NCBI GenBank assembly: GCA_030748535.1
Contig: JASMLU010000001.1
Coordinates: forward strand, 151,087 to 215,086
Length of the DNA: 64,000 bases
Source of the DNA: Candidatus Krumholzibacteriia bacterium
Lineage (GTDB): Bacteria; Krumholzibacteriota; Krumholzibacteriia; JACNKJ01
Direction of reading: 5' to 3'
In this document: positions 1 to 64,000 of the stretch, piece after piece
Layout of the letters: each line of letters starts with the position of its first letter
How positions within the stretch are numbered: position 1 is the first letter of the stretch
Made by a program: the position numbers and the translations under genes
The notes under the pieces: generated by a model
What the model was told of the DNA's origin: nothing
Database searches by the model: none
The model's input: the letters and a program-made list of their open reading frames with translations, nothing else

Positions 1-67
1 TCCCTGACTCAATAGAGGCAGCGCCCCTTCGGGAATTGGCTCGTCTTATGGTGGACCGGGATTTCTG

Positions 68-496
68 ATGTTAATCTTTCCTGTCATTGCAACGGGCCTT
101 CTTGCTCAAACCATGAAGGGCTTTTCACGGCTTTCTGGACAGGGTCGCTTCAGGCTGGGTCGTCTGGGGGACTTTGAGAGTTTTCCGAATTTCCATGCCC
201 TGCTCTCCGGTGCCCTCTGTGGACAGCTTGCCCAGGATCCCGGACTTGGAACTCCGGCTTTCACACTTGCCGCAATCATCACGGTCATTATCCTGTATGA
301 CAACTCCGGTGTGAAACGGGCTGCAGGGAAACAGGCAGAAACCCTTAACCGGATTCTCACTCTCTCGAAGGGGGAGTGGCGTAGGCTGATCGTCCTCGGG
401 CAAAGTCCGCTCAGGAGCTGGCTGGCAGCCATTCTGGGGGCAGGAATCTCACTGGCTCTGGAAGAATGCTGCCTTGCTCTGGGTCTGGGCACTTGA
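68..496 (+). CDS. DUF212 / divergent PAP2-family membrane protein
   Basis: 142-aa hydrophobic ORF. YDNSGVKRAAGKQAETLNRI and LGQSP blocks fit the D-x-GV(R/K)R-x-AG-x-QA-x-LN pattern I recall for YuiD-like DUF212 proteins. Confidence 0.55.
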   Translation: MLIFPVIATGLLAQTMKGFSRLSGQGRFRLGRLGDFESFPNFHALLSGALCGQLAQDPGLGTPAFTLAAIITVIILYDNSGVKRAAGKQAETLNRILTLSKGEWRRLIVLGQSPLRSWLAAILGAGISLALEECCLALGLGT

Positions 497-518
497 TAAG
501 CTAAGTAAGAGGAATGGA

Positions 519-2432
519 ATGATTCTGGAAACCATACAATCACCTCATGATGTCGCTGCGCTGAGTCTTGAGCAGTTGGAATTGCTTGCTGGTGAAATCC
601 GTCAGGAGATCATTCGAGTTTGCGCCCATAATGGAGGGCATCTGGCTGCGAGCCTTGGCGCAGTGGATATCGCTGTGGCCGCTCATTATGTGTTTCCCAG
701 TGAAAGCACTCGTATGGTTTGGGACACAGGCCATCAGGCCTACGCCCACAAGCTCATGACGGGCAGGCGAGAGTCCTTTTCGACAATTCGGACAAGGGAC
801 GGTCTTAGTGGTTTTCTGAAGCGCTCGGAAAGCCCCTATGACCATTTTGGAGCAGGCCACGCCTGCACAGCCCTGAGTGCCGCTCTTGGCTTTTCAGCTT
901 CCGCAAGACTTCAGGGCAGGGATCGAATGAACATTGCGCTTCTCGGAGACGGAGCCGCGACGGGAGGTCTTGTGTATGAGGCGATCAACAACACTCAGGC
1001 ACATGGAAGCAAGCTCCTCGTAATTCTCAATGACAATGAGATGTCCATCTCCCCAAATGTCGGAGCCATAACTCGGGTACTCACTCGCCTTACTTCCACC
1101 CGCAGCTTTCTGAATCTTGAGGGCGGCACCTGGAGAGCTCTCGGGCGCATTCCGAAGATCGGAAGACTGCTGAGAACGCTGGCCAGTCGTGCGAAGCAAG
1201 GGCTGAAGCACCTGATCTTCCCGGGGAATTTCTTTGAGGATTTCGGTTTTAAATACTACGGACCTCTCGATGGCCATGATCTTTCCCTCCTGGTGCGAAC
1301 CATGCGACAGTTGCGGGAAATCCAGCATCCGGTGATTCTCCATGTCCTGACGAACAAGGGCAAGGGCTACGATCTTGCCGAAGAGAACCCCGCCAAGTAT
1401 CACGGCTTTGCGCCCTTTGACCCGGAAACCGGAAGCAGTCTGGGAGCTTCCCCTTCTGCTCCCAGTTATACGGAAGTGTTTGGCGAAGCCCTTCTTCAAA
1501 TGGGACACGAGGATTCTACGGTCACCTGCATCAGTGCCGCCATGCCTGCGGGAACGGGAACGGACCGTTTTGCCGAAGCCTTCCCGGAGCGGTTTTTTGA
1601 TGTGGGAATCGCAGAGCCGCATGCGGTGACTTTTGCGGCAGGCCTTGCTGCCGACGGCTTGCGCCCGGTGGTAGCCATCTATTCAACTTTCCTGCAGCGG
1701 GCTTTTGACATGATCTATCACGATGTCGCCCTGCAGGGTCTTCCGGTCATATTCGCCCTCGACCGAGCGGGCATTGTGGGGGAGGATGGTCCTACTCATC
1801 ACGGGGTTCTGGACCTCAGTTATCTGAGGATGATTCCCGGTATGGTCATCATGGCTCCTTCTGATGAACTGGAACTTCATCGTATGATGAAGACTGCACA
1901 GCATTACAGGAAGTCACCCCTGGCAATTCGATACCCCCGAGATCGCGGTCTTGGAATCGACATTCCGGAACAGCTCTCTCCTTTGGAAATCGGGAAATCC
2001 CGGACTCTCCGGGAGGGCAGTAAAATCCATCTCTGGGCTATTGGTTCGATGGTGAGGCCGGCTTTGGAGGCTGCCTCCTGTCTGGAATCCCGGGGATTTG
2101 ACCCACTCGTTGTGGACGCACGATTTGCGGAACCTCTGGATCGTACTCGACTCCTTGAGGAGGCTTCGAAAGCGGATCTGTTGGTTACTGTGGAGGAAAA
2201 CAGTTCGCGCGGAGGCTTTGGTGAAGGGGTTCTTGCCTGTTTCCGGGAAGCCGACATGGATGCGCCATCTCACCTTCTTCTCTCCCTCCCTCACGGCTTC
2301 AGCCCCCAGGGAACGAGAAAAGAGATTCTGGCAGAAGCCGGCCTTGACGCTTCAGGAATTGCTTCCAGCATTGAGAAAGCTCTCGAAAAGAATCCGCGTT
2401 TTATGGAAACCGGTGTCGGGGGGAAGTCATGA
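519..2432 (+). CDS. dxs: 1-deoxy-D-xylulose-5-phosphate synthase
   Basis: GHQAYAHKLMTGRR and the TPP motif GDGAATGG...NDN; length and order typical of Dxs. Start moved to ATG 519 (MILETIQSPHD), preceded by AGAGGA. The ORF track begins at 474. Confidence 0.93.
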   Translation: MILETIQSPHDVAALSLEQLELLAGEIRQEIIRVCAHNGGHLAASLGAVDIAVAAHYVFPSESTRMVWDTGHQAYAHKLMTGRRESFSTIRTRDGLSGFLKRSESPYDHFGAGHACTALSAALGFSASARLQGRDRMNIALLGDGAATGGLVYEAINNTQAHGSKLLVILNDNEMSISPNVGAITRVLTRLTSTRSFLNLEGGTWRALGRIPKIGRLLRTLASRAKQGLKHLIFPGNFFEDFGFKYYGPLDGHDLSLLVRTMRQLREIQHPVILHVLTNKGKGYDLAEENPAKYHGFAPFDPETGSSLGASPSAPSYTEVFGEALLQMGHEDSTVTCISAAMPAGTGTDRFAEAFPERFFDVGIAEPHAVTFAAGLAADGLRPVVAIYSTFLQRAFDMIYHDVALQGLPVIFALDRAGIVGEDGPTHHGVLDLSYLRMIPGMVIMAPSDELELHRMMKTAQHYRKSPLAIRYPRDRGLGIDIPEQLSPLEIGKSRTLREGSKIHLWAIGSMVRPALEAASCLESRGFDPLVVDARFAEPLDRTRLLEEASKADLLVTVEENSSRGGFGEGVLACFREADMDAPSHLLLSLPHGFSPQGTRKEILAEAGLDASGIASSIEKALEKNPRFMETGVGGKS

Positions 2433-3304
2433 ATGAGATAAGTAAGCTGGGGATTTTCGCCAGTACAGGAATCCCCGGAGTAAAGATGGCGGTGGTGCGC
2501 GCACTGGACCTCCTGCGCGAGAGGGATTGTGAGATCTATCTGGAGAGTCAGGTCTCAAGCTTGCTGGGAGAGGGCACTGGCGCTTGGGACAGCGGCCAGG
2601 TTCCCGAGGACTGCCAGTTGATCCTGGTCTTCGGGGGAGACGGCACCTTTCTGAGAGCTTCCCGTGCCATCAATGGAAAACGGATTCCCCTCTTGGGCAT
2701 CAATCTGGGCGGACTTGGCTTCCTGACCGTTCTGAAATTGTCGGAAATGGAAACAGCTCTTTCGGGGATTCTTGATGGGAACTACGAGACAGAATCCCGA
2801 ATGCTACTGAGTGCATCTCTGGAAAGAGGCGACCAGGCCATCGCTTCAGAAATGGCTCTGAATGATGCCGTCATTCATATGACTCCCGGCGATCGCCTCG
2901 TGGAGTTCATCATCTCTGCGGGAACACAGTTCTTGGGGCGATACCGGGCAGATGGCCTCATTGTCTCCACGCCTACTGGTTCCACCGCTTATTCCATGTC
3001 AGCTGGTGGGCCCATTCTTGATCCCTCCATGGATGCTTTGATTGCGACTCCCATTTGTCCCCACGCCCTGTCGCTTCGTCCTGTGGTGTTGCCAGGCAAT
3101 CTGGAACTCACTGTGGAACTGGGCGAAAGAAGCGGCAAGGCCATGCTTGCGATTGACGGGCAGGAGAGTTTTGCCCTGGAAACGGGAGACCGCATCAGAA
3201 TCGCCAAGAGCAGTGACTTCCTTCCCATTCTTCTTCCCAGTGGTTATCGGTTCTACACGCTTCTCCGTGAGAAACTTGCCTGGGGAAGAACCGGGGAGGC
3301 CTGA
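2429..3304 (+). CDS. nadK: NAD kinase
   Basis: GGDGTFL motif, TPTGSTAYSMSAGGPI block, ~290 aa. 4-nt overlap with the dxs stop. Confidence 0.9.
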   Translation: MNEISKLGIFASTGIPGVKMAVVRALDLLRERDCEIYLESQVSSLLGEGTGAWDSGQVPEDCQLILVFGGDGTFLRASRAINGKRIPLLGINLGGLGFLTVLKLSEMETALSGILDGNYETESRMLLSASLERGDQAIASEMALNDAVIHMTPGDRLVEFIISAGTQFLGRYRADGLIVSTPTGSTAYSMSAGGPILDPSMDALIATPICPHALSLRPVVLPGNLELTVELGERSGKAMLAIDGQESFALETGDRIRIAKSSDFLPILLPSGYRFYTLLREKLAWGRTGEA

Positions 3305-3307
3305 GTC

Positions 3308-4996
3308 TTGATCTCTCATTTGAGGATCCAGAATCTCCTTCTTGTGGAGGACACGGAGTTGGCGCTCTCTCCGGGTCTCAATGTCCTGAGTGGTAGCACA
3401 GGATCTGGCAAGAGTGTGCTTCTGGCTTCTCTTGCTATTCTGGGTGGTGAGAAAGCCCGTAAGGACTGGATCGGTCCCTTTGACAAGCCATGCAAGGTCT
3501 CAGCCCTTTTCCAGCTATCGCCGGAAGCCTCGAGTACTTTTCATGAATTGGGTGTCATTGAGGAAGGCGAAGAGGAGATCAGCCTTTCCCGCGAAATCCT
3601 GCCCACTTCCCGGGGCCGCGCCTTTGTCAATGCGAGACCGGTTAGCGTGGCTACCTTGCGAGCTCTCAGGCCTCACCTTTTCCAGATACAGGACCAGCAT
3701 GCACAGTTGAAACTCTGTGATGCCCGAGAGCAAAAGAGACTTCTCGATGAGTGGGCTGGAAATCACGAGCTTCTTGCATCTTATCGGAACTCCCTTGAAA
3801 CGCTGGACTCTCTTGTGGAGGAACAGAAAGTTCTTCAAACAGAAATTGCAACGCTTCGGAAGGAGGAAGAGTACCTGCGGTTTCAGTTGGATGAGATTCA
3901 GGCGGCTCAAGCTCTTCCTGACGAAATTGAAGATCTCGAACAGAAGGAGAAGACTCTTCGCAATGCCGGAAAAGTCCAGGAACTTCTCCTTTCCTCCCTG
4001 AATAATCTGGAAGGGGAAGAGGGGCTGCGCAGAAAACTGCTGGCTCTGGACCGCTCACTTGGCAAGCTTTCTGATTTGGGTACCCTGAAGGAGATCCCGC
4101 ATTTCCAATCCTTGTTTGAGCAGATCGACGAACTCTCTTTGTCCCTCAACCAGCAGTCGGACACTCTGAAGTCCGAGGCCCTGGACAGTAGAAGGATTCA
4201 GGAGCGGCTGGGAATACTGCATTCTCTGGAAAGAAAACACGGGAAATCTCTGGAGGATCTCATTGCCTGGACATCGGAACAGGAGAACAGGCTCGAGAAT
4301 CTTCCTCTCCAGCAGGCAACTCTCAGGGATCTGGACTCCTCGATCCGCGAGGCCTCCCTCGCCTTGAGCGAATCGGCCTTTCTCCTCTCGGATTCGCGCA
4401 GGGAGGCATCCCTTTCTCTTTCGGAGAACTGGCAGGCCGCGATGAGGGAACTGGGAATGGAAAGTGCTTCTCTTCGTATTCAGGTGGACCAACAGGAGTG
4501 CGTCCAGAGCCCTATCTCCAGAAATAACAGGCACTATCAGTATTCTTCTGATGGGATGGATGAGGTTCAGGTAATGGTTCAGCCGAATCCGGAACTGCCG
4601 GAAGGCAGGCTTCGGGACGTCCCGAGTGGGGGAGAGTTGTCTCGCATGGCACTTGCCTGGAGGCTCTTGCCATCAACGAGTTCCGATTCCGCTTCCCTTC
4701 TTCTGGATGAAGTGGATGCTGGCCTTGGGGCCGACCTTGCTCCCGCCCTTGCCCGCCAATTGAAGTCGGCGGCAAGGAGTCATCAGATCCTCCTCGTTAC
4801 GCATCAGGCTGCTCTTGCGGTGATTGCGGATCAGCAGTTCCAGGTTCGCAAGGAGAGAGGGAGTTCCGGAGCCAGAGTGGAGGTCTTGCCCCTGGAGGAA
4901 GACTCCCGATTGGCTGAAATCGAGAGGATGCTCGGAGGGCAGGGAGAGAGAGAAATCCGGGATCATGCCCGGAGCCTCCTGGAGAGTCATTCCTAG
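3308..4996 (+). CDS. recN: DNA repair protein RecN
   Basis: N-terminal Walker A GSTGSGKSVL, long coiled-coil middle, C-terminal SGGELSR and LLLDEVDAGLG. TTG start. Confidence 0.9.
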   Translation: MISHLRIQNLLLVEDTELALSPGLNVLSGSTGSGKSVLLASLAILGGEKARKDWIGPFDKPCKVSALFQLSPEASSTFHELGVIEEGEEEISLSREILPTSRGRAFVNARPVSVATLRALRPHLFQIQDQHAQLKLCDAREQKRLLDEWAGNHELLASYRNSLETLDSLVEEQKVLQTEIATLRKEEEYLRFQLDEIQAAQALPDEIEDLEQKEKTLRNAGKVQELLLSSLNNLEGEEGLRRKLLALDRSLGKLSDLGTLKEIPHFQSLFEQIDELSLSLNQQSDTLKSEALDSRRIQERLGILHSLERKHGKSLEDLIAWTSEQENRLENLPLQQATLRDLDSSIREASLALSESAFLLSDSRREASLSLSENWQAAMRELGMESASLRIQVDQQECVQSPISRNNRHYQYSSDGMDEVQVMVQPNPELPEGRLRDVPSGGELSRMALAWRLLPSTSSDSASLLLDEVDAGLGADLAPALARQLKSAARSHQILLVTHQAALAVIADQQFQVRKERGSSGARVEVLPLEEDSRLAEIERMLGGQGEREIRDHARSLLESHS

Positions 4997-5043
4997 TTAT
5001 TTCTCTGGAAAATCCCCCCTTCTTGACCTAAGTTCCTTCCGTT

Positions 5044-5117
5044 GCGCCCATAGCTCAGCTGGATAGAGCGCATGCCTCCGGAGCATGAGGTCGCAGGTTC
5101 GAATCCTGCTGGGCGTA
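5044..5117 (+). tRNA. tRNA-Arg (anticodon CCG)
   Basis: Hand-folded cloverleaf: GCGCCCA acceptor, GCTC/GAGC D-stem, CATGC/GCATG anticodon stem with loop CTCCGGA, GCAGG TTCGAAT CCTGC T-arm. G1-U72 wobble; CCA not encoded. Confidence 0.9.
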
Positions 5118-5123
5118 CCTCTT

Positions 5124-5297
5124 ATGAAAATTCTACTCACATTGCTGCTCGCTTTGGTGGCCTGGAAATGGCTGCTCTCGCCGCTTCTATTCTTGAGGCC
5201 TTCCCGGCAGAAGAAAGCGGAACCACCTTCGGCCTCTTTTGAGGGGGAGAAGGTCAAGGATGCGGACTTTGAGGATCTCTCCGGAGGGGACGAGTGA
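5124..5297 (+). CDS. small membrane protein (one N-terminal TM, acidic C-terminus)
   Basis: ATG 6 nt after the tRNA 3' end. MKILLTLLLALVAWKWLL TM segment, then a charged tail ending DADFEDLSGGDE. The ORF-track N-terminus (5085) overlaps the tRNA and was trimmed. Confidence 0.4.
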   Translation: MKILLTLLLALVAWKWLLSPLLFLRPSRQKKAEPPSASFEGEKVKDADFEDLSGGDE

Positions 5298-5578
5298 GCG
5301 GTTCCCGTTTTCGCCCCGGTTTTCGTTTCCGAAGTTCCGAAGGCAATCAGGAAGAGAAATGGGGCTACTGGATTCAGTGGATTCTCCTTGCCGTTCTGGT
5401 TCTTGCTCTTTTTGCCCTTTTCCTCTCCTCAATACACTTGCTTCGAGCACATTTGCTGGAGAAATATGGCTTCCGGGCCTGGATCTTACCCGTTATCATC
5501 TTCCTGATTGATCTCCTGATGCTCTTTCGTCTCTTTCGCCTTTCCAGGACAAAAGAGGAGGCACAGGATGGGAAGTAG
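5294..5578 (+). CDS. small membrane protein (two predicted TM segments)
   Basis: GTG start overlapping the previous stop (GTGA). Two long hydrophobic stretches. No family recognised. Confidence 0.4.
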   Translation: MSGSRFRPGFRFRSSEGNQEEKWGYWIQWILLAVLVLALFALFLSSIHLLRAHLLEKYGFRAWILPVIIFLIDLLMLFRLFRLSRTKEEAQDGK

Positions 5579-5595
5579 TTTCAAGAGAGGTTTGA

Positions 5596-6900
5596 ATGTC
5601 GGCGTTTGATGCCCTGAGTGAGAAGATTCGCAAACGAGAGGCTCGCTGTGCCGTCATTGGGCTTGGCTACGTGGGGCTTCCTTTGGCAACGGAGCTTCTG
5701 GAGGCTGGCTTCCATGTGATCGGAATCGACCTTTCCGTGGAGAAGATCGCAAGCCTCAAGGAAGGGAAGAGCTACGTTCGTGACGTCTCCTCGGAGAGAG
5801 TCGCTCCCTTTGTTGAATCCGGCGCCTTCGAAGTTAGTAGTGATTTCACTCTCCTGGCCAGTGCCGACACAATCAACATCGCTGTTCCCACACCTCTCGG
5901 GAAAACCAGGGACCCGGATATTTCCTACATCGTTTCGGCGACAGAGGAAATCGCGGCAAACATGCAGCCGGGGGCCCTCGTAATTCTGGAGAGCACAACC
6001 TATCCGGGAACTACTGACGAGGTCATTCTTCCTCTTCTGGAAGCCGGGAATCGGAGTGTGGGGGAGGATTTCTTTCTGGCCTTCAGTCCGGAAAGGGTGG
6101 ATCCCGGAAATGCCACCTTTACAACCCGGAACATTCCAAAGGTTGTGGGAGGCATCAGTCCCGCCTGCACGGAACTTGCCACGCTTCTTTACGGAGAGTC
6201 TCTGGAAACGGTCGTGCCGGTTTCTTCCAGCAGGGTTGCTGAATCCGTCAAACTTCTGGAGAACACTTTCCGCGCGGTGAATATCGGGCTGGTCAATGAA
6301 ATCGCCCTGATTTGCAGCAGAATGAATATCGATGTCTGGGAAGTTATCGATGCCGCGGCCACAAAGCCGTTTGGTTTCATGCCATTCTATCCCGGCCCGG
6401 GTCTCGGAGGACACTGTATCCCGATTGACCCCTTCTATCTTTCCTGGAAGGCACGTCTTCACGGCTTCGAGGCCCGCTTTATCGAGTTGGCCGGGGAGGT
6501 CAACGGACACATGCCCGACCATGTGGTTTCCCGTTGCGGCGAGGCCCTGAACTCGGTCCAGCGTTCCATCAGCGGATCCCGGATTCTGGTTCTCGGCATT
6601 GCCTACAAACCGGACATTGATGACTACCGTGAAAGCCCGGCTCTTGAAATCATCAAGCTCCTTCAAGCGAAGGGAGCGGAAGTCAGTTTCACGGATCCCT
6701 GGATCAAGGGGCAGGTTCCTGAAATTCTCGATGTTCCGCGACGAAGCCTGGAGGATTCTCTCGAAGATGTGGATCTCGCCCTTGTGGTCACTCACCACTC
6801 GGGAGTGGATTACGAACAGCTTCTGAAGAGAGTTCCTCTTTGCGTGGACACGAGAAACGTGTTCAAGGGAGTGGCGTCCCCCAAACTGTTCAAGCTCTAG
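5596..6900 (+). CDS. nucleotide-sugar 6-dehydrogenase (UDP-glucose/GDP-mannose dehydrogenase family, TviB/WbpO-like)
   Basis: N-terminal Rossmann VIGLGYVGLPLA, central GGHCIPIDP catalytic Cys block, C-terminal LGIAYKPDIDDYRESPA. Confidence 0.85.
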   Translation: MSAFDALSEKIRKREARCAVIGLGYVGLPLATELLEAGFHVIGIDLSVEKIASLKEGKSYVRDVSSERVAPFVESGAFEVSSDFTLLASADTINIAVPTPLGKTRDPDISYIVSATEEIAANMQPGALVILESTTYPGTTDEVILPLLEAGNRSVGEDFFLAFSPERVDPGNATFTTRNIPKVVGGISPACTELATLLYGESLETVVPVSSSRVAESVKLLENTFRAVNIGLVNEIALICSRMNIDVWEVIDAAATKPFGFMPFYPGPGLGGHCIPIDPFYLSWKARLHGFEARFIELAGEVNGHMPDHVVSRCGEALNSVQRSISGSRILVLGIAYKPDIDDYRESPALEIIKLLQAKGAEVSFTDPWIKGQVPEILDVPRRSLEDSLEDVDLALVVTHHSGVDYEQLLKRVPLCVDTRNVFKGVASPKLFKL

Positions 6901-6907
6901 GAGTCGC

Positions 6908-7846
6908 ATGGCAAAGGTACTCATCACCGGGGGCGCGGGATTCATTGGAAGCCATCTTGCCGAAGCTCTCCTTGAGGACGGCAATTCCGTAGAGATCTTC
7001 GACAATCTTTCCACCGGCCATCTCTCCAATCTGGAGGCCTTTCGAGACCGGATTACTTTTACGGAAGCTGATCTGAGAGATGCCTCTGCGGTTTCTGCCT
7101 CCGTCGCCGGCAAGGACTATGTCTTTCATGAAGCTGCGCTAGCTTCGGTTCCCCGCTCTGTGAAAGACCCTCTTGCCAGTAATGACGTCAATGTCAATGG
7201 AACCCTGAATCTCCTGATTGCAGCAAGGGATGCCGGCGTTCGGCGTGTGATTTATGCGGCCAGCAGTTCCGCTTACGGAAACACAGAAGTCAGTCCAAAG
7301 CATGAAGCCCTGCCCTCAAATCCGCTCTCTCCCTATGCGGTGACCAAACTGGTTGGTGAGCAGTACTGTCGCGCTTTCTATGAAGTCTATGGGCTGGAGA
7401 CCCTGAGCATCCGCTACTTCAATGTCTTCGGACCTCGCCAGGATCCGGACTCTCCCTATTCTGCGGTCATCCCTATTTTCGCCAGCCATGTTCTTGATGG
7501 GAAGTCTCCTACGATTCATGGAGATGGAGAGCAGACAAGAGACTTTACCTATGTTAAGAATGTGGTTGCGGGAAATATGAGAGCCATGGCTGCAGAGAAT
7601 GTCCGGGGTGAAACTGTGAATGTGGCTTGCGGCGGCTCCTACTCGGTGAACTATCTCTTTCGGAGTATTTGCGACTACTATGGTTCTTCCATGAAGGCGA
7701 AGTACTCGGATTCCCGTCCCGGAGATGTTCGGGACTCATGTGCGGATATCAGCAAGGCACGAGAGCTTTTGTCATACGAGCCCGTGGCAAGCTTTGAAGA
7801 GGGTCTGAAGGCCACACTGGACTGGTATCGCTCCTTGGGCAGCTAG
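6908..7846 (+). CDS. NAD-dependent nucleotide-sugar epimerase (extended SDR, TviC/WbpP-like)
   Basis: ITGGAGFIGSHL, SSSAYG, YAVTK (YxxxK), ~312 aa. Directly follows the dehydrogenase. Confidence 0.85.
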   Translation: MAKVLITGGAGFIGSHLAEALLEDGNSVEIFDNLSTGHLSNLEAFRDRITFTEADLRDASAVSASVAGKDYVFHEAALASVPRSVKDPLASNDVNVNGTLNLLIAARDAGVRRVIYAASSSAYGNTEVSPKHEALPSNPLSPYAVTKLVGEQYCRAFYEVYGLETLSIRYFNVFGPRQDPDSPYSAVIPIFASHVLDGKSPTIHGDGEQTRDFTYVKNVVAGNMRAMAAENVRGETVNVACGGSYSVNYLFRSICDYYGSSMKAKYSDSRPGDVRDSCADISKARELLSYEPVASFEEGLKATLDWYRSLGS

Positions 7847-7858
7847 GAGGGAGGAAGA

Positions 7859-9274
7859 ATGTCACCGTCTCCCATTCTGATTCTCGACAATCAGGAACCG
7901 GTGCGCCTGCTTCTGACAAAGAGCCTTGAAGGCGCAGGACATTCTGTCACGGCCCTTCCCTTTCCTGAAGATCTTGGGAACTTGCTTCAGGAACACAGCC
8001 CTTCTCTCCTTGTCCTGGAAGATACGGAACTGAAAAGGCCTCTGTCCGACCTGAATGACTTCCTGAGACTGAATCACGAGAGACTTCCCTACATCCTGAT
8101 AAGCTCTGCTCCGGAGATTTCCCGAGCCATTGAGGCAATTCGGGGAGGAGCCTGCGACTACCTCCCGAAGCCTATTGACATGCCCCAGCTCCTGAAGAAA
8201 GTAAGCTCGGCGCTGGAGTCCCGGAAAAAGGAATCGGCTCTTCTGGATAGGCGCAGGCAATTCAAAACCGGAAAAGGTCTGACTTTCTATAAGCTGAAAA
8301 GCCCGGCAATGGAGCGGGTCTACGATCAGGCCTCACAGGTGGCGATGAGCCCCGATACAACAGTTTTGATTTCAGGAGAGAGTGGAACGGGGAAGGAAAT
8401 CATCGCCCGGCTGATTCATGACCTCAGTCCTCGCCATGAGCGAGAATTTATGGAACTGAATTGTGCTTCGATCCCTTCAGAACTTCTTGAGAGCGAACTT
8501 TTTGGTCATGAGGCGGGTGCTTTCACCGATGCCAGGGAGAGTAAGAAGGGACTTTTCGAGATTGCCAACGGGGGGAGCATCTTCCTGGATGAAATTGGTG
8601 AGATGAGTCTGAACCTCCAGGTTAAACTTCTTCGGTTCCTGGAGCTTCGTTCCTTTCGCCGGGTGGGAGGGACGAAGGACATTGAGGTTAATGTCCGGAT
8701 AATTTCTGCGACCAATCAGGACCTCAAGGAAAGGGTGGAGGAAAAACGCTTCCGCTCTGACCTTTATTACCGACTCAATGTTATCCCGATTAGTCTCCTT
8801 CCCCTTCGGGAAAGAAAAGAGGACATTCTTCCCCTCTTCCGTTTCTTCCTCATGGACTTTATGAAGAGATACAATCGGGACCCCCGGGACCTCGATGAGG
8901 TGTCTTCCCGCATCCTCCTGGAGTACGCTTGGCCGGGAAATGTGCGGGAACTTCGAAACGTTGTCGAGCGCCTTATTCTGATGGAAGGGGACCAGGCTCT
9001 GGACGCAGAGACCTTGCGATCCAGCTTGGGGCAGGATCTTGCCAGGGGAGATGAGTCGATGGACCAACGCTGGGCCAGGATTCTCGGTAATCCCCTGCCA
9101 GAGGACGGAGTTCCCCTGGAGGATCTTCTCCTGCAGTTGGAGACCGTCATGATTCTGAAGGCTCTCGATGAGACGAATGGGAACCAGTCCCGGGCCGCCC
9201 GTCTTCTAAAATTGGATCGCGACAAACTGCGCTACCGGATGAAGACCCAGAACATCCAGAAGGTAAAATCTTGA
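7859..9274 (+). CDS. sigma-54-dependent response regulator (NtrC/Fis family enhancer-binding protein)
   Basis: REC-like N-terminus, AAA+ GESGTGKE, ESELFGHEAGAFTDA (GAFTGA variant), C-terminal Fis-type HTH (NQSRAARLLKLDRDKLRYRM). Confidence 0.85.
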   Translation: MSPSPILILDNQEPVRLLLTKSLEGAGHSVTALPFPEDLGNLLQEHSPSLLVLEDTELKRPLSDLNDFLRLNHERLPYILISSAPEISRAIEAIRGGACDYLPKPIDMPQLLKKVSSALESRKKESALLDRRRQFKTGKGLTFYKLKSPAMERVYDQASQVAMSPDTTVLISGESGTGKEIIARLIHDLSPRHEREFMELNCASIPSELLESELFGHEAGAFTDARESKKGLFEIANGGSIFLDEIGEMSLNLQVKLLRFLELRSFRRVGGTKDIEVNVRIISATNQDLKERVEEKRFRSDLYYRLNVIPISLLPLRERKEDILPLFRFFLMDFMKRYNRDPRDLDEVSSRILLEYAWPGNVRELRNVVERLILMEGDQALDAETLRSSLGQDLARGDESMDQRWARILGNPLPEDGVPLEDLLLQLETVMILKALDETNGNQSRAARLLKLDRDKLRYRMKTQNIQKVKS

Positions 9275-9774
9275 AAAATGGGATCCTGATATTGACGCTC
9301 TTTCTTCTGGCCTGTGCGAATTACAGCAGCACTACGCGGGGACGGGGAGTCCGGGGAGATCTGGACCTTCCTCTCTTTGTCAATGAGACGGATCAGGCGG
9401 GCCTTGGCATCGAACTCACAGAGCTGTTGCTGGAGGAAATTGAAAGGGACGGACTTCTTCATAAGGTCCCCGAAGAGGGAGACCCTCTCTTCCGGCTTGA
9501 TGTCATCCTTGAATCCTATGAAGAGAAGGCGGCCTTTACCGGAGAGATGGGGGCCGCCGAGGAATACACTTTGGAGATTCAACTCAAGCTTACGCTCAGC
9601 ACCCTTCGAGATCCTCACGAGGAAGAGGAAGGTCGGGAGGATTTCAGTAAGTCGATCAGGGCAAGGGAAACATTCTACCTGGAAGGCGAAGGCTTCAGTC
9701 GTGATGATGCTCTCGAAAACGCAAAGGAGCAACTGGTCGACGACATCCTGCTTGCGATCTTCGGAGACTGGTAA
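9271..9774 (+). CDS. lptE: LptE-like outer-membrane lipoprotein
   Basis: Lipobox LFLLAC after a signal peptide; ~165 aa. Sits immediately upstream of holA as in the E. coli lptE-holA pair. TTG start overlaps the upstream stop (TTGA). The call rests largely on synteny. Confidence 0.5.
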   Translation: MKNGILILTLFLLACANYSSTTRGRGVRGDLDLPLFVNETDQAGLGIELTELLLEEIERDGLLHKVPEEGDPLFRLDVILESYEEKAAFTGEMGAAEEYTLEIQLKLTLSTLRDPHEEEEGREDFSKSIRARETFYLEGEGFSRDDALENAKEQLVDDILLAIFGDW

Positions 9775-10811
9775 TGGCCAGGTCCCGACCTTCTAGCCCC
9801 CTGGAGACTCTTCGAGCTGACCTGAAAGCTACCCTCCGTCCCGTCTACCTCTTTCATGGACCGGAGCAGTTTCTCATTCAGGAAGCAGTGTCTCTTCTCC
9901 GGGAGACCCTTGCTGCCGGAGACATGGCCTGTGAGTTCAAGAGTGACACTCTTGGCGCCAAGAGCCGCTGGTCAGACATTGAACCCCTGCTGATCAATTT
10001 CTCCATGTTCAATGAGAGAGAGATCCTGCATCTGGACATTCCGGGAAAGTTGTCAAAGGACTTTCGGGACTCTCTGAGCGGCTATCTGGAATCTGATCCC
10101 GGGAGCAAGGTGATCTGCCTGACAGCTCCCAGCCTTGATCAGTTAAGAGCGGTGAAAAACCGGGTGGAAAAGCTGAAGGGGATGACTCTTTCCTTTCAGG
10201 AACTGAAAGGGGAGGCGCTCCTTGCCTGGATCCGTTCATCACTTGCCGTGAAAAACGTCTCCTGCGCACGGGATGTTCCCGCAACCCTGCTTGCACTCCT
10301 TCCTCATGGTCTGTCTGCTCTGTCGGGAGAGATAGAAAAGCTCGCCCTGATTGCCAGGGAGGGCGAAGCGCTGGACAGAGACACGGTGGAGAGGATCGTG
10401 GGAGGGAAAGCGGACCTGAATGTCTTTCGACTTGTGGACGCTCTTCGTCCTGGGAACGATGCGGAATTCCTCCGCATTCTGGGGGAGTTCCTCGATTCAG
10501 GGGCACACAAACCCGTCTCCCTTCTGCCTCTGCTGGGGACAACCGTTCGTAATCTCCTCAAGGCCCGGATTCTTCTGGATTCAAATTCCAACTCTCCGGC
10601 AAGCGTGGAAAAACAGATGGGTTTGCATCCTTACCTTGCGAAGAAGACAGTGGCAAGGGCCCAGAGGGGGAGTCGGTCTCTCTTCTTGTCCTGGCTCCTG
10701 AACCTGCAGAAACTGGATGTCCGTCTGAAAAGAAGTCCCGAAGATCGTTCCCGAATCCTCATGGAGACCTACCTTCTGGAGTCTCTCTCCGGCAGATTCC
10801 TTTCCTCCTGA
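9774..10811 (+). CDS. holA: DNA polymerase III delta subunit
   Basis: PVYLFHGPEQFL N-terminus and LSGEIEKLAL / VFRLVDAL blocks typical of HolA. TAATG junction with the lptE-like gene. Confidence 0.75.
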   Translation: MARSRPSSPLETLRADLKATLRPVYLFHGPEQFLIQEAVSLLRETLAAGDMACEFKSDTLGAKSRWSDIEPLLINFSMFNEREILHLDIPGKLSKDFRDSLSGYLESDPGSKVICLTAPSLDQLRAVKNRVEKLKGMTLSFQELKGEALLAWIRSSLAVKNVSCARDVPATLLALLPHGLSALSGEIEKLALIAREGEALDRDTVERIVGGKADLNVFRLVDALRPGNDAEFLRILGEFLDSGAHKPVSLLPLLGTTVRNLLKARILLDSNSNSPASVEKQMGLHPYLAKKTVARAQRGSRSLFLSWLLNLQKLDVRLKRSPEDRSRILMETYLLESLSGRFLSS

Positions 10812-10813
10812 GC

Positions 10814-10843
10814 TTGCACGCCGACTCAAGCCCTGAGTATATT
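10814..10843 (+). promoter_or_regulatory. sigma70-type promoter TTGCAC-N18-TATATT
   Basis: Hexamers read directly. Followed by GGAGG 5 nt before ATG 10864. Confidence 0.45.
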
Positions 10844-10863
10844 CCCCCTCATTGGAGGACAAC

Positions 10864-11496
10864 ATGCGACGTCTCTGTTTACTGTTTGCGATTGCTCTGC
10901 TCCCTGCCTTCTCCCTGCTTGCCGCAGAGACGGAGGGAGAGGAGAAGGATCCACGTTGGCTGGCCGGACATGAATACCGTCAATGGGTTTATGACCAGAA
11001 CTTTATCGGCGACCAGAATTCCAATCTGGACCCGGGGATTGATTTCATTGAGGAAGGTAAGATTCGCATCCACTCCGGCCGAGTCTACTTCTATGACAAT
11101 CTGGATCTGGCGATGCAATTGGGCCGCGAAACGGGATTCCCGATTGCCTTCTATATCTTTGACCACCAGTGCCAGACCTGCCTCTACCGTCTCGGGGAAC
11201 TGTATTTCGATCCCACGATTGTTGCCAAGAGTCGTAAGTTCATCAATGTCTATGTCGAAGTGCCCAAGATGCGGCCACGCCTGAGTAAACTCGGAATCTC
11301 AAACTCGAATCTGACCGTGCAGTTCTTCCTTCCGGGAATGCGTCGGCTGCGGGTCCTCGATGATGCCGAGAAAGAGAACCTCAGTCATACATACGATCTG
11401 ATCTTTGAGAAATATCACTCTCTGAGTCCTGAGGAGAGGATGAAGCCCCCTCGTCCCCCCAAGCAGTTTCGAATGAGCCCCAATCAGTATCGATAA
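10864..11496 (+). CDS. secreted thioredoxin-fold protein (CxxC)
   Basis: Signal peptide MRRLCLLFAIALLPAFSLLAA. FYIFDHQCQTC with downstream FINVYVEV resembles the thioredoxin_7/DUF255 layout. Start chosen at the ATG with a GGAGG SD. Confidence 0.5.
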   Translation: MRRLCLLFAIALLPAFSLLAAETEGEEKDPRWLAGHEYRQWVYDQNFIGDQNSNLDPGIDFIEEGKIRIHSGRVYFYDNLDLAMQLGRETGFPIAFYIFDHQCQTCLYRLGELYFDPTIVAKSRKFINVYVEVPKMRPRLSKLGISNSNLTVQFFLPGMRRLRVLDDAEKENLSHTYDLIFEKYHSLSPEERMKPPRPPKQFRMSPNQYR

Positions 11497-11527
11497 GAAA
11501 ACCCCGGCAAGCGCCGGGGTTTCTTTT
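11497..11527. terminator. bidirectional intrinsic terminator between convergent genes
   Basis: GAAAA-CCCCGGC-aagc-GCCGGGG-TTTCTTTT. A-run and T-run flank a 7-bp GC stem. Confidence 0.75.
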
Positions 11528-13040
11528 AAAACTGAAGTCTGCTGGCAAGGTCAGGTGGTAGCCGAAGGGGAGAGTAGCGGGATGCTTGCAAGGGAACCTC
11601 GGGCAGGGAAGGGTGCTGCAAGTTGGAGCCGTAGGTTTCATTGATCTTGTCAATGAAGTACCCGGCAATCACGGCCTGTCCGATATTGGAAGGATGAACT
11701 CCATCCAAACTAAAGAGGCCTCCTGTTACAAAGTCAGTCGTATAGTGCTTTCCATTGTAGTCCAGCCCATCGACAGACACTTCCGAGAACAGGGCGTTCA
11801 TATCCACAAGGGGAATGCCGAAAGCTCCCGCCAGGGAGGCAATGACGGCATTATATGCGTCCGTTGCCGCAAGAATCGCAACCTTCTCTGACTCCACCAG
11901 CGTCAGGTTTCCCGGGAGGAGTTGCCCATGAAGGGGGAAGGGGCTGTTCTCGGGATCGTTGAGTACTGCAGTCGCAGTGGCCTCATCCATTCCCATGCTC
12001 TCCATCAGAAGGGCAATCAGAATCGCATCGGGGATTCCCATTCCCTCGGAAATGTAGGAACTGGCAGACAGGCAAACCAGGTCGCTGGGCACAAGCTGGT
12101 AGGCAGTGTCGGCGGCATCCTCGGCGAGAAGGCCAATGGGAAATCCCGTGTCCGGGTCATAGACCGGATTCATATCCGGGTCAACGATCAGCCAGGGGAT
12201 GGCGGTGAAGAAGGGGATGGAAGTGACATAGGGCAGATTCGCCACAATCATGTCCAGATCCGGCAAGGCGGTCTTCAGATCATTCAGGATACTCCAGTAA
12301 ATGGCCTCCATGCTGAGGCCGTCTCCCGTTGCCGGATAGAAGGCATCCCCTGAGCCGTTTGTCGCCGGCATCAGGAGTTCATTGTTCCCGATCCAGAGGC
12401 TCAAAAAGGTGGGGGAGGCGAGAATGGTCTGCTCCACAACCGAGAGGTAGTCCTCGTCCTGCCCAAGAGCCGTCCAGAGTCCAGTCCCGTTGCGAAGCAC
12501 CGAGTCAAAATAGGAATTGGGTTCGCCCAGAAATGACCCGGTAAAACAGTCCGTGGAAATCGTGGCAAAGTAGAGGTCATAGGCCGTGGACCCGGGAATC
12601 CCGAGGTTGTGGTAGGGGGCCAGAAGACCCGCGTTGAGAAGGAACTGGGCGGGGTCGGATACTCCCTCCGGCCAGGGCGTGGGAGCAATAGAAGCATTGC
12701 CTTCCTCATCAAAGACCAGTTGCAGATGGCCGACTCCGGGCAGCCCTTCCACTTCCGTTGAATAGATACCCGGATCCATCATCCAGGGCATCTCAAAGGA
12801 AGTAACTCCCATGCTTTGGGAAAGAAGCCGGGCATAGCCATACTGCTGCGTGCTTTCATACAGGGCACCGCTCTGGTATCCGGCCGTCAGGCTATTTCCA
12901 AGAGTGACATAGACGGAAAAGTCTGCCGTTCCTGAATCCACTTCCTCCGGCAGGATCTCCTCTTCCACTGGTGCAAAGACGGAGCAACCGAGAGAGAGGA
13001 GAAAGAGGGCCGCAGTAAAGAGAGCAAGAATCCGTTTCAT
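11526..13040 (-). CDS. SGNH/GDSL-family hydrolase lipoprotein (putative lipase/esterase)
   Basis: Lipobox LSLGC. Block I GNSLTAG near the N-terminus and block V DGVHPS near the C-terminus. Confidence 0.6.
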   Translation of the reverse strand: MKRILALFTAALFLLSLGCSVFAPVEEEILPEEVDSGTADFSVYVTLGNSLTAGYQSGALYESTQQYGYARLLSQSMGVTSFEMPWMMDPGIYSTEVEGLPGVGHLQLVFDEEGNASIAPTPWPEGVSDPAQFLLNAGLLAPYHNLGIPGSTAYDLYFATISTDCFTGSFLGEPNSYFDSVLRNGTGLWTALGQDEDYLSVVEQTILASPTFLSLWIGNNELLMPATNGSGDAFYPATGDGLSMEAIYWSILNDLKTALPDLDMIVANLPYVTSIPFFTAIPWLIVDPDMNPVYDPDTGFPIGLLAEDAADTAYQLVPSDLVCLSASSYISEGMGIPDAILIALLMESMGMDEATATAVLNDPENSPFPLHGQLLPGNLTLVESEKVAILAATDAYNAVIASLAGAFGIPLVDMNALFSEVSVDGLDYNGKHYTTDFVTGGLFSLDGVHPSNIGQAVIAGYFIDKINETYGSNLQHPSLPEVPLQASRYSPLRLPPDLASRLQF

Positions 13041-13048
13041 TTCGCCTC

Positions 13049-14296
13049 CTAGAAGTGGTAGCTAAGGCCGATGCCCAGCAGGTTTGAGAACGTGCGATAA
13101 TTGCCGTTGAAGCCATCATGGTTGTCGCGAACTTCCCTCTCGTCCGCAAAGACCATGAGATTATAGAAGTCGAGGTCGAGGTTCTTGCCGAAATGGTAGC
13201 CATATCCAAGAGACCAGACCGTGCGATCCGAGTCCGGTAGAACCGGTCCGCAACTTGCCGAAGGCTGGGGACTGAAGTCCCTGGCAAAACCCGCCCTTAG
13301 CTCAAGGCAGCGATTGTACTGGTAAGCAAGACCAAAGCGGTACTGGCTGGAGTCTTCGTAATCCTCCGGAAGGAGCTTGTTGTTTTCAGGGCTGTCGGGG
13401 AAAACAAGATTCAGGCTCTCAAAAGCAGACCAGAAAACCCGGTTGTAGTTGAACTCAAAGCGAAGATCCGGCCGAAGCTGGCTTGAAATGCCCAAGGAAT
13501 AGAGAGCGGGTAAAGGAATGGCTGTCTCCGCGCCTCCGTCCACGGGAAGAACCCCTTCGAAACCGGGATAGGCAGTAAAGTCCGCTTCGCCCGTGAAGTC
13601 GAGTTGGATTTCACTCTTGTAATTGAAGCCCAGCTGAATGTTCTCACAGTAGTCGTAGAGCAAACCGAAATTGAAACCGTAGCTCAGGTCACTGCTTCCC
13701 GTAATGGTGGCCGTTCCGACATCCGTTGCATTGGGGATGTTCTCTACAAGGCCCTGTTCCAGGTGCACGCTTCCCTTTACCAGATTCACGCCCGCTCCAA
13801 GAGAGAGAGCATCCGTGAGCTTCCAGGCCAGCGTGGGGCTGAAGAAGTAGGTCTTCAGGTCCGTGAAAGTCGAGATGGAGCGCCCCGAGAAGCTCTCGGG
13901 ATTCTCCCATTCGACTGCAAGACCATAGGGGGTGTAAAATCCCAGCCCGAAGGCGAGATCCTTCCCCAGAGAGCGGGAATAATAGGCCTGTGGCAGAAGG
14001 AAGAAATGATCGGCGAGCCTTTCCGTAACCCCGAAGCCGGGATTGGGAGCCACTCCGCTGAACTCTGTTTTCGGGCTGATTCCGGTCAGGTCCAAGCTGA
14101 AATTACTTCCCTCAAGGCCTGCAAGGCCCGCGGGATTGAAGAAGATCGCCGTAGGGTCGTCCGCGCTGGCCGTCATGGTTCCCCCAAGAGCGGAACTCTT
14201 CGTTCCCATCTCCCAGACAGCAAAACCTGCCGCCCAGGCACTGAGAGGGAGGGCCAGAAGCGCAAGGATGGTGAAAGTTCTGAGTGTTGATTTCAT
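13049..14296 (-). CDS. fadL: FadL/TodX-family outer-membrane hydrophobic-compound transporter
   Basis: Signal peptide ending SAWA. DDPTAIFFNPAGL N-terminal hatch motif, alternating beta-strand pattern, C-terminal aromatic residue (YHF). Confidence 0.8.
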   Translation of the reverse strand: MKSTLRTFTILALLALPLSAWAAGFAVWEMGTKSSALGGTMTASADDPTAIFFNPAGLAGLEGSNFSLDLTGISPKTEFSGVAPNPGFGVTERLADHFFLLPQAYYSRSLGKDLAFGLGFYTPYGLAVEWENPESFSGRSISTFTDLKTYFFSPTLAWKLTDALSLGAGVNLVKGSVHLEQGLVENIPNATDVGTATITGSSDLSYGFNFGLLYDYCENIQLGFNYKSEIQLDFTGEADFTAYPGFEGVLPVDGGAETAIPLPALYSLGISSQLRPDLRFEFNYNRVFWSAFESLNLVFPDSPENNKLLPEDYEDSSQYRFGLAYQYNRCLELRAGFARDFSPQPSASCGPVLPDSDRTVWSLGYGYHFGKNLDLDFYNLMVFADEREVRDNHDGFNGNYRTFSNLLGIGLSYHF

Positions 14297-14324
14297 GACA
14301 CCTCTTTCTTGCCGATTCGATGCT

Positions 14325-16166
14325 TTATGAACGGGACTCTTCGTAGAGAGAGTCGATAATTTCCTGATACGATGCTTCCACCCGGTTTCTCTTGACCTTG
14401 AGAGTGGGGGTCAGTTCCCCGCCTTCCAGACTCAACTCATGGTCCAGGATGGCGAACTTCTTGATCTGTTCAAAGGAGGAGAGTCTCTCATTGAATTCGT
14501 CTACCCGGTCCTGATACATCTGCCGGATCAGCGGCTCAGCCACCAGACCCGCCTGAGAAGTGAAGAGAATCTCATTTTCCCTGGCATACTTGAGCAGGTT
14601 TTCGTAGTTCGGAACCAGGAGAGCGGTGACGTAACTCCGGCGATCACCAATGAGGACACACTCAGAAATGAACTTGTCCGTTTTGAACTTGTTTTCAATC
14701 GGCTGGGGGGCAATGTTCTTGCCGCCGGCCGTAACGATCAGGTCCTTCTTGCGATCCGTAATCTTCAGGAAACCGTCTTTATCAAACTCGCCAATGTCTC
14801 CCGTGGCAAACCATCCATCCGGGCTGATAGACTCTCTCGTTGCCTCTTCATTCCGGTAATAGCCCTTCATGACATTGGGACCACGCGTGAGGATTTCCCC
14901 GTCATCGGCGATCTTCACCTCAATTCCCGGGAGCGTCTTGCCGACAGTCCCCAGCCTCATATCATGAAGGAAGTTCGCGGAAATGACCGGGCTGGTTTCC
15001 GTAAGACCGTAGCCTTCCAGAATGGGGAGCCCGGCAGCATAGAAAAACTTGGCGATGTCAGCGTTCAAGGGCGCGCCTCCGGACACAAAGAAACGCAGAC
15101 TGCCGCCTGTCTTGGTCTGGAGCTTCGAGAAGACCAGCTTCGCAGCGATCTTGTAGAAGAACCGCAGGCCTCCGGAGACCGCCTTCTTTTCGATATCCAA
15201 CTCCGCCCAGCGTTCGCCGGTGCGCTTCGCCCAGAAAAAGAGGTTCTTCTTGATCGAGCTGCCCGAGAGAGCGGTGTCGAGAATCCTTGCGTACATCTTC
15301 TCATAGAGGCGGGGTACGGAAATCATGATGGTGGGATGAACTTCCAGCAGATTCTGCGGAACGGTCTCAATGGACTCCGCATAGGCAATCGAAGCTCCCG
15401 CATCCAGCATGAAGTAATAGCCGGCCATCCGCTCAAAGATATGACTGAGAGGCAGGAAAGAAAGCGAGACATCCGATGAATCGCATTCAATCAGACTCTT
15501 GGAGGCGTTGATATTGCTCACGATGTTTCCGTGAGTCAGCATGACACCCTTGGGATCACCGGTGGTTCCCGAGGTGTAGATGAAACTGCAAACCTGATCA
15601 GCTTCCACAGAGAGAGCCAGTTCCTCGAAAGCGTCTTTCTGGTCCTCATACTGAGCTTCTCCCAGGCTCAAGAGATCCTGAAAACTCATCACACCCGGCT
15701 CAGTTGACTCGCCGTCCATCAGGACGATTTCCTTCAGATCCTCCAGGTTGTGTCGAATTTGGAGGATTTTCTCGACTTGCTCCTGGGTGGAACAAAGGAC
15801 GAACTTGGCTCCCGAGTTCTGAAGAATGTAGAGGATTTGCTCGGGCAAAAGAGTCGGGTAAATCGGAACATTGACTGCTGCAGAAAGCAGGATTCCAAAG
15901 TCGCTGACAGCCCATTCCAAACGATTTTCAGCGAGCAGAGCGGCGCGATCTCCGGGGCGGAGTCCCAACTTCTGCAGGGCAAGAGCCGCATAAGAGGCCA
16001 TCGTCCCGAATTCGACAGAGGAAACGGCTTGGTACTTCCCGGCGACTTTTCTCTGAAAAGCACGAGGATTCTGAATCTCCCGAACGTTTTTGAAGAAGAT
16101 ATCATTGAGAGTACGAATCTCCACGCGGGGCCTCCTTAGTACGGGTGCTGCGCCTTCGAAGCGCAT
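14325..16166 (-). CDS. fadD: long-chain fatty-acid--CoA ligase (AMP-forming)
   Basis: AMP-binding signature YTSGTTGDPKGV; also GEILTRGPNVMKGYY, TGDIG, KNIAPQPIE. Confidence 0.9.
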   Translation of the reverse strand: MRFEGAAPVLRRPRVEIRTLNDIFFKNVREIQNPRAFQRKVAGKYQAVSSVEFGTMASYAALALQKLGLRPGDRAALLAENRLEWAVSDFGILLSAAVNVPIYPTLLPEQILYILQNSGAKFVLCSTQEQVEKILQIRHNLEDLKEIVLMDGESTEPGVMSFQDLLSLGEAQYEDQKDAFEELALSVEADQVCSFIYTSGTTGDPKGVMLTHGNIVSNINASKSLIECDSSDVSLSFLPLSHIFERMAGYYFMLDAGASIAYAESIETVPQNLLEVHPTIMISVPRLYEKMYARILDTALSGSSIKKNLFFWAKRTGERWAELDIEKKAVSGGLRFFYKIAAKLVFSKLQTKTGGSLRFFVSGGAPLNADIAKFFYAAGLPILEGYGLTETSPVISANFLHDMRLGTVGKTLPGIEVKIADDGEILTRGPNVMKGYYRNEEATRESISPDGWFATGDIGEFDKDGFLKITDRKKDLIVTAGGKNIAPQPIENKFKTDKFISECVLIGDRRSYVTALLVPNYENLLKYARENEILFTSQAGLVAEPLIRQMYQDRVDEFNERLSSFEQIKKFAILDHELSLEGGELTPTLKVKRNRVEASYQEIIDSLYEESRS

Positions 16167-16167
16167 T

Positions 16168-16195
16168 GGTTAACATAATATACATTATGCGTCAT
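16168..16195 (-). other. dif: dif site (XerC/XerD chromosome-dimer resolution site)
   Basis: The minus strand reads ATGACGCATAA-TGTATA-TTATGTTAACC. E. coli dif is GGTGCGCATAA-TGTATA-TTATGTTAAAT. That is 22/28 identical by hand alignment, with the central hexamer 6/6. Confidence 0.8.
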
Positions 16196-16593
16196 TCCGG
16201 GCTTCCCCCCTTGAAGGTGGGTGGCTCCGGGATTCTCTCCGCATAATTGCCGATCCAGGGAAGCGGCGTGAGTTCTCCTGTCAAAGCCTTGGCAACTCCC
16301 AGCACTGCCAGAGCCAGAACAGGAAGCCAGAGGACCAGTCTCAGAAGAATCAGAAGCAGTAGGCCCAGAAACGGGATCTTCCCGATGCTGGCATCGAGAA
16401 CAGCGATCAGAATCCAGGCCAGGATTTCCAGCAGAAAGAGGAAGAGTCCCTGCTGTGCATGGAAGCGAACATGCTTGCTCTCCCCCGCCCGGAAATAGGG
16501 CAAGAGACAGAGAAATGGCAGATAGGAAAGAGCAGAGTACCAGTAGGTATTGGAGTCTGCTCGATCTGGCCCGGAAGATGTGGGCGTGTTCAC
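16192..16593 (-). CDS. DUF4870-like small membrane protein
   Basis: HAQQGLFLFLLE motif and 3 hydrophobic segments. Start reassigned to GTG 16593 (GAAGGGGA SD), because the ORF-track TTG at 16650 is the -35 hexamer of a promoter. Confidence 0.5.
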   Translation of the reverse strand: MNTPTSSGPDRADSNTYWYSALSYLPFLCLLPYFRAGESKHVRFHAQQGLFLFLLEILAWILIAVLDASIGKIPFLGLLLLILLRLVLWLPVLALAVLGVAKALTGELTPLPWIGNYAERIPEPPTFKGGSPE

Positions 16594-16621
16594 GGGATCC
16601 CCTTCTGATGGCTGAAAGGTT

Positions 16622-16650
16622 AGTAGAGCAAGTCGTCCGGGGAAAGTCAA
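16622..16650 (-). promoter_or_regulatory. sigma70-type promoter TTGACT-N17-TCTACT with cTTGC upstream of the -10
   Basis: Read on the minus strand. Lies immediately after the terminator of the upstream gene. Confidence 0.4.
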
Positions 16651-16651
16651 C

Positions 16652-16690
16652 GCAAAGAAAAGCCCCCGAAATCCCTGCCGGACTCGGGGG
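16652..16690 (-). terminator. intrinsic terminator after the TPR gene
   Basis: Minus strand: CCCCCGA ... TCGGGGG stem followed by CTTTTCTTTG. Confidence 0.55.
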
Positions 16691-16706
16691 GTAAATGCAG
16701 GGATTC

Positions 16707-17399
16707 TCAGGGGTTCAGGACGGCAAGAGCCTCCAGATCCCTTTGTACATCAAGAAGGAGCTTTCCCTTTGCCTTCTCCTTCAGGGAGGACAGGATGTCA
16801 CCGGCAAGATCAAAGTAGCGGGAATCAAGATAGATCTTACTGGCCTTGTAAGCTGTCAGAAGGGACAGCTCTTCCCAGGCTCGCGGATGCTCAGAAATCT
16901 CAAGGTAGAGGTCCGCAGCTTTCTTGGGATTTCTCAGGCTATGCTCACAGGAGGCAATTCCCTGAAGGGCTGCCAGTTCGAATTCTCCCTCGGGCTCAGC
17001 ACTCAGATAGGCTGAATAGTCGCCCCGGGCCTCTTCAAACTGCTGGAGGCGTTCCTTGCAAAAGCCCGAGTAATAGAGAGTCCAGGCCCCTACCGTCCTT
17101 TTCGGGTATTCAGCTCCTACTGCCTCAAAACCGGCCAAGGCCTGTTGAAAGGCCTCCTCTGTATTGCTATCCAGAGCCAATTCAAGATTACCGAGAGCTG
17201 AAGCGAAGGACTGCCGGGATTCCAGTTCCGATTCCTTCGCAAAACGGAAAGACAGACTGACGGCAGCAATCACGATGAGAATCATCGTAAGAGAGGCAAT
17301 CACGCTCTTCTTGTGCGCCATAAACAGCGCTGCATAGTGCCCGGCCCGATCGACGAAGGCATCTTCCCTCACATGGCGGCCGCTCTTCTGAGATACCAA
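16707..17399 (-). CDS. membrane-anchored TPR-like protein (YfgM-like architecture)
   Basis: Single TM (VIASLTMILIVIAAVSL) followed by a helical-repeat region. Start set at TTG 17399, 6 nt after GGGAGG. ATG 17321 is an alternative. The ORF-track start 17471 lies upstream of the predicted promoter. Confidence 0.45.
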   Translation of the reverse strand: MVSQKSGRHVREDAFVDRAGHYAALFMAHKKSVIASLTMILIVIAAVSLSFRFAKESELESRQSFASALGNLELALDSNTEEAFQQALAGFEAVGAEYPKRTVGAWTLYYSGFCKERLQQFEEARGDYSAYLSAEPEGEFELAALQGIASCEHSLRNPKKAADLYLEISEHPRAWEELSLLTAYKASKIYLDSRYFDLAGDILSSLKEKAKGKLLLDVQRDLEALAVLNP

Positions 17400-17433
17400 G
17401 GCAATCCTCCCGGAAAGTGAAATTGTGAGAAAG

Positions 17434-17462
17434 AACTTAACATTTGCCTCCCTGACCGGCAA
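17434..17462 (-). promoter_or_regulatory. sigma70-type promoter TTGCCG-N17-TAAGTT with extended -10 (TGt)
   Basis: Read on the minus strand upstream of the TPR gene. Confidence 0.45.
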
Positions 17463-17516
17463 GTCCCTCAAGCTTCAGATTGACAGGAAGGAAAAAGGAA
17501 AGGAAAGTCAGGTATC

Positions 17517-19982
17517 ATGATTGGAACCCGCCATTTGCTTCGGAAGGCGAAGAAGTCCTTCCCCTACTTCCTGCTCCTGATGGCTCTCCTCTTGAGTCTC
17601 GCCGGATTGTATGACCGTTGGGAGACCCCCTATCCCACTTTCAGAATTCATAATCTCAGGATCTACACCTCTCAGCCTATCCCAGGAGGTCTAAGAGGCA
17701 AGGATCTACTGCTGGCCGTGAATGGCGAGATTGTTCACCGGGATCAGCAGGCCATGAGTCTTGTCTCGAAACTCAAGGGCGAGGAAGGTGTCCTGAAGGT
17801 TCTCCGTGAGGGGCAGGAAGTTCTGGTCCCCTACTCCGCCCCTTTTCCCGGACTTGGAATCCGCTCTGCTTCCAGCCTGAGGGTTCTCGCGTCTCTCTTC
17901 ATTCTGCTTGCGGCCGCCTTTGTCTACAAGAAACGGCAAGACCCGCTGGCCCTGCTGTTCTTGCTTCTCTGTTTTCTTCTTGCATCACTCCTTTCTCCCC
18001 ATCCGCGATTTGAGGCGTCCTTCCCCGGCTTGCTTCTGGAATTGGGCAACGATCTTCTTTCCCTTTTCTTTGCTCCCCTGTTTCTGCATTTCCTGATTCT
18101 CTTTCCGGAGAGCAGGCCACGCTCCCTGGGGATCCGACTGCTGATCTATCTCCCTTCTTTCCTTTTTGCCGTGATGGACGCGGCGATTCTTTTCGCCTTC
18201 ATGCCCTGGTCGGGGCTAATGGAATATCTCGAAATTCTGGCCAGCCTTCATTCGGTTCTTCTCCTGCTTCTTGCCCTGCTTGTTCTTCTGATAAAAGTCT
18301 TCCGCAGAAGCCGCAGGAGGGAGAGGTACCGTCTGCGCCTTGTCCTCTCGGGGGCGGCTCTGGGGCTTTTCCCTCTGCTGATTTTCCAGATCCTGCAGAT
18401 GGTGATCCCCCAGGAGATCCTCGCAGCTTCGCGCTGGGCTCCTGTCTTTCTTGTCTTCCTCCCTCTCAGCTTCGCCTATGGAATGTTGGGAAAGGATTTA
18501 CTGTCACTTAGACAGTCTGCTCTCACCTTGAGCAGGAGTATCCTCCGTAGCCTGTTCTTCATTGGACTCTTTCTACTTCTTCATGGCCTATTTCTCTCCT
18601 TGTCAGAGGGAGATTTCGGAGGACTTGGCTCTTTCCTCGGCTCCGGCCTGGTGCTGGCTCTTTCTCTCGTTCTCTGGGCACCCGTTCAGGGTGTCTTTCC
18701 GGGGAAGGGTAAGAAGAGACCGGAAGACGAGCTTCTCCAGTCCTACCCGATCCTGTCCGGAAGGATCCTCAGCTCCAGCCTTTCCGAACTTCAGGAGGCT
18801 CTCTCCGCTGCCTTGATGGAGGATCTGGGTGCTTCCTGGGTAGATTGGTATTCTCTGGAAGAGGGAAAGTGGAATCCGGATTTCACTCTCCTGCATGTGG
18901 AGGTGGAGTCTGAGGAAGCGAAGCCTCAGGTGCTTCCCGATCAGTTGGCCCAGACTCTGGCATCCGGCCAGTGTTTGCTTGCTGCCGACCTCTGGGACCC
19001 CTACTGGGCCTCCGCACATCTGGGAAAGGAAGGGCTGGAGTTTTGCAGGAAACACGATTGGTCCATCCTGCTCTCCTTCCCCCAAAAGGACTCCGTTTCC
19101 CGTCTGATTGTCCTTGGGCCGCAACTCCGGCACTCCCTCCACTCCCCCGAGTTGCTAAGCAGATTTCAGAGCCTTATGCCTTCCCTGTCTCTTCAACTGG
19201 GAAACCTCTCCCTTCTTGATCGTCTGGCGAAAGAGAAACAGATTGAGCATGAGCTGAGACTGGCGCGGCAGATCCAACAGAGTCTGATTCCCTCCACTCC
19301 TCCCGAGAGGAAAGGCCTTGAACTACTGGGCAAGATGATTCCCAGTGGTGAGGTGGGCGGAGACTATTTCGATTTTCTGGAAACTGCCGATGGCCACCTG
19401 GGCCTTGCTCTTGGCGACGCTACAGGGAAGGGAATCCCGGCGGCTCTGCTCATGGCAGGAGTTGCCCAGACCTTTCACAGCCAGGCCTTTGCCATGCGTT
19501 CACCCGCGGCGGTTCTTTCCGGAATGAACCAGTCCCTGATTGATGCCCGCTCCGACCCGGTATTCGAGGGCTTTTTCGTTGCCTTCTTCTTCGCTCTCTT
19601 CAATCAGGAGAAATCCGTACTCCGCTTTTGCAATGCGGGCATGCCCACTCCCTGGATTTTCCGCAAGAACGGGGAGATTGAGAGACTTCACCGGGGCGGT
19701 CCTTTTCTCGGGATTAGCAGCGACGGGAGCTTTCAGGAAGGACTTCTGCGTCTGGAAGCAGGAGATCTCCTCTTTCTGCGCTCCGACGGCTTCGAAGAAC
19801 AGGAAAACGAGGCGGGAGAACGCTTTGGCGAGGATCGCCTGCTGGAATGGGTAAAAAACCATCAGTCACTCCCCCTTTCTGACCTTTTTACGGAATTAAT
19901 TGCCACGATTGAAGACCATGCAGCTTCTGCTATCCGCGATGATATCTCCTTGATCCTCATGCGATTACGGGATTCCTGCTGA
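17517..19982 (+). CDS. membrane-bound PP2C (SpoIIE/RsbU-type) serine phosphatase with multi-TM sensor region
   Basis: N-terminal TM plus a PDZ-like stretch, ~8 hydrophobic segments. C-terminal GGDYFDF, GDATGKGIPAALLM, RSDGF, DDISLILMRL. Confidence 0.8.
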   Translation: MIGTRHLLRKAKKSFPYFLLLMALLLSLAGLYDRWETPYPTFRIHNLRIYTSQPIPGGLRGKDLLLAVNGEIVHRDQQAMSLVSKLKGEEGVLKVLREGQEVLVPYSAPFPGLGIRSASSLRVLASLFILLAAAFVYKKRQDPLALLFLLLCFLLASLLSPHPRFEASFPGLLLELGNDLLSLFFAPLFLHFLILFPESRPRSLGIRLLIYLPSFLFAVMDAAILFAFMPWSGLMEYLEILASLHSVLLLLLALLVLLIKVFRRSRRRERYRLRLVLSGAALGLFPLLIFQILQMVIPQEILAASRWAPVFLVFLPLSFAYGMLGKDLLSLRQSALTLSRSILRSLFFIGLFLLLHGLFLSLSEGDFGGLGSFLGSGLVLALSLVLWAPVQGVFPGKGKKRPEDELLQSYPILSGRILSSSLSELQEALSAALMEDLGASWVDWYSLEEGKWNPDFTLLHVEVESEEAKPQVLPDQLAQTLASGQCLLAADLWDPYWASAHLGKEGLEFCRKHDWSILLSFPQKDSVSRLIVLGPQLRHSLHSPELLSRFQSLMPSLSLQLGNLSLLDRLAKEKQIEHELRLARQIQQSLIPSTPPERKGLELLGKMIPSGEVGGDYFDFLETADGHLGLALGDATGKGIPAALLMAGVAQTFHSQAFAMRSPAAVLSGMNQSLIDARSDPVFEGFFVAFFFALFNQEKSVLRFCNAGMPTPWIFRKNGEIERLHRGGPFLGISSDGSFQEGLLRLEAGDLLFLRSDGFEEQENEAGERFGEDRLLEWVKNHQSLPLSDLFTELIATIEDHAASAIRDDISLILMRLRDSC

Positions 19983-20056
19983 AATCCACCATCTCCGGCA
20001 CATGAAATGCTCCAGAAGGAAGGAATCCATCGGATTCCAAGCAGAAAGGAGTCTCC

Positions 20057-20113
20057 ATGTTTCCGTGGTACGTTATCTTTCTGATCGACATCTTCTGGTG
20101 GCTGAAAGGCTAA
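20057..20113 (+). CDS. candidate 18-aa hydrophobic micropeptide MFPWYVIFLIDIFWWLKG
   Basis: AGGAG 5 nt upstream of the ATG; a strong terminator starts 32 nt after the stop. Too short for homology-by-eye. Confidence 0.35.
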   Translation: MFPWYVIFLIDIFWWLKG

Positions 20114-20145
20114 ATCAAGAGGACTGATATGATTAGCGATCTGTA

Positions 20146-20176
20146 GGGCGTCTCCCAGCAAGGAGACGCCCTTTTT
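20146..20176 (+). terminator. intrinsic terminator
   Basis: GGGCGTCTCC-cagcaa-GGAGACGCCC (perfect 10-bp stem) followed by TTTTT. Confidence 0.85.
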
Positions 20177-20262
20177 CATGTATCGCTTGAGAATAACTTC
20201 CCATGTTGCTGAAAACAGGCGACTTCAGAGGGTGCTCTTCGGAGAGAAAATGAGGGAAGGCG

Positions 20263-20291
20263 TTGACAGGCAGGGATTCGCTTGCTAAAGT
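20263..20291 (+). promoter_or_regulatory. consensus-like sigma70 promoter TTGACA-N17-TAAAGT with extended -10 (TGc)
   Basis: Perfect -35, 17-nt spacer ending cTTGC, -10 TAAAGT. No CDS lies downstream. Confidence 0.6.
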
Positions 20292-20296
20292 TTATG

Positions 20297-20412
20297 GGCA
20301 GTCTATTCTGCGGGTATGTCGTCCTTGTACCTCAAGCATCTTAGCGAAGCGCTTGCCGCACGAGCCTCTGAAGGGTTGGGACAAAACGTATCAGCGGTTT
20401 AGGCTGCATTTT
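20297..20412 (+). ncRNA. candidate ~115-nt rod-like small RNA (family unknown)
   Basis: Starts ~7 nt after the promoter -10. The 5' end GCAGUCUA..CUGC.GGUAUG pairs with the 3' end CGUAUC.GCGG..UAGGCUGC, followed by AUUUU. Four G-U pairs exist only on the plus strand. Confidence 0.4.
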
Positions 20413-20416
20413 CAGG

Positions 20417-20490
20417 TACCCCCGACAGGATTCGAACCTGTGGCACCCGGTTTAGGAAACCGGTGCTCTATCCACCTGAGCTACGGGGGC
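20417..20490 (-). tRNA. tRNA-Arg (anticodon CCT)
   Basis: Hand-folded cloverleaf: GCCCCCG acceptor, CCGGT/ACCGG anticodon stem, loop TTCCTAA, ACAGG TTCGAAT CCTGT T-arm. G1-U72 wobble. Begins 2 nt after the sigma-gene stop codon. Confidence 0.9.
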
Positions 20491-20492
20491 AA

Positions 20493-21308
20493 TCATGGAT
20501 CCACATCCTCTGAGGTAATCAGGAGCCTCAATTTCCTCAAGGCTCCCTTTTCAATCTGCCGGGCTCTTTCCCGGGTGATCCCAAAGGCCTGGCCCGTTAT
20601 CTCCAGAGTCTGAAAATCTCCGCCACTTTCAAATCCATAACGAATCCGCAGAATCGCTCTTTCCCGCTCCGACAGTTTTTCGAGCAGGCGATGAAGCTGC
20701 TCATGCTCCAACTGGAGGCTCACCAGTTCTTCCGGACTCTGGCTCGTCTGGTTCTTGCCCTCGGAGTAGAGTTCCCGAAACGCGCCCTGGCTCATCATGA
20801 GATCGAGAGACAGAATTCCGTGAACCAGATTCCTGACAAGATGCGCTTTGCGTTTCGAGCAATGGAGGCGCTTCGACAGAGCCTCGTCGTCTAGGCGAGT
20901 GTCCCCCTCCTCCTCAGCGCCCAGGCGCAGGAAGCGATTGACCAGTTGGAAGACATGGAATGGGATTCGAATCGTTCGCCCCTGATTGGATACGCAGCGT
21001 GCCATTGCCTGCTTCACCCAGTAGGAAGCATAGGTGGAGAAACGAAAGCCCCGTTCCGGGTCGAACTTTTCCACTGCCCGAATCAGTCCGAGATTCCCCT
21101 CTTCCACAATGTCCAGAAAAGGAACGCCCCGTCCTCGATAGGACCGGGCGATACTCACCACCAGTTTGAGATTTGCGAGGATCAGCTTTCGCTTGGCCTC
21201 AGCATCTCCACTCTGGACCCCCCTGCCGAGATCCCTCTCCTCCTCTGCGGACAAGAGAGGAAGGCCCGCAATTTCACGAATGTATCTGGACTCGTAATCC
21301 GTAGACAT
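20493..21308 (-). CDS. group-2 (RpoD/RpoS-like) sigma-70 family sigma factor
   Basis: Regions 1.2-4 with no region 1.1. Region 2.4 is YASYWVKQAMARCV; region 4.2 is GITRERARQIEKGALRKLR. GGAGG SD. Confidence 0.85.
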   Translation of the reverse strand: MSTDYESRYIREIAGLPLLSAEEERDLGRGVQSGDAEAKRKLILANLKLVVSIARSYRGRGVPFLDIVEEGNLGLIRAVEKFDPERGFRFSTYASYWVKQAMARCVSNQGRTIRIPFHVFQLVNRFLRLGAEEEGDTRLDDEALSKRLHCSKRKAHLVRNLVHGILSLDLMMSQGAFRELYSEGKNQTSQSPEELVSLQLEHEQLHRLLEKLSERERAILRIRYGFESGGDFQTLEITGQAFGITRERARQIEKGALRKLRLLITSEDVDP

Positions 21309-21327
21309 CGACCTCCAGAATCAAAGG

Positions 21328-21402
21328 TCGGGGCGAGAAGATTTGAACTTCCGACCTCCTGTTCCCGAAACAGGCGCGCTAACCGGGCTGCGCTACGCCC
21401 CG
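21328..21402 (-). tRNA. tRNA-Pro (anticodon CGG)
   Basis: CGGGGCG acceptor, CCTGT/ACAGG anticodon stem, loop TTCGGGA, GGAAG TTCAAAT CTTCT T-arm. 3' end lies 19 nt before the sigma ATG. Confidence 0.9.
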
Positions 21403-21412
21403 AATCCAGCCG

Positions 21413-21441
21413 AATGTAATGCATCATTCAGCCCTTGTAAA
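21413..21441 (-). promoter_or_regulatory. sigma70-type promoter TTTACA-N17-TACATT driving tRNA-Pro/sigma/tRNA-Arg
   Basis: The -10 ends 10 nt before the mature tRNA 5' end. Confidence 0.6.
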
Positions 21442-21446
21442 GAGCC

Positions 21447-21947
21447 CTAGATTTGGCGGATGAGGAAACTGAGTCCAAGAACTCCCTTGCAGACGAGTGT
21501 CACCACGCATCCAGCAATCAGAATTCCCAGAAATATCGCGGGGAAAGCCACCCTTCGTTTCACGCCGAAAAGATAGGCGGCCACACTTCCTGTCCAGGCT
21601 CCCGTCACTGGAAGAGGAATCGCGACAAAAAGAACCAGCCCGAGGATCTTGAACCTCTCAAGCAGGCGTCCCTTTCTGCGAGTTCTCGCAAAAAGCCAAT
21701 CAAAGAATCGGCGAAAGACCGGGAATCTGCCAAGCCATGCCTCCGCCGGTTCCAGAAACAGGAGAATGGGAATGACGGGAATTGCGTTGCCAATTACAGA
21801 GAAGAGGTAGGATTGCAACCAGGGCATCTTCTCAATAAACAGGGCATAGGGAATGGAGCCACGCAGTTCCAGAATCGGCAACATGGCAAAGAAAAGGACT
21901 TTCCAGGCGCCGGGCCAGTCACGGGTCAATTCGAGAAGAAGGTCCAT
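21447..21947 (-). CDS. small multidrug-export-like membrane protein (PF06695-like)
   Basis: LELRGSIPYAL motif, 4-5 hydrophobic segments. Start set at ATG 21947, sharing one base with the pcm stop (TGATG). Confidence 0.55.
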   Translation of the reverse strand: MDLLLELTRDWPGAWKVLFFAMLPILELRGSIPYALFIEKMPWLQSYLFSVIGNAIPVIPILLFLEPAEAWLGRFPVFRRFFDWLFARTRRKGRLLERFKILGLVLFVAIPLPVTGAWTGSVAAYLFGVKRRVAFPAIFLGILIAGCVVTLVCKGVLGLSFLIRQI

Positions 21948-22591
21948 CAGCTCCCCACAGTGCGAGCGAGCATGGGGACAAACTGACAATCCCCCAGTTC
22001 CTCCTGATAAGCTCGATTCCCTTCCCGCCGGACTCTCAATAGTCGCTGGCGCCCATCCTTCTCCAGGGGGAGAAGAAGTTGTGCACCGTCGGCAAGTTGG
22101 TTCAGAAGTGCCTCCGGAATCTGACGAGGGGCAGCGGTCAGGAGAATGCGGTCAAAGGGAGCATCTTCAATCCAGCCTTCATAACCGTCTCCAACCCTGG
22201 ACCGGATTTTTCCCTGCAGCCCCATGGCCGACCAATGGGACAAAGCATTACGATGAAGGGAAGCGATTCTCTCCACAGTCCAGACCTCTGCGCCAAGAAG
22301 GTGCAAGAGAGCCGCCTGATATCCGGAACCGGTACCGACTTCCAGCACCTTCATCCCCGCCTGAAGTTGAAGGGATTCCGTCATGAAAGCGACAACCTCC
22401 GGGTGAGAGAGCGTCTGGCCGGCGCCGATGGGGAGTGCATCTTCTCCGTAGGCACGAAGAGCAAGGGCTGATTCGGCAAAGATGTGGCGCGGAATCTCCC
22501 TCATGGCGGCCAGAACCGCCTCGGAAGCGAGCTTCCTGTCCCGGATTCTCTGGACCATCCGGTTTCTTGCTACCTGATACTCGCCATTCAT
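21947..22591 (-). CDS. pcm: protein-L-isoaspartate O-methyltransferase
   Basis: SAM motif VLEVGTGSGYQAA and the LSHPEVVAFM block; ~214 aa. Overlaps the surE stop by 4 nt. Confidence 0.88.
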   Translation of the reverse strand: MNGEYQVARNRMVQRIRDRKLASEAVLAAMREIPRHIFAESALALRAYGEDALPIGAGQTLSHPEVVAFMTESLQLQAGMKVLEVGTGSGYQAALLHLLGAEVWTVERIASLHRNALSHWSAMGLQGKIRSRVGDGYEGWIEDAPFDRILLTAAPRQIPEALLNQLADGAQLLLPLEKDGRQRLLRVRREGNRAYQEELGDCQFVPMLARTVGS

Positions 22592-23343
22592 GGAAGCTCC
22601 CGACTCCAGTTCTTCATCTGCGCAAGCCGCTCGTGGTTGGTTAAATCCAGAAGAAGCGGAGTGATGGAAATTTTCTTCTCCCGATGAACCGTGTAGAAGT
22701 CCGTGTACTTTTCATCTTCCCAGGTAGGCTCTTCCCCACCGATCCAGAAGTACTCCTTCTCGCGGGGATCCTTCTTTCTGATGATGACATCTCCGTAAAA
22801 GCGGCTTCCGAGGCGGGTCACTTCCACCCCCCTGACTTCATTCCAGGGAAGACTGGGGACATTGACGTTGAGAAGGGTGCCGGGGACGGTCAAGGACTCT
22901 GCTTCATTTCTTACCATTCGGGAAACATACTGCACGGCAGCCTCGAAGTTCGGTTCACGAAAACTGGTAACCGAGATCGCCATCGCAGGAATGCCGAGAA
23001 TCGCAGCTTCGATGGCGGCGGCAACCGTCCCCGAGTAGTGAACGTCCTCTCCCATGTTCGGCCCATGATTGATTCCTGAAATCACCAGATCCGGCGGATT
23101 GGATTCCATGACGCCATTGAATGCCATCAGAACCGAGTCGGCGGGAGTCCCCGAAACGCTGTACACCCGATCACTCAACTTGCGGCGACGCAGGATCGTC
23201 TCCAAAGTGAGACTGTGGCTGGTGGCGCTCTGCTCGGAAGCCGGGGCTACCACCCAAAGCTCGCAAAGAGACTCCAGTTCCGCCTGGAGCGCTCGAAGGC
23301 CCTGAGCATAAATGCCATCATCGTTCGTAAGAAGTACTCGCAT
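22588..23343 (-). CDS. surE: 5'/3'-nucleotidase SurE
   Basis: MRVLLTNDDGIYAQG N-terminus; SGINHGPNMG; ~251 aa. Confidence 0.9.
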   Translation of the reverse strand: MRVLLTNDDGIYAQGLRALQAELESLCELWVVAPASEQSATSHSLTLETILRRRKLSDRVYSVSGTPADSVLMAFNGVMESNPPDLVISGINHGPNMGEDVHYSGTVAAAIEAAILGIPAMAISVTSFREPNFEAAVQYVSRMVRNEAESLTVPGTLLNVNVPSLPWNEVRGVEVTRLGSRFYGDVIIRKKDPREKEYFWIGGEEPTWEDEKYTDFYTVHREKKISITPLLLDLTNHERLAQMKNWSRELP

Positions 23344-23349
23344 GCGGGC

Positions 23350-23378
23350 AATCTAGCAAAGGAGCAGTTTTGCGGACA
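23350..23378 (-). promoter_or_regulatory. candidate extended -10 promoter (TGTCCG-N17-tTTGC-TAGATT) giving a leaderless surE mRNA
   Basis: The -10 ends exactly 6 nt before the surE ATG. Weak -35. Confidence 0.35.
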
Positions 23379-23485
23379 GGGAAATCTGCAGGGCAATTGG
23401 ACAGGACGGCAGGATCCGGGAACTCAGGATCATGGTAAGCTCGGCGGCAAGTGTGACCAGGGCTACGCTGCACCCAAGGGATAAT

Positions 23486-23513
23486 GAAAAACCCCGCGAC
23501 TTTCGCCGCGGGG
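23486..23513 (-). terminator. intrinsic terminator after tRNA-Pro(GGG)
   Basis: Minus strand: CCCCGCG-gcgaaagt-CGCGGGG followed by TTTTT. Confidence 0.85.
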
Positions 23514-23516
23514 TGA

Positions 23517-23593
23517 TGGTCGGGGCGACTGGATTTGAACCAGCGACCACTTACCCCCCATGCAAGTGCGCTACCGGACTGCGCTACGCCCCG
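23517..23593 (-). tRNA. tRNA-Pro (anticodon GGG), CCA encoded
   Basis: CGGGGCG acceptor, loop ATGGGGG, GCTGG TTCAAAT CCAGT T-arm, 3' ACCA. Confidence 0.88.
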
Positions 23594-23603
23594 ACAGGGA
23601 AGC

Positions 23604-23632
23604 AGTGTAGGTAAGGAAGCACTCTTTCTCAA
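23604..23632 (-). promoter_or_regulatory. sigma70-type promoter TTGAGA-N17-TACACT for tRNA-Pro(GGG)
   Basis: The -10 ends 10 nt before the mature tRNA 5' end. The -35 overlaps the MerR-gene stop codon. Confidence 0.5.
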
Positions 23633-24009
23633 GAGCCAATTTCAAGTTCTTTCCGAAGATCAAGAAGGCCCTCGCGAAGCTCCTTGAGCAGTTGCCTCTG
23701 GTTGGCTCTGCCGAAGGGAATTTCCAGTTGGTCCACGAGATCCCGAACCTTCCTCGTGGAGGCAAGGCGATGGCGGGCACCCTTGATCGTGTAGCCTTCT
23801 TCGTGAAGCAGTTTGCGAATGGCCAGAATCAACTCAATATCCCGTTCGCGGTAGTGCCTCTTGCCCGAGGAATTCTTCTTCGGACTCAGGCTGGGGAACT
23901 CAGTCTCCCAGTAACGAAGAACATGGGCCTTTACTCCGGTCACTTCAGAAACTTCACTGATACTCCAGTAAAGCCGTTTCACTTCCTTTGTCTTTCGGGC
24001 CTTCTTCAT
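23629..24009 (-). CDS. MerR-family transcriptional regulator
   Basis: [25 protein letters not shown] winged-HTH, then [11 protein letters not shown]. Start set at ATG 24009 (MKKARK), 1 nt after the gpsA stop. Confidence 0.75.
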
Positions 24010-24010
24010 T

Positions 24011-25045
24011 TTAGGAGCTGGCGACATCGACTTCTCCCTTTCGGATTTCGTGAGCGGGATCCCGGGTCATCAGATCCCGGATTGCCTCTCTCGCATCCAG
24101 GTCCTCAAACAGGGTTGCATAGACCTTGGAAGTGATGGGCATTTCCACATTTCGGTCCAGGGACAGAGTATGGAGAGTTCTAGTGGTGTGAACGCCCTCT
24201 GAAACCTGAACCATTTCTGCCAGTATTTCCTGAAGGCTCTTCCCCTCGCCGATCTTCTGTCCGACAAAGCGATTCCTGCTGTGCTCGCTGAAGCAGGTGG
24301 TAACCAGATCTCCCACGCCAGCCAAGCCGAGCAAAGTTTCCCTGCGTCCCCCATGCGCCTCAATAAACCGACCCATCTCTGCGAGGCCGCGACTGAGGAG
24401 AGCCCCCTTGATATTGTCACCTAATCCTAACCCATCACAGATACCTGCCGCAAGGGCGATCACATTCTTCATGGCCACACCCAACTGGCTTCCCGTCAGA
24501 TCATCATTCACATAAACTCGGAGATAGTCGTTGGAAATGTTCTCCTGCAGTTGCTTCCTCCTGGGAGTATCCGGGCCGGCAAGGACCAGTGCCGTCGGCA
24601 TTTGCTTTGCCACCTCTTCTGCGTGACTGGGTCCGACAAGTGCAAAGATTTGCTCCGGAGAGAGACTGGCAGTATTTGCGATCGCCTCGCTAAGCGGGTG
24701 CCCTGTTTCAGGATCCAGACCCTTGGAGGCAAGAATCCAGGCCGCCTTGGGAGGAAGGGTCGGGCACTGGGAGATTCTCAGGCTTACCTCGCGGATCACC
24801 GGACTGGGAACCACGAGAAGTAAGGCATCGCAGTTCTCAAGTGCCTTCTCGAGATCCGTCGTTGCCTGAAGCTTGGCAGGCAGGGAGACCCCGGGAAGAT
24901 ACTTCCGGTTTTCCAACTCTTTCTGAATGGGGTGGATCTCTTCTTCCAGATGGCCCCAGAGAAAGACCTCATTGCCAGATTCAAGAAGAGCCTTGCCCAG
25001 CGCAGTCCCCCAACTGCCACAACCGATGACCGCGATCTTCAGCAT
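24011..25045 (-). CDS. gpsA: NAD(P)H-dependent glycerol-3-phosphate dehydrogenase
   Basis: IAVIGCGSWGTALG Rossmann; NVIALAAGI and SRNRxxG blocks. Confidence 0.9.
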   Translation of the reverse strand: MLKIAVIGCGSWGTALGKALLESGNEVFLWGHLEEEIHPIQKELENRKYLPGVSLPAKLQATTDLEKALENCDALLLVVPSPVIREVSLRISQCPTLPPKAAWILASKGLDPETGHPLSEAIANTASLSPEQIFALVGPSHAEEVAKQMPTALVLAGPDTPRRKQLQENISNDYLRVYVNDDLTGSQLGVAMKNVIALAAGICDGLGLGDNIKGALLSRGLAEMGRFIEAHGGRRETLLGLAGVGDLVTTCFSEHSRNRFVGQKIGEGKSLQEILAEMVQVSEGVHTTRTLHTLSLDRNVEMPITSKVYATLFEDLDAREAIRDLMTRDPAHEIRKGEVDVASS

Positions 25046-25052
25046 TTCACTC

Positions 25053-25643
25053 CTAACTCTTCCCGAGGCGAGGTTCCTCGCCTCGAAAGAGACGAGCCAT
25101 GTTCGAACGGTGACGATAGCATACGAGAAAGGCCAAGCCGACGGAAAGCCAGAAAAGAGAAGAATCGAGAGGCTGCAAAAAGCGAATCAGGAAAGGGAGT
25201 CCCAGTGCAGCAAGCATGCTCGAAACGGAGATCATCCTGAAAAGGGCCAGACTCAAAAGGAACACCAGCAGAGCGGAAAGAAGAGGAAGCGGGGAAAGAG
25301 CAAGGAAAGCCCCGGCACTGGTGGCGACTCCTTTGCCGCCTCGAAAGGAGAGAAAAGGGGAAAAGCTGTGACCCAGAACTGCAAAGAGTCCGGCTAAAAG
25401 GGGGAGCCAAGTCAGAGGGTGGTTCAAGGTCAGAAGAACAGCCAGAGTTCCCTTGGCAGCATCCAGAAGAAGAACTGTGATCCCCCACTTCTTTCCCAGA
25501 AGCCGCCAGGCATTGCTTGCTCCCGGATTCCCGCTTCCGTGCTCCCGCAAGTCGATGCCCCGGGATAATCTTCCCGCAATCCAGGCAAAGGGCAGAGAAC
25601 CGAGAAGAAAGGAAAGAAGAAGCAGGAGGGCAGCCTGAATCAT
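25053..25643 (-). CDS. plsY: glycerol-3-phosphate acyltransferase PlsY
   Basis: GSLPFAWI, HGSGNPGASN, GGKGVAT; ~196-aa multi-TM protein. Confidence 0.9.
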   Translation of the reverse strand: MIQAALLLLLSFLLGSLPFAWIAGRLSRGIDLREHGSGNPGASNAWRLLGKKWGITVLLLDAAKGTLAVLLTLNHPLTWLPLLAGLFAVLGHSFSPFLSFRGGKGVATSAGAFLALSPLPLLSALLVFLLSLALFRMISVSSMLAALGLPFLIRFLQPLDSSLFWLSVGLAFLVCYRHRSNMARLFRGEEPRLGKS

Positions 25644-26962
25644 GATTCCGCCTTTCGGGGACTCAGTCTCAGTCGCACCTTGCTGCCTTCAATCTGAAAA
25701 GCTTCACGGAAACGGTTTCCGAGGAACCTGCGGTAATGCTCCGGGAACCAGTCCGCATTATTCACGAAGATCTGAAAGGTCGGGGGAGCAGAATACACCT
25801 GAGAGACATAGTACATCTTCCCGGTTCCGCCGCGATGATGGTGAGGAGGTTTGCTCTTCATGATGTTCTCAAGAAGAAGGTTCAACTCCCGAGTCGGATA
25901 CCGCTTCTGCCGATGTTCAAATACGCTCCAGGCTTTCTCCAGTAGCAGGTGAATTCGCTGATGCGTCTTGGCCGAGATAAAGATCAGCGGAGCGTAGTCG
26001 ACGAATCCGAGTTGGTCCCGTATCTTGCGCACATAATCCCCCATCGTAGAGGATTCCTTGTCCACGAGATCCCACTTGTTCATACAAAGAACGATGCCGC
26101 GCCCCGACTCATGGGCATGAGAGGCGATCTTCAGATCCTGCTCTGCAAGTTCCCGGTCACCGTCGAGAACCAATACCACGACATCCGAGTAGTCGATCGC
26201 AGAGAGACTACGGAGATTACTGTAGATCTCCAGGCTCTTCTTGACTCGCGCCTTTCTTCTCAGGCCGGCGGTATCGACGAGAATCACATCCCGTCCATGC
26301 CAGCGCAAGCTTGAGTCCACGGCATCCCGGGTAGTTCCTGGAATGTCGCTAACAATCATCCGGTCTTCTCCGAGCAGGGCATTTACGATACTGCTCTTGC
26401 CGGCATTCGGGCGACCCACAAGGGCCATGCGCATGGACTCTTCGCCTTCAGAAGGTTCCGGTACCGGAGGATACTCCGCTTCCAGCCTCTCCCAGAGGTC
26501 GGCAATCCCCATGCCGTGAAGTGCTGAGATGGGGTGGGGATCTCCCAGTCCAAGAGAATGAAACTCATGGAATGCGAATTCATCATCCTTCCTCTCCACC
26601 TTGTTCACCAAAAGCCAGACCCGCTCGGACTGCCGTCTGAGAATTCTTGCTACCTGCAGGTCTTCCTCCGTGACACCATTTAGGACATCCACGAGAAAGA
26701 GAACAAGACCTGCTTCATCGAGGGCTTCAAGTGCGCTGTCCCGCGTCTTTTCACTAAGCTCCTCTCCGTCCAGGGAGATTCCTCCCGTGTCCAGCAAGTA
26801 GAGGCGGCGGCCATTGTGTTCAATGGGAGCGGAAAGCCGGTCGCGCGTCACTCCCGGGCTGGCGTGAACCACCGAAACCTGTCGCCCCACCATTCGGTTG
26901 AAAAGCGTCGACTTCCCCACATTCGGGCGGCCCACAATCGCGATAGTATTTGAATGAGGCAC
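25640..26962 (-). CDS. der: ribosome-associated GTPase Der (EngA)
   Basis: Two G domains (GRPNVGKSTLFN, GRPNAGKSSIVN) plus a KH-like C-terminus. Start proposed at GTG 26962 (VPHSNTIAIVGRP), 8 nt after AAGGA. The ORF track extends to TTG 27040. Confidence 0.85.
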   Translation of the reverse strand: MPHSNTIAIVGRPNVGKSTLFNRMVGRQVSVVHASPGVTRDRLSAPIEHNGRRLYLLDTGGISLDGEELSEKTRDSALEALDEAGLVLFLVDVLNGVTEEDLQVARILRRQSERVWLLVNKVERKDDEFAFHEFHSLGLGDPHPISALHGMGIADLWERLEAEYPPVPEPSEGEESMRMALVGRPNAGKSSIVNALLGEDRMIVSDIPGTTRDAVDSSLRWHGRDVILVDTAGLRRKARVKKSLEIYSNLRSLSAIDYSDVVVLVLDGDRELAEQDLKIASHAHESGRGIVLCMNKWDLVDKESSTMGDYVRKIRDQLGFVDYAPLIFISAKTHQRIHLLLEKAWSVFEHRQKRYPTRELNLLLENIMKSKPPHHHRGGTGKMYYVSQVYSAPPTFQIFVNNADWFPEHYRRFLGNRFREAFQIEGSKVRLRLSPRKAES

Positions 26963-27005
26963 TGGAAGTATCCTTGCGAAGGGCTTGTCATCCTTGACGA
27001 TAGGA

Positions 27006-27034
27006 ATCCTAGCAAAGGGTGTTTGTCTGCGCAA
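27006..27034 (-). promoter_or_regulatory. candidate internal promoter TTGCGC-N17-tTTGC-TAGGAT upstream of der
   Basis: Read on the minus strand just past the DUF512 stop codon (27037-27039), in the stretch the ORF track reads as the der N-terminus. Confidence 0.3.
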
Positions 27035-27036
27035 GC

Positions 27037-28341
27037 TCAATGATCGAGGAGAGGAGAAAGAAGCCCCTCCTCCGGAATCGCCACTGCGACGGGAACCTTG
27101 TCGCGAAACCCTGACAAGCTCAGGTCATCGAGAAAGAGATCGCTAGCATTCAGGCAGTTGGGCGGGAGAAGAAGTAGATCGCAGTGAGGAGCTTCCTCAA
27201 TAGCGGCCTTCAGCAGCACTCTGCCCGGGAGAAGCCCACTGACTGTGATCTTTTCTCCGAAGAGAGAGTTCTTGAGAGCGCGAACCTTGAACTCCAGACC
27301 CTCAAGCTCCGAGAGTGTCTTCTCCAGAAACTCTCGGAAGACCCTCTCCCCCAGGATGCCGGTCAGAATCGTAATGCGCTGGGGTTTCTCAAGCGGAGAC
27401 CAGGAGGAGGCTTCGCTTCGGACTGCTTCAATGAAGTCACGGCTCATACCAATGCCGTTGTCAGAGAGAGGGAAGTCCTCGTACTCCTCCATCATCGGAA
27501 GGTCTCTTTCAGAAAGAAGATAGAACTCATCAGCCAGAAAGACAAAACGGGTTCCTGTTTCACGCAAAGACTGCTTCTGGAAGTTTTCCACCTGATCGAT
27601 CACAAGGCCGGCAGCTTGCGGAGTACAGGCTTGCAGTGATGGGAGAGAGGAACGGAAGTCTGTAAGCCCGACGGGAACCACTCCCAGAGAAGCCACTCCC
27701 GGGGAAAGGCGGGCGAGATCTTCCATACTCCTCTTCAGTTCCTCTCCATCATTCCACCCGGGAAGGAGAACGATCTGCGTATGAACTGTAATGCCCTCGT
27801 CACAGAGCCTTTGAATAGTGCTGAGGATGTCCCGACTCTTCTTCAAGCCAAGAAGCCGGTTTCGAAGTTCCATGTTCGTAGCGTGTACAGATACGTACAC
27901 AGGGCTCAGTTGCTGCCGGGTAATGCGGAGAAGTTCCTTCTCGCGGGCCAAGGCCAGAGTCACATAGTTGCCGAACATGAAACCGAGACGATAGTCCTCG
28001 TCCATGAAGTAGAGATCTTCACGGAGACCGGGAGGCATCTGGTGAATGAAACAGAAGACACAGTCATTGCCGCAGGTCTTGAACTGCATGGGTTCGAATT
28101 CGAGATTGCTCGGGTCCAGAAGATGAGACTCCAAGGAAATCGTTCTGGTTTCTCCTGAACTGGAAGCAATCATCACCTGAGGAGACAGGCTGAGAACACT
28201 GTAGAAGTGGAAATCCAGCACATCTTCGACAGCATTCCCGTCGATCTCGAGAATCTCCTCTCCCGCCTCAATTAGCGGAATCAGATCGCCAGCAACTCTG
28301 GCGACTTTCAGTCCGGATCTCTTCTTGGGGCTCTGACTCAT
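27037..28341 (-). CDS. DUF512 radical-SAM-like protein with N-terminal PDZ-like region
   Basis: CGNDCVFCF cysteine cluster; ~434 aa. The position directly upstream of der is a pairing I recall for DUF512 proteins. Confidence 0.6.
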   Translation of the reverse strand: MSQSPKKRSGLKVARVAGDLIPLIEAGEEILEIDGNAVEDVLDFHFYSVLSLSPQVMIASSSGETRTISLESHLLDPSNLEFEPMQFKTCGNDCVFCFIHQMPPGLREDLYFMDEDYRLGFMFGNYVTLALAREKELLRITRQQLSPVYVSVHATNMELRNRLLGLKKSRDILSTIQRLCDEGITVHTQIVLLPGWNDGEELKRSMEDLARLSPGVASLGVVPVGLTDFRSSLPSLQACTPQAAGLVIDQVENFQKQSLRETGTRFVFLADEFYLLSERDLPMMEEYEDFPLSDNGIGMSRDFIEAVRSEASSWSPLEKPQRITILTGILGERVFREFLEKTLSELEGLEFKVRALKNSLFGEKITVSGLLPGRVLLKAAIEEAPHCDLLLLPPNCLNASDLFLDDLSLSGFRDKVPVAVAIPEEGLLSPLLDH

Positions 28342-28347
28342 GAGCTC

Positions 28348-28376
28348 AGGATAGACGGGCCGGCTCCCGATGTAAA
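28348..28376 (-). promoter_or_regulatory. sigma70-type promoter TTTACA-N17-TATCCT giving a leaderless DUF512 mRNA
   Basis: The -10 ends exactly 6 nt before ATG 28341. Confidence 0.45.
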
Positions 28377-28382
28377 GGGCAT

Positions 28383-28415
28383 GAAGAACCCCCCACAGAA
28401 TGCGGGGGGTTCTTC
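28383..28415 (-). terminator. 12-bp GC-rich hairpin after the protease gene
   Basis: GAAGAACCCCCC-acagaatgc-GGGGGGTTCTTC. Only a weak U-tail on the minus strand. Confidence 0.5.
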
Positions 28416-28424
28416 TTCAGAAAT

Positions 28425-30902
28425 TTACTTCACGAGTGTGATCTTGCGGGACTCGGAGTGCTGCTCCGTTTCCAGACGAATGAAATAGACTCCGGCGGAG
28501 CAAGTTTCCCCGTCTTCTGCGCGACCATCCCAGGAGGCCTGATGGCGTCCGGCGGGAAGCAGCCCACTCTCAAGAACCTTCAACTGTCGCCCGGTGATGT
28601 CAAAGACGGAAAGGCGGACATAGCCGCTCTCAGACAGTTCAAAGGGCACTTCCGTTCGGGGATTGAAGGGATTGGGAAAGTTGGCAAGAAGCGCCGTTCT
28701 TGCAGGCGCAGAATCGTCGCTGGAAGTCATGTCGTCTGCACCGACTCCCCAGATCTCAACATCGTCGATGTTCCAGCCACAGTACTGCCAGCTTCCATCC
28801 GTGGTTCCCATGGTCCAGCGGAGAAAGACTGTTGCCTCGCCGTCAGCAATCGCGGAGAGATCATACTCTTTCTGAGACCAGTTGGAATCGGCTACTTCCG
28901 CCGAGTTTTCCCAAACCGTGGTCCAGGAACTTCCATTCGTACTGACTCGAAGATAGGCGTGGTCGTAAGATGATTGCTCCACACCCAGCCATCGCCAGAA
29001 CTTCACAGAAACCGCAGAGAGGTTTGAGCAGTCGATGGCTCCCGTTGTCAGATGACGCTCCGGAAGGTTGTTCCCATAGTCGCCTGACAGATTGTAGCCA
29101 TAGACTTTACTGCCCGTATGCCCTGAAGTGGGATCTGCATTGCCGTACTGACCCCCGCCACCAGTCGGTTGTCCCCAGGCCCAGTCGCCTGTAGTAGACC
29201 AACCGGGATTGGAGTTCAGGTCCCAGTCATAGACCAGGGAAGGAACGCCCACCTGAAGGTTCACTGAGCGGCTGGTATCCCCTTCATGGGTGCTTGTGTT
29301 TGTGAAGTAGACGAGATCCTCGTAGCCTCCGGATGGTAGCGAATTGGCAGAGGAGTTGATGGACACGGTGATGTTCGCAGAGTTCCCGGGCGAGAGATAG
29401 GAGCCGGAGGAACTGAGAGAAACCCAGGCCGCCGAGTGAGTGACACTGAAACTGAAGCCGCTTTCTCCCTGATTGGTGACCGTATAGGTCTTCGAAGAAG
29501 GACTGAAGGGGCCTCCGGAATCTCCGGAAGAACTGAAAGCGTCACTCGGGCTGACGGCCATGCCCGATGCTCCGGGAACCAGTGTGTTGACGCTGCTCTG
29601 ACCCGTTCCCGCAGCATCCAGCCAGTTGCTCAGACGACTGGACGAGGAGCCTCCTCCTGTCCAGGAGCGGGAAAAACGCCCGTACCAGTCTGAAGTATCG
29701 TTGCCGCATGCAGCGTAGCCACCATGAAGCTGTCCAACGACCCGATGGTTTTGGTCATAGAGAGGAGATCCCGAGGATCCCGGCTCCGTGGTGCCATCAT
29801 CCCAGTCAATGACCCGAATATGGCTTCCATCCCCGGGCTGGGAATTGCTCAGATAGCTCGTAGTCGTACAGGCATCATATTCAAAGCTGATACTCTTCTC
29901 ATCCGTACTGGGATGATGAATCGCCACTGCACTCGATGGGTTCGCAGTGGAATTGTCCCAGCCGGAATAACTGACTTCATGGTCAGGGTTGGGGGCATCA
30001 TCCAGTTCGACCAGAGTGAAGTCTGAAGTGCTGTAGCCTGCCCGGTACCAGGAACCGCTCTGCCACTGGTTCAGGGAACCGCCCCCCTGCTGCCCGCAAC
30101 TGGGACTCTGAAAGTTCCAGTATACGACCAGTGAGGAAGCATTCCCTCCGCTGATTCCACAGTGCTTGGCTGTCATGAAGTAGGGTGTCTGGTCTTCCGA
30201 GGTGTTGTTGACCATGAAACCGGTGCAAAAGAGAGTCCCGCCTGTAGAGATCACGCCAACAGAAGCGATTTCATCTCTCCAGGGATCACCCTCGGGGCAG
30301 ACCACGTCGTTGTTGCAGTAGCCGGAACGGTCTCCCAGCAGCTCCCCAAAACCCCGGTATCCGCGATTGACTGAAGTCAGCTCGATATTGCACTCATCGA
30401 GAGCCTTGACCGGAACCGTGACTTCCACCACGACATCATTGCTGAGGATTACTGGAGTCCAGAGCTCCCCGTGTTCGTCGTTATCGATTTCAGTAAAGGC
30501 ATAGTCAATCTTCTCGGAACCATCGGCCGAGTAGATCAACATGCGAGCGTCGGACACCATGTTGTATCGGCTGAAGCCGAAGTTCAGGGACAGGGCATCC
30601 GGGCTGTATATCCGGACCCTCCATACCTGATGGCTCTCTCCGTAGTTTTCCCAGTCTCCCTGGATCCCGGGAGAAAGAGTCACCGGATGAGCGACGGCGA
30701 AACGGGGAGCAAGCCCCTCCTCCTCGCGAAGCTGGTCTTCCAAAGCCAGAGCATCCAGATCCAGGGCAGGGCATATCATTGCTCCGGCCGTGGCAGGATC
30801 CAAAGGAAGTGCTTCCGTGGAAAAAGGATCAAAGGGGATGGCCTGAGCAAAAAGCGGCAGGCAGAGCAAAAGAATAGGCAGAACTCGACGGATCCCGGAC
30901 AT
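28425..30902 (-). CDS. secreted trypsin-fold (lysyl-endopeptidase-like) serine protease with T9SS-type C-terminal sorting domain
   Basis: Signal peptide, TAKHC (His) and GSSGSP (Ser) blocks. C-terminal ~80 aa NFPNPFNPRTEV...GVYFIRLET...KITLVK resembles FlgD-Ig/Por sorting domains. Confidence 0.7.
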   Translation of the reverse strand: MSGIRRVLPILLLCLPLFAQAIPFDPFSTEALPLDPATAGAMICPALDLDALALEDQLREEEGLAPRFAVAHPVTLSPGIQGDWENYGESHQVWRVRIYSPDALSLNFGFSRYNMVSDARMLIYSADGSEKIDYAFTEIDNDEHGELWTPVILSNDVVVEVTVPVKALDECNIELTSVNRGYRGFGELLGDRSGYCNNDVVCPEGDPWRDEIASVGVISTGGTLFCTGFMVNNTSEDQTPYFMTAKHCGISGGNASSLVVYWNFQSPSCGQQGGGSLNQWQSGSWYRAGYSTSDFTLVELDDAPNPDHEVSYSGWDNSTANPSSAVAIHHPSTDEKSISFEYDACTTTSYLSNSQPGDGSHIRVIDWDDGTTEPGSSGSPLYDQNHRVVGQLHGGYAACGNDTSDWYGRFSRSWTGGGSSSSRLSNWLDAAGTGQSSVNTLVPGASGMAVSPSDAFSSSGDSGGPFSPSSKTYTVTNQGESGFSFSVTHSAAWVSLSSSGSYLSPGNSANITVSINSSANSLPSGGYEDLVYFTNTSTHEGDTSRSVNLQVGVPSLVYDWDLNSNPGWSTTGDWAWGQPTGGGGQYGNADPTSGHTGSKVYGYNLSGDYGNNLPERHLTTGAIDCSNLSAVSVKFWRWLGVEQSSYDHAYLRVSTNGSSWTTVWENSAEVADSNWSQKEYDLSAIADGEATVFLRWTMGTTDGSWQYCGWNIDDVEIWGVGADDMTSSDDSAPARTALLANFPNPFNPRTEVPFELSESGYVRLSVFDITGRQLKVLESGLLPAGRHQASWDGRAEDGETCSAGVYFIRLETEQHSESRKITLVK

Positions 30903-31009
30903 GGTTCCCTCCCTATGGGGTGCGGTTCAGCCGCAGAGGGCTATCAGTACGATCTCAAGCGACTTTAGTGTACCATAGTGACCGGAAGCGGTCACGGCAG
31001 ATTTGAGCT

Positions 31010-31030
31010 AAAAAAACCCGCCGAAGCGGG
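31010..31030 (-). terminator. intrinsic terminator after tRNA-Gly
   Basis: Minus strand: CCCGC-ttcg-GCGGG followed by TTTTTTT. Confidence 0.8.
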
Positions 31031-31035
31031 TGGGG

Positions 31036-31108
31036 AGCGGGAAACGGGACTCGAACCCGCGACCACCAGCTTGGGAAGCTGATGCTCTACCAACTGAGCT
31101 ATTCCCGC
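31036..31108 (-). tRNA. tRNA-Gly (anticodon CCC)
   Basis: GCGGGAA acceptor, loop TTCCCAA, GCGGG TTCGAGT CCCGT T-arm. Confidence 0.9.
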
Positions 31109-31117
31109 AGAAATACG

Positions 31118-31146
31118 AAGCTAGCAACAGGAAGTATTGAAGTCAA
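31118..31146 (-). promoter_or_regulatory. sigma70-type promoter TTGACT-N17-TAGCTT (gTTGC extended -10) for tRNA-Gly
   Basis: The -10 ends 9 nt before the mature 5' end. The -35 overlaps the miaA stop codon. Confidence 0.55.
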
Positions 31147-32042
31147 GATGCGAGCCAGTGGCGGATTTCTCTCGCCCCGTCCCCCCGCAAGTCCTGAATG
31201 ATCAGATCGAATTCCTGCTTGCGAAACCAGATTTCCTGCCTGCGTGCATACTGACGGGTCCGGATCAGAATCTTCTCTCTTGCCTCCTTGAGAGAAAGAT
31301 CACCGCGAAGAATAGCCAGAACCTCCGGATAACCAAGAGTCTGCATGCCCGGTGCTTCCGGGTTCACACCGCTCTCCATAAGCTCTCGAACTTCCGCCTG
31401 CCATGATCCGTCGAGCATTCGATCCAAGCGGTCTTCGATATTCTGATGCAAGGCAGAGCGCGCACAGCTGAGAAGAACTCGCTTCCATTCGACATCTTCC
31501 GGACTCTCACGCCCTTTCCGATGATGATCCGTCAGGGTTTCCCCGGTAGCCAAATAGACTTCCAGAGCCCGGAGAATCCTCTGGCGGTCATTTTGATGGA
31601 TTCTCTCAGCGCTTTCAGGATCCGCACTACTGAGTTGATTTCGAAGCTCTTCCGTGCTCAGGCTCTCGATCCTCTTTCGAATTTCCCGGGTCTTTGAACG
31701 AGAAACGCTGAGGGGAGAAAGCCCTTCCATCAGGCTCTTCAGATAGAAGCCGGTCCCTCCTACCACTATGGGAGTTTGATCTGCCTTCTCCCGGAGAACG
31801 CTCAGAGCATTACGGGAGAAGCCCTGCGCGGACCACTGTTCGTCTGGAGAAAGAAAGTTCTGGAAATGGTGAGGAACTGCCGCCTTATCCTCAGGGCTTG
31901 CCTGAGCGGTTCCCACTCTCAGTCCCTGATAGACCTGACGGCTGTCAGCGGAAATGATGTCTCTTGAATACTCCCGGGCAAGTTCCATGGCCAGCGTACT
32001 CTTGCCCGTGGCCGTCGCCCCGGCCAGAATCAGAACCTTCAC
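31143..32042 (-). CDS. miaA: tRNA dimethylallyltransferase
   Basis: P-loop AGATATGKST; ISADSRQVY; GTGFYLKSL. GTG start overlapping the mutL stop. Confidence 0.9.
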   Translation of the reverse strand: MKVLILAGATATGKSTLAMELAREYSRDIISADSRQVYQGLRVGTAQASPEDKAAVPHHFQNFLSPDEQWSAQGFSRNALSVLREKADQTPIVVGGTGFYLKSLMEGLSPLSVSRSKTREIRKRIESLSTEELRNQLSSADPESAERIHQNDRQRILRALEVYLATGETLTDHHRKGRESPEDVEWKRVLLSCARSALHQNIEDRLDRMLDGSWQAEVRELMESGVNPEAPGMQTLGYPEVLAILRGDLSLKEAREKILIRTRQYARRQEIWFRKQEFDLIIQDLRGDGAREIRHWLAS

Positions 32043-33808
32043 TTCTTCTCCGAAACACTGTCGGGAATTTTACGATGAAAGCGTTTTTCCAGTTCTTCCC
32101 TTCCAATCCGGATGATGATCGGCCTTCCGTGAGGGCAGGTGTAGGGCTGAGTGGTCTGGAATAGACGGGTTACCAGAATATCCATTTCTTCGTCCCGCAT
32201 GGCTTCACCCGCCTTGATTGCATTCTTGCAGGAGTACGTGGCAAGCGCAGTCTCCCGCTTCTTGCCCAAGTCTCCGGTTTCCTCGGAGATATCGTGGAGG
32301 ATATCGCGAATGGCACTGCCCTCATCCCAGCGGCTTACTGTCTCAGGAATGGCCTCCACCAACAAGGTGCTGGGCCCAAACTCGCTCATGCGATAACCAA
32401 TTTCCTGGAAAAACTCCGACCCCTCTCGCCAAGCCTCCATTTCCGGGGGACTCAGTTCAAGCTTGTGTGGAAACAGTAGTTCCTGTTGCTTCGGAGCAAG
32501 GCCCGACAGATTTGCCAGGGCCTGATCAAAGAGAACCCTCTCATGAGCATTGTGCTGGTCAATGATCACAAGCCCGCCCCCGATTCGGGTCAGGATGAAA
32601 GTGTTCTGCAAGTGCCAGAAGGATCTCTCCTCACTTCGTTCCGGCGCTGAATCCCCTGTCTCCCGAAGATCCATGGGAGGAGTTGGCCTGGCAGGGGCTT
32701 GATATCCGGAATGTGAATGACCGGGAAAAGAAAGTGCTGACTGCTTTCTACCACCGGGCAGGCGTTCCGGGCCGAGAAGAAGAGATTCTTTCTCCCGAAG
32801 GCGGGATGCAAGATCTCCCCCACTGCCGATGGCCTGTTTCAATGCTCGGGTAAAGAGTGAGTGCAGGCGGGAGGGATTCCGGAATCGAACTTCTCTCTTA
32901 CTCGGATGGACATTGACATCCACTTCTTCTCCGGGAAGTTCCAGAAACAGGACGCAGGAGGGAAAGCGCCCCGGTGGGAGGACATCACGGTAGGCCTGGG
33001 AGATCGCATGGCGAAGAGAGTCATCGCGGATCGGTCGCCTTCCCAGGAAGACATATTGCTGGCTTCGGTTTCCCCGGCTACTCAGGGGAAGACTGCAAAG
33101 GCCCGTCAAGCGGTAGGACTCATCTTCTCCCTCAAGGTCCACCATGTGGCGAAGGGCTTCCCTTCCCAAAACAGCTTCGGCACGTTCCCGAATCGTCCGG
33201 CACTCAGGGTATTGCAGTTTCTCTTTCCCATCTTCCAGAAAGCGAAAGGCTATCTCCGGGTGAGCAAGGACATACTGCTGGAAGATCTGGAGGATCGCGC
33301 GTTTTTCGGAGTTCTCGCTCTTGAGGAATTTCTTGCGAACCGGGATTTGAGCAAAGAGGTCCTTCATGACGACCGTGCAGCCGGTTTCTCTGGCCTGTGG
33401 ACGGGGCTCCTCAAGCTTCCCATGGAAAGAACGGATGCTCCAGGCACTTTCCTCTTCCTCCGTCCGGCTCGTCAGGGAGAGATCGGAGACAGAGGCCATG
33501 GAAGCGAGTGCCTCTCCACGAAAACCAAAGCTGGACACCCCTTCTATATCATCAAGAGCGCGGATCTTGCTGGTGGAATGGCGGCTCAGCGCCTCCTGCA
33601 ATTCCTCCCGGGGGATGCCGATCCCATTGTCGCTCAGGCGAAGGAGGGAAACTCCCCCACCTGCTATCTCCACCTCCACCTGATCTGCGCCCGCATCCAG
33701 AGCGTTCTCCAGAAGCTCTTTCAGTGCTGCGGCAGGCCTTTCAATCACCTCGCCGGCGGCAATCCTGTTGACGGTCTCAGCCGAGAGAGCCTGAATCGGG
33801 GTTCTCAC
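32039..33808 (-). CDS. mutL: DNA mismatch repair protein MutL (endonuclease-type)
   Basis: IAAGEVIERP GHKL ATPase N-terminus. C-terminus has DQHNAHERVLFD, SCK and CPHGRP motifs plus QELLFP. Confidence 0.9.
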   Translation of the reverse strand: MRTPIQALSAETVNRIAAGEVIERPAAALKELLENALDAGADQVEVEIAGGGVSLLRLSDNGIGIPREELQEALSRHSTSKIRALDDIEGVSSFGFRGEALASMASVSDLSLTSRTEEEESAWSIRSFHGKLEEPRPQARETGCTVVMKDLFAQIPVRKKFLKSENSEKRAILQIFQQYVLAHPEIAFRFLEDGKEKLQYPECRTIRERAEAVLGREALRHMVDLEGEDESYRLTGLCSLPLSSRGNRSQQYVFLGRRPIRDDSLRHAISQAYRDVLPPGRFPSCVLFLELPGEEVDVNVHPSKREVRFRNPSRLHSLFTRALKQAIGSGGDLASRLREKESLLLGPERLPGGRKQSALSFPGHSHSGYQAPARPTPPMDLRETGDSAPERSEERSFWHLQNTFILTRIGGGLVIIDQHNAHERVLFDQALANLSGLAPKQQELLFPHKLELSPPEMEAWREGSEFFQEIGYRMSEFGPSTLLVEAIPETVSRWDEGSAIRDILHDISEETGDLGKKRETALATYSCKNAIKAGEAMRDEEMDILVTRLFQTTQPYTCPHGRPIIIRIGREELEKRFHRKIPDSVSEKK

Positions 33809-34578
33809 ACTTTCCCTCCCGGCGTATATCCCTTTCGAGCCAGCTGCTCCATGGCCTTGCGAATGAGAAGAGAGGCAGAGTTTCCATCCTGGGGAAAGAG
33901 GGACTGAACCACGAGTACTTTCCAGGGCCCTCCCTCCAGTCGGGAAGTACAGTCCTCAAGTGCTGACTGAAGGCGCCTTTTCAATAGGCGAGACTGCTCC
34001 AGAGTCTCCGGGGCAAGGTGAAGCATTACTCCCTCCGGACTCAGCCCCCAGGTATCGGTCTTCCTGCCGATTTCAGCAGGGAGGTTCAAAAGAGGTTCCT
34101 CCTGAAAGTGGGAAACCTGCAGGCAGTTCTGTTCTTCATCAAGAAAGAGAAAGAGGCTCAGGCAGAAACCCAAATGATACCGCTGGCTGCGGAGGATCTC
34201 CCGGCGTAGCTCGCGGGCAAATGCGGGGAAGCTTGATCTTGCGGGTGGGCTTGCCCTTCTTTCTTCCTTCGGGGGAATCGACACCTCCGTTTCCTCCTGA
34301 AAAAAGCGGTTCTGGACTTCCGAAGGCAGCAATCGGGGAAGGCCGCCCCAGGCTTGCGTGGGTGCCTGTTCCACTACCAGATAGTCGGCAATGCCGGCCC
34401 ACTCGGGACAATGATCCGGGCGGAGAATGGGAAGGCCGGAAATCTCGGCATAGAGCCGAAGATCTTCATCCTGCCCGAGAGGGATGATTCCAAGGATCTC
34501 TGCTCGGCCTTCCATGCGAAGCCGCGTCAAAAGAGACAGAAGCTCATGGTCGGTTCCCATCAGGATCAGGCGAGTCAT
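33805..34578 (-). CDS. uncharacterised protein translationally coupled between mutS and mutL
   Basis: 257-aa ORF. ATGA overlap with mutS and GTGA overlap with mutL. N-terminal Rossmann-like ~75 aa. The C-terminal half loosely resembles a degenerate GGDEF fold (my reading only). Confidence 0.6.
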   Translation of the reverse strand: MTRLILMGTDHELLSLLTRLRMEGRAEILGIIPLGQDEDLRLYAEISGLPILRPDHCPEWAGIADYLVVEQAPTQAWGGLPRLLPSEVQNRFFQEETEVSIPPKEERRASPPARSSFPAFARELRREILRSQRYHLGFCLSLFLFLDEEQNCLQVSHFQEEPLLNLPAEIGRKTDTWGLSPEGVMLHLAPETLEQSRLLKRRLQSALEDCTSRLEGGPWKVLVVQSLFPQDGNSASLLIRKAMEQLARKGYTPGGKV

Positions 34579-37190
34579 GATTCTTCCTCCCGGTTCAGGC
34601 GCTCCCGGTACTCCGAGATCAGGGACAAGGCATCCAGAGGAGTCAGGCGTTCCGGGTCTAGGCTCCGGATCTCATCAAGAACCGGGTGCCCCTCGGAAGG
34701 AAAGAGAGTCATCTGCTCCCGCTGTGAGGGAACCGGCTTCCCGCCTTCTGCGAAATGGGCATCCCTCTCCATTTTTTCCAAAATCCGGAAGGCTCTCTCG
34801 GTGACTTTTCCGGGAATCCCGGCAAGGCGGGCCACCTGTATTCCATAACTCCGGCCGGCCGCTCCGGGCTCCACCTTTCGAAGGAAGATAATCTCCTCCT
34901 GCCATTCCTTCACGCTCACATGAAAGTTGTGAAGCCTTGGCAGATCCTTCTCCAGGCTTGTCAGTTCGTGATAGTGAGTAGCAAAAAGAGTCTTTGGATT
35001 CGGGTGAGAAGAGGAGTGCAGATGCTCCAGAACCGCCCAGGCAAGACTGAGTCCATCGTAGGTGCTGGTACCTCTCCCAATCTCATCCATAATCACCAGA
35101 CTGCGACTCGTAAGGTTACGGAGGATGTAGGCCGTCTCTTCCATCTCGACCAGGAAAGTAGATTGCCCGCGGGCAAGATTGTCGCTGGCCCCCACCCGGG
35201 TGAAAATCTTGTCAGTGATCCCGATTCTCGCAGAATCGGCCGGTACGAAGCTCCCCATCTGCGCCATCAGAACGATGAGCGCGTTCATTCTCAGATACGT
35301 CGATTTGCCGCCCATATTGGGACCGGTCAAGAGAGTGATCTGATGTCGCTCGGGGTGCATCTCCAGGTCATTGCGGATAAAATTCTCATCCTGCAACATT
35401 TCCACAACGGGATGGCGCCCTCCCAGAATCTCCAGAACTGGCTCCTGTTCAAGAACTGGACGCTGATATCTTTGCAGGGAGGCAAGTTCAGCAAGCGAGG
35501 CGAGAAGATCCAGCGCAGCGAGATGCCGTCCATTTGACTGAATGGTCTCGCGAAACTCCCAGGAGCGGGCCCGAAGGCTCTCAAAGATTTCCTTCTCCCG
35601 CTGAATCCTCTTTTCCTCTGCACCGAGGATTTCCTCTTCCCTGCTTTTCAACTCAGGAGTTGCGTAGCGCTGGCTGGAAGTCAGCGTCTGTTTGACAATG
35701 TAGTCTTCGGGGACCTTGTCCACATGGGATTTGCCAATCTCGATGTAGTAGCCAAAGACCCGGTTGTAGCCGATCTTGAGTTTCTGGATTCCGCTTCTCT
35801 TGCGTTCCTTATCCTGAAGAGACAGGATCCAGTCCCTTCCCTCTTCGCTCAGGGACCGTAAACGATCCAGCTCTGAATCAAACCCTGGACGGATCAGGTT
35901 TCCTTCATACAGGTGAGCAGGAAGCTCATCCAGGAGCGCTTCCTCGAGGAGCTTGCGGATCTCAGTAAGCTCATCAATGGAATCCCGCAGTCTCCCAATC
36001 TCGCCACCTTCCACTTCAGTGAGAAGATTGCGGATGCCCGGCAGGAGAGCCAGAGCCTGAGAGAGAGACTTCAGATCCCGGGGTCTTGCCTTCCTCTCAT
36101 TCAAACGACTCACCAGGCGCTCCAGATCCGCACAGGGTTTCAGTTCTCCGGCCAGTTCATTTCTCAGAGAACTCCTGTCGAGGAAAAGGGCGATTGCATC
36201 CTGTCGGTCTTCAATGGATCTGATATCCAGAAGAGGCGCCAGAAGCCAACGAGAAAGGAGACGCGATCCCATGGGACTAACGCAATGATCCATGACTCCG
36301 AGGAGAGTCGCACTTCGATCCTCACCGCGCATGGGGCGAATGAGTTCCAGGTTGTCGACAGTCAGGCGGTCGAGAACCATAATCTCATCCTGTCTCAGGA
36401 ATTCGACATGGTCAAAGAAGGAAAGATCTTCGGATTTCAGAGAGCGTAGGTATTGAAGAAGAGCCCCGAGGGCACGCAGGAGAGGTTCCTCCCCCTCACG
36501 GATTCCCATCAGCGTGCTGTCAGAAACAGAAAAGTGCTGTCTTAAAAAGGCCTCGCATTCCCCTTCCTGAAAGTGCCAGGCGGAGGAAGTGCTGAAATGA
36601 ATATCGGGATAGAGGTTTCTCAATTCCTGCAAGAGACCCTGCCCCACCATCTCCTCCGGGAAAAGGAACTCCTGAACATTGAAACGGCTCGGCAGACCCA
36701 GCAACTGGGAAGGGTGCTCCTGGCCTGCAATCAGTTCCCCCGTTGAGACATCTCCCAAGACAAAGCCAGCAGAATCCTGTTCCGGGAAGACCGACATGCA
36801 GTAGGCGCCCTGCTCTCTTGGCAGAAACTCCTCGAGGGTGAGAGTCCCGGGAGTGATCACCTCCAGAACTTCCCTCTTTACGACGCCCTTTGCGGTGGCA
36901 GGATCTTCTACCTGCTCACAAATCGCAACGCTACAGCCCGCGGCGATCAGACGATGGATGTAGGTATTCACGGAGTGATGGGGAACTCCAGCCAAGGGGA
37001 TTGGATTACCCTGACTCGAGCCTCGGGTGGTCAGTGCGATTCCCAGAATCCGACTGGCCTCGACCGCATCGTCATAGAAAGTCTCGTAGAAGTCCCCCAT
37101 ACGATAGAGTAGAATCTGGCCCTGATGCTGGGCCTTGATCCGCTGGTACTGCTCCATCATGGGAGTGAGGCTCTTTTTTGCCCGACTCAA
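34575..37190 (-). CDS. mutS: DNA mismatch repair protein MutS
   Basis: TPMMEQY N-terminus, Walker A GPNMGGKSTYLR, DEIGRGTSTYDG; 871 aa. Confidence 0.95.
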   Translation of the reverse strand: MSRAKKSLTPMMEQYQRIKAQHQGQILLYRMGDFYETFYDDAVEASRILGIALTTRGSSQGNPIPLAGVPHHSVNTYIHRLIAAGCSVAICEQVEDPATAKGVVKREVLEVITPGTLTLEEFLPREQGAYCMSVFPEQDSAGFVLGDVSTGELIAGQEHPSQLLGLPSRFNVQEFLFPEEMVGQGLLQELRNLYPDIHFSTSSAWHFQEGECEAFLRQHFSVSDSTLMGIREGEEPLLRALGALLQYLRSLKSEDLSFFDHVEFLRQDEIMVLDRLTVDNLELIRPMRGEDRSATLLGVMDHCVSPMGSRLLSRWLLAPLLDIRSIEDRQDAIALFLDRSSLRNELAGELKPCADLERLVSRLNERKARPRDLKSLSQALALLPGIRNLLTEVEGGEIGRLRDSIDELTEIRKLLEEALLDELPAHLYEGNLIRPGFDSELDRLRSLSEEGRDWILSLQDKERKRSGIQKLKIGYNRVFGYYIEIGKSHVDKVPEDYIVKQTLTSSQRYATPELKSREEEILGAEEKRIQREKEIFESLRARSWEFRETIQSNGRHLAALDLLASLAELASLQRYQRPVLEQEPVLEILGGRHPVVEMLQDENFIRNDLEMHPERHQITLLTGPNMGGKSTYLRMNALIVLMAQMGSFVPADSARIGITDKIFTRVGASDNLARGQSTFLVEMEETAYILRNLTSRSLVIMDEIGRGTSTYDGLSLAWAVLEHLHSSSHPNPKTLFATHYHELTSLEKDLPRLHNFHVSVKEWQEEIIFLRKVEPGAAGRSYGIQVARLAGIPGKVTERAFRILEKMERDAHFAEGGKPVPSQREQMTLFPSEGHPVLDEIRSLDPERLTPLDALSLISEYRERLNREEES

Positions 37191-38002
37191 GGAGACTCCT
37201 TCTCGGAGGTAATCGCAAAGTTCAGTCCGAAACGATCCCGAGCCTCTTGCCCGATGGATCTTGCCTCCTCTCTGCTGAGACAGGGCAAAGAGCAGACACG
37301 ATACAAATGTACTCCCTCCCGCTCAAAGCGGAGAATCTCCGCCTCCAGCCCATAGCCTGCGAGAATGTGGATCTGTTTTTTCGCGCCCGCAGGGTCGCGG
37401 AAGGCTCCCCATTGTACCCGAAAGCCTTCCCCCGTGGGAGAGGGAAATTCACCGATTTCCTTGCCCGCCTCCGGATGCCGGGCAAGGAGCTCCTTTCCGG
37501 GAGGGACAAAGATCGAGGAAGGATGCTTCTGAAAGAGCCGGTTAAGAGCCTTTTGAGACAGTTCGTAATCCTCTGTCTCGAAATGGAAAAGAGCAAGCCA
37601 GTAGAGTGACTCCGGATCGTCCCCCAAGAGCTGGGACTTCCACTCCCGCAATTCCTCTTCCGACCAGTCCTGCCTGGAATTCAACCTCAATTGAAGGGGA
37701 AGGTCGGGACCCTTTTCGGGCAAGGTCACTTTGACTTGCTTCTTTGACACGGCAAGAAGGGATCGCAGGTGCAGGGGACTCTTCTGAATGGAAGGCTCTG
37801 CAATCAGGGACTGGTAGAGCCCCGCAGCGAAACGGTAGGCAGGGTGCGCATTATTTGTGGCAACGGTGTCAGGCAAGGCAGGCCAGGAAAATGCAGTGTC
37901 TGCCAAGGAAGCGGAAGGAAGCAGAAATGCAAGAAGCAGGATGCTAGACAGGAATATGATCAGCGGACTCCTGAGTAATCGGATCATAACTGTTGAAGCC
38001 AT
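37187..38002 (-). CDS. SPOR-domain protein (secreted/periplasmic)
   Basis: Signal peptide MASTVMIRLLRSPLIIFLSSILLLAFLL. C-terminal FRVQWGAFRDPAGAKK...YRV SPOR repeat. Start set at ATG 38002; the ORF track runs to 38116, overlapping lapB. Confidence 0.6.
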   Translation of the reverse strand: MASTVMIRLLRSPLIIFLSSILLLAFLLPSASLADTAFSWPALPDTVATNNAHPAYRFAAGLYQSLIAEPSIQKSPLHLRSLLAVSKKQVKVTLPEKGPDLPLQLRLNSRQDWSEEELREWKSQLLGDDPESLYWLALFHFETEDYELSQKALNRLFQKHPSSIFVPPGKELLARHPEAGKEIGEFPSPTGEGFRVQWGAFRDPAGAKKQIHILAGYGLEAEILRFEREGVHLYRVCSLPCLSREEARSIGQEARDRFGLNFAITSEKESP

Positions 38003-39110
38003 GGCAAGCGGGACAATACCAGCGGGGGCCGCTGTGGCGGCTTCCACAATTTCTGCAGCGGTAGAGAGACGGGAGAGGACCGGACGAGTTCCACTTCTCC
38101 AGCCACTGCATTGCAAGTTCCGGTTTGTCCCACTCCAGAAGGATTCGACTGGCCTTCACCGCGTCAATGGAGTGAGAATTGAGATTCGAGTCCAGGAGGC
38201 GAATCGCATCTTCGCGGCTACCCCTCTTGTCGAGAATTGCAGCAAGCGCAAAACGGGCTGGCCAGAAACCAGGATCCTTGCTGAGGACCTCCTGGTAGAC
38301 GAACTGGATCTCGTGAAAACGGCCGAGATCAAAGAAGAGCTTCTCCATCTTCGGGTAGTCATGTTCTGAGCCCTGAGCAGCCGTGAGTGCCATAGTCTGG
38401 ATCTCATCGGCAGCTTCCTGATCCTTGCCTTCCTGATGAAAGAGATCCGCAGAAAGGCGTAGAGCGGGGATGCAGGCAGGATTCAGTTTCAGGGCTTCCT
38501 GCAAAGCCTTGCGGCCTTCCTTCCACTGCTGATCATGGATCTTCTGGCGTGCGCCTTCCGTGAGAAGGATCGCCATCTCATCAGTCTGGTCCTCACCCTC
38601 CAGACGATGCGCCTTGCGAAGCTCTGCTTGGGCTTTCTCCAGTTCCATCTTGTGGAGGAAAACCTGACTCATCCTGCGTGCAATCGATGGGTCGCGAGAA
38701 TCAAGGCGTCTCAATTCTTCCAGTTGACCCAGGGCCTCATCCCATCGGTTGGCGGCGAGATAATCGTCGGCTAGGCTCGCCAGAATCCTTGCTCGATCCT
38801 GATCGTGCGCATCTCTTCGAATCTCCAGAGAGCGATGAATGTGAATGGCTTTCTTGAACTGTCCTTGAGAGCGGTACAGATCTCCCAGTCGCAGAAATGC
38901 ATCCACTCCCCCCTGACCGGACTGAACAGCCAACTGCAACTGGGCAATGGCAGAGGAGAGGTCTCCATCGGCCAGAAACTCCAGAGCCAGGAGGTGGTGG
39001 TCCTTCGAAAGAGTCGCCCTGCGGCGGGAAGTCTTTCGACGCAAATAGAGGGCAACAAGCACCAGAAGAAGTGCTGCAAGAATGAGAAAATAGAGGAAGA
39101 GAAGCTTCAT
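37944..39110 (-). CDS. lapB: LapB (YciM)-like TPR protein with C-terminal rubredoxin-type zinc finger
   Basis: N-terminal TM, multiple TPRs, CRNCGSRHSGPRWYCPAC. Confidence 0.75.
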   Translation of the reverse strand: MKLLFLYFLILAALLLVLVALYLRRKTSRRRATLSKDHHLLALEFLADGDLSSAIAQLQLAVQSGQGGVDAFLRLGDLYRSQGQFKKAIHIHRSLEIRRDAHDQDRARILASLADDYLAANRWDEALGQLEELRRLDSRDPSIARRMSQVFLHKMELEKAQAELRKAHRLEGEDQTDEMAILLTEGARQKIHDQQWKEGRKALQEALKLNPACIPALRLSADLFHQEGKDQEAADEIQTMALTAAQGSEHDYPKMEKLFFDLGRFHEIQFVYQEVLSKDPGFWPARFALAAILDKRGSREDAIRLLDSNLNSHSIDAVKASRILLEWDKPELAMQWLEKWNSSGPLPSLYRCRNCGSRHSGPRWYCPACHGFNSYDPITQESADHIPV

Positions 39111-39446
39111 CTAGTTTTCCTCGTAAGGAGCGTCCTCAAAGTCCTGGTCCTGAAAACCCTCTTCAATGGACAGGTTTCTTAATTCCTTCAGTTCCTCAAG
39201 AAGGGAGTTCTCTTTTCTCCTCGTTTTGCGAAGTTCCGCACGAAGGGACAGCTCTTTTGCTACGGAGAAGAAGTACTGGAAAATCGCACCAAGCAGGAAA
39301 AAGAGGACAATCAGAAGAGGAAGAGGGATTTCCTTGTAGACCTTGAAACCGAGAGACAGAGTAGTCTTCTCCGTCGCATTGAAGATACCGAGAAAGAGAA
39401 TACACGCTACTACCAGAAGAATAAAGAAACGCTTCAAGACCCACAT
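39111..39446 (-). CDS. lapA: LapA (YciS)-like / DUF1049 inner-membrane protein
   Basis: Two TM segments plus a charged coiled tail. Immediately upstream of the lapB-like gene. Confidence 0.6.
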   Translation of the reverse strand: MWVLKRFFILLVVACILFLGIFNATEKTTLSLGFKVYKEIPLPLLIVLFFLLGAIFQYFFSVAKELSLRAELRKTRRKENSLLEELKELRNLSIEEGFQDQDFEDAPYEEN

Positions 39447-39460
39447 CTTTCCTCCTGAGA

Positions 39461-40771
39461 TCAGAGCAATTCTCCGGTCAGGGTTCCCCCCTTGAAACCG
39501 GTAATTCGAGCGACCGCAAAATCGCCAATCGCTGTTCCCTTTTTCGGGTCTACAATGACCCGCATATTGTTACGAGTCCTGCCCCGAAGCTGATTCTTGG
39601 CTTTTTTGCTCTCTTCATCAAGCAATATCTCAAGTTCCTCTCCCACTTGCGCCTGAAGAAGACGAACTGTTGTGGCTTCCTGTAGTTCCATCAAGCGGGC
39701 AAGCCTTTCGGATTTCACAGATTCGGGGACATCGTCCTCGCTCCGGCAGGCCAATGTCCCTTCTCGAGGAGAATACTTGAAGAGAAAGGAAGACACAAAT
39801 TTCTGCCGTTCCATCAGTTGAAGAGTCGCCTGGAAATCATCTTCCTGCTCTCCGGGAAACCCGACAATGAGATCGGTGGAAAACTGTAAGCCGTCGATTC
39901 TCTCCCTCCCGGCCAAGAGAATTGCCTCATATTGAGCAAGGTCATAATGGCGGTTCATCTTCCTTAGAACCCGGTCGCTCCCACTTTGGACTGGTAAATG
40001 AATCCGGTTCTCCACTTTCGGAAGATCTGCAATGGCATCAAAGACCTGTTCATTGAGGTCTGTTGGATAACTGGTCATGAAGCGGATTCGCTTGATCCCG
40101 TCAATGCAGGAGACATTCCGAAGCAGCGAAACGAAGTCATCTCCCCCATGCTGGTAACTACTGATGGTCTGGCCCAGGAGAGTGATTTCAAATCCTCCTG
40201 CCTCCGAGATCGACCGGGCTTCCCTCAGAATGATTTCCATGGGCTTGCTTCGCTCTCTTCCTCTCGTGAAAGGGACGATGCAGTAGGAACAGAATTTGTC
40301 ACATCCATGCATTACGGCCAGATAATGAGAACCCCCGGGCGGCATCTGTTTGGGTCGTGCCTCATAGGTCACCACATGGTCAAAGTCGGTAAAGTAGAGG
40401 GACGGCTTTTTCTGAAGTGCAAGATCGATAATCTCCGGTAGTCTTTGGTACTGATCCGTACCCACCACGAAATCGAGTCGTGAGTGCTTTTCCTGAAGAA
40501 GACTCTCACCCAGCCTCTGAGCCATGCACCCAAGAAGACCGATCATCCCCTCCTGTCGTCGTGCAACTCTCTCACCCCAGAGCTGGTTGATCCGCCCCCG
40601 CACGCGTTGCTCCGCGTTGTCCCGCACAGAACAGGTGTTGATCAGAATCAGGTCTGACATCTCTGCACTCGCCACTTTCCTGAGTCCCATCCCCTGCAGA
40701 ACATCGTCAATGACCTGTGAGTCATAGAAGTTCATCTGGCAGCCATAGGTTTCTATGTAGAATGTTTTCAT
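39461..40771 (-). CDS. miaB: tRNA-2-methylthio-N6-dimethylallyladenosine synthase
   Basis: TYGCQMN, NTCSVR, radical-SAM CDKFCSYC, C-terminal TRAM. Confidence 0.9.
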   Translation of the reverse strand: MKTFYIETYGCQMNFYDSQVIDDVLQGMGLRKVASAEMSDLILINTCSVRDNAEQRVRGRINQLWGERVARRQEGMIGLLGCMAQRLGESLLQEKHSRLDFVVGTDQYQRLPEIIDLALQKKPSLYFTDFDHVVTYEARPKQMPPGGSHYLAVMHGCDKFCSYCIVPFTRGRERSKPMEIILREARSISEAGGFEITLLGQTISSYQHGGDDFVSLLRNVSCIDGIKRIRFMTSYPTDLNEQVFDAIADLPKVENRIHLPVQSGSDRVLRKMNRHYDLAQYEAILLAGRERIDGLQFSTDLIVGFPGEQEDDFQATLQLMERQKFVSSFLFKYSPREGTLACRSEDDVPESVKSERLARLMELQEATTVRLLQAQVGEELEILLDEESKKAKNQLRGRTRNNMRVIVDPKKGTAIGDFAVARITGFKGGTLTGELL

Positions 40772-42087
40772 TGCCCGGACTCCCCCACGATCCGGGTCGC
40801 CGTCAATCCATCGCTCTCAAGACCCGAGACCTTCATGCTCCTGATCTCCCCGGCGTGAACCCCTTCTGCGGAAAAGGTAACTTTCAGGTAATTCTCACTA
40901 CGGCCTCTCATCATCCCTCCGGGAAGCGGGGTTTCGGCAAGCACCTGAAGCGTTTTACCTGTCTGAGTCTTCCGATATTCATCTTCCTTGTCACGAAACA
41001 TGTCTCTCAGAATCGCTCCCCTCCTCATGGCAAGGGAGCGGTCGACCTTCCCTTCCAGAGTGCTGGCCACCGTGCCGGGGCGGGGAGAGTAAGGAAAGAC
41101 ATGCGCATAATGAAGAGGGAGAGACTGGAGAAAAGTAAGAGTTGTCATGAAGGAGTTTCCCGACTCCCCGGGATAACCGGTAATCACATCCGTACCGACG
41201 CAGACATTGCTCACGGCAGAACAGATCCTCTCCAAAGTTTCCCGATACTCTGCACTTGTGTAGGGACGCTTCATGGAACGCAGAATCCCGTCATCACCGC
41301 TTTGCAGGGAAACATGAAAATGCGGACAGAGTCGCTCTGGCTCCGATTGAAAGAGATCCAGTAGCTCGCTGCTCACATGCTTTGGAAGCATGGAGCCCAA
41401 GCGGAAGCGAACATCCCGGGTCTTGTCCAGAAGCATCGAGAGCAGTTCTGGAAGCCGCCCTCCTTTTGAATCGGGGTCCCGGTAAAGCCCCAATTGAATG
41501 CCGGAGAGAACGACTTCATGAAATCCGTTTTCCTGCAAAGCATGAACGCGGCTCAAACACTCCCTTGAGGAGCGGCTCCGACTATTACCGCGAGCAAGAG
41601 GAACGATGCAGAAAGAGCAACGAAGATTACAGCCGTCCTGGATTTTCAGGATCGCGCGTCCGCGTCCATCAAAACGGGTAATGAGAAGATCCTCCAGTTT
41701 CTCCTGAGCCGGCTCTTCTGGAACATCCTCTCCCGAGAGAATGCCGGGGATCGCCATCTTCTGGTTATTTCCCAAAACCTGGGGAGAACCTTCCATGCTT
41801 CTGACTTCCTCAGGATCAATCTCAGCCTTGCACCCTGTGACCAGAATTCTGGTCTTCGGAGTGATTCTTGCGGTCTTTCGTAGCAGTTTCCGAAGATCCC
41901 GGTCACTGGCTTCGGTCACAGTACAGGAATTGACCACGAGAAGATCCGGTTCATCGCTGGGCCTCACCAGTTCCCATCCGCGGGCAAGAAGGTCCTCAAT
42001 AAGAACCTGCGTCTCATACTGATTCACCTTGCAACCCTGGGTCACAAGAGCGACTCGCACTGGAGTTTCAAAGCTCAGTTTATCCAT
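40768..42087 (-). CDS. mtaB: MtaB-like tRNA methylthiotransferase
   Basis: TQGCKVNQYE, NSCTVT, radical-SAM CNLRCSFC. No SD before the ATG, so the start is uncertain. Confidence 0.8.
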   Translation of the reverse strand: MDKLSFETPVRVALVTQGCKVNQYETQVLIEDLLARGWELVRPSDEPDLLVVNSCTVTEASDRDLRKLLRKTARITPKTRILVTGCKAEIDPEEVRSMEGSPQVLGNNQKMAIPGILSGEDVPEEPAQEKLEDLLITRFDGRGRAILKIQDGCNLRCSFCIVPLARGNSRSRSSRECLSRVHALQENGFHEVVLSGIQLGLYRDPDSKGGRLPELLSMLLDKTRDVRFRLGSMLPKHVSSELLDLFQSEPERLCPHFHVSLQSGDDGILRSMKRPYTSAEYRETLERICSAVSNVCVGTDVITGYPGESGNSFMTTLTFLQSLPLHYAHVFPYSPRPGTVASTLEGKVDRSLAMRRGAILRDMFRDKEDEYRKTQTGKTLQVLAETPLPGGMMRGRSENYLKVTFSAEGVHAGEIRSMKVSGLESDGLTATRIVGESGQ

Positions 42088-42091
42088 AGAT

Positions 42092-42124
42092 AAAAAAAGG
42101 GAGGCGGAGTTTTCTCCGCCTCCC
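42092..42124 (-). terminator. intrinsic terminator/attenuator after rpsA
   Basis: Minus strand: GGGAGGCGGAG-aaaa-CTCCGCCTCCC followed by TTTTTTT, ending 5 nt before the mtaB ATG. Confidence 0.85.
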
Positions 42125-42141
42125 TGAATACCCGAGGTTTC

Positions 42142-44274
42142 TCAGGACTCTTCGTCAGGAGTCTCCGGTTCTTCCGATGACTCTTCCTGAGAAGACTCTG
42201 CTGCTTCCGGCTCGGGATCGGCACTTGCCTCCGGAGCTGCTTCCACTTCGGGAGCCGCCGCTTCCGGCTCGGGATCAGCACTTGCCTCCGGAGCTGCTTC
42301 CGCTTCGGGAGCCGCTGCTTCCGGTTCGGGATCGGCACTTGCCTCCGGAGCTGCTTCCGCTTCGGGGGCCGCCGCTTCCGGCTCATTCAGATCAAGATCA
42401 TCTGACGCCATTTCCTCATCTTCATCGCCCTCCTCCTTGGGAGGAGGTGTGAAGCGAGGTTCCCCAAACTTGTCCATGAATTCCTGGAAGGCTTCCGCCC
42501 CTTCCTCACGGAGACGCTCCGTGACGGAAAGAACGATCCTTCTGCCATCATGGTCAATGTTGATCACCTTCATGGGAAGCTCTTCGCCTTCGGCAAAGTG
42601 CTCGGCAGGGCGCTTGATGCTTCGGTCCCCCAGGTGGCTGACCGGGATGAAGCCTTCAACGCCATCCTCCACTTCCACGACCACGCCTCTTTCCAGAGGG
42701 CGGCAGACCTTCGCCATAAGGAAGGTTCCTTCCGTGTACTTGGCCGTGAGGTCGAACCAGGGGTCCGGAGCCAGCTGCTTGATGCCGAGACTGATCCGCC
42801 GAATGGACTTGTTGATGTCCAGAACGACGACTTCGATTTCCGTCCCCTTCTCGAGAACCTCTTTGGGGTGGCGAACCCGGCGAGTCCAGCTCATGTCACT
42901 AATGTGCACCAGGCCGTCAATTCCCTCTTCCAGTTCCACAAAGGCTCCGAAATTGGTGAGGTTGCGAACCTGTCCGCGCACGATCGAACCAATGGGGTAC
43001 TTCTCATCAAGAGTGTCCCAGGGATCCGGTTCGATTTGCTTGAGACCGAGACTGATCTTCTCGTTATCCTTATCCACTGCAAGGACCACGGCCTCGATGG
43101 CCTCCCCGATTTCTACGATCTTGCTCGGATGCTTCACGTGGCGAGTCCAACTCATCTCACTGATGTGAATCAGGCCTTCGATGCCCTTCTCCAACTCAAT
43201 GAAAGCACCGTAATCGGTGATGGAGACGACCTTGCCCTTGATGCGAGATTCCACCGGATACTTTTCGGCGACATTTTCCCAAGGATAGCCGGTCAACTGC
43301 TTGAGTCCGAGGCTGATCCTCTCACGATCCAGATCGATATCGAGAACCTTGACCTCGATTTCCTCCCCAATGTTCACCAGTTCACTGGGATGGCCACTGC
43401 GCCCCCAACTCATGTCGGTCAGGTGCAGAAGACCATCGATTCCACCAAGGTCGACAAAGGCGCCGAAGTCGGTGATGTTCTTGACCAGACCCTTGCGGAC
43501 CTGCCCCTTTTCCAGTTCCTCGATAAGGGAAGCCTTCAACTTGTTGCGCTCTTCTTCCAGAACGACGCGGCGGCTGACCACGATGTTCCGGCGGCGCTTG
43601 TTCAGCTTGATGATCTTGAACTCGAAGGTCTGCTTGAGCAGGGCTTCGAGATCGGGAACCTGCCGAAGAGCCACCTGACTTCCCGGCAGGAAGGCATCCA
43701 CGCCCATCAGTTTGACGACCAAACCACCCTTGATCCGGCGGTCGATCATCCCTTCCACGATTTCATTGCTGTCGTAGGAGTCCTTGATCTTGTCCCAGAC
43801 CTTCAGGAAATCAGCCTTTTCCTTCGAAAGGACCAGAAGTCCCTGATCATCTTCCAGGCTTTCGAGGAAGACATCGACTTCATCGCCAGCCTGGACGTTC
43901 TCTGCTCCCCCGAACTGGGAAAGCGGAAGGAAACCCTCACTCTTGAAGCCCACATTGATCTGCACTTCACTGTCGCCGACATGGATGATCGTGCCGGAGA
44001 CAATCTGGCCTTCCTTGATATCCTTCAATGTGGATTCATATTCGAGCATCATCTTTTCGAAGTTATCAGGATCCTGCTTCGCATCCTCGCCTATTTCCAG
44101 GCTTTCAATCTCGAAACCAAGACGCTCATTCAGCTTGAGAGCCTTGCTGTCTATATTACTGCCTGCCGTGGCAGTCTCGATGGAAGCGGAGTCCTTGTCA
44201 CCCCCTTCCTGGGCGGATTTTTCGGAAATCGGGTCCATCCCGGTTTCCGCGGGGGTATTACTTTCGAAATCCAT
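42142..44274 (-). CDS. rpsA: 30S ribosomal protein S1 with long acidic repeat tail
   Basis: Six S1 (OB) repeats, e.g. G-x-V-x-x-I-T-D-F-G-A-F-V type blocks. 710 aa including N- and C-terminal acidic extensions. Confidence 0.92.
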   Translation of the reverse strand: MDFESNTPAETGMDPISEKSAQEGGDKDSASIETATAGSNIDSKALKLNERLGFEIESLEIGEDAKQDPDNFEKMMLEYESTLKDIKEGQIVSGTIIHVGDSEVQINVGFKSEGFLPLSQFGGAENVQAGDEVDVFLESLEDDQGLLVLSKEKADFLKVWDKIKDSYDSNEIVEGMIDRRIKGGLVVKLMGVDAFLPGSQVALRQVPDLEALLKQTFEFKIIKLNKRRRNIVVSRRVVLEEERNKLKASLIEELEKGQVRKGLVKNITDFGAFVDLGGIDGLLHLTDMSWGRSGHPSELVNIGEEIEVKVLDIDLDRERISLGLKQLTGYPWENVAEKYPVESRIKGKVVSITDYGAFIELEKGIEGLIHISEMSWTRHVKHPSKIVEIGEAIEAVVLAVDKDNEKISLGLKQIEPDPWDTLDEKYPIGSIVRGQVRNLTNFGAFVELEEGIDGLVHISDMSWTRRVRHPKEVLEKGTEIEVVVLDINKSIRRISLGIKQLAPDPWFDLTAKYTEGTFLMAKVCRPLERGVVVEVEDGVEGFIPVSHLGDRSIKRPAEHFAEGEELPMKVINIDHDGRRIVLSVTERLREEGAEAFQEFMDKFGEPRFTPPPKEEGDEDEEMASDDLDLNEPEAAAPEAEAAPEASADPEPEAAAPEAEAAPEASADPEPEAAAPEVEAAPEASADPEPEAAESSQEESSEEPETPDEES
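42203..42385. repeat. 57-bp tandem repeat, ~3.2 copies, inside the rpsA 3' end
   Basis: Unit gcttccggctcgggatcggcacttgcctccggagctgcttccacttcgggagccgcc at 42203, 42260 and 42317, plus a partial copy. Encodes (PEPEAAAPEAEAAPEASAD)x3. Confidence 0.9.
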
Positions 44275-44339
44275 GAGCGGATCATCCTCCTGAAAAGGTT
44301 ACAGTTACGCCTTCCGGCACGGGGCCGGGAAACGGAATC

Positions 44340-44368
44340 ACATTAGTCCATAAGCCAGCGAAATGCAA
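44340..44368 (-). promoter_or_regulatory. sigma70-type promoter TTGCAT-N17-TAATGT for rpsA
   Basis: Read on the minus strand. ~60-nt 5' UTR with a small GC hairpin and AGGAGG. Confidence 0.5.
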
Positions 44369-44373
44369 GGGGA

Positions 44374-45729
44374 TCAGGGGCCTCCGGCTTCCTCCTGTAG
44401 CTTTGCGATTTCCGCCATTACACCCTCTCCGAAGATCTCGTAAAGCTCGCGTCCCTCAAGGCCGCGATCCCGGAGCGGCTGAATGTGAAGAGGGCGACCG
44501 AGATAGACGTCAATTCGGCGAATTCGGAAAATGGCAGACAACCAGGAGCGGGTGCCCCGAATAAAAACCGGCTGAACGGGACAGGAGGACTCATGGGCAA
44601 CGAGACCCATCCCGAACTTGGCCTTCCCCAAACGTCCCAAGGGTTTACGGGTCCCTTCCGGGAAAAAGAAGACCGTTCCGCCCTCTTCCAAGGCCTCTCG
44701 GAGTTGGTCGAAACATACCCGGTCAAAGGTGCCTCGACTAATTGGAACGGTATTGAAGTAGGCGATAAAGGCTCCAAACAGGCGGTTCCGAAAGAGTTCC
44801 CGCTTGGCAACATAGGTCAACTCCCGCTTGACCGATGGACCGGAGATGGGAGGATCCAGCCAGGCGATGTGATTACAGGCCAGAATCAGCCCCCCCTTCC
44901 TGGGAGCTCGTTCCCGATAGTGGTAGCGTGCCCCGAAAAGACCTCTCGCAAGGAAGTTGACAGTGTGCCAGACAACTCGGTAGATCCATCTCATGGACGG
45001 GATTCGAGGGTTTCTGTCACCCATTGTCTCAGGGTCATAGAGAAGCTCATCCGGGCTAACTCGTAAGGGAGGGGTTTTCTTCAGGGCCAGCCGGGTCACT
45101 TCCTCTATCTGTTGCTCGATGCTCATGAGGGAATTGTCAAGTTCAATGGCATCCTCCGCACGGACAAGGGGAGAGTGCTCTCTCTCGGAGTCGATGCGAT
45201 CCCTGCACTTCAACTCACTTTGCACCTCGTCCACTCCCACCTGGCGCCCCCTCTCCCCGAACTCCTGAGCCCGTCGCTGAGCTCTCACCGCCGGGTCGGA
45301 CTTCAGAAAGATCTTGAGTTCCGCATCCGGGAAAACCACCGTCCCCATGTCCCGACCCTCCGCGACAAGATTCTTGCCTCTCGCATAAGACTGCTGAAGC
45401 TTCACCATGAAGCGGCGAAGGGAGGGAAGGGCACTGTAGGCGCTGACCATGCCGGCGACCTTCTCATCGCGAATCTCTTCACTGATATTCTCGCCGTCCA
45501 GGCGGAGAATCGCTTTCCCTTTGTAATACCGGTATTTCAAATCGAGGGAATCCAGAAAACGAAGCAGCTCTTCTCCCTCTTCCGGAGGAAGATCCGCACG
45601 CATTGCGGCCAGAGTCACACTGCGATAGAGGGATCCTGTATCGAGATAATCGAAACCCAGAGCCCGGGCGACCCCCCTTGCCGTGGTACTTTTTCCACTG
45701 GCGGCGGGACCATCGATCGCAACGATCAT
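44374..45729 (-). CDS. cmk: fusion protein: cytidylate kinase (N) + 1-acyl-sn-glycerol-3-phosphate acyltransferase-like domain (C)
   Basis: N-terminal IDGPAASGKST...DTGSLYR (Cmk). C-terminal NHIAWLD (HX4D) and FPEGTR (LPLAT blocks I and III). Single 451-aa ORF. Confidence 0.85.
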   Translation of the reverse strand: MIVAIDGPAASGKSTTARGVARALGFDYLDTGSLYRSVTLAAMRADLPPEEGEELLRFLDSLDLKYRYYKGKAILRLDGENISEEIRDEKVAGMVSAYSALPSLRRFMVKLQQSYARGKNLVAEGRDMGTVVFPDAELKIFLKSDPAVRAQRRAQEFGERGRQVGVDEVQSELKCRDRIDSEREHSPLVRAEDAIELDNSLMSIEQQIEEVTRLALKKTPPLRVSPDELLYDPETMGDRNPRIPSMRWIYRVVWHTVNFLARGLFGARYHYRERAPRKGGLILACNHIAWLDPPISGPSVKRELTYVAKRELFRNRLFGAFIAYFNTVPISRGTFDRVCFDQLREALEEGGTVFFFPEGTRKPLGRLGKAKFGMGLVAHESSCPVQPVFIRGTRSWLSAIFRIRRIDVYLGRPLHIQPLRDRGLEGRELYEIFGEGVMAEIAKLQEEAGGP

Positions 45730-47039
45730 CTTTCCTCCTCCACTTCCAATGCGCGATTTGTGAACCTGCGGATCAATCCGGGAAACTCGGGAAAGCTGGT
45801 TCTGACTGACTCCACTCCGTGGATCCTGGTCTCGCCCCTTGCAATCAGCGCCATGACCGCAGCCGCCATGGCCATTCTGTGGTCGCCCCCGGAGTCAAAT
45901 TCACAGGCTCGAAGCTGCGAAGAACCTTCAATAAAGAGGCTGTCTCCCTCCACACGAGCCTTCGCGTGGAAGGCCTGAAGCATGGCAAGGGTCTTTTCCA
46001 GACGGTCGCTTTCCTTGAAGCGCAACTCCCCGAGGCCGTGGATTCGGGTTTCCCCCAGGGCACGACTTGCCAGAGCCGCGATCACCGGAACCTCATCAAT
46101 CAGGGAAGGAATCTCACCGGCAGAAATCTCCGTAGCCTTCAGGCTCGAGTGCTGCACAAGAATGTCCGCATAAGGCTCCCCCGCACTTTCACCAGGATGG
46201 TAAAAGGCAAAGTGCCCACCCATCCTTTCCAGAACAGAGAGCATCCCGGTCCGGGTGGGATTTGTACTGATCCCCTTGACCACAATGCTGCCCCCCTCCA
46301 CGAGAGTAGCGGCCGCCGCCAGGAAGGCAAGAGAGGAAAAGTCTCCCGGGATACGGAGGGATACGGAACGAGGGAGTTGGGGCCCTGTAATTCGGATGCG
46401 GTGCTCAGCGTCTCTCTGGAGTTGCACCCCCATCGACTGCAACATCCTCTCGGTGTGATCCCTGCTGAGGACCGGTTCATAAAAGCGGGACTCACCCTCT
46501 GCTCGCATGGCAGCAAGCAGAAAGGCACTCTTCACCTGTGCGCTGGAAACATGGCTCTCATAGACACAGGCTTGAAGAGGTCCCCCACAAATGGAGAAAG
46601 GCGGAGTTCCGGAATCCGGAAGATGAACACGAGCACCCAAGGCTTCCAGAGGCTGCTGTATCCGGACCATGGGACGTTTTCGCAGGGATTCATCCCCGTC
46701 AAGACGGGATTCAAAGGGCTGGCTCGCCAATAGCCCGGCAAGCAGACGGATCGTGGTTCCTGAATTGCCAGCATCGAGGATTTCAGCCGGTGCAAGGAAT
46801 TTCCCGGCACAACCTTCGACCCTCCAGGAATGCTTCTCCTCAAGAGTTTCCATTCGGGCCCCGAGAGATTCCAAAAGGAGGCGGGTTCTCTCGCAGTCTT
46901 CACCGGCATTCACATTCCGGATCTCCGCCACGCCCTCAGCCATCGCATTCAAAAGGTAGGCGCGATGAGTCAGGGACTTGTCTCCACTCGCCTTCCAGCG
47001 CCCACGACACTTCTTCGCCTTGTGCACCCGGTAAAACAA
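45726..47039 (-). CDS. aroA: 3-phosphoshikimate 1-carboxyvinyltransferase
   Basis: GDKSLTHR, AGNSGTTIRLL, DHRMAMA. Confidence 0.92.
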   Translation of the reverse strand: MFYRVHKAKKCRGRWKASGDKSLTHRAYLLNAMAEGVAEIRNVNAGEDCERTRLLLESLGARMETLEEKHSWRVEGCAGKFLAPAEILDAGNSGTTIRLLAGLLASQPFESRLDGDESLRKRPMVRIQQPLEALGARVHLPDSGTPPFSICGGPLQACVYESHVSSAQVKSAFLLAAMRAEGESRFYEPVLSRDHTERMLQSMGVQLQRDAEHRIRITGPQLPRSVSLRIPGDFSSLAFLAAAATLVEGGSIVVKGISTNPTRTGMLSVLERMGGHFAFYHPGESAGEPYADILVQHSSLKATEISAGEIPSLIDEVPVIAALASRALGETRIHGLGELRFKESDRLEKTLAMLQAFHAKARVEGDSLFIEGSSQLRACEFDSGGDHRMAMAAAVMALIARGETRIHGVESVRTSFPEFPGLIRRFTNRALEVEEER

Positions 47040-47040
47040 C

Positions 47041-48156
47041 TCAGCTCCGACTCTTCGTTTGGATCAGTTCCTTCAGGACATGCATAAGGCGGTTGTTTTC
47101 ATATTCCAGGCCGACACTGATTCGAACCGCATTCTCACGGCCTCCAAAAGACTCCATGGGGCGAATGATGACTCCCCGGTCAAGAAGTGACTCGAAGATC
47201 TCTTTCGAGTCCAGGGGGAGAAAAGCGAAGACGAAATTCGTCTGGCTCGGGAGAACTTCGCATCCCATTTCGCAGAACTTCTTCGTGATATAGTCTCTGC
47301 CAAGGCTGTTCTCCTTGCGAATCCACTCCACTCGCTCCTCTTCCTTGAGAGCTGCCATGGCCGCAACCTGAGAAAGGGAATTGACATTAAAAGGAGGACG
47401 GCCCCTCTCCAGAAGATCCACCAGTTTCGGGTGGCTGATGGAATATCCGACACGCAAGCCGGCCAGCGAGTGAATCTTGGAAAAGGTTCGAAGAAGAATC
47501 AGGTTGGGATACTGCTCCAGCCACTCCAGAGTCCTGGGATAATCCTCTGCGTCCACATATTCCACATAGGCTTCATCCACGACCACGAGGACATTCTCCG
47601 GAACCCGGTCAAGAAAGTCCTTTAGCTCACTTTCAGTATTGTAGGTTCCCGTGGGGTTATTCGGATTGCAGACAAAGACCAGCTTCGTGTTTTCATTGAT
47701 GGCCTCTGCCATGGCAGGCAGGTCATGCCTTGAGTTGGCGCCCAGAGGGACAGGAACTCCCGTCCCCAGTGACAACTGGCTCACGATAGAGTAGGCCAAA
47801 AAGGAGGGCACAGCGTAGACGATTTCCTCGCCCTTATTGACAAAGAGCTCGGCAAGGAAATAGAGGATCTCCACCGAACCGTTGGCAATAAAGATTCGCT
47901 CACTGTCCAGGCCCAGATGCTTGGAAAGAGCCTTGTGAAGGTAGTAGGCACTGTCATCAGGGTAGCGGTTGAGTTCGCGAATGGACCGGTCGAGAACCTC
48001 GAGAACCCGTTGCCCCGGCCCATGCGGGTTTTCATTGGAAGCCAACTTGACGACTTCAGCGAGCCCCCGCTCTCTTTGCAATTCTGCCATCGGCTTGCCC
48101 GGGATGTATCGCTTTACATCCAGAACTTCATCGCGTGCGAGATTCTTGAAATCCAT
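47041..48156 (-). CDS. hisC: histidinol-phosphate (aromatic-type) aminotransferase
   Basis: LASNENPHGP, PNNPTG, FSKIHSLAGLRVGY (PLP lysine). Confidence 0.88.
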   Translation of the reverse strand: MDFKNLARDEVLDVKRYIPGKPMAELQRERGLAEVVKLASNENPHGPGQRVLEVLDRSIRELNRYPDDSAYYLHKALSKHLGLDSERIFIANGSVEILYFLAELFVNKGEEIVYAVPSFLAYSIVSQLSLGTGVPVPLGANSRHDLPAMAEAINENTKLVFVCNPNNPTGTYNTESELKDFLDRVPENVLVVVDEAYVEYVDAEDYPRTLEWLEQYPNLILLRTFSKIHSLAGLRVGYSISHPKLVDLLERGRPPFNVNSLSQVAAMAALKEEERVEWIRKENSLGRDYITKKFCEMGCEVLPSQTNFVFAFLPLDSKEIFESLLDRGVIIRPMESFGGRENAVRISVGLEYENNRLMHVLKELIQTKSRS

Positions 48157-48182
48157 GGTCCCTCCCCAATGCTTCGATGAAA

Positions 48183-48905
48183 CTAGCTCAGACCGAGGCG
48201 ATCTTTCAAGCCTGCGATTTCATTGGGACTCAAGGGGCGAATCTCACCTTCGGGGAGGCCTCCGAGCTTCAGGGGCCCCATGGCTACTCTCCTCAAGTCC
48301 ACAACGCGTCGCTGGAGTGACTCAAACATCCTCCGGATCTGTCGCTTCCGGCCTTCCCGCAAAGTTACCTCATAGATGGCACGACCCCTGAGAGCGCGGA
48401 TCTTGCAAGGACTTGTCTGCCCGTCGGAGAGCGTGAGACCCCGCTCGAAACGCTTCATCTGGGTTCGGGTGATGGGGAGATTGATGCGGACTTCGTAGAC
48501 CTTTTCCACCTTGAAACGGGGGTGAAGGAGACGGTAGGAGAGATCGCCGTCGTTGCTGAGGAGAAGAAGGCCGCGGCTTTTCTTGTCGAGCCTTCCCACC
48601 GGGTAAACCCGTTCCTTGACCCCCGCATCACGGGCCAGATCAAGAACATTCTTTCCCCCATGAGGATCCTTGACCGTGGACAGAATTCCAGCCGGCTTGT
48701 TCAGCAAGTAGATTCGGGAGGGTGCCAGGGAAACTCGCATGCCATCAAGCTCAACCCCTGTGCTTGAAACTTCAACCGACATCCCGGGAGTCAAAACGGT
48801 CTCTCCGTCCACCTTGACCCGGCCAGCCTTGATGATCTCGTCACTGGCGCGACGACTGGCGATACCGGCAAGGGCCAGGTAGCGGTTCAGTCGGTAGCGC
48901 TTCAC
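48183..48905 (-). CDS. rluB: RsuA/RluB-family rRNA pseudouridine synthase
   Basis: N-terminal S4 domain (LNRYLALAGIASRR); catalytic GRLDKKSRGLLLL. Confidence 0.85.
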   Translation of the reverse strand: MKRYRLNRYLALAGIASRRASDEIIKAGRVKVDGETVLTPGMSVEVSSTGVELDGMRVSLAPSRIYLLNKPAGILSTVKDPHGGKNVLDLARDAGVKERVYPVGRLDKKSRGLLLLSNDGDLSYRLLHPRFKVEKVYEVRINLPITRTQMKRFERGLTLSDGQTSPCKIRALRGRAIYEVTLREGRKRQIRRMFESLQRRVVDLRRVAMGPLKLGGLPEGEIRPLSPNEIAGLKDRLGLS

Positions 48906-49714
48906 TCCTCCCCCGGTTCCGAAGTCGCGGGAACAGGCTCCGGGTGAAGGGGAATCACTTCTGCTTCCTTTGTCAACACGACATTGGTCTTGCCTTCAAG
49001 AGCGGTTTTCTCATCCTCATAGGCATCCTGAAGAATCCGGTCCATCTCCACGGATTCCTCTTCCTGAGTCTCTTCTACCGGCAACTCGTGCTCCTGATTC
49101 AGAAGAGTCTGGATTTCCTCAATCCCTTCCAGGAACATCTTTCTTCGTTCTTCCGGAAGTGCGGGAGTAGCCAGAAGATCAGCCGGAGGCGTCAGAAGGG
49201 CTTCGATCTCCGCCATGTTGGGAAGATCCCCGAGTTCGTTGATTCCAAGATGGGAGAGGAAGTTCTCGGTCGTGGAATACAAGAGGGGACGCCCCACCGT
49301 CTCTGCGCGCCCCGTGATTTTCAGAAGCTCATGTTCCAGAAGTGTGGAAAGAGATGCACCGGAATTCACTCCCCGGACTTGTTCAATATCGAAACGAGTG
49401 CAGGGCTGCCGATAGGCAATGACCGCCAGGGTCTCCAGAGCAGCACGGGAGAGACGCGACTTCCTTCGCGTGTGCATCATCTTCTCGATGAGCTTCGAGT
49501 ACTCCTTGCGCGTGACAATGCGCCACCCTCCCCCCAGTTCACTCAACTGGAAGGAACGCCCCTCCGAGTCGTAAGACTCTGCAAGCTCGGAAAGCGCTGA
49601 GCGCACCTCCCGCAATCCTGCATAGGGGATGATGGACTTGATTCTCTCTGCGGACAGAGCGTCCGGAGAGGCGAACAGAAGGGCCTCTACGGTCCTCAGT
49701 AAATCCTGACTCAT
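48902..49714 (-). CDS. scpB: segregation and condensation protein B
   Basis: VEALLFAS...LS N-terminus, two winged-helix regions, acidic C-terminal extension. Confidence 0.8.
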   Translation of the reverse strand: MSQDLLRTVEALLFASPDALSAERIKSIIPYAGLREVRSALSELAESYDSEGRSFQLSELGGGWRIVTRKEYSKLIEKMMHTRRKSRLSRAALETLAVIAYRQPCTRFDIEQVRGVNSGASLSTLLEHELLKITGRAETVGRPLLYSTTENFLSHLGINELGDLPNMAEIEALLTPPADLLATPALPEERRKMFLEGIEEIQTLLNQEHELPVEETQEEESVEMDRILQDAYEDEKTALEGKTNVVLTKEAEVIPLHPEPVPATSEPGEE

Positions 49715-49730
49715 TCTCTCACCCTTTCAC

Positions 49731-50474
49731 TCAGGCGCCCGCAGCGCGGGCCATAACTGCCTCCTGTGCAGCCTCTTTTCTCTCAATCCAGATTTCAGCG
49801 AAATGACCCTGCTGAAGTACGCAGATCTCTCCGTCTCTCATCAACTCCAGAATGGCCATGAAGGTTACAATAGCATGGGTCCTTGTCAGGTCTTCCGAAA
49901 AGAGATCCCGGAAACGAAACCGGTCCCCGCTTCTCACCCTTTCGCGAAGCAGATCGCTCTTTTCCTCAATCGTGACCTTTTCCAGTTCTACATGATGTTG
50001 GGCTTCCCTTTCGGACATCTCCCCCATCACATTTCGAAGCGCACGAAGCAGATCCATGGTGTCAAAAGACAGGACACTCTCAGTACTACGAAGGTCCCCC
50101 AGGGGAATGTCCGGGACATAGTCGTGCAGTTGACTTCGATCCTCTGCAAGATCCCGAAGCTGCCCTGCGATTTCCCGGTACTTCTTGTACTCTTCCAGTT
50201 GCTGTACAAGACCCGATCTCGGATCCTCCCCCTCCTCTTCCCCGTGCCGGGGCAGAAGCATACGACTCTTGATTCTCAGAAGGGTGGCCGCCATCAAGAG
50301 GTACTCTCCGGCGCTATCCAATTCCAGAATCCGGTGCTCCTCCAATTGCCCGAGGAACTGCTCCGTAATGTCCGCAATAGGAATCTCCGTAATCTCTATC
50401 TCATTCTTTCGAATCAGATAGAGAAGCAGGTCGAGGGGACCTTCAAAGAGTTCCAGACGGACAGAATAGGACAT
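49731..50474 (-). CDS. scpA: segregation and condensation protein A (kleisin)
   Basis: LELFEGPLDLLLYLIRKNEI. Start set at ATG 50474 (MSYSVRL). Confidence 0.82.
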   Translation of the reverse strand: MSYSVRLELFEGPLDLLLYLIRKNEIEITEIPIADITEQFLGQLEEHRILELDSAGEYLLMAATLLRIKSRMLLPRHGEEEGEDPRSGLVQQLEEYKKYREIAGQLRDLAEDRSQLHDYVPDIPLGDLRSTESVLSFDTMDLLRALRNVMGEMSEREAQHHVELEKVTIEEKSDLLRERVRSGDRFRFRDLFSEDLTRTHAIVTFMAILELMRDGEICVLQQGHFAEIWIERKEAAQEAVMARAAGA

Positions 50475-50518
50475 GAACCTTCCAATCGCTTGGCAGACAA
50501 GCAAAAAGAGCATTCTGT

Positions 50519-51466
50519 TCAGGTTTCGTCAAAGGATTTCTCCCGGTCCGGGTGCAATTCCTCGCTTTTTTCACTGAAATCTCCCGCCCGGGGATGAAAA
50601 CTGCGGTGAACTTCCCGAAGGTAGATTCTGTCCACCTGAGTGTAGATCTGTGTCGTTGCAATGGATGCATGACCCAGCATTTCCTGCACGGAGCGCAGAT
50701 CGGCGCCTCCCTCCAGCAGGTGAGTCGCAAAGGAGTGTCGCAGACTGTGGGGACGCACTCTCGTCCCGAGTCCCGCCTCCCGGGAGATCTCCTTGAGGAT
50801 CTTCCACCAGCCCACGCGGCTGAGCGTAGAGCCGCGATAATTGAGAAAGACCCGGGGCGGGGAATCCGGTTTTGCAAGCTGGGGTCTCTCCTTCTTCAGA
50901 TAATTCTCCAGTGAAATGCGGGCCATGCGACCGAGAGGTAGCCAGCGTTGCTTGCTCCCCTTTCCGGTTACTCTCAGGAGATCTTCTTCCAGAAAGAGAT
51001 CCGCAAGAGGGAGGTCCACGGTTTCACTGGCACGTAAACCCGCTCCGTAGGCAAGTTCCAGAAGAGCCGCATTCCGAAGAGGAAAACTCCGGGACCTTCC
51101 GGCCACGTCAATCAGGGTTTCTATCTCCCCGGGCTGCAGAACATCGGGAAGAGTGGCGGGCAGTCTGGGAGAGTCGATCCAGTCCACGGGCGAGTCTTTT
51201 CGCTCTCCTTCCCGCAACAGAAAGCGAAAGAAACTGCGCCAGGAGCTCAGGAGACGGGCGCGACTTCGAGCCTTCAGGCCGCGCTTGTCCGCTTCCGACA
51301 GTGCCTCGCGAAGTTCCTCCGGTCCGATTTCCAGAGGGCTCGGGGAATGAGGTGCCAGAAGTTCCAGATCCCTGCGATAGGCCTCCAGAGTATGAGAGGA
51401 TAGATTCCGCTCTACCAGGAGCATGTCCATCCATGCGTCACAGAATCGAAGCCACTCAGGTTTCAT
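50519..51466 (-). CDS. xerD: tyrosine recombinase XerD-like
   Basis: RHSFATHLL, LGHASIATTQIYTQV, HPRA tail. The XerC versus XerD label rests on neighbourhood (scpAB side) only. Confidence 0.75.
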   Translation of the reverse strand: MKPEWLRFCDAWMDMLLVERNLSSHTLEAYRRDLELLAPHSPSPLEIGPEELREALSEADKRGLKARSRARLLSSWRSFFRFLLREGERKDSPVDWIDSPRLPATLPDVLQPGEIETLIDVAGRSRSFPLRNAALLELAYGAGLRASETVDLPLADLFLEEDLLRVTGKGSKQRWLPLGRMARISLENYLKKERPQLAKPDSPPRVFLNYRGSTLSRVGWWKILKEISREAGLGTRVRPHSLRHSFATHLLEGGADLRSVQEMLGHASIATTQIYTQVDRIYLREVHRSFHPRAGDFSEKSEELHPDREKSFDET

Positions 51467-53288
51467 TTCCCTCCTTCAGACTTTCGATCACCTGTCTGGC
51501 GAGGGCTTCCCCGAAACCGGGAACCTGCATTAACTCATCCAGTGCGGCAGCGCGAATCCTGCGAAGATCCTTGAAGTGCTTCAGAAGAGCATCCCGCCGT
51601 GCAGGGCCAAGACCGGGAATGGAGTCCAGTTCCGAGGAGAGACTCCGTTTCCCACGCCTCTTGCGATGGAACTCCACTGCGAAACGATGGGACTCATTGC
51701 GTACCTGTTGCAGTAGCTTCAAAGCAGCGGAAGAAGGAGGGAGAATCAGCGGACTCTCAGGACGCTCAGCCTGATAGACCGTTTCCTCCTTCTTGGCCAG
51801 GGAAATCAAGGTCTGGCCCTCTACTTCAAGTTCTTCAAGAGCCGAGAAAGCCGAGGACAGTTGACCCTTTCCTCCATCGATCAAAAGGAGATCGGGGAAG
51901 TCTTCCTTTCTTTCCTTCAAAGCCCGGTAGCGGCGAAGTACAACTTCGCGAATCGACGCAAAGTCATCCTGGCCTGTGCCGGTGCGAATCCGGAAATGCC
52001 GATACTGGGATCTCTGCGGGACTCCGTCTCGATATCTGACAAGCGAAGCTACCAGCTCCACATCTCCTGTATTGGAAATGTCAATCCCGTCAATGAGTCG
52101 GGGCAAGAAGGGGATCTGAAGGACATCCCGAAGTTCGAAGATTTCCGGAGGCACCTTGCCGGCCCTGCCCGGACCGGTCATCAGTAGCTCGTCGAGTTTC
52201 GTGCGGGCATTGTCCTCGGCCATGAGAAGAAGGGACTTCCCGAGGCCCCGCAGTGGAACCCGTACCTTGACTCTTTGCTCAAAGCGCAGCTCTAACCAGG
52301 ACTCAAGAAGCGGAGCTTCCTCCAGATGATGGGGAATCAGGATCTCGCCCGGGCACTGAAGAACCCTGTCGTAGAATTGCTTGAGGAATGCAAGAAGCAC
52401 TTCATCGTCAGACTCTTCCAGACTGTTCCGGAAGGTAAAAGTCTCACTGGCCATCAACTTCCCGGACCGGATTCGCATCAGGACGAGACAGGACTCCCTT
52501 CCATCCCGGGCCATTGCGATGGCATCCCGATCCCCTCCCCCATAGATCTCTGCCCGCTGATGACGCCTCATCTTCTCCAAGCCGTCGAGAGTGTCCCGAT
52601 GTCTTGCGGCCTCTTCATAGCGAAGTTCCTCTGAAGACGACTCCATCTTGCCTCGAGTTTCCTCAATGAGATGCTCCACCTTTCCAGACAGACAGAGAAT
52701 CACCCGATCCACATCAGCGCGATAGTGATCCACCGACTGGCGACCTGTACAGGGCGCCTTGCAACGGTCTATGTGGTAGTAAAGGCATTCCCGGTCGAGG
52801 CTCTGGAAACGGACATCCCCGGGACAGTCACGAATCGGGAAGAGACTCTTCAGGATTCTCAGCGTGGCTTTCAGGCTTCCGAGATCCGTATAGGGTCCGA
52901 AGTAGCGGCTCCTCTTTTCATCGATTGAGCGTGTCAGGAAAACCCGAGGCAGTTCCTCTTCCAGACTGACCCGCACATAGGGATAGCTCTTGTCGTCCTT
53001 GAGGCGAATGTTGTAGGGAGGAGAATGTTCCTTGATGAAGTTGTTCTCTGCGAGCAGGGCTTCCAGGTCATTTTCGAAGACGAGGTAATCGATGTCTGCG
53101 ATCTTCCTCACCAGAAGTCGAATCCGATGCGGGGTCTGAGCCCTGGAGAAATAGGAGGCCACTCTGCTGGACAGCTTGCGAGCCTTGCCGACATAGAGGA
53201 TCTTGCCGCTGGAGTCCTTGAAAAAGTAAACCCCGGGGGAAGGCGGAATGCGCCGCAGCTTTTCTGAAAGACGGGCCGGGAGTGTCAA
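51456..53288 (-). CDS. uvrC: excinuclease ABC subunit C
   Basis: GIY-YIG N-terminus (PGVYFFKD...ILYVGKA), UVR domain, C-terminal HhH. TTG start 7 nt after AAGGAG. Confidence 0.92.
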   Translation of the reverse strand: MTLPARLSEKLRRIPPSPGVYFFKDSSGKILYVGKARKLSSRVASYFSRAQTPHRIRLLVRKIADIDYLVFENDLEALLAENNFIKEHSPPYNIRLKDDKSYPYVRVSLEEELPRVFLTRSIDEKRSRYFGPYTDLGSLKATLRILKSLFPIRDCPGDVRFQSLDRECLYYHIDRCKAPCTGRQSVDHYRADVDRVILCLSGKVEHLIEETRGKMESSSEELRYEEAARHRDTLDGLEKMRRHQRAEIYGGGDRDAIAMARDGRESCLVLMRIRSGKLMASETFTFRNSLEESDDEVLLAFLKQFYDRVLQCPGEILIPHHLEEAPLLESWLELRFEQRVKVRVPLRGLGKSLLLMAEDNARTKLDELLMTGPGRAGKVPPEIFELRDVLQIPFLPRLIDGIDISNTGDVELVASLVRYRDGVPQRSQYRHFRIRTGTGQDDFASIREVVLRRYRALKERKEDFPDLLLIDGGKGQLSSAFSALEELEVEGQTLISLAKKEETVYQAERPESPLILPPSSAALKLLQQVRNESHRFAVEFHRKRRGKRSLSSELDSIPGLGPARRDALLKHFKDLRRIRAAALDELMQVPGFGEALARQVIESLKEGNET

Positions 53289-53306
53289 CAGCGACTCCTT
53301 TTCCCG

Positions 53307-53335
53307 AGACTAGGACGGAACTCCCACATTGACAA
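53307..53335 (-). promoter_or_regulatory. candidate promoter TTGTCA-N17-TAGTCT for uvrC
   Basis: Read on the minus strand in the uvrC/rpsT divergent region. Confidence 0.4.
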
Positions 53336-53349
53336 GAGCTTTGCCCCCC

Positions 53350-53378
53350 TTGACAGTCTCGAGACCTCTTGCTAACTT
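53350..53378 (+). promoter_or_regulatory. consensus-like promoter TTGACA-N17-TAACTT (cTTGC extended -10) for rpsT
   Basis: Perfect -35 with a 17-nt spacer. ~30-nt leader with AGGAG. Confidence 0.6.
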
Positions 53379-53410
53379 GCCGTTTCCAAGCGATATCAGG
53401 AGATAAAGGA

Positions 53411-53665
53411 ATGCCTCATCACAAGTCATGTAAGAAGAGACTGAAGACCAGTAACAAGAAGCGCCTCTACAATCGCGCTTACAAGACCGAGTTACGCCAC
53501 AAGGTTCGTGATTTCCGTGCTCTGATGGATGCGGAACAGGCCACCGGCGAACTCCCCGGTCTTGTCTCCATGCTTGATCGCCTGTGCAAGAAAGGGATCC
53601 TGAAGAAGGAGACCGCAAGCAGGCTCAAGAGTCGCCTCTATTCCCATTGCAATTCTCTGGGCTAG
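53411..53665 (+). CDS. rpsT: 30S ribosomal protein S20
   Basis: MPHHKSCKKRLKTSNKKRLYNRAYKT... basic 84-aa protein typical of S20. ATG 53411 after AGGAGATAAAGGA. Confidence 0.9.
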   Translation: MPHHKSCKKRLKTSNKKRLYNRAYKTELRHKVRDFRALMDAEQATGELPGLVSMLDRLCKKGILKKETASRLKSRLYSHCNSLG

Positions 53666-53681
53666 AGAACTCTTCCGATTT

Positions 53682-54233
53682 CTACTCCCCCTTCGGGGGT
53701 TTTTTTTTGTCCAGTAATTCCTCCAGCAGGCCCGAAGTCAGGGGATGCTTCGCCGCAGCGGAGTCTCTCATCCCCTCCAGAAACAACTCGGCACCCTGAT
53801 TCCCCGCCTCCCGGTATCGCAGGGCCTGAAAGGCAAACTCCAGAGCATCAATCGCATGAACCAGCGATGCTTCCGGACTCTCTCCTTTCATGAGTTCCTC
53901 CAGAACCTCCCGTCCCTTTCCAGGAAGTCCTTCCCACTGGGAATTCTGAATCGCTTCTTCTGCTTCCAGAACCCTCTCCAGCCCGAGCCACTTCTTGAAG
54001 GGTGTGGGAATGTCGCCCAGCTTTGCTTCATGGAAATCATGAAGCAGTCCCATCAGGAGAGCTTTCCCTGAATCCAGCCCCTCTCTCTCGGCAATTTGCC
54101 AGGCAAGGAGCCCGACAGCAAAGCTGTGATCCGCCACGGATTCGGGTCTCTCTATGCCAATGCGAAACCAGCCACTGCGAGGGCATCTTTTGAGATCCAG
54201 AAGATCATGGACCCATTCATCGAAGTTCTTCAT
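53682..54233 (-). CDS. HD-domain phosphohydrolase (YfbR-like 5'-nucleotidase family)
   Basis: RSGW...ESVADHSF...LLHDFHEAKLGD metal-binding pattern. Start set at ATG 54233 (MKNFDEW). Confidence 0.7.
   Translation of the reverse strand: MKNFDEWVHDLLDLKRCPRSGWFRIGIERPESVADHSFAVGLLAWQIAEREGLDSGKALLMGLLHDFHEAKLGDIPTPFKKWLGLERVLEAEEAIQNSQWEGLPGKGREVLEELMKGESPEASLVHAIDALEFAFQALRYREAGNQGAELFLEGMRDSAAAKHPLTSGLLEELLDKKKPPKGE
53687..53708 (+). terminator. intrinsic terminator of rpsT
   Basis: CCCCC-ttc-GGGGG followed by T9. Lies inside the last codons of the convergent HD-domain gene. Confidence 0.8.
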
Positions 54234-55371
54234 GTTCCTCTTCCCCGGCCTCTTCTGTGGAATCCACTGCCGTCTCCGTAGTCTCATTCATGAAAGGAAA
54301 TGTAAGGGTGGGAAGAGTCAGGGTTCCCCCCGGTTCAAGATACAGGGGACCGGACTCCAGCCAGGCAGGATCACCGGAAGCATCCCAGAGCGAATCTCCT
54401 CCCAGATCCTTGTACAAAAAGAGCGCCCAGTTTCCGGGAAGCACCCTTCGAAACTCAAAATCCCCCATCTCTCTCAGGGCAAGAGTCAGGGTGTCAGGGG
54501 GAGTTTGAAGAGTCTGCCGGAGTTTCTCAGACCAAAGGGAAGCATCCTTGTCCGGGATGGAATCCTCTTCCATGCGAAGGGAATCCGGAAAGAGACGCAG
54601 GAAGTAGAGACCCGGCAGTGTATCGAGACAGGCAAAGCGTCCGCTGATCTTCCCGGGCTCGTTGGGGTCGATTACATTCAGGCGAAAACCGAATTTCCGG
54701 GGTTCCTCGGGGAGAAGGAAGAGAGAGTCCTGAAGAGAATCCGCAAAGTCCACTTCGGGTTGATAGAGGCTGTCACCATCGACATCCTCAAAGGCGAAGA
54801 GAAGCAGCTCTCTTCCATCGACCGGAAGGTGTCTGAAGAGAAAGTCGCCGCGGGGAGCTACCTGAAAGCGATGGAGTTCCCCTTCCTTGTCCCGGAGAAT
54901 CACCTTCATGTTCCGGGAACTCTTTCCCTTGAAACTCACCTGCCCCCCCAGCCATCCGGGCAGGAGATCCTGCCCCGTGGAAAAGTGGAAGACCTGCCAT
55001 TCTCCCTGGACTCGGGCATTGCGATCCTTCCAGCCCGGCTTCAGGTAGATCGCCACCGTGCTGTCCTCCGGGAAGGAATCCCAGAGCTGAACCTGGAGTA
55101 AGGTGTCTCCCTCCCAGTGCAGGGAACGAAAGAGCCGGGGAGGGTCTGACTCCAGAGCTTCCTCCACCGAGAGCGGGTCAACCGGCTCACTGAAGAGTAG
55201 TTCATAATCCGCAATCAGGCCCTGCATTCGACTCTCATTCTCCGGGCTGCTTCTCAAGAGAACGGGGGAAGTTTCGTCCACCGGTCCCCCCGGAGGAGGT
55301 TCCATCTGCGCGCAAGCGGCAAGAGCAGCAAGAAACGCGAGGAAGAGAATCGACAGGATTTGCTTCATCAC
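54217..55371 (-). CDS. lipoprotein with Ig-like N-terminal region, function unknown
   Basis: Lipobox LAAC, followed by DETSPVLLRSSPEN (SbsA-Ig-like start). Confidence 0.5.
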   Translation of the reverse strand: MMKQILSILFLAFLAALAACAQMEPPPGGPVDETSPVLLRSSPENESRMQGLIADYELLFSEPVDPLSVEEALESDPPRLFRSLHWEGDTLLQVQLWDSFPEDSTVAIYLKPGWKDRNARVQGEWQVFHFSTGQDLLPGWLGGQVSFKGKSSRNMKVILRDKEGELHRFQVAPRGDFLFRHLPVDGRELLLFAFEDVDGDSLYQPEVDFADSLQDSLFLLPEEPRKFGFRLNVIDPNEPGKISGRFACLDTLPGLYFLRLFPDSLRMEEDSIPDKDASLWSEKLRQTLQTPPDTLTLALREMGDFEFRRVLPGNWALFLYKDLGGDSLWDASGDPAWLESGPLYLEPGGTLTLPTLTFPFMNETTETAVDSTEEAGEEEHEELR

Positions 55372-56294
55372 ATAACCAGAGTCAGGATGGCTCTTTGTGC
55401 GTGGAGACGGTTTTCTGCTTCGTCAAAGACCACCGACCGGGGACCGTCGAGAACTTCATCCGTAATCTCATCGCCCCGGTGAGCCGGCAGACAATGCATT
55501 ACAATCGTGTCCTTTTTTCCGGTTTTTTCTAGCAGGGACTGATTCACCTGATAGGGAGCAAAGACGGCTTTTCTCGCTTCCGTCTCCTCTTCCTGCCCCA
55601 TGCTGGCCCAAACATCCGTGTAAATCACATCGGCACCATCCACGGCCCTTGCAGGGTCCAGAATGTTCTCATAGCGCAGGGAAGGCTGAATCTTGCGCGC
55701 ATTGTCCAGAACCTCCTGACTGGGTTCATATCCTGATGGATTGGAGATCACCAACTCGAAAGGAAAGCGTGCAGCCGCATGAATCCAGCTGTTCGCCATG
55801 TTGTTTCCATCTCCCAGGTAGACCACCCGCAGGTTTTCCAAAGTTCCCTTGTGCTCCAGAATCGTCTGCAAATCCGCCATGACCTGGCAGGGATGCAGGA
55901 GATCCGTCAGACCATTGATTACGGGAATGTGCGTTGCGTTTCTGGCAAGAGAAAGAGCCTGCTCATGGGCAAAGGTTCGAATCATGATTCCATCCACATA
56001 GCGTTCCATAACCCGGGCAACATCCTGGGGAGCTTCGCGACTGCCGAGACCAATCTCACGATCCGTAATGTAAAGGCTCAGCCCCCCCAGTTGCGTAATG
56101 GCAACTTCAAAACTCACACGAGTGCGCAGGCTGGGCTTGTGAAAGATCAGGGCCAGCGTCTTTCCGGCCTTCAGTGAACTCAGGTCTTCTCCCGCTTTCA
56201 GCTTTCGCTTCTGTTCCATAGCCAGTTCGAGAACATGGCTCAACTCATCGCTTCCCCAGTCTGCAATAGACAGAAAGTCCTTCGGGAATGTCAT
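55368..56294 (-). CDS. argF: ornithine carbamoyltransferase
   Basis: SLRTR, HPCQ, DVWASMG, HCLPA motifs; 308 aa. Confidence 0.88.
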   Translation of the reverse strand: MTFPKDFLSIADWGSDELSHVLELAMEQKRKLKAGEDLSSLKAGKTLALIFHKPSLRTRVSFEVAITQLGGLSLYITDREIGLGSREAPQDVARVMERYVDGIMIRTFAHEQALSLARNATHIPVINGLTDLLHPCQVMADLQTILEHKGTLENLRVVYLGDGNNMANSWIHAAARFPFELVISNPSGYEPSQEVLDNARKIQPSLRYENILDPARAVDGADVIYTDVWASMGQEEETEARKAVFAPYQVNQSLLEKTGKKDTIVMHCLPAHRGDEITDEVLDGPRSVVFDEAENRLHAQRAILTLVM

Positions 56295-56305
56295 GCTTCC
56301 TCTTT

Positions 56306-57190
56306 CTAGGCTCGTGGGTGGGCCCGTCGATGGGTCTCTTTCAGTTTCTTCATGCTCAAATGGGTGTAGACTTGAGTGCTACTCAGGCTCGCATGGCCCA
56401 GTAGTTCCTGGATGGCCCTCAGGTCTGCGCCCCTGTCCAGAAGATGGGTGGCAAAACTGTGGCGAAGGACGTGAGGGCTCACCCTGTCCAGAGCTGCCGC
56501 TTGACCGAGGTAACGAGAAACAACTCGCTGAACAGTACGGGCACTGAGGATCCCCTTTCGCCCGGGGAAGAGCGGGGAAGAGGACTCCTGAACTCCGAGT
56601 GAATCCCGCCAACGTCGTGCCAGCCTACTGGCTTCTCCCTGCAGGGGAAGGATCCTCTCCCGATTGCCCTTTCCCAGCACCCGGAGGCTGGCGTTCTGCA
56701 GGTCCAGATCTCCCAGGGTGATGCCCAGCAATTCACTCAGCCGAATGCCAGTTCCATAAAGCAGTTCCAGAATGCAGCGGTCCCTGAGTCCTCGCGCATT
56801 GCCAGTGTCCGGAAGCGCCATCATTCGATGGATGCGCGCCTCTTCTGCAGCGACAGGCAGCTTCTTCCGGGTCTTGGGAGGATCAAGCAAAGCAGCCGGA
56901 TTTGCCTCAAGAAGATGACTTTGCCGGAGGAACCGATAGAAGGAACGAAGGGAAGACAATTTGCGTGCCAGGCTTCTGTCGCCAAGAGCCTTGCCCCCCA
57001 GCTCTCCCCTGCGAAGAAGGGACAGGTAGCGACGCATCAGGTTTCTGTCCAGATCCAGAGTTTCCAGTTCCCCGGCCCAGTCCAGAAACTCCAGAAACTG
57101 CCGAACATCGCGGGCATAAGCGTCCACGGTTCGGGGAGAAAAGGATTTTTCCACCCCAAGATAATCCCTGTATTTTTGAAGAATCTTCAT
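56306..57190 (-). CDS. xerC: tyrosine recombinase XerC-like
   Basis: RHSFATHLL, LGHASLSSTQVYTH, HPRA. Sits after topA-trmFO, as codV does in Bacillus. Confidence 0.75.
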   Translation of the reverse strand: MKILQKYRDYLGVEKSFSPRTVDAYARDVRQFLEFLDWAGELETLDLDRNLMRRYLSLLRRGELGGKALGDRSLARKLSSLRSFYRFLRQSHLLEANPAALLDPPKTRKKLPVAAEEARIHRMMALPDTGNARGLRDRCILELLYGTGIRLSELLGITLGDLDLQNASLRVLGKGNRERILPLQGEASRLARRWRDSLGVQESSSPLFPGRKGILSARTVQRVVSRYLGQAAALDRVSPHVLRHSFATHLLDRGADLRAIQELLGHASLSSTQVYTHLSMKKLKETHRRAHPRA

Positions 57191-57233
57191 CTCGGGCGGA
57201 ATTTAGCAGAGGGTTCGAAGGATCGCAAGTCAA

Positions 57234-58538
57234 TCAGCGAGACTTCAGCCAGGCCTCAAGCGCCTCCAGACTTCTCTCGCAATAGGCTGCTTTTCGGGCG
57301 GATTTCTTGCCCACTCTCTTCTCGAGGCCAGGCAGGAGACCGAAGTTCACATTCATGGGCTGGCTCTTGCCCGCCTCCTGGCCCACAAGGAAGGCCAGAA
57401 GAGAGGCCGTCAGCGTCTCTCGGGGAGGAAGCGCTGCTTTGCGACCCTCCATGCGATCGGCAATATGCCGGGCTGCCAGAAGTCCGCTACCCATGGATTC
57501 CACATAGCCTTCCACTCCGGTAATCTGGCCCGCGAAAAAGAGCCCCTTCCTTCTGAAGCTCTCCTGAAAGGGACTGAGAGTACTCGGGAAGTCGAGAAAG
57601 AAATTCCGGTGCATGGCTCCATAGCGAAGGAATTCCGCATTGCGAAGGGCGGGGATCATCCGAAAGATCCGATCCTGTTCCCCTTGCTTCAGCTTGGTCT
57701 GGCATCCCACCAGTCCCCAGACGCTGCCTTCCAGGTTTTCCCGCCTAAGTTGCAGAACTGCCCAGGGACGCTCTCCCGTCCTTGGATCAATAAGACCCAC
57801 GGGGCGGAAGGCCCCGTGCCGAAGGGTGTCATTCCCCCTGGAAGCAATCTCTTCTACGGGAAGGCAGGACTCGAAGAAGGGAACTCCCTTCTCAAAGGAG
57901 CGGGAAGGAAAGGTGTCCGCATCCAGTAGAGCCTGAATCAGGGCCTCGTATTCGCCAGCGTTCAAGCCTGCGTTCAGGTAGTCGGGATCGCCCTTCCCAT
58001 AGCGACTGGCCTCAAAGAGAAACTCGTCATCAAGGCTGTCGCGGGAAACGCTCGGGGCGATGGCGTCATAGAAACTGAGACGATCTTCCCCAAAGTGCTT
58101 TTCGATGGACACGGAGAGGGCTTCGGAGCTGAGAGGGCCAGAGGCCATCACGACCCATTCGCCCGAAGGGATTTCCACGGCTTCTTCTGAAACCACTAGC
58201 ACCCCTGCCTCCGAAACGGCACGGCTGACATTCTCGGAGAATACCCGGGGATCCACCGCCAGCGCCCCTCCCGCAGGAAGAGAACAGTCTTCAGCGATGG
58301 GAAGAAGCTGGCTCCCGAGAAGGCGAAGTTCCTCCTTGAAGAGACCGGAGGCCGTATCAGGAAGCCGGGATTTGAGAGAGTTGCTACAGACGAGTTCCGC
58401 AAGACCAGGCAAGCGGTGAGCCGGAGAGTGTTTCTCCGGCTTCATTTCCATCAGACGAACGGGGATCCCGCGGGACGACAAGTACAGTGCGGCCTCTGCT
58501 CCGGCCAATCCACCGCCGACAATCAGGACTTCCTTCAT
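57234..58538 (-). CDS. trmFO: methylenetetrahydrofolate--tRNA-(uracil-5-)-methyltransferase TrmFO
   Basis: VGGGLAGAEAA FAD motif, LVCSNSLK, GQITGVEGYVES. Confidence 0.9.
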   Translation of the reverse strand: MKEVLIVGGGLAGAEAALYLSSRGIPVRLMEMKPEKHSPAHRLPGLAELVCSNSLKSRLPDTASGLFKEELRLLGSQLLPIAEDCSLPAGGALAVDPRVFSENVSRAVSEAGVLVVSEEAVEIPSGEWVVMASGPLSSEALSVSIEKHFGEDRLSFYDAIAPSVSRDSLDDEFLFEASRYGKGDPDYLNAGLNAGEYEALIQALLDADTFPSRSFEKGVPFFESCLPVEEIASRGNDTLRHGAFRPVGLIDPRTGERPWAVLQLRRENLEGSVWGLVGCQTKLKQGEQDRIFRMIPALRNAEFLRYGAMHRNFFLDFPSTLSPFQESFRRKGLFFAGQITGVEGYVESMGSGLLAARHIADRMEGRKAALPPRETLTASLLAFLVGQEAGKSQPMNVNFGLLPGLEKRVGKKSARKAAYCERSLEALEAWLKSR

Positions 58539-60734
58539 CTAATAGGGAATCTCGAGTTTGCAAACCGTGCACTGGCGGAAGTTGCCCTTGGCCTTGCTGC
58601 TCTTCTCCACCACCATGCTTTCACAGTCGGGACAGGGTTCGGGGACCGGGCGGTTCCAACTGGCATAATCGCACTCCGGATATTTATTGCAACCGAAGAA
58701 GATTCTCCCCCGCTTGCTTCTCTTCTCCACGATCTGCCCGCCCTTGCACTCTTCCCGAGGACAGGGAACTCCGATTTCCAGAGAAGACGTTCCCTTGCAA
58801 TCGGGATAGCGTTCGCAAGCGGCAAATCGTCCGAAGCGTCCCCGCCGGATAAACATGCCGGAGTCGCATTCCGGGCACTTCTGGTCACCGGCAGGATCCG
58901 GGTCCTCAATCGGACGGGAAAACTTGCAGTCCGGCCATTTGCTGCAAGCAAGGAAACGACCGTTTCTGCCCCAGGTCTTGAGCATGGGGCTCTGGCATTT
59001 CTCGCATTCAATCTCTGTCATCTCACGAAGATCGGCCCGAATTTCTTCAATGCGTTCCTCGACACCCTCAATCGAATTCTTCAGAGGGGTATAGAGATGC
59101 TCGACCACCTCGGTCCAGGGCTCTTCGCCCACTTCCACCTTGTCGAGTTCCTCTTCCATGGAAGCAGTAAATCCTACTTCAAAGAGGGTCGGAAATCCCC
59201 GATCAAGGAAGGTCCAGACACTGCTGCCCAATTCGGTGGGAAAGAAGCGTCGGTTGTCGTCAAGAGCGAGATAGTCCCGGCTCTGAATGGTACTCACGAT
59301 GGTCGCATAGGTGCTGGGACGGCCGATTCCCTTCTCTTCCAGTTCCTTGATCAGGGAGGCCTCCGAGTAGCGGGGACTCGGCTCGGTGAAGTGCTGCTTC
59401 GGATGGAGTTTCTCGAGGTCGAGAAGATCTCCCTCCTTCATCTCTGGCAGGAGTTTCTCCTGATCTTTGCCCGTGGATACCCTTCGGAAACCATCAAACA
59501 CGAGCCGGTTTCCCGTCACGCGGAAGAGAGCCTTCCCGGCTTCGATGTCCACGCGAGTCGCTTCAAAACGGGCATCCGACATCAGGGAGGCCATGAAGCG
59601 ATTCCAGATCAGGGTGTAGACTGCAAGTTGCTCTTTGCTCAGCCGCGACTTGAGTGACTCCGGACTCCGTTCCGCGGAGGTCGGACGAATCGCCTCGTGG
59701 GCATCCTGAGCACTTTTCTTGCTCTTGAAATGGCGATCCTTGGACGGCAGATAATCCTTGCCGAAGTGCTGCTGCACATATTGGCGATGCTCTTCCCTTG
59801 CGCTGTCGGAAACACGGACAGAGTCGGTTCGCATGTAGGTGATCAGACCCTCGGCCCCTTCATCGCCGATCTCGATTCCTTCATAAAGCTGCTGGGCGAT
59901 GACCATGGTTCGTTTCGCATTGTAGCTGAGGCGGCTGCTTGCCTCTCTCTGGAGAGTACTCGTAATGTGAGGGGGTTCCGGAGAACGCTTCCTCTCCTTC
60001 TTCTCCACCTTGCTGATCTGGTAACTCTTGCCCTCAAGGTGGTCGAGAATCTCCTTCATCGAAGCTTCATCGGAGATTTCGGCTTTCTTCCCCTCCCACT
60101 GGTTCAGCTTCGATTCAAGAATCTCGCCGGAGGGTGCCTTGAGGTCAGCTTCGAGGCTCCAGTATTCAACGGGTATAAAGGCTTCCCTCTCCCGTTCCCT
60201 TTCCACAATCAATCGGAGAGCCACGCTCTGCACTCTGCCGGCGCTGAGTCCATAGTAGAAGACTTTCCAGAGAACCGGGCTGATCTGATAGCCCACCAAA
60301 CGGTCCAGCACACGGCGAGCCTGCTGGGCTTCCACCTTGTTCCTGTCCACGGCCACAGGATTCTGCACAGCTTTCTGAATAGCCTCTTTGGTAATCTCAT
60401 TCAGGAGGATACGATGGACTTCCGGCTGTACTGGCAGGAGTTGCTGGTAGAGGTGCCAGGCAATTGCCTCTCCCTCACGATCAGGGTCTGTTGCCAGAAG
60501 AACCCGATCCACAGACTTGGCCGCTTCCTTCAGTTCCTTGAGCACTTTCGCCTTGCCACGAATGGTCACGAACTGGGGCTCGAAGTTCTTTTCAAGGTCA
60601 ATTCCCAACTTGCTCTTGGGCAGGTCGATCACATGGCCCTTGCTCGCCAGGATCCGGAAATCCTTCTTCCCGAGCACCTTCTCGAAGGTTTTGGACTTTG
60701 TGGGGCTTTCAAGAATAATGAGGGTCTTCGCCAT
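58539..60734 (-). CDS. topA: DNA topoisomerase I
   Basis: Toprim N-terminus (LIILESPTKSKT), catalytic-domain blocks (YMRTDS), C-terminal CxxC zinc-ribbon repeats. Confidence 0.95.
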   Translation of the reverse strand: MAKTLIILESPTKSKTFEKVLGKKDFRILASKGHVIDLPKSKLGIDLEKNFEPQFVTIRGKAKVLKELKEAAKSVDRVLLATDPDREGEAIAWHLYQQLLPVQPEVHRILLNEITKEAIQKAVQNPVAVDRNKVEAQQARRVLDRLVGYQISPVLWKVFYYGLSAGRVQSVALRLIVEREREREAFIPVEYWSLEADLKAPSGEILESKLNQWEGKKAEISDEASMKEILDHLEGKSYQISKVEKKERKRSPEPPHITSTLQREASSRLSYNAKRTMVIAQQLYEGIEIGDEGAEGLITYMRTDSVRVSDSAREEHRQYVQQHFGKDYLPSKDRHFKSKKSAQDAHEAIRPTSAERSPESLKSRLSKEQLAVYTLIWNRFMASLMSDARFEATRVDIEAGKALFRVTGNRLVFDGFRRVSTGKDQEKLLPEMKEGDLLDLEKLHPKQHFTEPSPRYSEASLIKELEEKGIGRPSTYATIVSTIQSRDYLALDDNRRFFPTELGSSVWTFLDRGFPTLFEVGFTASMEEELDKVEVGEEPWTEVVEHLYTPLKNSIEGVEERIEEIRADLREMTEIECEKCQSPMLKTWGRNGRFLACSKWPDCKFSRPIEDPDPAGDQKCPECDSGMFIRRGRFGRFAACERYPDCKGTSSLEIGVPCPREECKGGQIVEKRSKRGRIFFGCNKYPECDYASWNRPVPEPCPDCESMVVEKSSKAKGNFRQCTVCKLEIPY

Positions 60735-60740
60735 CTTTCC

Positions 60741-61169
60741 TCAATGAATGCTGTCGGGAAGCCGGTTCGAAAGTGAAGCCGGCATAAGGTCTCGGTCAAA
60801 AATCAGGGAGGCGGTAAGGAAACGGATTTCCTCCAGCCCTAGCCCTTCCGGGTACATGGACGCAGCGCGCCGAAGAATCTCGGAAAACTCCTCAGGCCAT
60901 AGAAGTCCCAGGTGCTGGATTTTCTCCAGAAAGTCCCAGGCCTCCTGATTGAGAGTCGGCGGATCGAAGTCGTCTCCTGCGGCCTCCTCCTGGAGAGACG
61001 CAGAAGATTGCATGAAATAGCGCATTGCCTGGCGGATTTCCTCACTGCTGAAGCCAGCTTCCTCCAGCCAGTCCTTCACCTCATCCAGACCCACTGCCGC
61101 TTCACCGCCCTCGCCCCCATGGTCGAGGATGTAAAGAAAGATTTCCATCAAGCGCTTGGACATCGCCAC
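60741..61169 (-). CDS. smg: Smg (DUF494) protein
   Basis: ~140-aa acidic protein, EIFLYILDH ... LEEAGFSSEEIRQAM pattern. Upstream of topA. Confidence 0.6.
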   Translation of the reverse strand: MAMSKRLMEIFLYILDHGGEGGEAAVGLDEVKDWLEEAGFSSEEIRQAMRYFMQSSASLQEEAAGDDFDPPTLNQEAWDFLEKIQHLGLLWPEEFSEILRRAASMYPEGLGLEEIRFLTASLIFDRDLMPASLSNRLPDSIH

Positions 61170-61201
61170 TCCATCATCGTGAATTGCCTTCAGCTAGTAC
61201 G

Positions 61202-64000
61202 CTATGCTGTGCCCTGAGCGCAACACTTTTTGTATTTTCTTCCGCTGCCGCAAGGGCAGGGATCATTTCTTCCGACTTTTCCGCCCTCGTTCACCACGGG
61301 CTGAGGTCGTCCGCCCGCGTGGGGATTCGGGTTGCTCATAATCGCAGAAGCTGCAGAGGGAGCTTCTGCGGGAGCCTCGTCCGGCACATCGTGATAGGCA
61401 TCCCGGTCTTCGTGCCTTGTCTGGGTCCGGGAGAGATCTTCGCCTTCGTAGCTGGCAGGCGCCACAGCCACTTCCAGGTGGAATAGCAGGCGAAGTGTTT
61501 CCCGATCGATCATATCCAGCATCGACTCGAAGAGAGAAAAGGCCTCGACCTTGAACTCCACAAGGGGATCCTTCTGGGCATAAGCTCTCAGACCGATACC
61601 GCTCTTCAGATTGTCCAGTTCCAGAAGATGCTCTTTCCACGCCTCATCCAGGCTCCGGAGCAATGCGTATCGACAGACCTGACGATAGAGGTCCTCAGGC
61701 AGGGCACTCTTTCTCTCCTGCAGGCGGGAAAGGGCCCTTTCTCGCATGGTGTTTTCCAGCAGGTCCCGGTCCCAGGTATCGAGCTTCTCTTCGGGAAGGG
61801 AGAAATCTCCGAGGAAGGTAGCCTCCAGGGAACTTGTCAGTTCTCCCAGATCCCAGTCCTCAGGGTGCTGTCCTGTGGGGACGAGATCCTGAATGAGATT
61901 GCTCACCACATCGGCGGCCTTTCCCTCCACTTCCTCATGCAGGTCTTCCTGAGAGAGATAGAAAGCGCGTCGGTCATAGACGACTTCTCGCTGGAGATTC
62001 ATGACATCGTCATACTTGAGAAGATGCTTTCGCATATCGAAGTTATGAGCTTCCACCTTCTTCTGGGCGCGCTCGATGGCTCGAGTCACCATCGGGTGCG
62101 TGATGACTTCGCCTTCCTGCACACCGACCCGGTCCATGATCCTTCCGATCTTCTCCCCGCTGAAGAGGCGCATGAGGTTGTCCTCAAGGCTCAGGAAGAA
62201 GAGACTGCGGCCAGGGTCACCCTGTCTTCCGGATCGGCCCCGGAGCTGTCGGTCGATTCTCCGGCTCTCATGGCGCTCCGTTCCGATGATCTGAAGCCCG
62301 AGAGCCTGTTCCGCTTCTCCTTCAAGATGCAATTCCGAAGGATCAATCACCTGGGGAGCCAGTTTGATATCCGTACCACGGCCCGCCATGTTGGTGGCGA
62401 TCGTCACCGCGCCAGGCTGCCCTGCGTTCATGACAATTTCCGCTTCCCGCTGGTGCTGTTTGGCGTTGAGAACATTGTGAGGAATGTTGCGCCGGGAGAG
62501 AAGACGGCTCAGGGTTTCACTGAACTCCACGGACACGGTTCCCACGAGAATCGGTAAGCGCATTCGATGAAGTCGCTCCACCTCGTCGATGATCGCGGTT
62601 ACCTTCTCACGCCTCGTGCGGTAGATCCGGTCGTCACCGTCCTCTCGAACCACTGGGCGGTTGGTCGGAATTACGATGACCTTCAACTTGTAGATTTCCC
62701 ATAATTCCTCCTCCTCGGTCACCGCCGTTCCGGTCATGCCGGAGAGAGTTTCATACATGCGGAAGAAATTCTGTAGGGTCACCGTCGCATAGGTTTGCGT
62801 CTGCCCCTCGATCGTCACCTTCTCTTTCGCCTCGATCGCCTGGTGCAAACCATCAGAATAGCGTCGGCCGTGGAGAGTTCGCCCCGTGAACTCGTCGACA
62901 ATCAGCACCTTGCCGTCGGAAACCACATAGTCCACATCCTTTTCAAAGATGCTGAATGCCTTCAGAAGTTGCTGGACGATCTGAATCAGGTCGCTTCTTT
63001 CGGCAAACTCACGATGTGCCTCCTCCCGGGCAAGCGCGCTAGCCCGAGAATCCAGCGCATCATCGGCATCAATCGCACCCAGCTTGACCGAGAGGTCCGG
63101 GAGAACGAAGAGCCCTCGATCCTTTTCACTCAGGGAATCGAGCCCCTTCTCGGTCAACTCGATGGAATGCCCCCGTTCGTCCAGCGTGAAGAAGAGAACG
63201 GAATTGAGTTCATGCAGGGTCTTGTCCCGCATATTTGCGTTCTCGACCTGCGATTGCATGGCCGTGGTTCCGCTTTCCTGCATCATTCGCAGGTAACGCT
63301 TGGCCTTGGGAGAGCCGTTGCGGATCTGGAGAAGCAAAGTCCCGAGTTCCCAATTTTCCTCATCGCCCCGATCCTCTTTCTTCAGCAGGGTCTCAGCCCT
63401 GGAGGTCAGGTCATTGATCAGCCGCTGCTGTTTGCCAAAGAGGGAGTTCACCATGGGTGCAAACTCCCGGTACTTCTCATTGGAAGTGGAGTGACTGACG
63501 GGGCCGGAAATGATCAGGGGAGTTCTCGCCTCGTCCACAAGAACGCTGTCCACCTCATCGACAATTGAGAAGAAGAAATCGCGCTGAACCTGCTGCTCCG
63601 AGGAACCCGCCATGTTGTCGCGGAGATAGTCGAAGCCGAATTCGCTATTGGTTCCGTAGGTAATGTCACACTGGTAGGCGGCTTTTCTGTCCTCCGGACT
63701 CAGGCCGGAGAGGATCACTCCCACACTCAGGCCCAGACTTTCGAAAATGCCTCCCATCCACTCGGAGTCACGCTGGGCAAGGTAATCGTTGACCGTGACC
63801 AGATGCGCCCCTCGACCGGGAAGAGCATTCAGATAAAGAGGCAGAGTCGCCACCAGGGTTTTTCCCTCTCCTGTAGCCATCTCTGCGATGTTCCCCCGGT
63901 GAAGTGCGATTCCGCCAATCAGCTGAACATCATAGGGAAGCATATCCCAGGGAAGCGGGAGCCCCATGACCGTCCATTCCTGTCCGCACTTTCGGCGACA
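61202..64000 (-). CDS. secA: preprotein translocase ATPase SecA (5' end beyond the window)
   Basis: MATGEGKTLVATLP, DEVDSVLVDEARTPLIISG, C-terminal zinc motif CPCGSGRKYKKCC. The reading frame stays open to position 64000. Confidence 0.93.
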   Translation of the reverse strand, partial: CRRKCGQEWTVMGLPLPWDMLPYDVQLIGGIALHRGNIAEMATGEGKTLVATLPLYLNALPGRGAHLVTVNDYLAQRDSEWMGGIFESLGLSVGVILSGLSPEDRKAAYQCDITYGTNSEFGFDYLRDNMAGSSEQQVQRDFFFSIVDEVDSVLVDEARTPLIISGPVSHSTSNEKYREFAPMVNSLFGKQQRLINDLTSRAETLLKKEDRGDEENWELGTLLLQIRNGSPKAKRYLRMMQESGTTAMQSQVENANMRDKTLHELNSVLFFTLDERGHSIELTEKGLDSLSEKDRGLFVLPDLSVKLGAIDADDALDSRASALAREEAHREFAERSDLIQIVQQLLKAFSIFEKDVDYVVSDGKVLIVDEFTGRTLHGRRYSDGLHQAIEAKEKVTIEGQTQTYATVTLQNFFRMYETLSGMTGTAVTEEEELWEIYKLKVIVIPTNRPVVREDGDDRIYRTRREKVTAIIDEVERLHRMRLPILVGTVSVEFSETLSRLLSRRNIPHNVLNAKQHQREAEIVMNAGQPGAVTIATNMAGRGTDIKLAPQVIDPSELHLEGEAEQALGLQIIGTERHESRRIDRQLRGRSGRQGDPGRSLFFLSLEDNLMRLFSGEKIGRIMDRVGVQEGEVITHPMVTRAIERAQKKVEAHNFDMRKHLLKYDDVMNLQREVVYDRRAFYLSQEDLHEEVEGKAADVVSNLIQDLVPTGQHPEDWDLGELTSSLEATFLGDFSLPEEKLDTWDRDLLENTMRERALSRLQERKSALPEDLYRQVCRYALLRSLDEAWKEHLLELDNLKSGIGLRAYAQKDPLVEFKVEAFSLFESMLDMIDRETLRLLFHLEVAVAPASYEGEDLSRTQTRHEDRDAYHDVPDEAPAEAPSAASAIMSNPNPHAGGRPQPVVNEGGKVGRNDPCPCGSGRKYKKCCAQGTA

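Follow-up and report, generated by a model that had tools for sequence, protein, structure and literature searches.

The 28 bases at 16168..16195 of the stretch of DNA analysed here (64 kb, referred to below as the window) resemble the E. coli dif site, and they lie just upstream of a fadD-like gene. The question raised by this locus is whether they represent the chromosomal dif of the organism or a palindromic element of another kind. Judged from its sequence and its surroundings, the site is very probably a classical XerC/XerD-type chromosomal dif of an uncultured marine, outer-membrane-bearing bacterium. This reading is based on identity to E. coli dif at 22 of 28 positions, on the GC skew and the convergence of genes, on a core conserved in relatives, and on XerC-like and XerD-like genes that encode full catalytic sets. 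A dif is an expected, normal feature here since such sites were predicted in 97.6% of single-chromosome strains (Kono et al. 2011; PMC3025954).

On the minus strand (16195..16168) the site has the sequence ATGACGCATAATGTATATTATGTTAACC (28 bases). It is laid out as 11 + 6 + 11, with two arms that form a partial inverted repeat around a 6-bp centre. By analogy with E. coli dif, ATGACGCATAA would be the XerC-binding arm and TTATGTTAACC the XerD-binding arm. E. coli dif, an experimentally defined site, was taken as printed in Kono et al. 2011 (GGTGCGCATAATGTATATTATGTTAAAT; PMC3025954). In a position-by-position scan the two sites were identical at 22 of 28 positions, namely the inner 7 of the XerC arm, the central 6 and the first 9 of the XerD arm; the initial annotation had reported a minus-strand, dif-like 28-mer with the same count and the same matched parts. 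The arms are palindromic over their inner 5 nt (CATAA/TTATG), a feature shared with E. coli dif, and the identity reaches past this palindrome into the asymmetric XerD arm (TTATGTTAA).

From the base composition of the window, 22 or more matches of 28 are expected by chance approximately 2e-4 times per window (both strands), and approximately 0.013 times in a 4-Mb genome. The runner-up in the window had 16 matches of 28, whether scored against E. coli dif or against the site itself, and no other 28-mer within the 64 kb matched at three or fewer mismatches. The site had been expected to be unique, and no several-copy pattern was seen in the window. The core was likewise present in exactly one copy per contig in three assemblies of the source species (L001-L003), in two related genomes (L007 and L008) and in 16 metagenome contigs. 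The site had also been described as hidden; standard pipelines do not annotate dif sites, and the word overstates the case. The coordinates of the site and of the other features are collected in Table 1.

Table 1. Features discussed in the text; positions are those of the window unless a contig is named.
Feature	Position	Strand	Remarks
Predicted dif site, 28 bp	16168..16195	-	22/28 to E. coli dif; unique in window
Putative XerC-binding arm ATGACGCATAA	16195-16185	-	arm named by analogy with E. coli dif
Central region TGTATA	16184-16179	-	identical to E. coli dif
Putative XerD-binding arm TTATGTTAACC	16178-16168	-	arm named by analogy with E. coli dif
Replication-terminus zone	12694..17841	.	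cumulative G-C maximum plateau, peak 16954
Acyl-CoA ligase gene, FadD-like, 599 aa	14325..16124	-	probable start GTG 16124; SD AAGGAGG 16137-16131
Hydrophobic 133-aa protein gene	16192..16593	-	GTG start 16593; called 133 aa in L001
XerD-like tyrosine recombinase, 315 aa	50519..51466	-	uvrC-xerD-scpA-scpB-rluB context
XerC-like tyrosine recombinase, 294 aa	56306..57190	-	topA-trmFO-xerC-pyrB context
Core in IMG/VR contig L049	13017-13039		
Core in IMG/VR contig L050	10690-10712		
Core in IMG/VR contig L051	1817-1839		
Core in IMG/VR contig L052	2656-2678		
Core in IMG/VR contig L053	1621-1643		

The fadD-like gene had been given a start at ATG 16166-16164, that of the longest ORF, which left an intergenic gap of 25 nt. 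This start is unlikely. An in-frame GTG (16124-16122) sits behind the AAGGAGG box and corresponds exactly, when aligned, to the ATG at which the orthologues of L007, L008 and the metagenome contig L032 begin, and the region upstream of it is not conserved. The GTG is most likely the start of fadD, and public gene calls for the gene disagree (599 aa in one, 613 aa in others). With the GTG start the gap is approximately 67 nt rather than 25 nt; the site occupies its upstream edge, with 43 nt between it and the probable start of fadD. On the other side of the gap, the TGA of the upstream gene (16194-16192) lies inside the XerC arm as had been noted, where it overlaps the four outer, poorly constrained bases. 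In relatives the corresponding stop lies approximately 20 nt before the site, and the overlap is thus incidental to the source species. The label "DUF4870-like" was not reproduced for the encoded 133-aa protein, which had no Pfam match at E<=0.01 and no NCBIfam match. The protein is conserved in L008 and L032. Its longest-ORF version (152 aa) found no match in public assemblies, since the gene most plausibly begins at the internal GTG, which yields 133 aa. A scan of positions 15900-16800 for promoters and terminators found nothing at the site.

Cumulative GC skew was calculated over the window (64 kb) and over the window plus a 7.5-kb left extension taken from public contigs of the same organism (71.6 kb), and the maximum given here is a local one. 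It was found at 16954, 0.8 kb off the site, within a plateau that extends from 12.7 to 17.8 kb, and its position was unmoved by adding the extension. The skew was +0.036 to the left of the site (z = 4.1, including the 7.5-kb extension) and -0.045 to the right (z = -7.3). To the left of 11.3 kb genes and tRNAs lie on the plus strand, and from 20.4 kb rightward nearly all of them lie on the minus strand, so that transcription converges on this zone from both sides, as expected at a terminus. Between these limits the skew was +0.026 at 11.5-16.2 kb despite genes on the minus strand, and -0.041 at 16.2-20 kb despite what is mostly a gene on the plus strand. In genes that face replication, the skew tracks the direction of replication and not the gene strand. 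The skew extremum that the initial annotation had looked for within a few kb of 16.2 kb was thus located, and its placing of the site in a strand-polarity switch zone agrees with the change of both skew and gene strand there.

The DNA of the window is chromosomal and not that of a plasmid. It encodes SecA, TopA-TrmFO-XerC-PyrB, UvrC-XerD-ScpA-ScpB-RluB, HolA, LptE, Dxs and NadK, together with a RecN-like protein, SurE-Pcm, a sigma factor and five tRNAs, and the left extension carries infC-rpmI-rplT-pheST-zapB-zapA. The assignment to the chromosome follows from these housekeeping genes (secA, topA, uvrC, scpAB, holA, lptE, dxs, recN, pheST) and from the tRNAs; a plasmid had been named beforehand as the finding that would change the interpretation of the site.

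Both Xer recombinases had been claimed to be encoded in the window, and both were found at the positions given (Table 1). For the XerD-like protein the top model was TIGR02225 XerD with 312 bits, below the equivalog cut-off of 329.6; the protein passed the tyrosine-recombinase subfamily model NF001399 (308 > 279). In its alignment to E. coli XerD (structure 1A0P, E=2.8e-57), the catalytic R, K, HxxR, H and Y are in register. The top model for the XerC-like protein was TIGR02224 XerC with 302.8 bits, which is also below the equivalog cut-off (335.15), and its motifs were GIRLSE, GKGNRER, HVLRHSFATHL and GHASLSSTQVYTH. The catalytic R-K-H-R-H-Y set is complete in both paralogs. The two proteins share 37% identity, the usual distance between XerC and XerD paralogs. 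Against the XerS model they scored 95-106 bits with a cut-off of 267. The topA-trmFO-xerC and xerD-scpA-scpB contexts are common for genuine xerC and xerD genes outside Enterobacteria. No ftsK was present among the window genes scanned.

The xerD and xerC genes are 5 kb apart and 34-41 kb from the predicted dif (window 48183-60734). Other segregation-related genes are also near, with the RecN-like gene at 3308-4996 and, just beyond the left end of the window, zapB-zapA (L046 4265-4823). This clustering of chromosome-segregation genes around the terminus is unusually dense and could be a coincidence.

The window was scanned for polar motifs known from other bacteria. E. coli KOPS (GGGNAGGG) occurred 14 times toward the site and 10 times away from it and was not polarised; B. 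subtilis SRS (GAGAAGGG) at 6:2 and L. lactis GAAGAAG at 27:33 were not convincingly polarised either. A de novo k-mer scan identified TGGGGGA (often as GTGGGGGAG), which points toward the site with a ratio of 28:2 for the window alone and 30:2 once the extension is added. Its plus-strand copies are located at 165, 1777, 4627, 6059, 10480 and 12410 and its minus-strand copies from 18412 to 54467, the exceptions being minus-strand copies at 6883 and 14186. The orientation flips between 12.4 and 18.4 kb. The best interval for the flip is 12.4-14.1 kb with 31 of 32 copies concordant, versus 30 of 32 at the site, which sets the resolution at a few kb. This distribution supports the location of the site at a polarity switch. 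A polarised oligomer inverting at the site had been anticipated, and TGGGGGA inverts to within a few kb of it; E. coli KOPS, with its 14:10 distribution, does not.

The same 7-mer was polar in relatives. TGGGGGA emerged independently as the top polar 7-mer of L008 (11:0), with eight plus-strand copies to the left and three minus-strand copies to the right of dif (1696-18849), and was found at 3:0 in L032 (6047-7544). Within genes that face replication, 10 of 11 copies follow the polarity of dif and not the strand of the gene (one-sided binomial ~0.006); these copies are in a SpoIIE-domain gene and GDSL/FadL genes of the window and in the corresponding genes of L008 and L032, and those in the SpoIIE gene occupy offsets that are not orthologous. 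An effect of gene orientation on the polarity of TGGGGGA is thereby only partly excluded.

TGGGGGA is G-rich, is skewed toward dif (skew 0.94) and inverts within a few kb, in all of which it resembles KOPS, SRS and the L. lactis GAAGAAG motif (PMC3384302). It differs from them in sequence, and at approximately 1 per 2.2 kb it is far more frequent than known KOPS, which occur at approximately 1 per 10-16 kb (PMC3384302). TGGGGGA may be put forward, tentatively and with considerable doubt, as the FtsK-orienting, KOPS-type motif of this lineage, unlike GGGNAGGG, GAGAAGGG and GAAGAAG. More broadly it is a candidate for a KOPS-like or an architecture-imparting motif.

Other k-mers were skewed as well. 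AACCGGA was perfectly polar, with 18:0 over the window plus extension, 4:0 for L008 and 3:0 for L032, its copies in the window lying at 347, 1427, 6608 and 8266 on the plus strand and from 22564 to 55524 on the minus strand; it has no copy in genes that face replication, and a coding-strand effect is possible. Most of the top skewed k-mers of the window, such as TCTGGA, TTCTGGA and CTGGAG, were set aside as probable coding-strand effects, and several of them (TCTGGAG, TGGAACT, GATTCTG) were not replicated in L008 or L032.

Related loci were sought with the FadD protein in species-representative genomes, a search that is independent of the site. It returned L007 (NIOZ-UU57) and L008 (a 263-kb contig), whose FadD proteins are 69-71% identical to that of the window, 71% being the best match in the scan; more distant homologues (43-50%) belonged to Omnitrophota, Desulfuromonadales and Planctomycetia MAGs. 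Both L007 and L008 carry the 23-nt core CGCATAATGTATATTATGTTAAC at the same position upstream of fadD. The core columns are invariant at 23 of 23 positions and the flanks at 23 of 77 and 18 of 70 (26-30%), in an alignment that also took in L032, which was found through the pattern and is not independent. The outer XerC arm is free to vary (ATGA vs TTGT). A fixed XerD arm, centre and inner XerC arm combined with a free outer XerC arm is the pattern of dif families. The gene neighbourhood is the same in the related species, without insertion, and the flanks of the site are identical in L001-L003, which are independent assemblies of the same species. Over 21.8 kb the skew profile of L008, a stretch too short for significance, peaks at 8-10 kb, in agreement with its dif at 9.93 kb.

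A metagenome scan with TGNCGCATAATGTATATTATGTTAAC returned 16 contigs (L028-L043) with one site each. Their flanks are mostly unrelated to the dif locus of the window, the GC content ranges from approximately 35 to 72% among the longer contigs measured, and most of the longer contigs have positive skew to the left of the site and negative skew to the right. Sixteen contigs with one site each and mostly unrelated flanks fit a single site per chromosome in many lineages. The variant xTGxCGCATAATGTATATTATGTTAACx occurs once per contig in L028-L043, so that very different genomes have nearly identical cores.

The same 23-nt core was also found in five IMG/VR "viral" contigs (Table 1), four of which have identical flanks. 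In L051 the site is approximately 170 nt upstream of the genes for the small and large terminase subunits and of head genes. A context of this type could represent a prophage or a gene-transfer-agent-like cluster beside, or integrated at, the dif of a host.

Several properties of the locus would also suit a palindromic operator or promoter of a fadD-fadL lipid-uptake operon, whose likeness to dif would then be due to chance or to AT-rich palindromes: the site precedes the probable start of fadD by 43 nt, its place there is conserved in three or four related genomes, and it contains -10-like hexamers such as CATAAT. The core, however, recurs in the 16 metagenome contigs with mostly unrelated flanks and without a fadD context, the match to E. 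coli dif extends beyond the palindrome to include the asymmetric XerD arm, the site is at the skew maximum, and the scan of 15900-16800 detected no sigma-70-like promoter at it. The chance that the site is an operator or promoter of this kind is considered very small. A somewhat different explanation would make it the attL or attR end of a Xer-integrated element (IMEX), or a decoy pseudo-dif, with the working dif elsewhere, either near or distant. Such elements duplicate dif-like sites at the terminus, and the core is present in the five IMG/VR contigs; on the other hand, the window has no second dif-like site (next best 16 of 28), the flanks are identical in L001-L003, and synteny with related species is uninterrupted. 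This explanation is improbable, and we allow it a slight chance.

Sites of the cer and psi type share the XerC/XerD-binding core of dif and resolve multimers of plasmids or other secondary replicons, relying on accessory proteins instead of FtsK; the initial annotation had named such a site as the alternative. These sites are plasmid-borne and FtsK-independent, with accessory sequences of approximately 180 bp that are served by PepA together with ArgR or ArcA, and the centre of cer is 8 bp. Neither the plasmid location, nor the accessory sequence, nor the 8-bp centre applies here. The surrounding genes are chromosomal (secA, topA, uvrC, scpAB, holA, lptE, pheST, rplT and five tRNAs), the 6-bp central region is that of chromosomal dif, and on the XerC-arm side, the place of the accessory sequence in cer and psi, the site is abutted or overlapped by coding sequence. 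The likelihood of a cer- or psi-type site is close to negligible.

As a chromosomal dif, the site would act when an odd number of crossovers between replicated sister chromosomes has produced a dimer. FtsK would pump DNA toward dif, steered by polar motifs, and the two dif copies would synapse at the division septum, with XerC bound to the left arm (ATGACGCATAA) and XerD to the right arm (TTATGTTAACC) of both. FtsK would activate XerD, as it does in E. coli, and strand exchange across the 6-bp TGTATA would then restore two monomers. Recombination at the site and its dependence on FtsK are what we infer from the analogy with E. coli.

With the E. coli dif/XerC-XerD/FtsK system the locus shares the 28-bp layout of 11 + 6 + 11, the TGTATA centre, the inner XerC arm CGCATAA, nine of eleven XerD-arm bases, a position at the GC-skew shift point and two paralogous Xer recombinases with complete catalytic residues. 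It differs in the four outer bases of the XerC arm and the last two of the XerD arm. In addition, polarity is shown here by the G-rich TGGGGGA and not by GGGNAGGG, the FtsK guide of E. coli, xerC and xerD are 34-41 kb from dif in the topA-trmFO-xerC and xerD-scpAB contexts, and ScpAB is encoded, which implies SMC rather than MukBEF. The single-recombinase systems difSL/XerS, difH/XerH and archaeal dif/XerA have the same purpose at the terminus, but use one recombinase that is usually encoded beside a divergent site, whereas two paralogs and a classical-type site are present here. Computational predictions of dif were reportedly also made by Carnoy and Roten in 2009.

The predictions of Kono et al. 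2011 cover 715 chromosomes of 641 strains in 16 phyla (PMC3025954) and, like the present site, are linked to the skew shift point. The present site lies within the range of sequences already known: matches to these predictions reached 25 of 28, for example to Alteromonas macleodii (ATTACGCATAATGTATATTATGTTAAAT), and Thermodesulfovibrio matched at 23 of 28. The exact core CGCATAATGTATATTATGTTAAC had no match in the Kono et al. 2011 table, the variant feature being the ending TTAAC after CGCATAATGTATA. In contrast to the hosts of that set, the present one belongs to an uncultured lineage known only from metagenome-assembled genomes.

The predicted dif marks where replication ends in a fragmentary genome assembled from metagenome data, which is of use for scaffolding and replichore assignment, and placing the terminus also helps growth-rate estimates from the peak-to-trough coverage ratio. 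It would extend a classical XerCD/dif system with a nearly gammaproteobacterial core to a lineage represented by MAGs alone. The conserved core, recurring at GC contents of approximately 35-72%, provides a handy probe for termini in metagenomes, and TGGGGGA is a concrete candidate for the FtsK-guide motif of the group. If TGGGGGA does guide FtsK, then xerC, xerD, scpAB, recN, zapAB (on the L046 extension) and topA would together with dif form an unusually compact segregation neighbourhood within approximately 45 kb. The current understanding of dimer resolution is unchanged by these results, which describe no new kind of system.

To the right of the terminus zone, a cluster of surE, pcm, a small ORF and a gene for a sigma-70-family factor (20415-23593, minus strand) is interleaved with tRNA-Pro and tRNA-Arg. 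We take this cluster to resemble the surE-pcm-nlpD-rpoS arrangement of Gammaproteobacteria.
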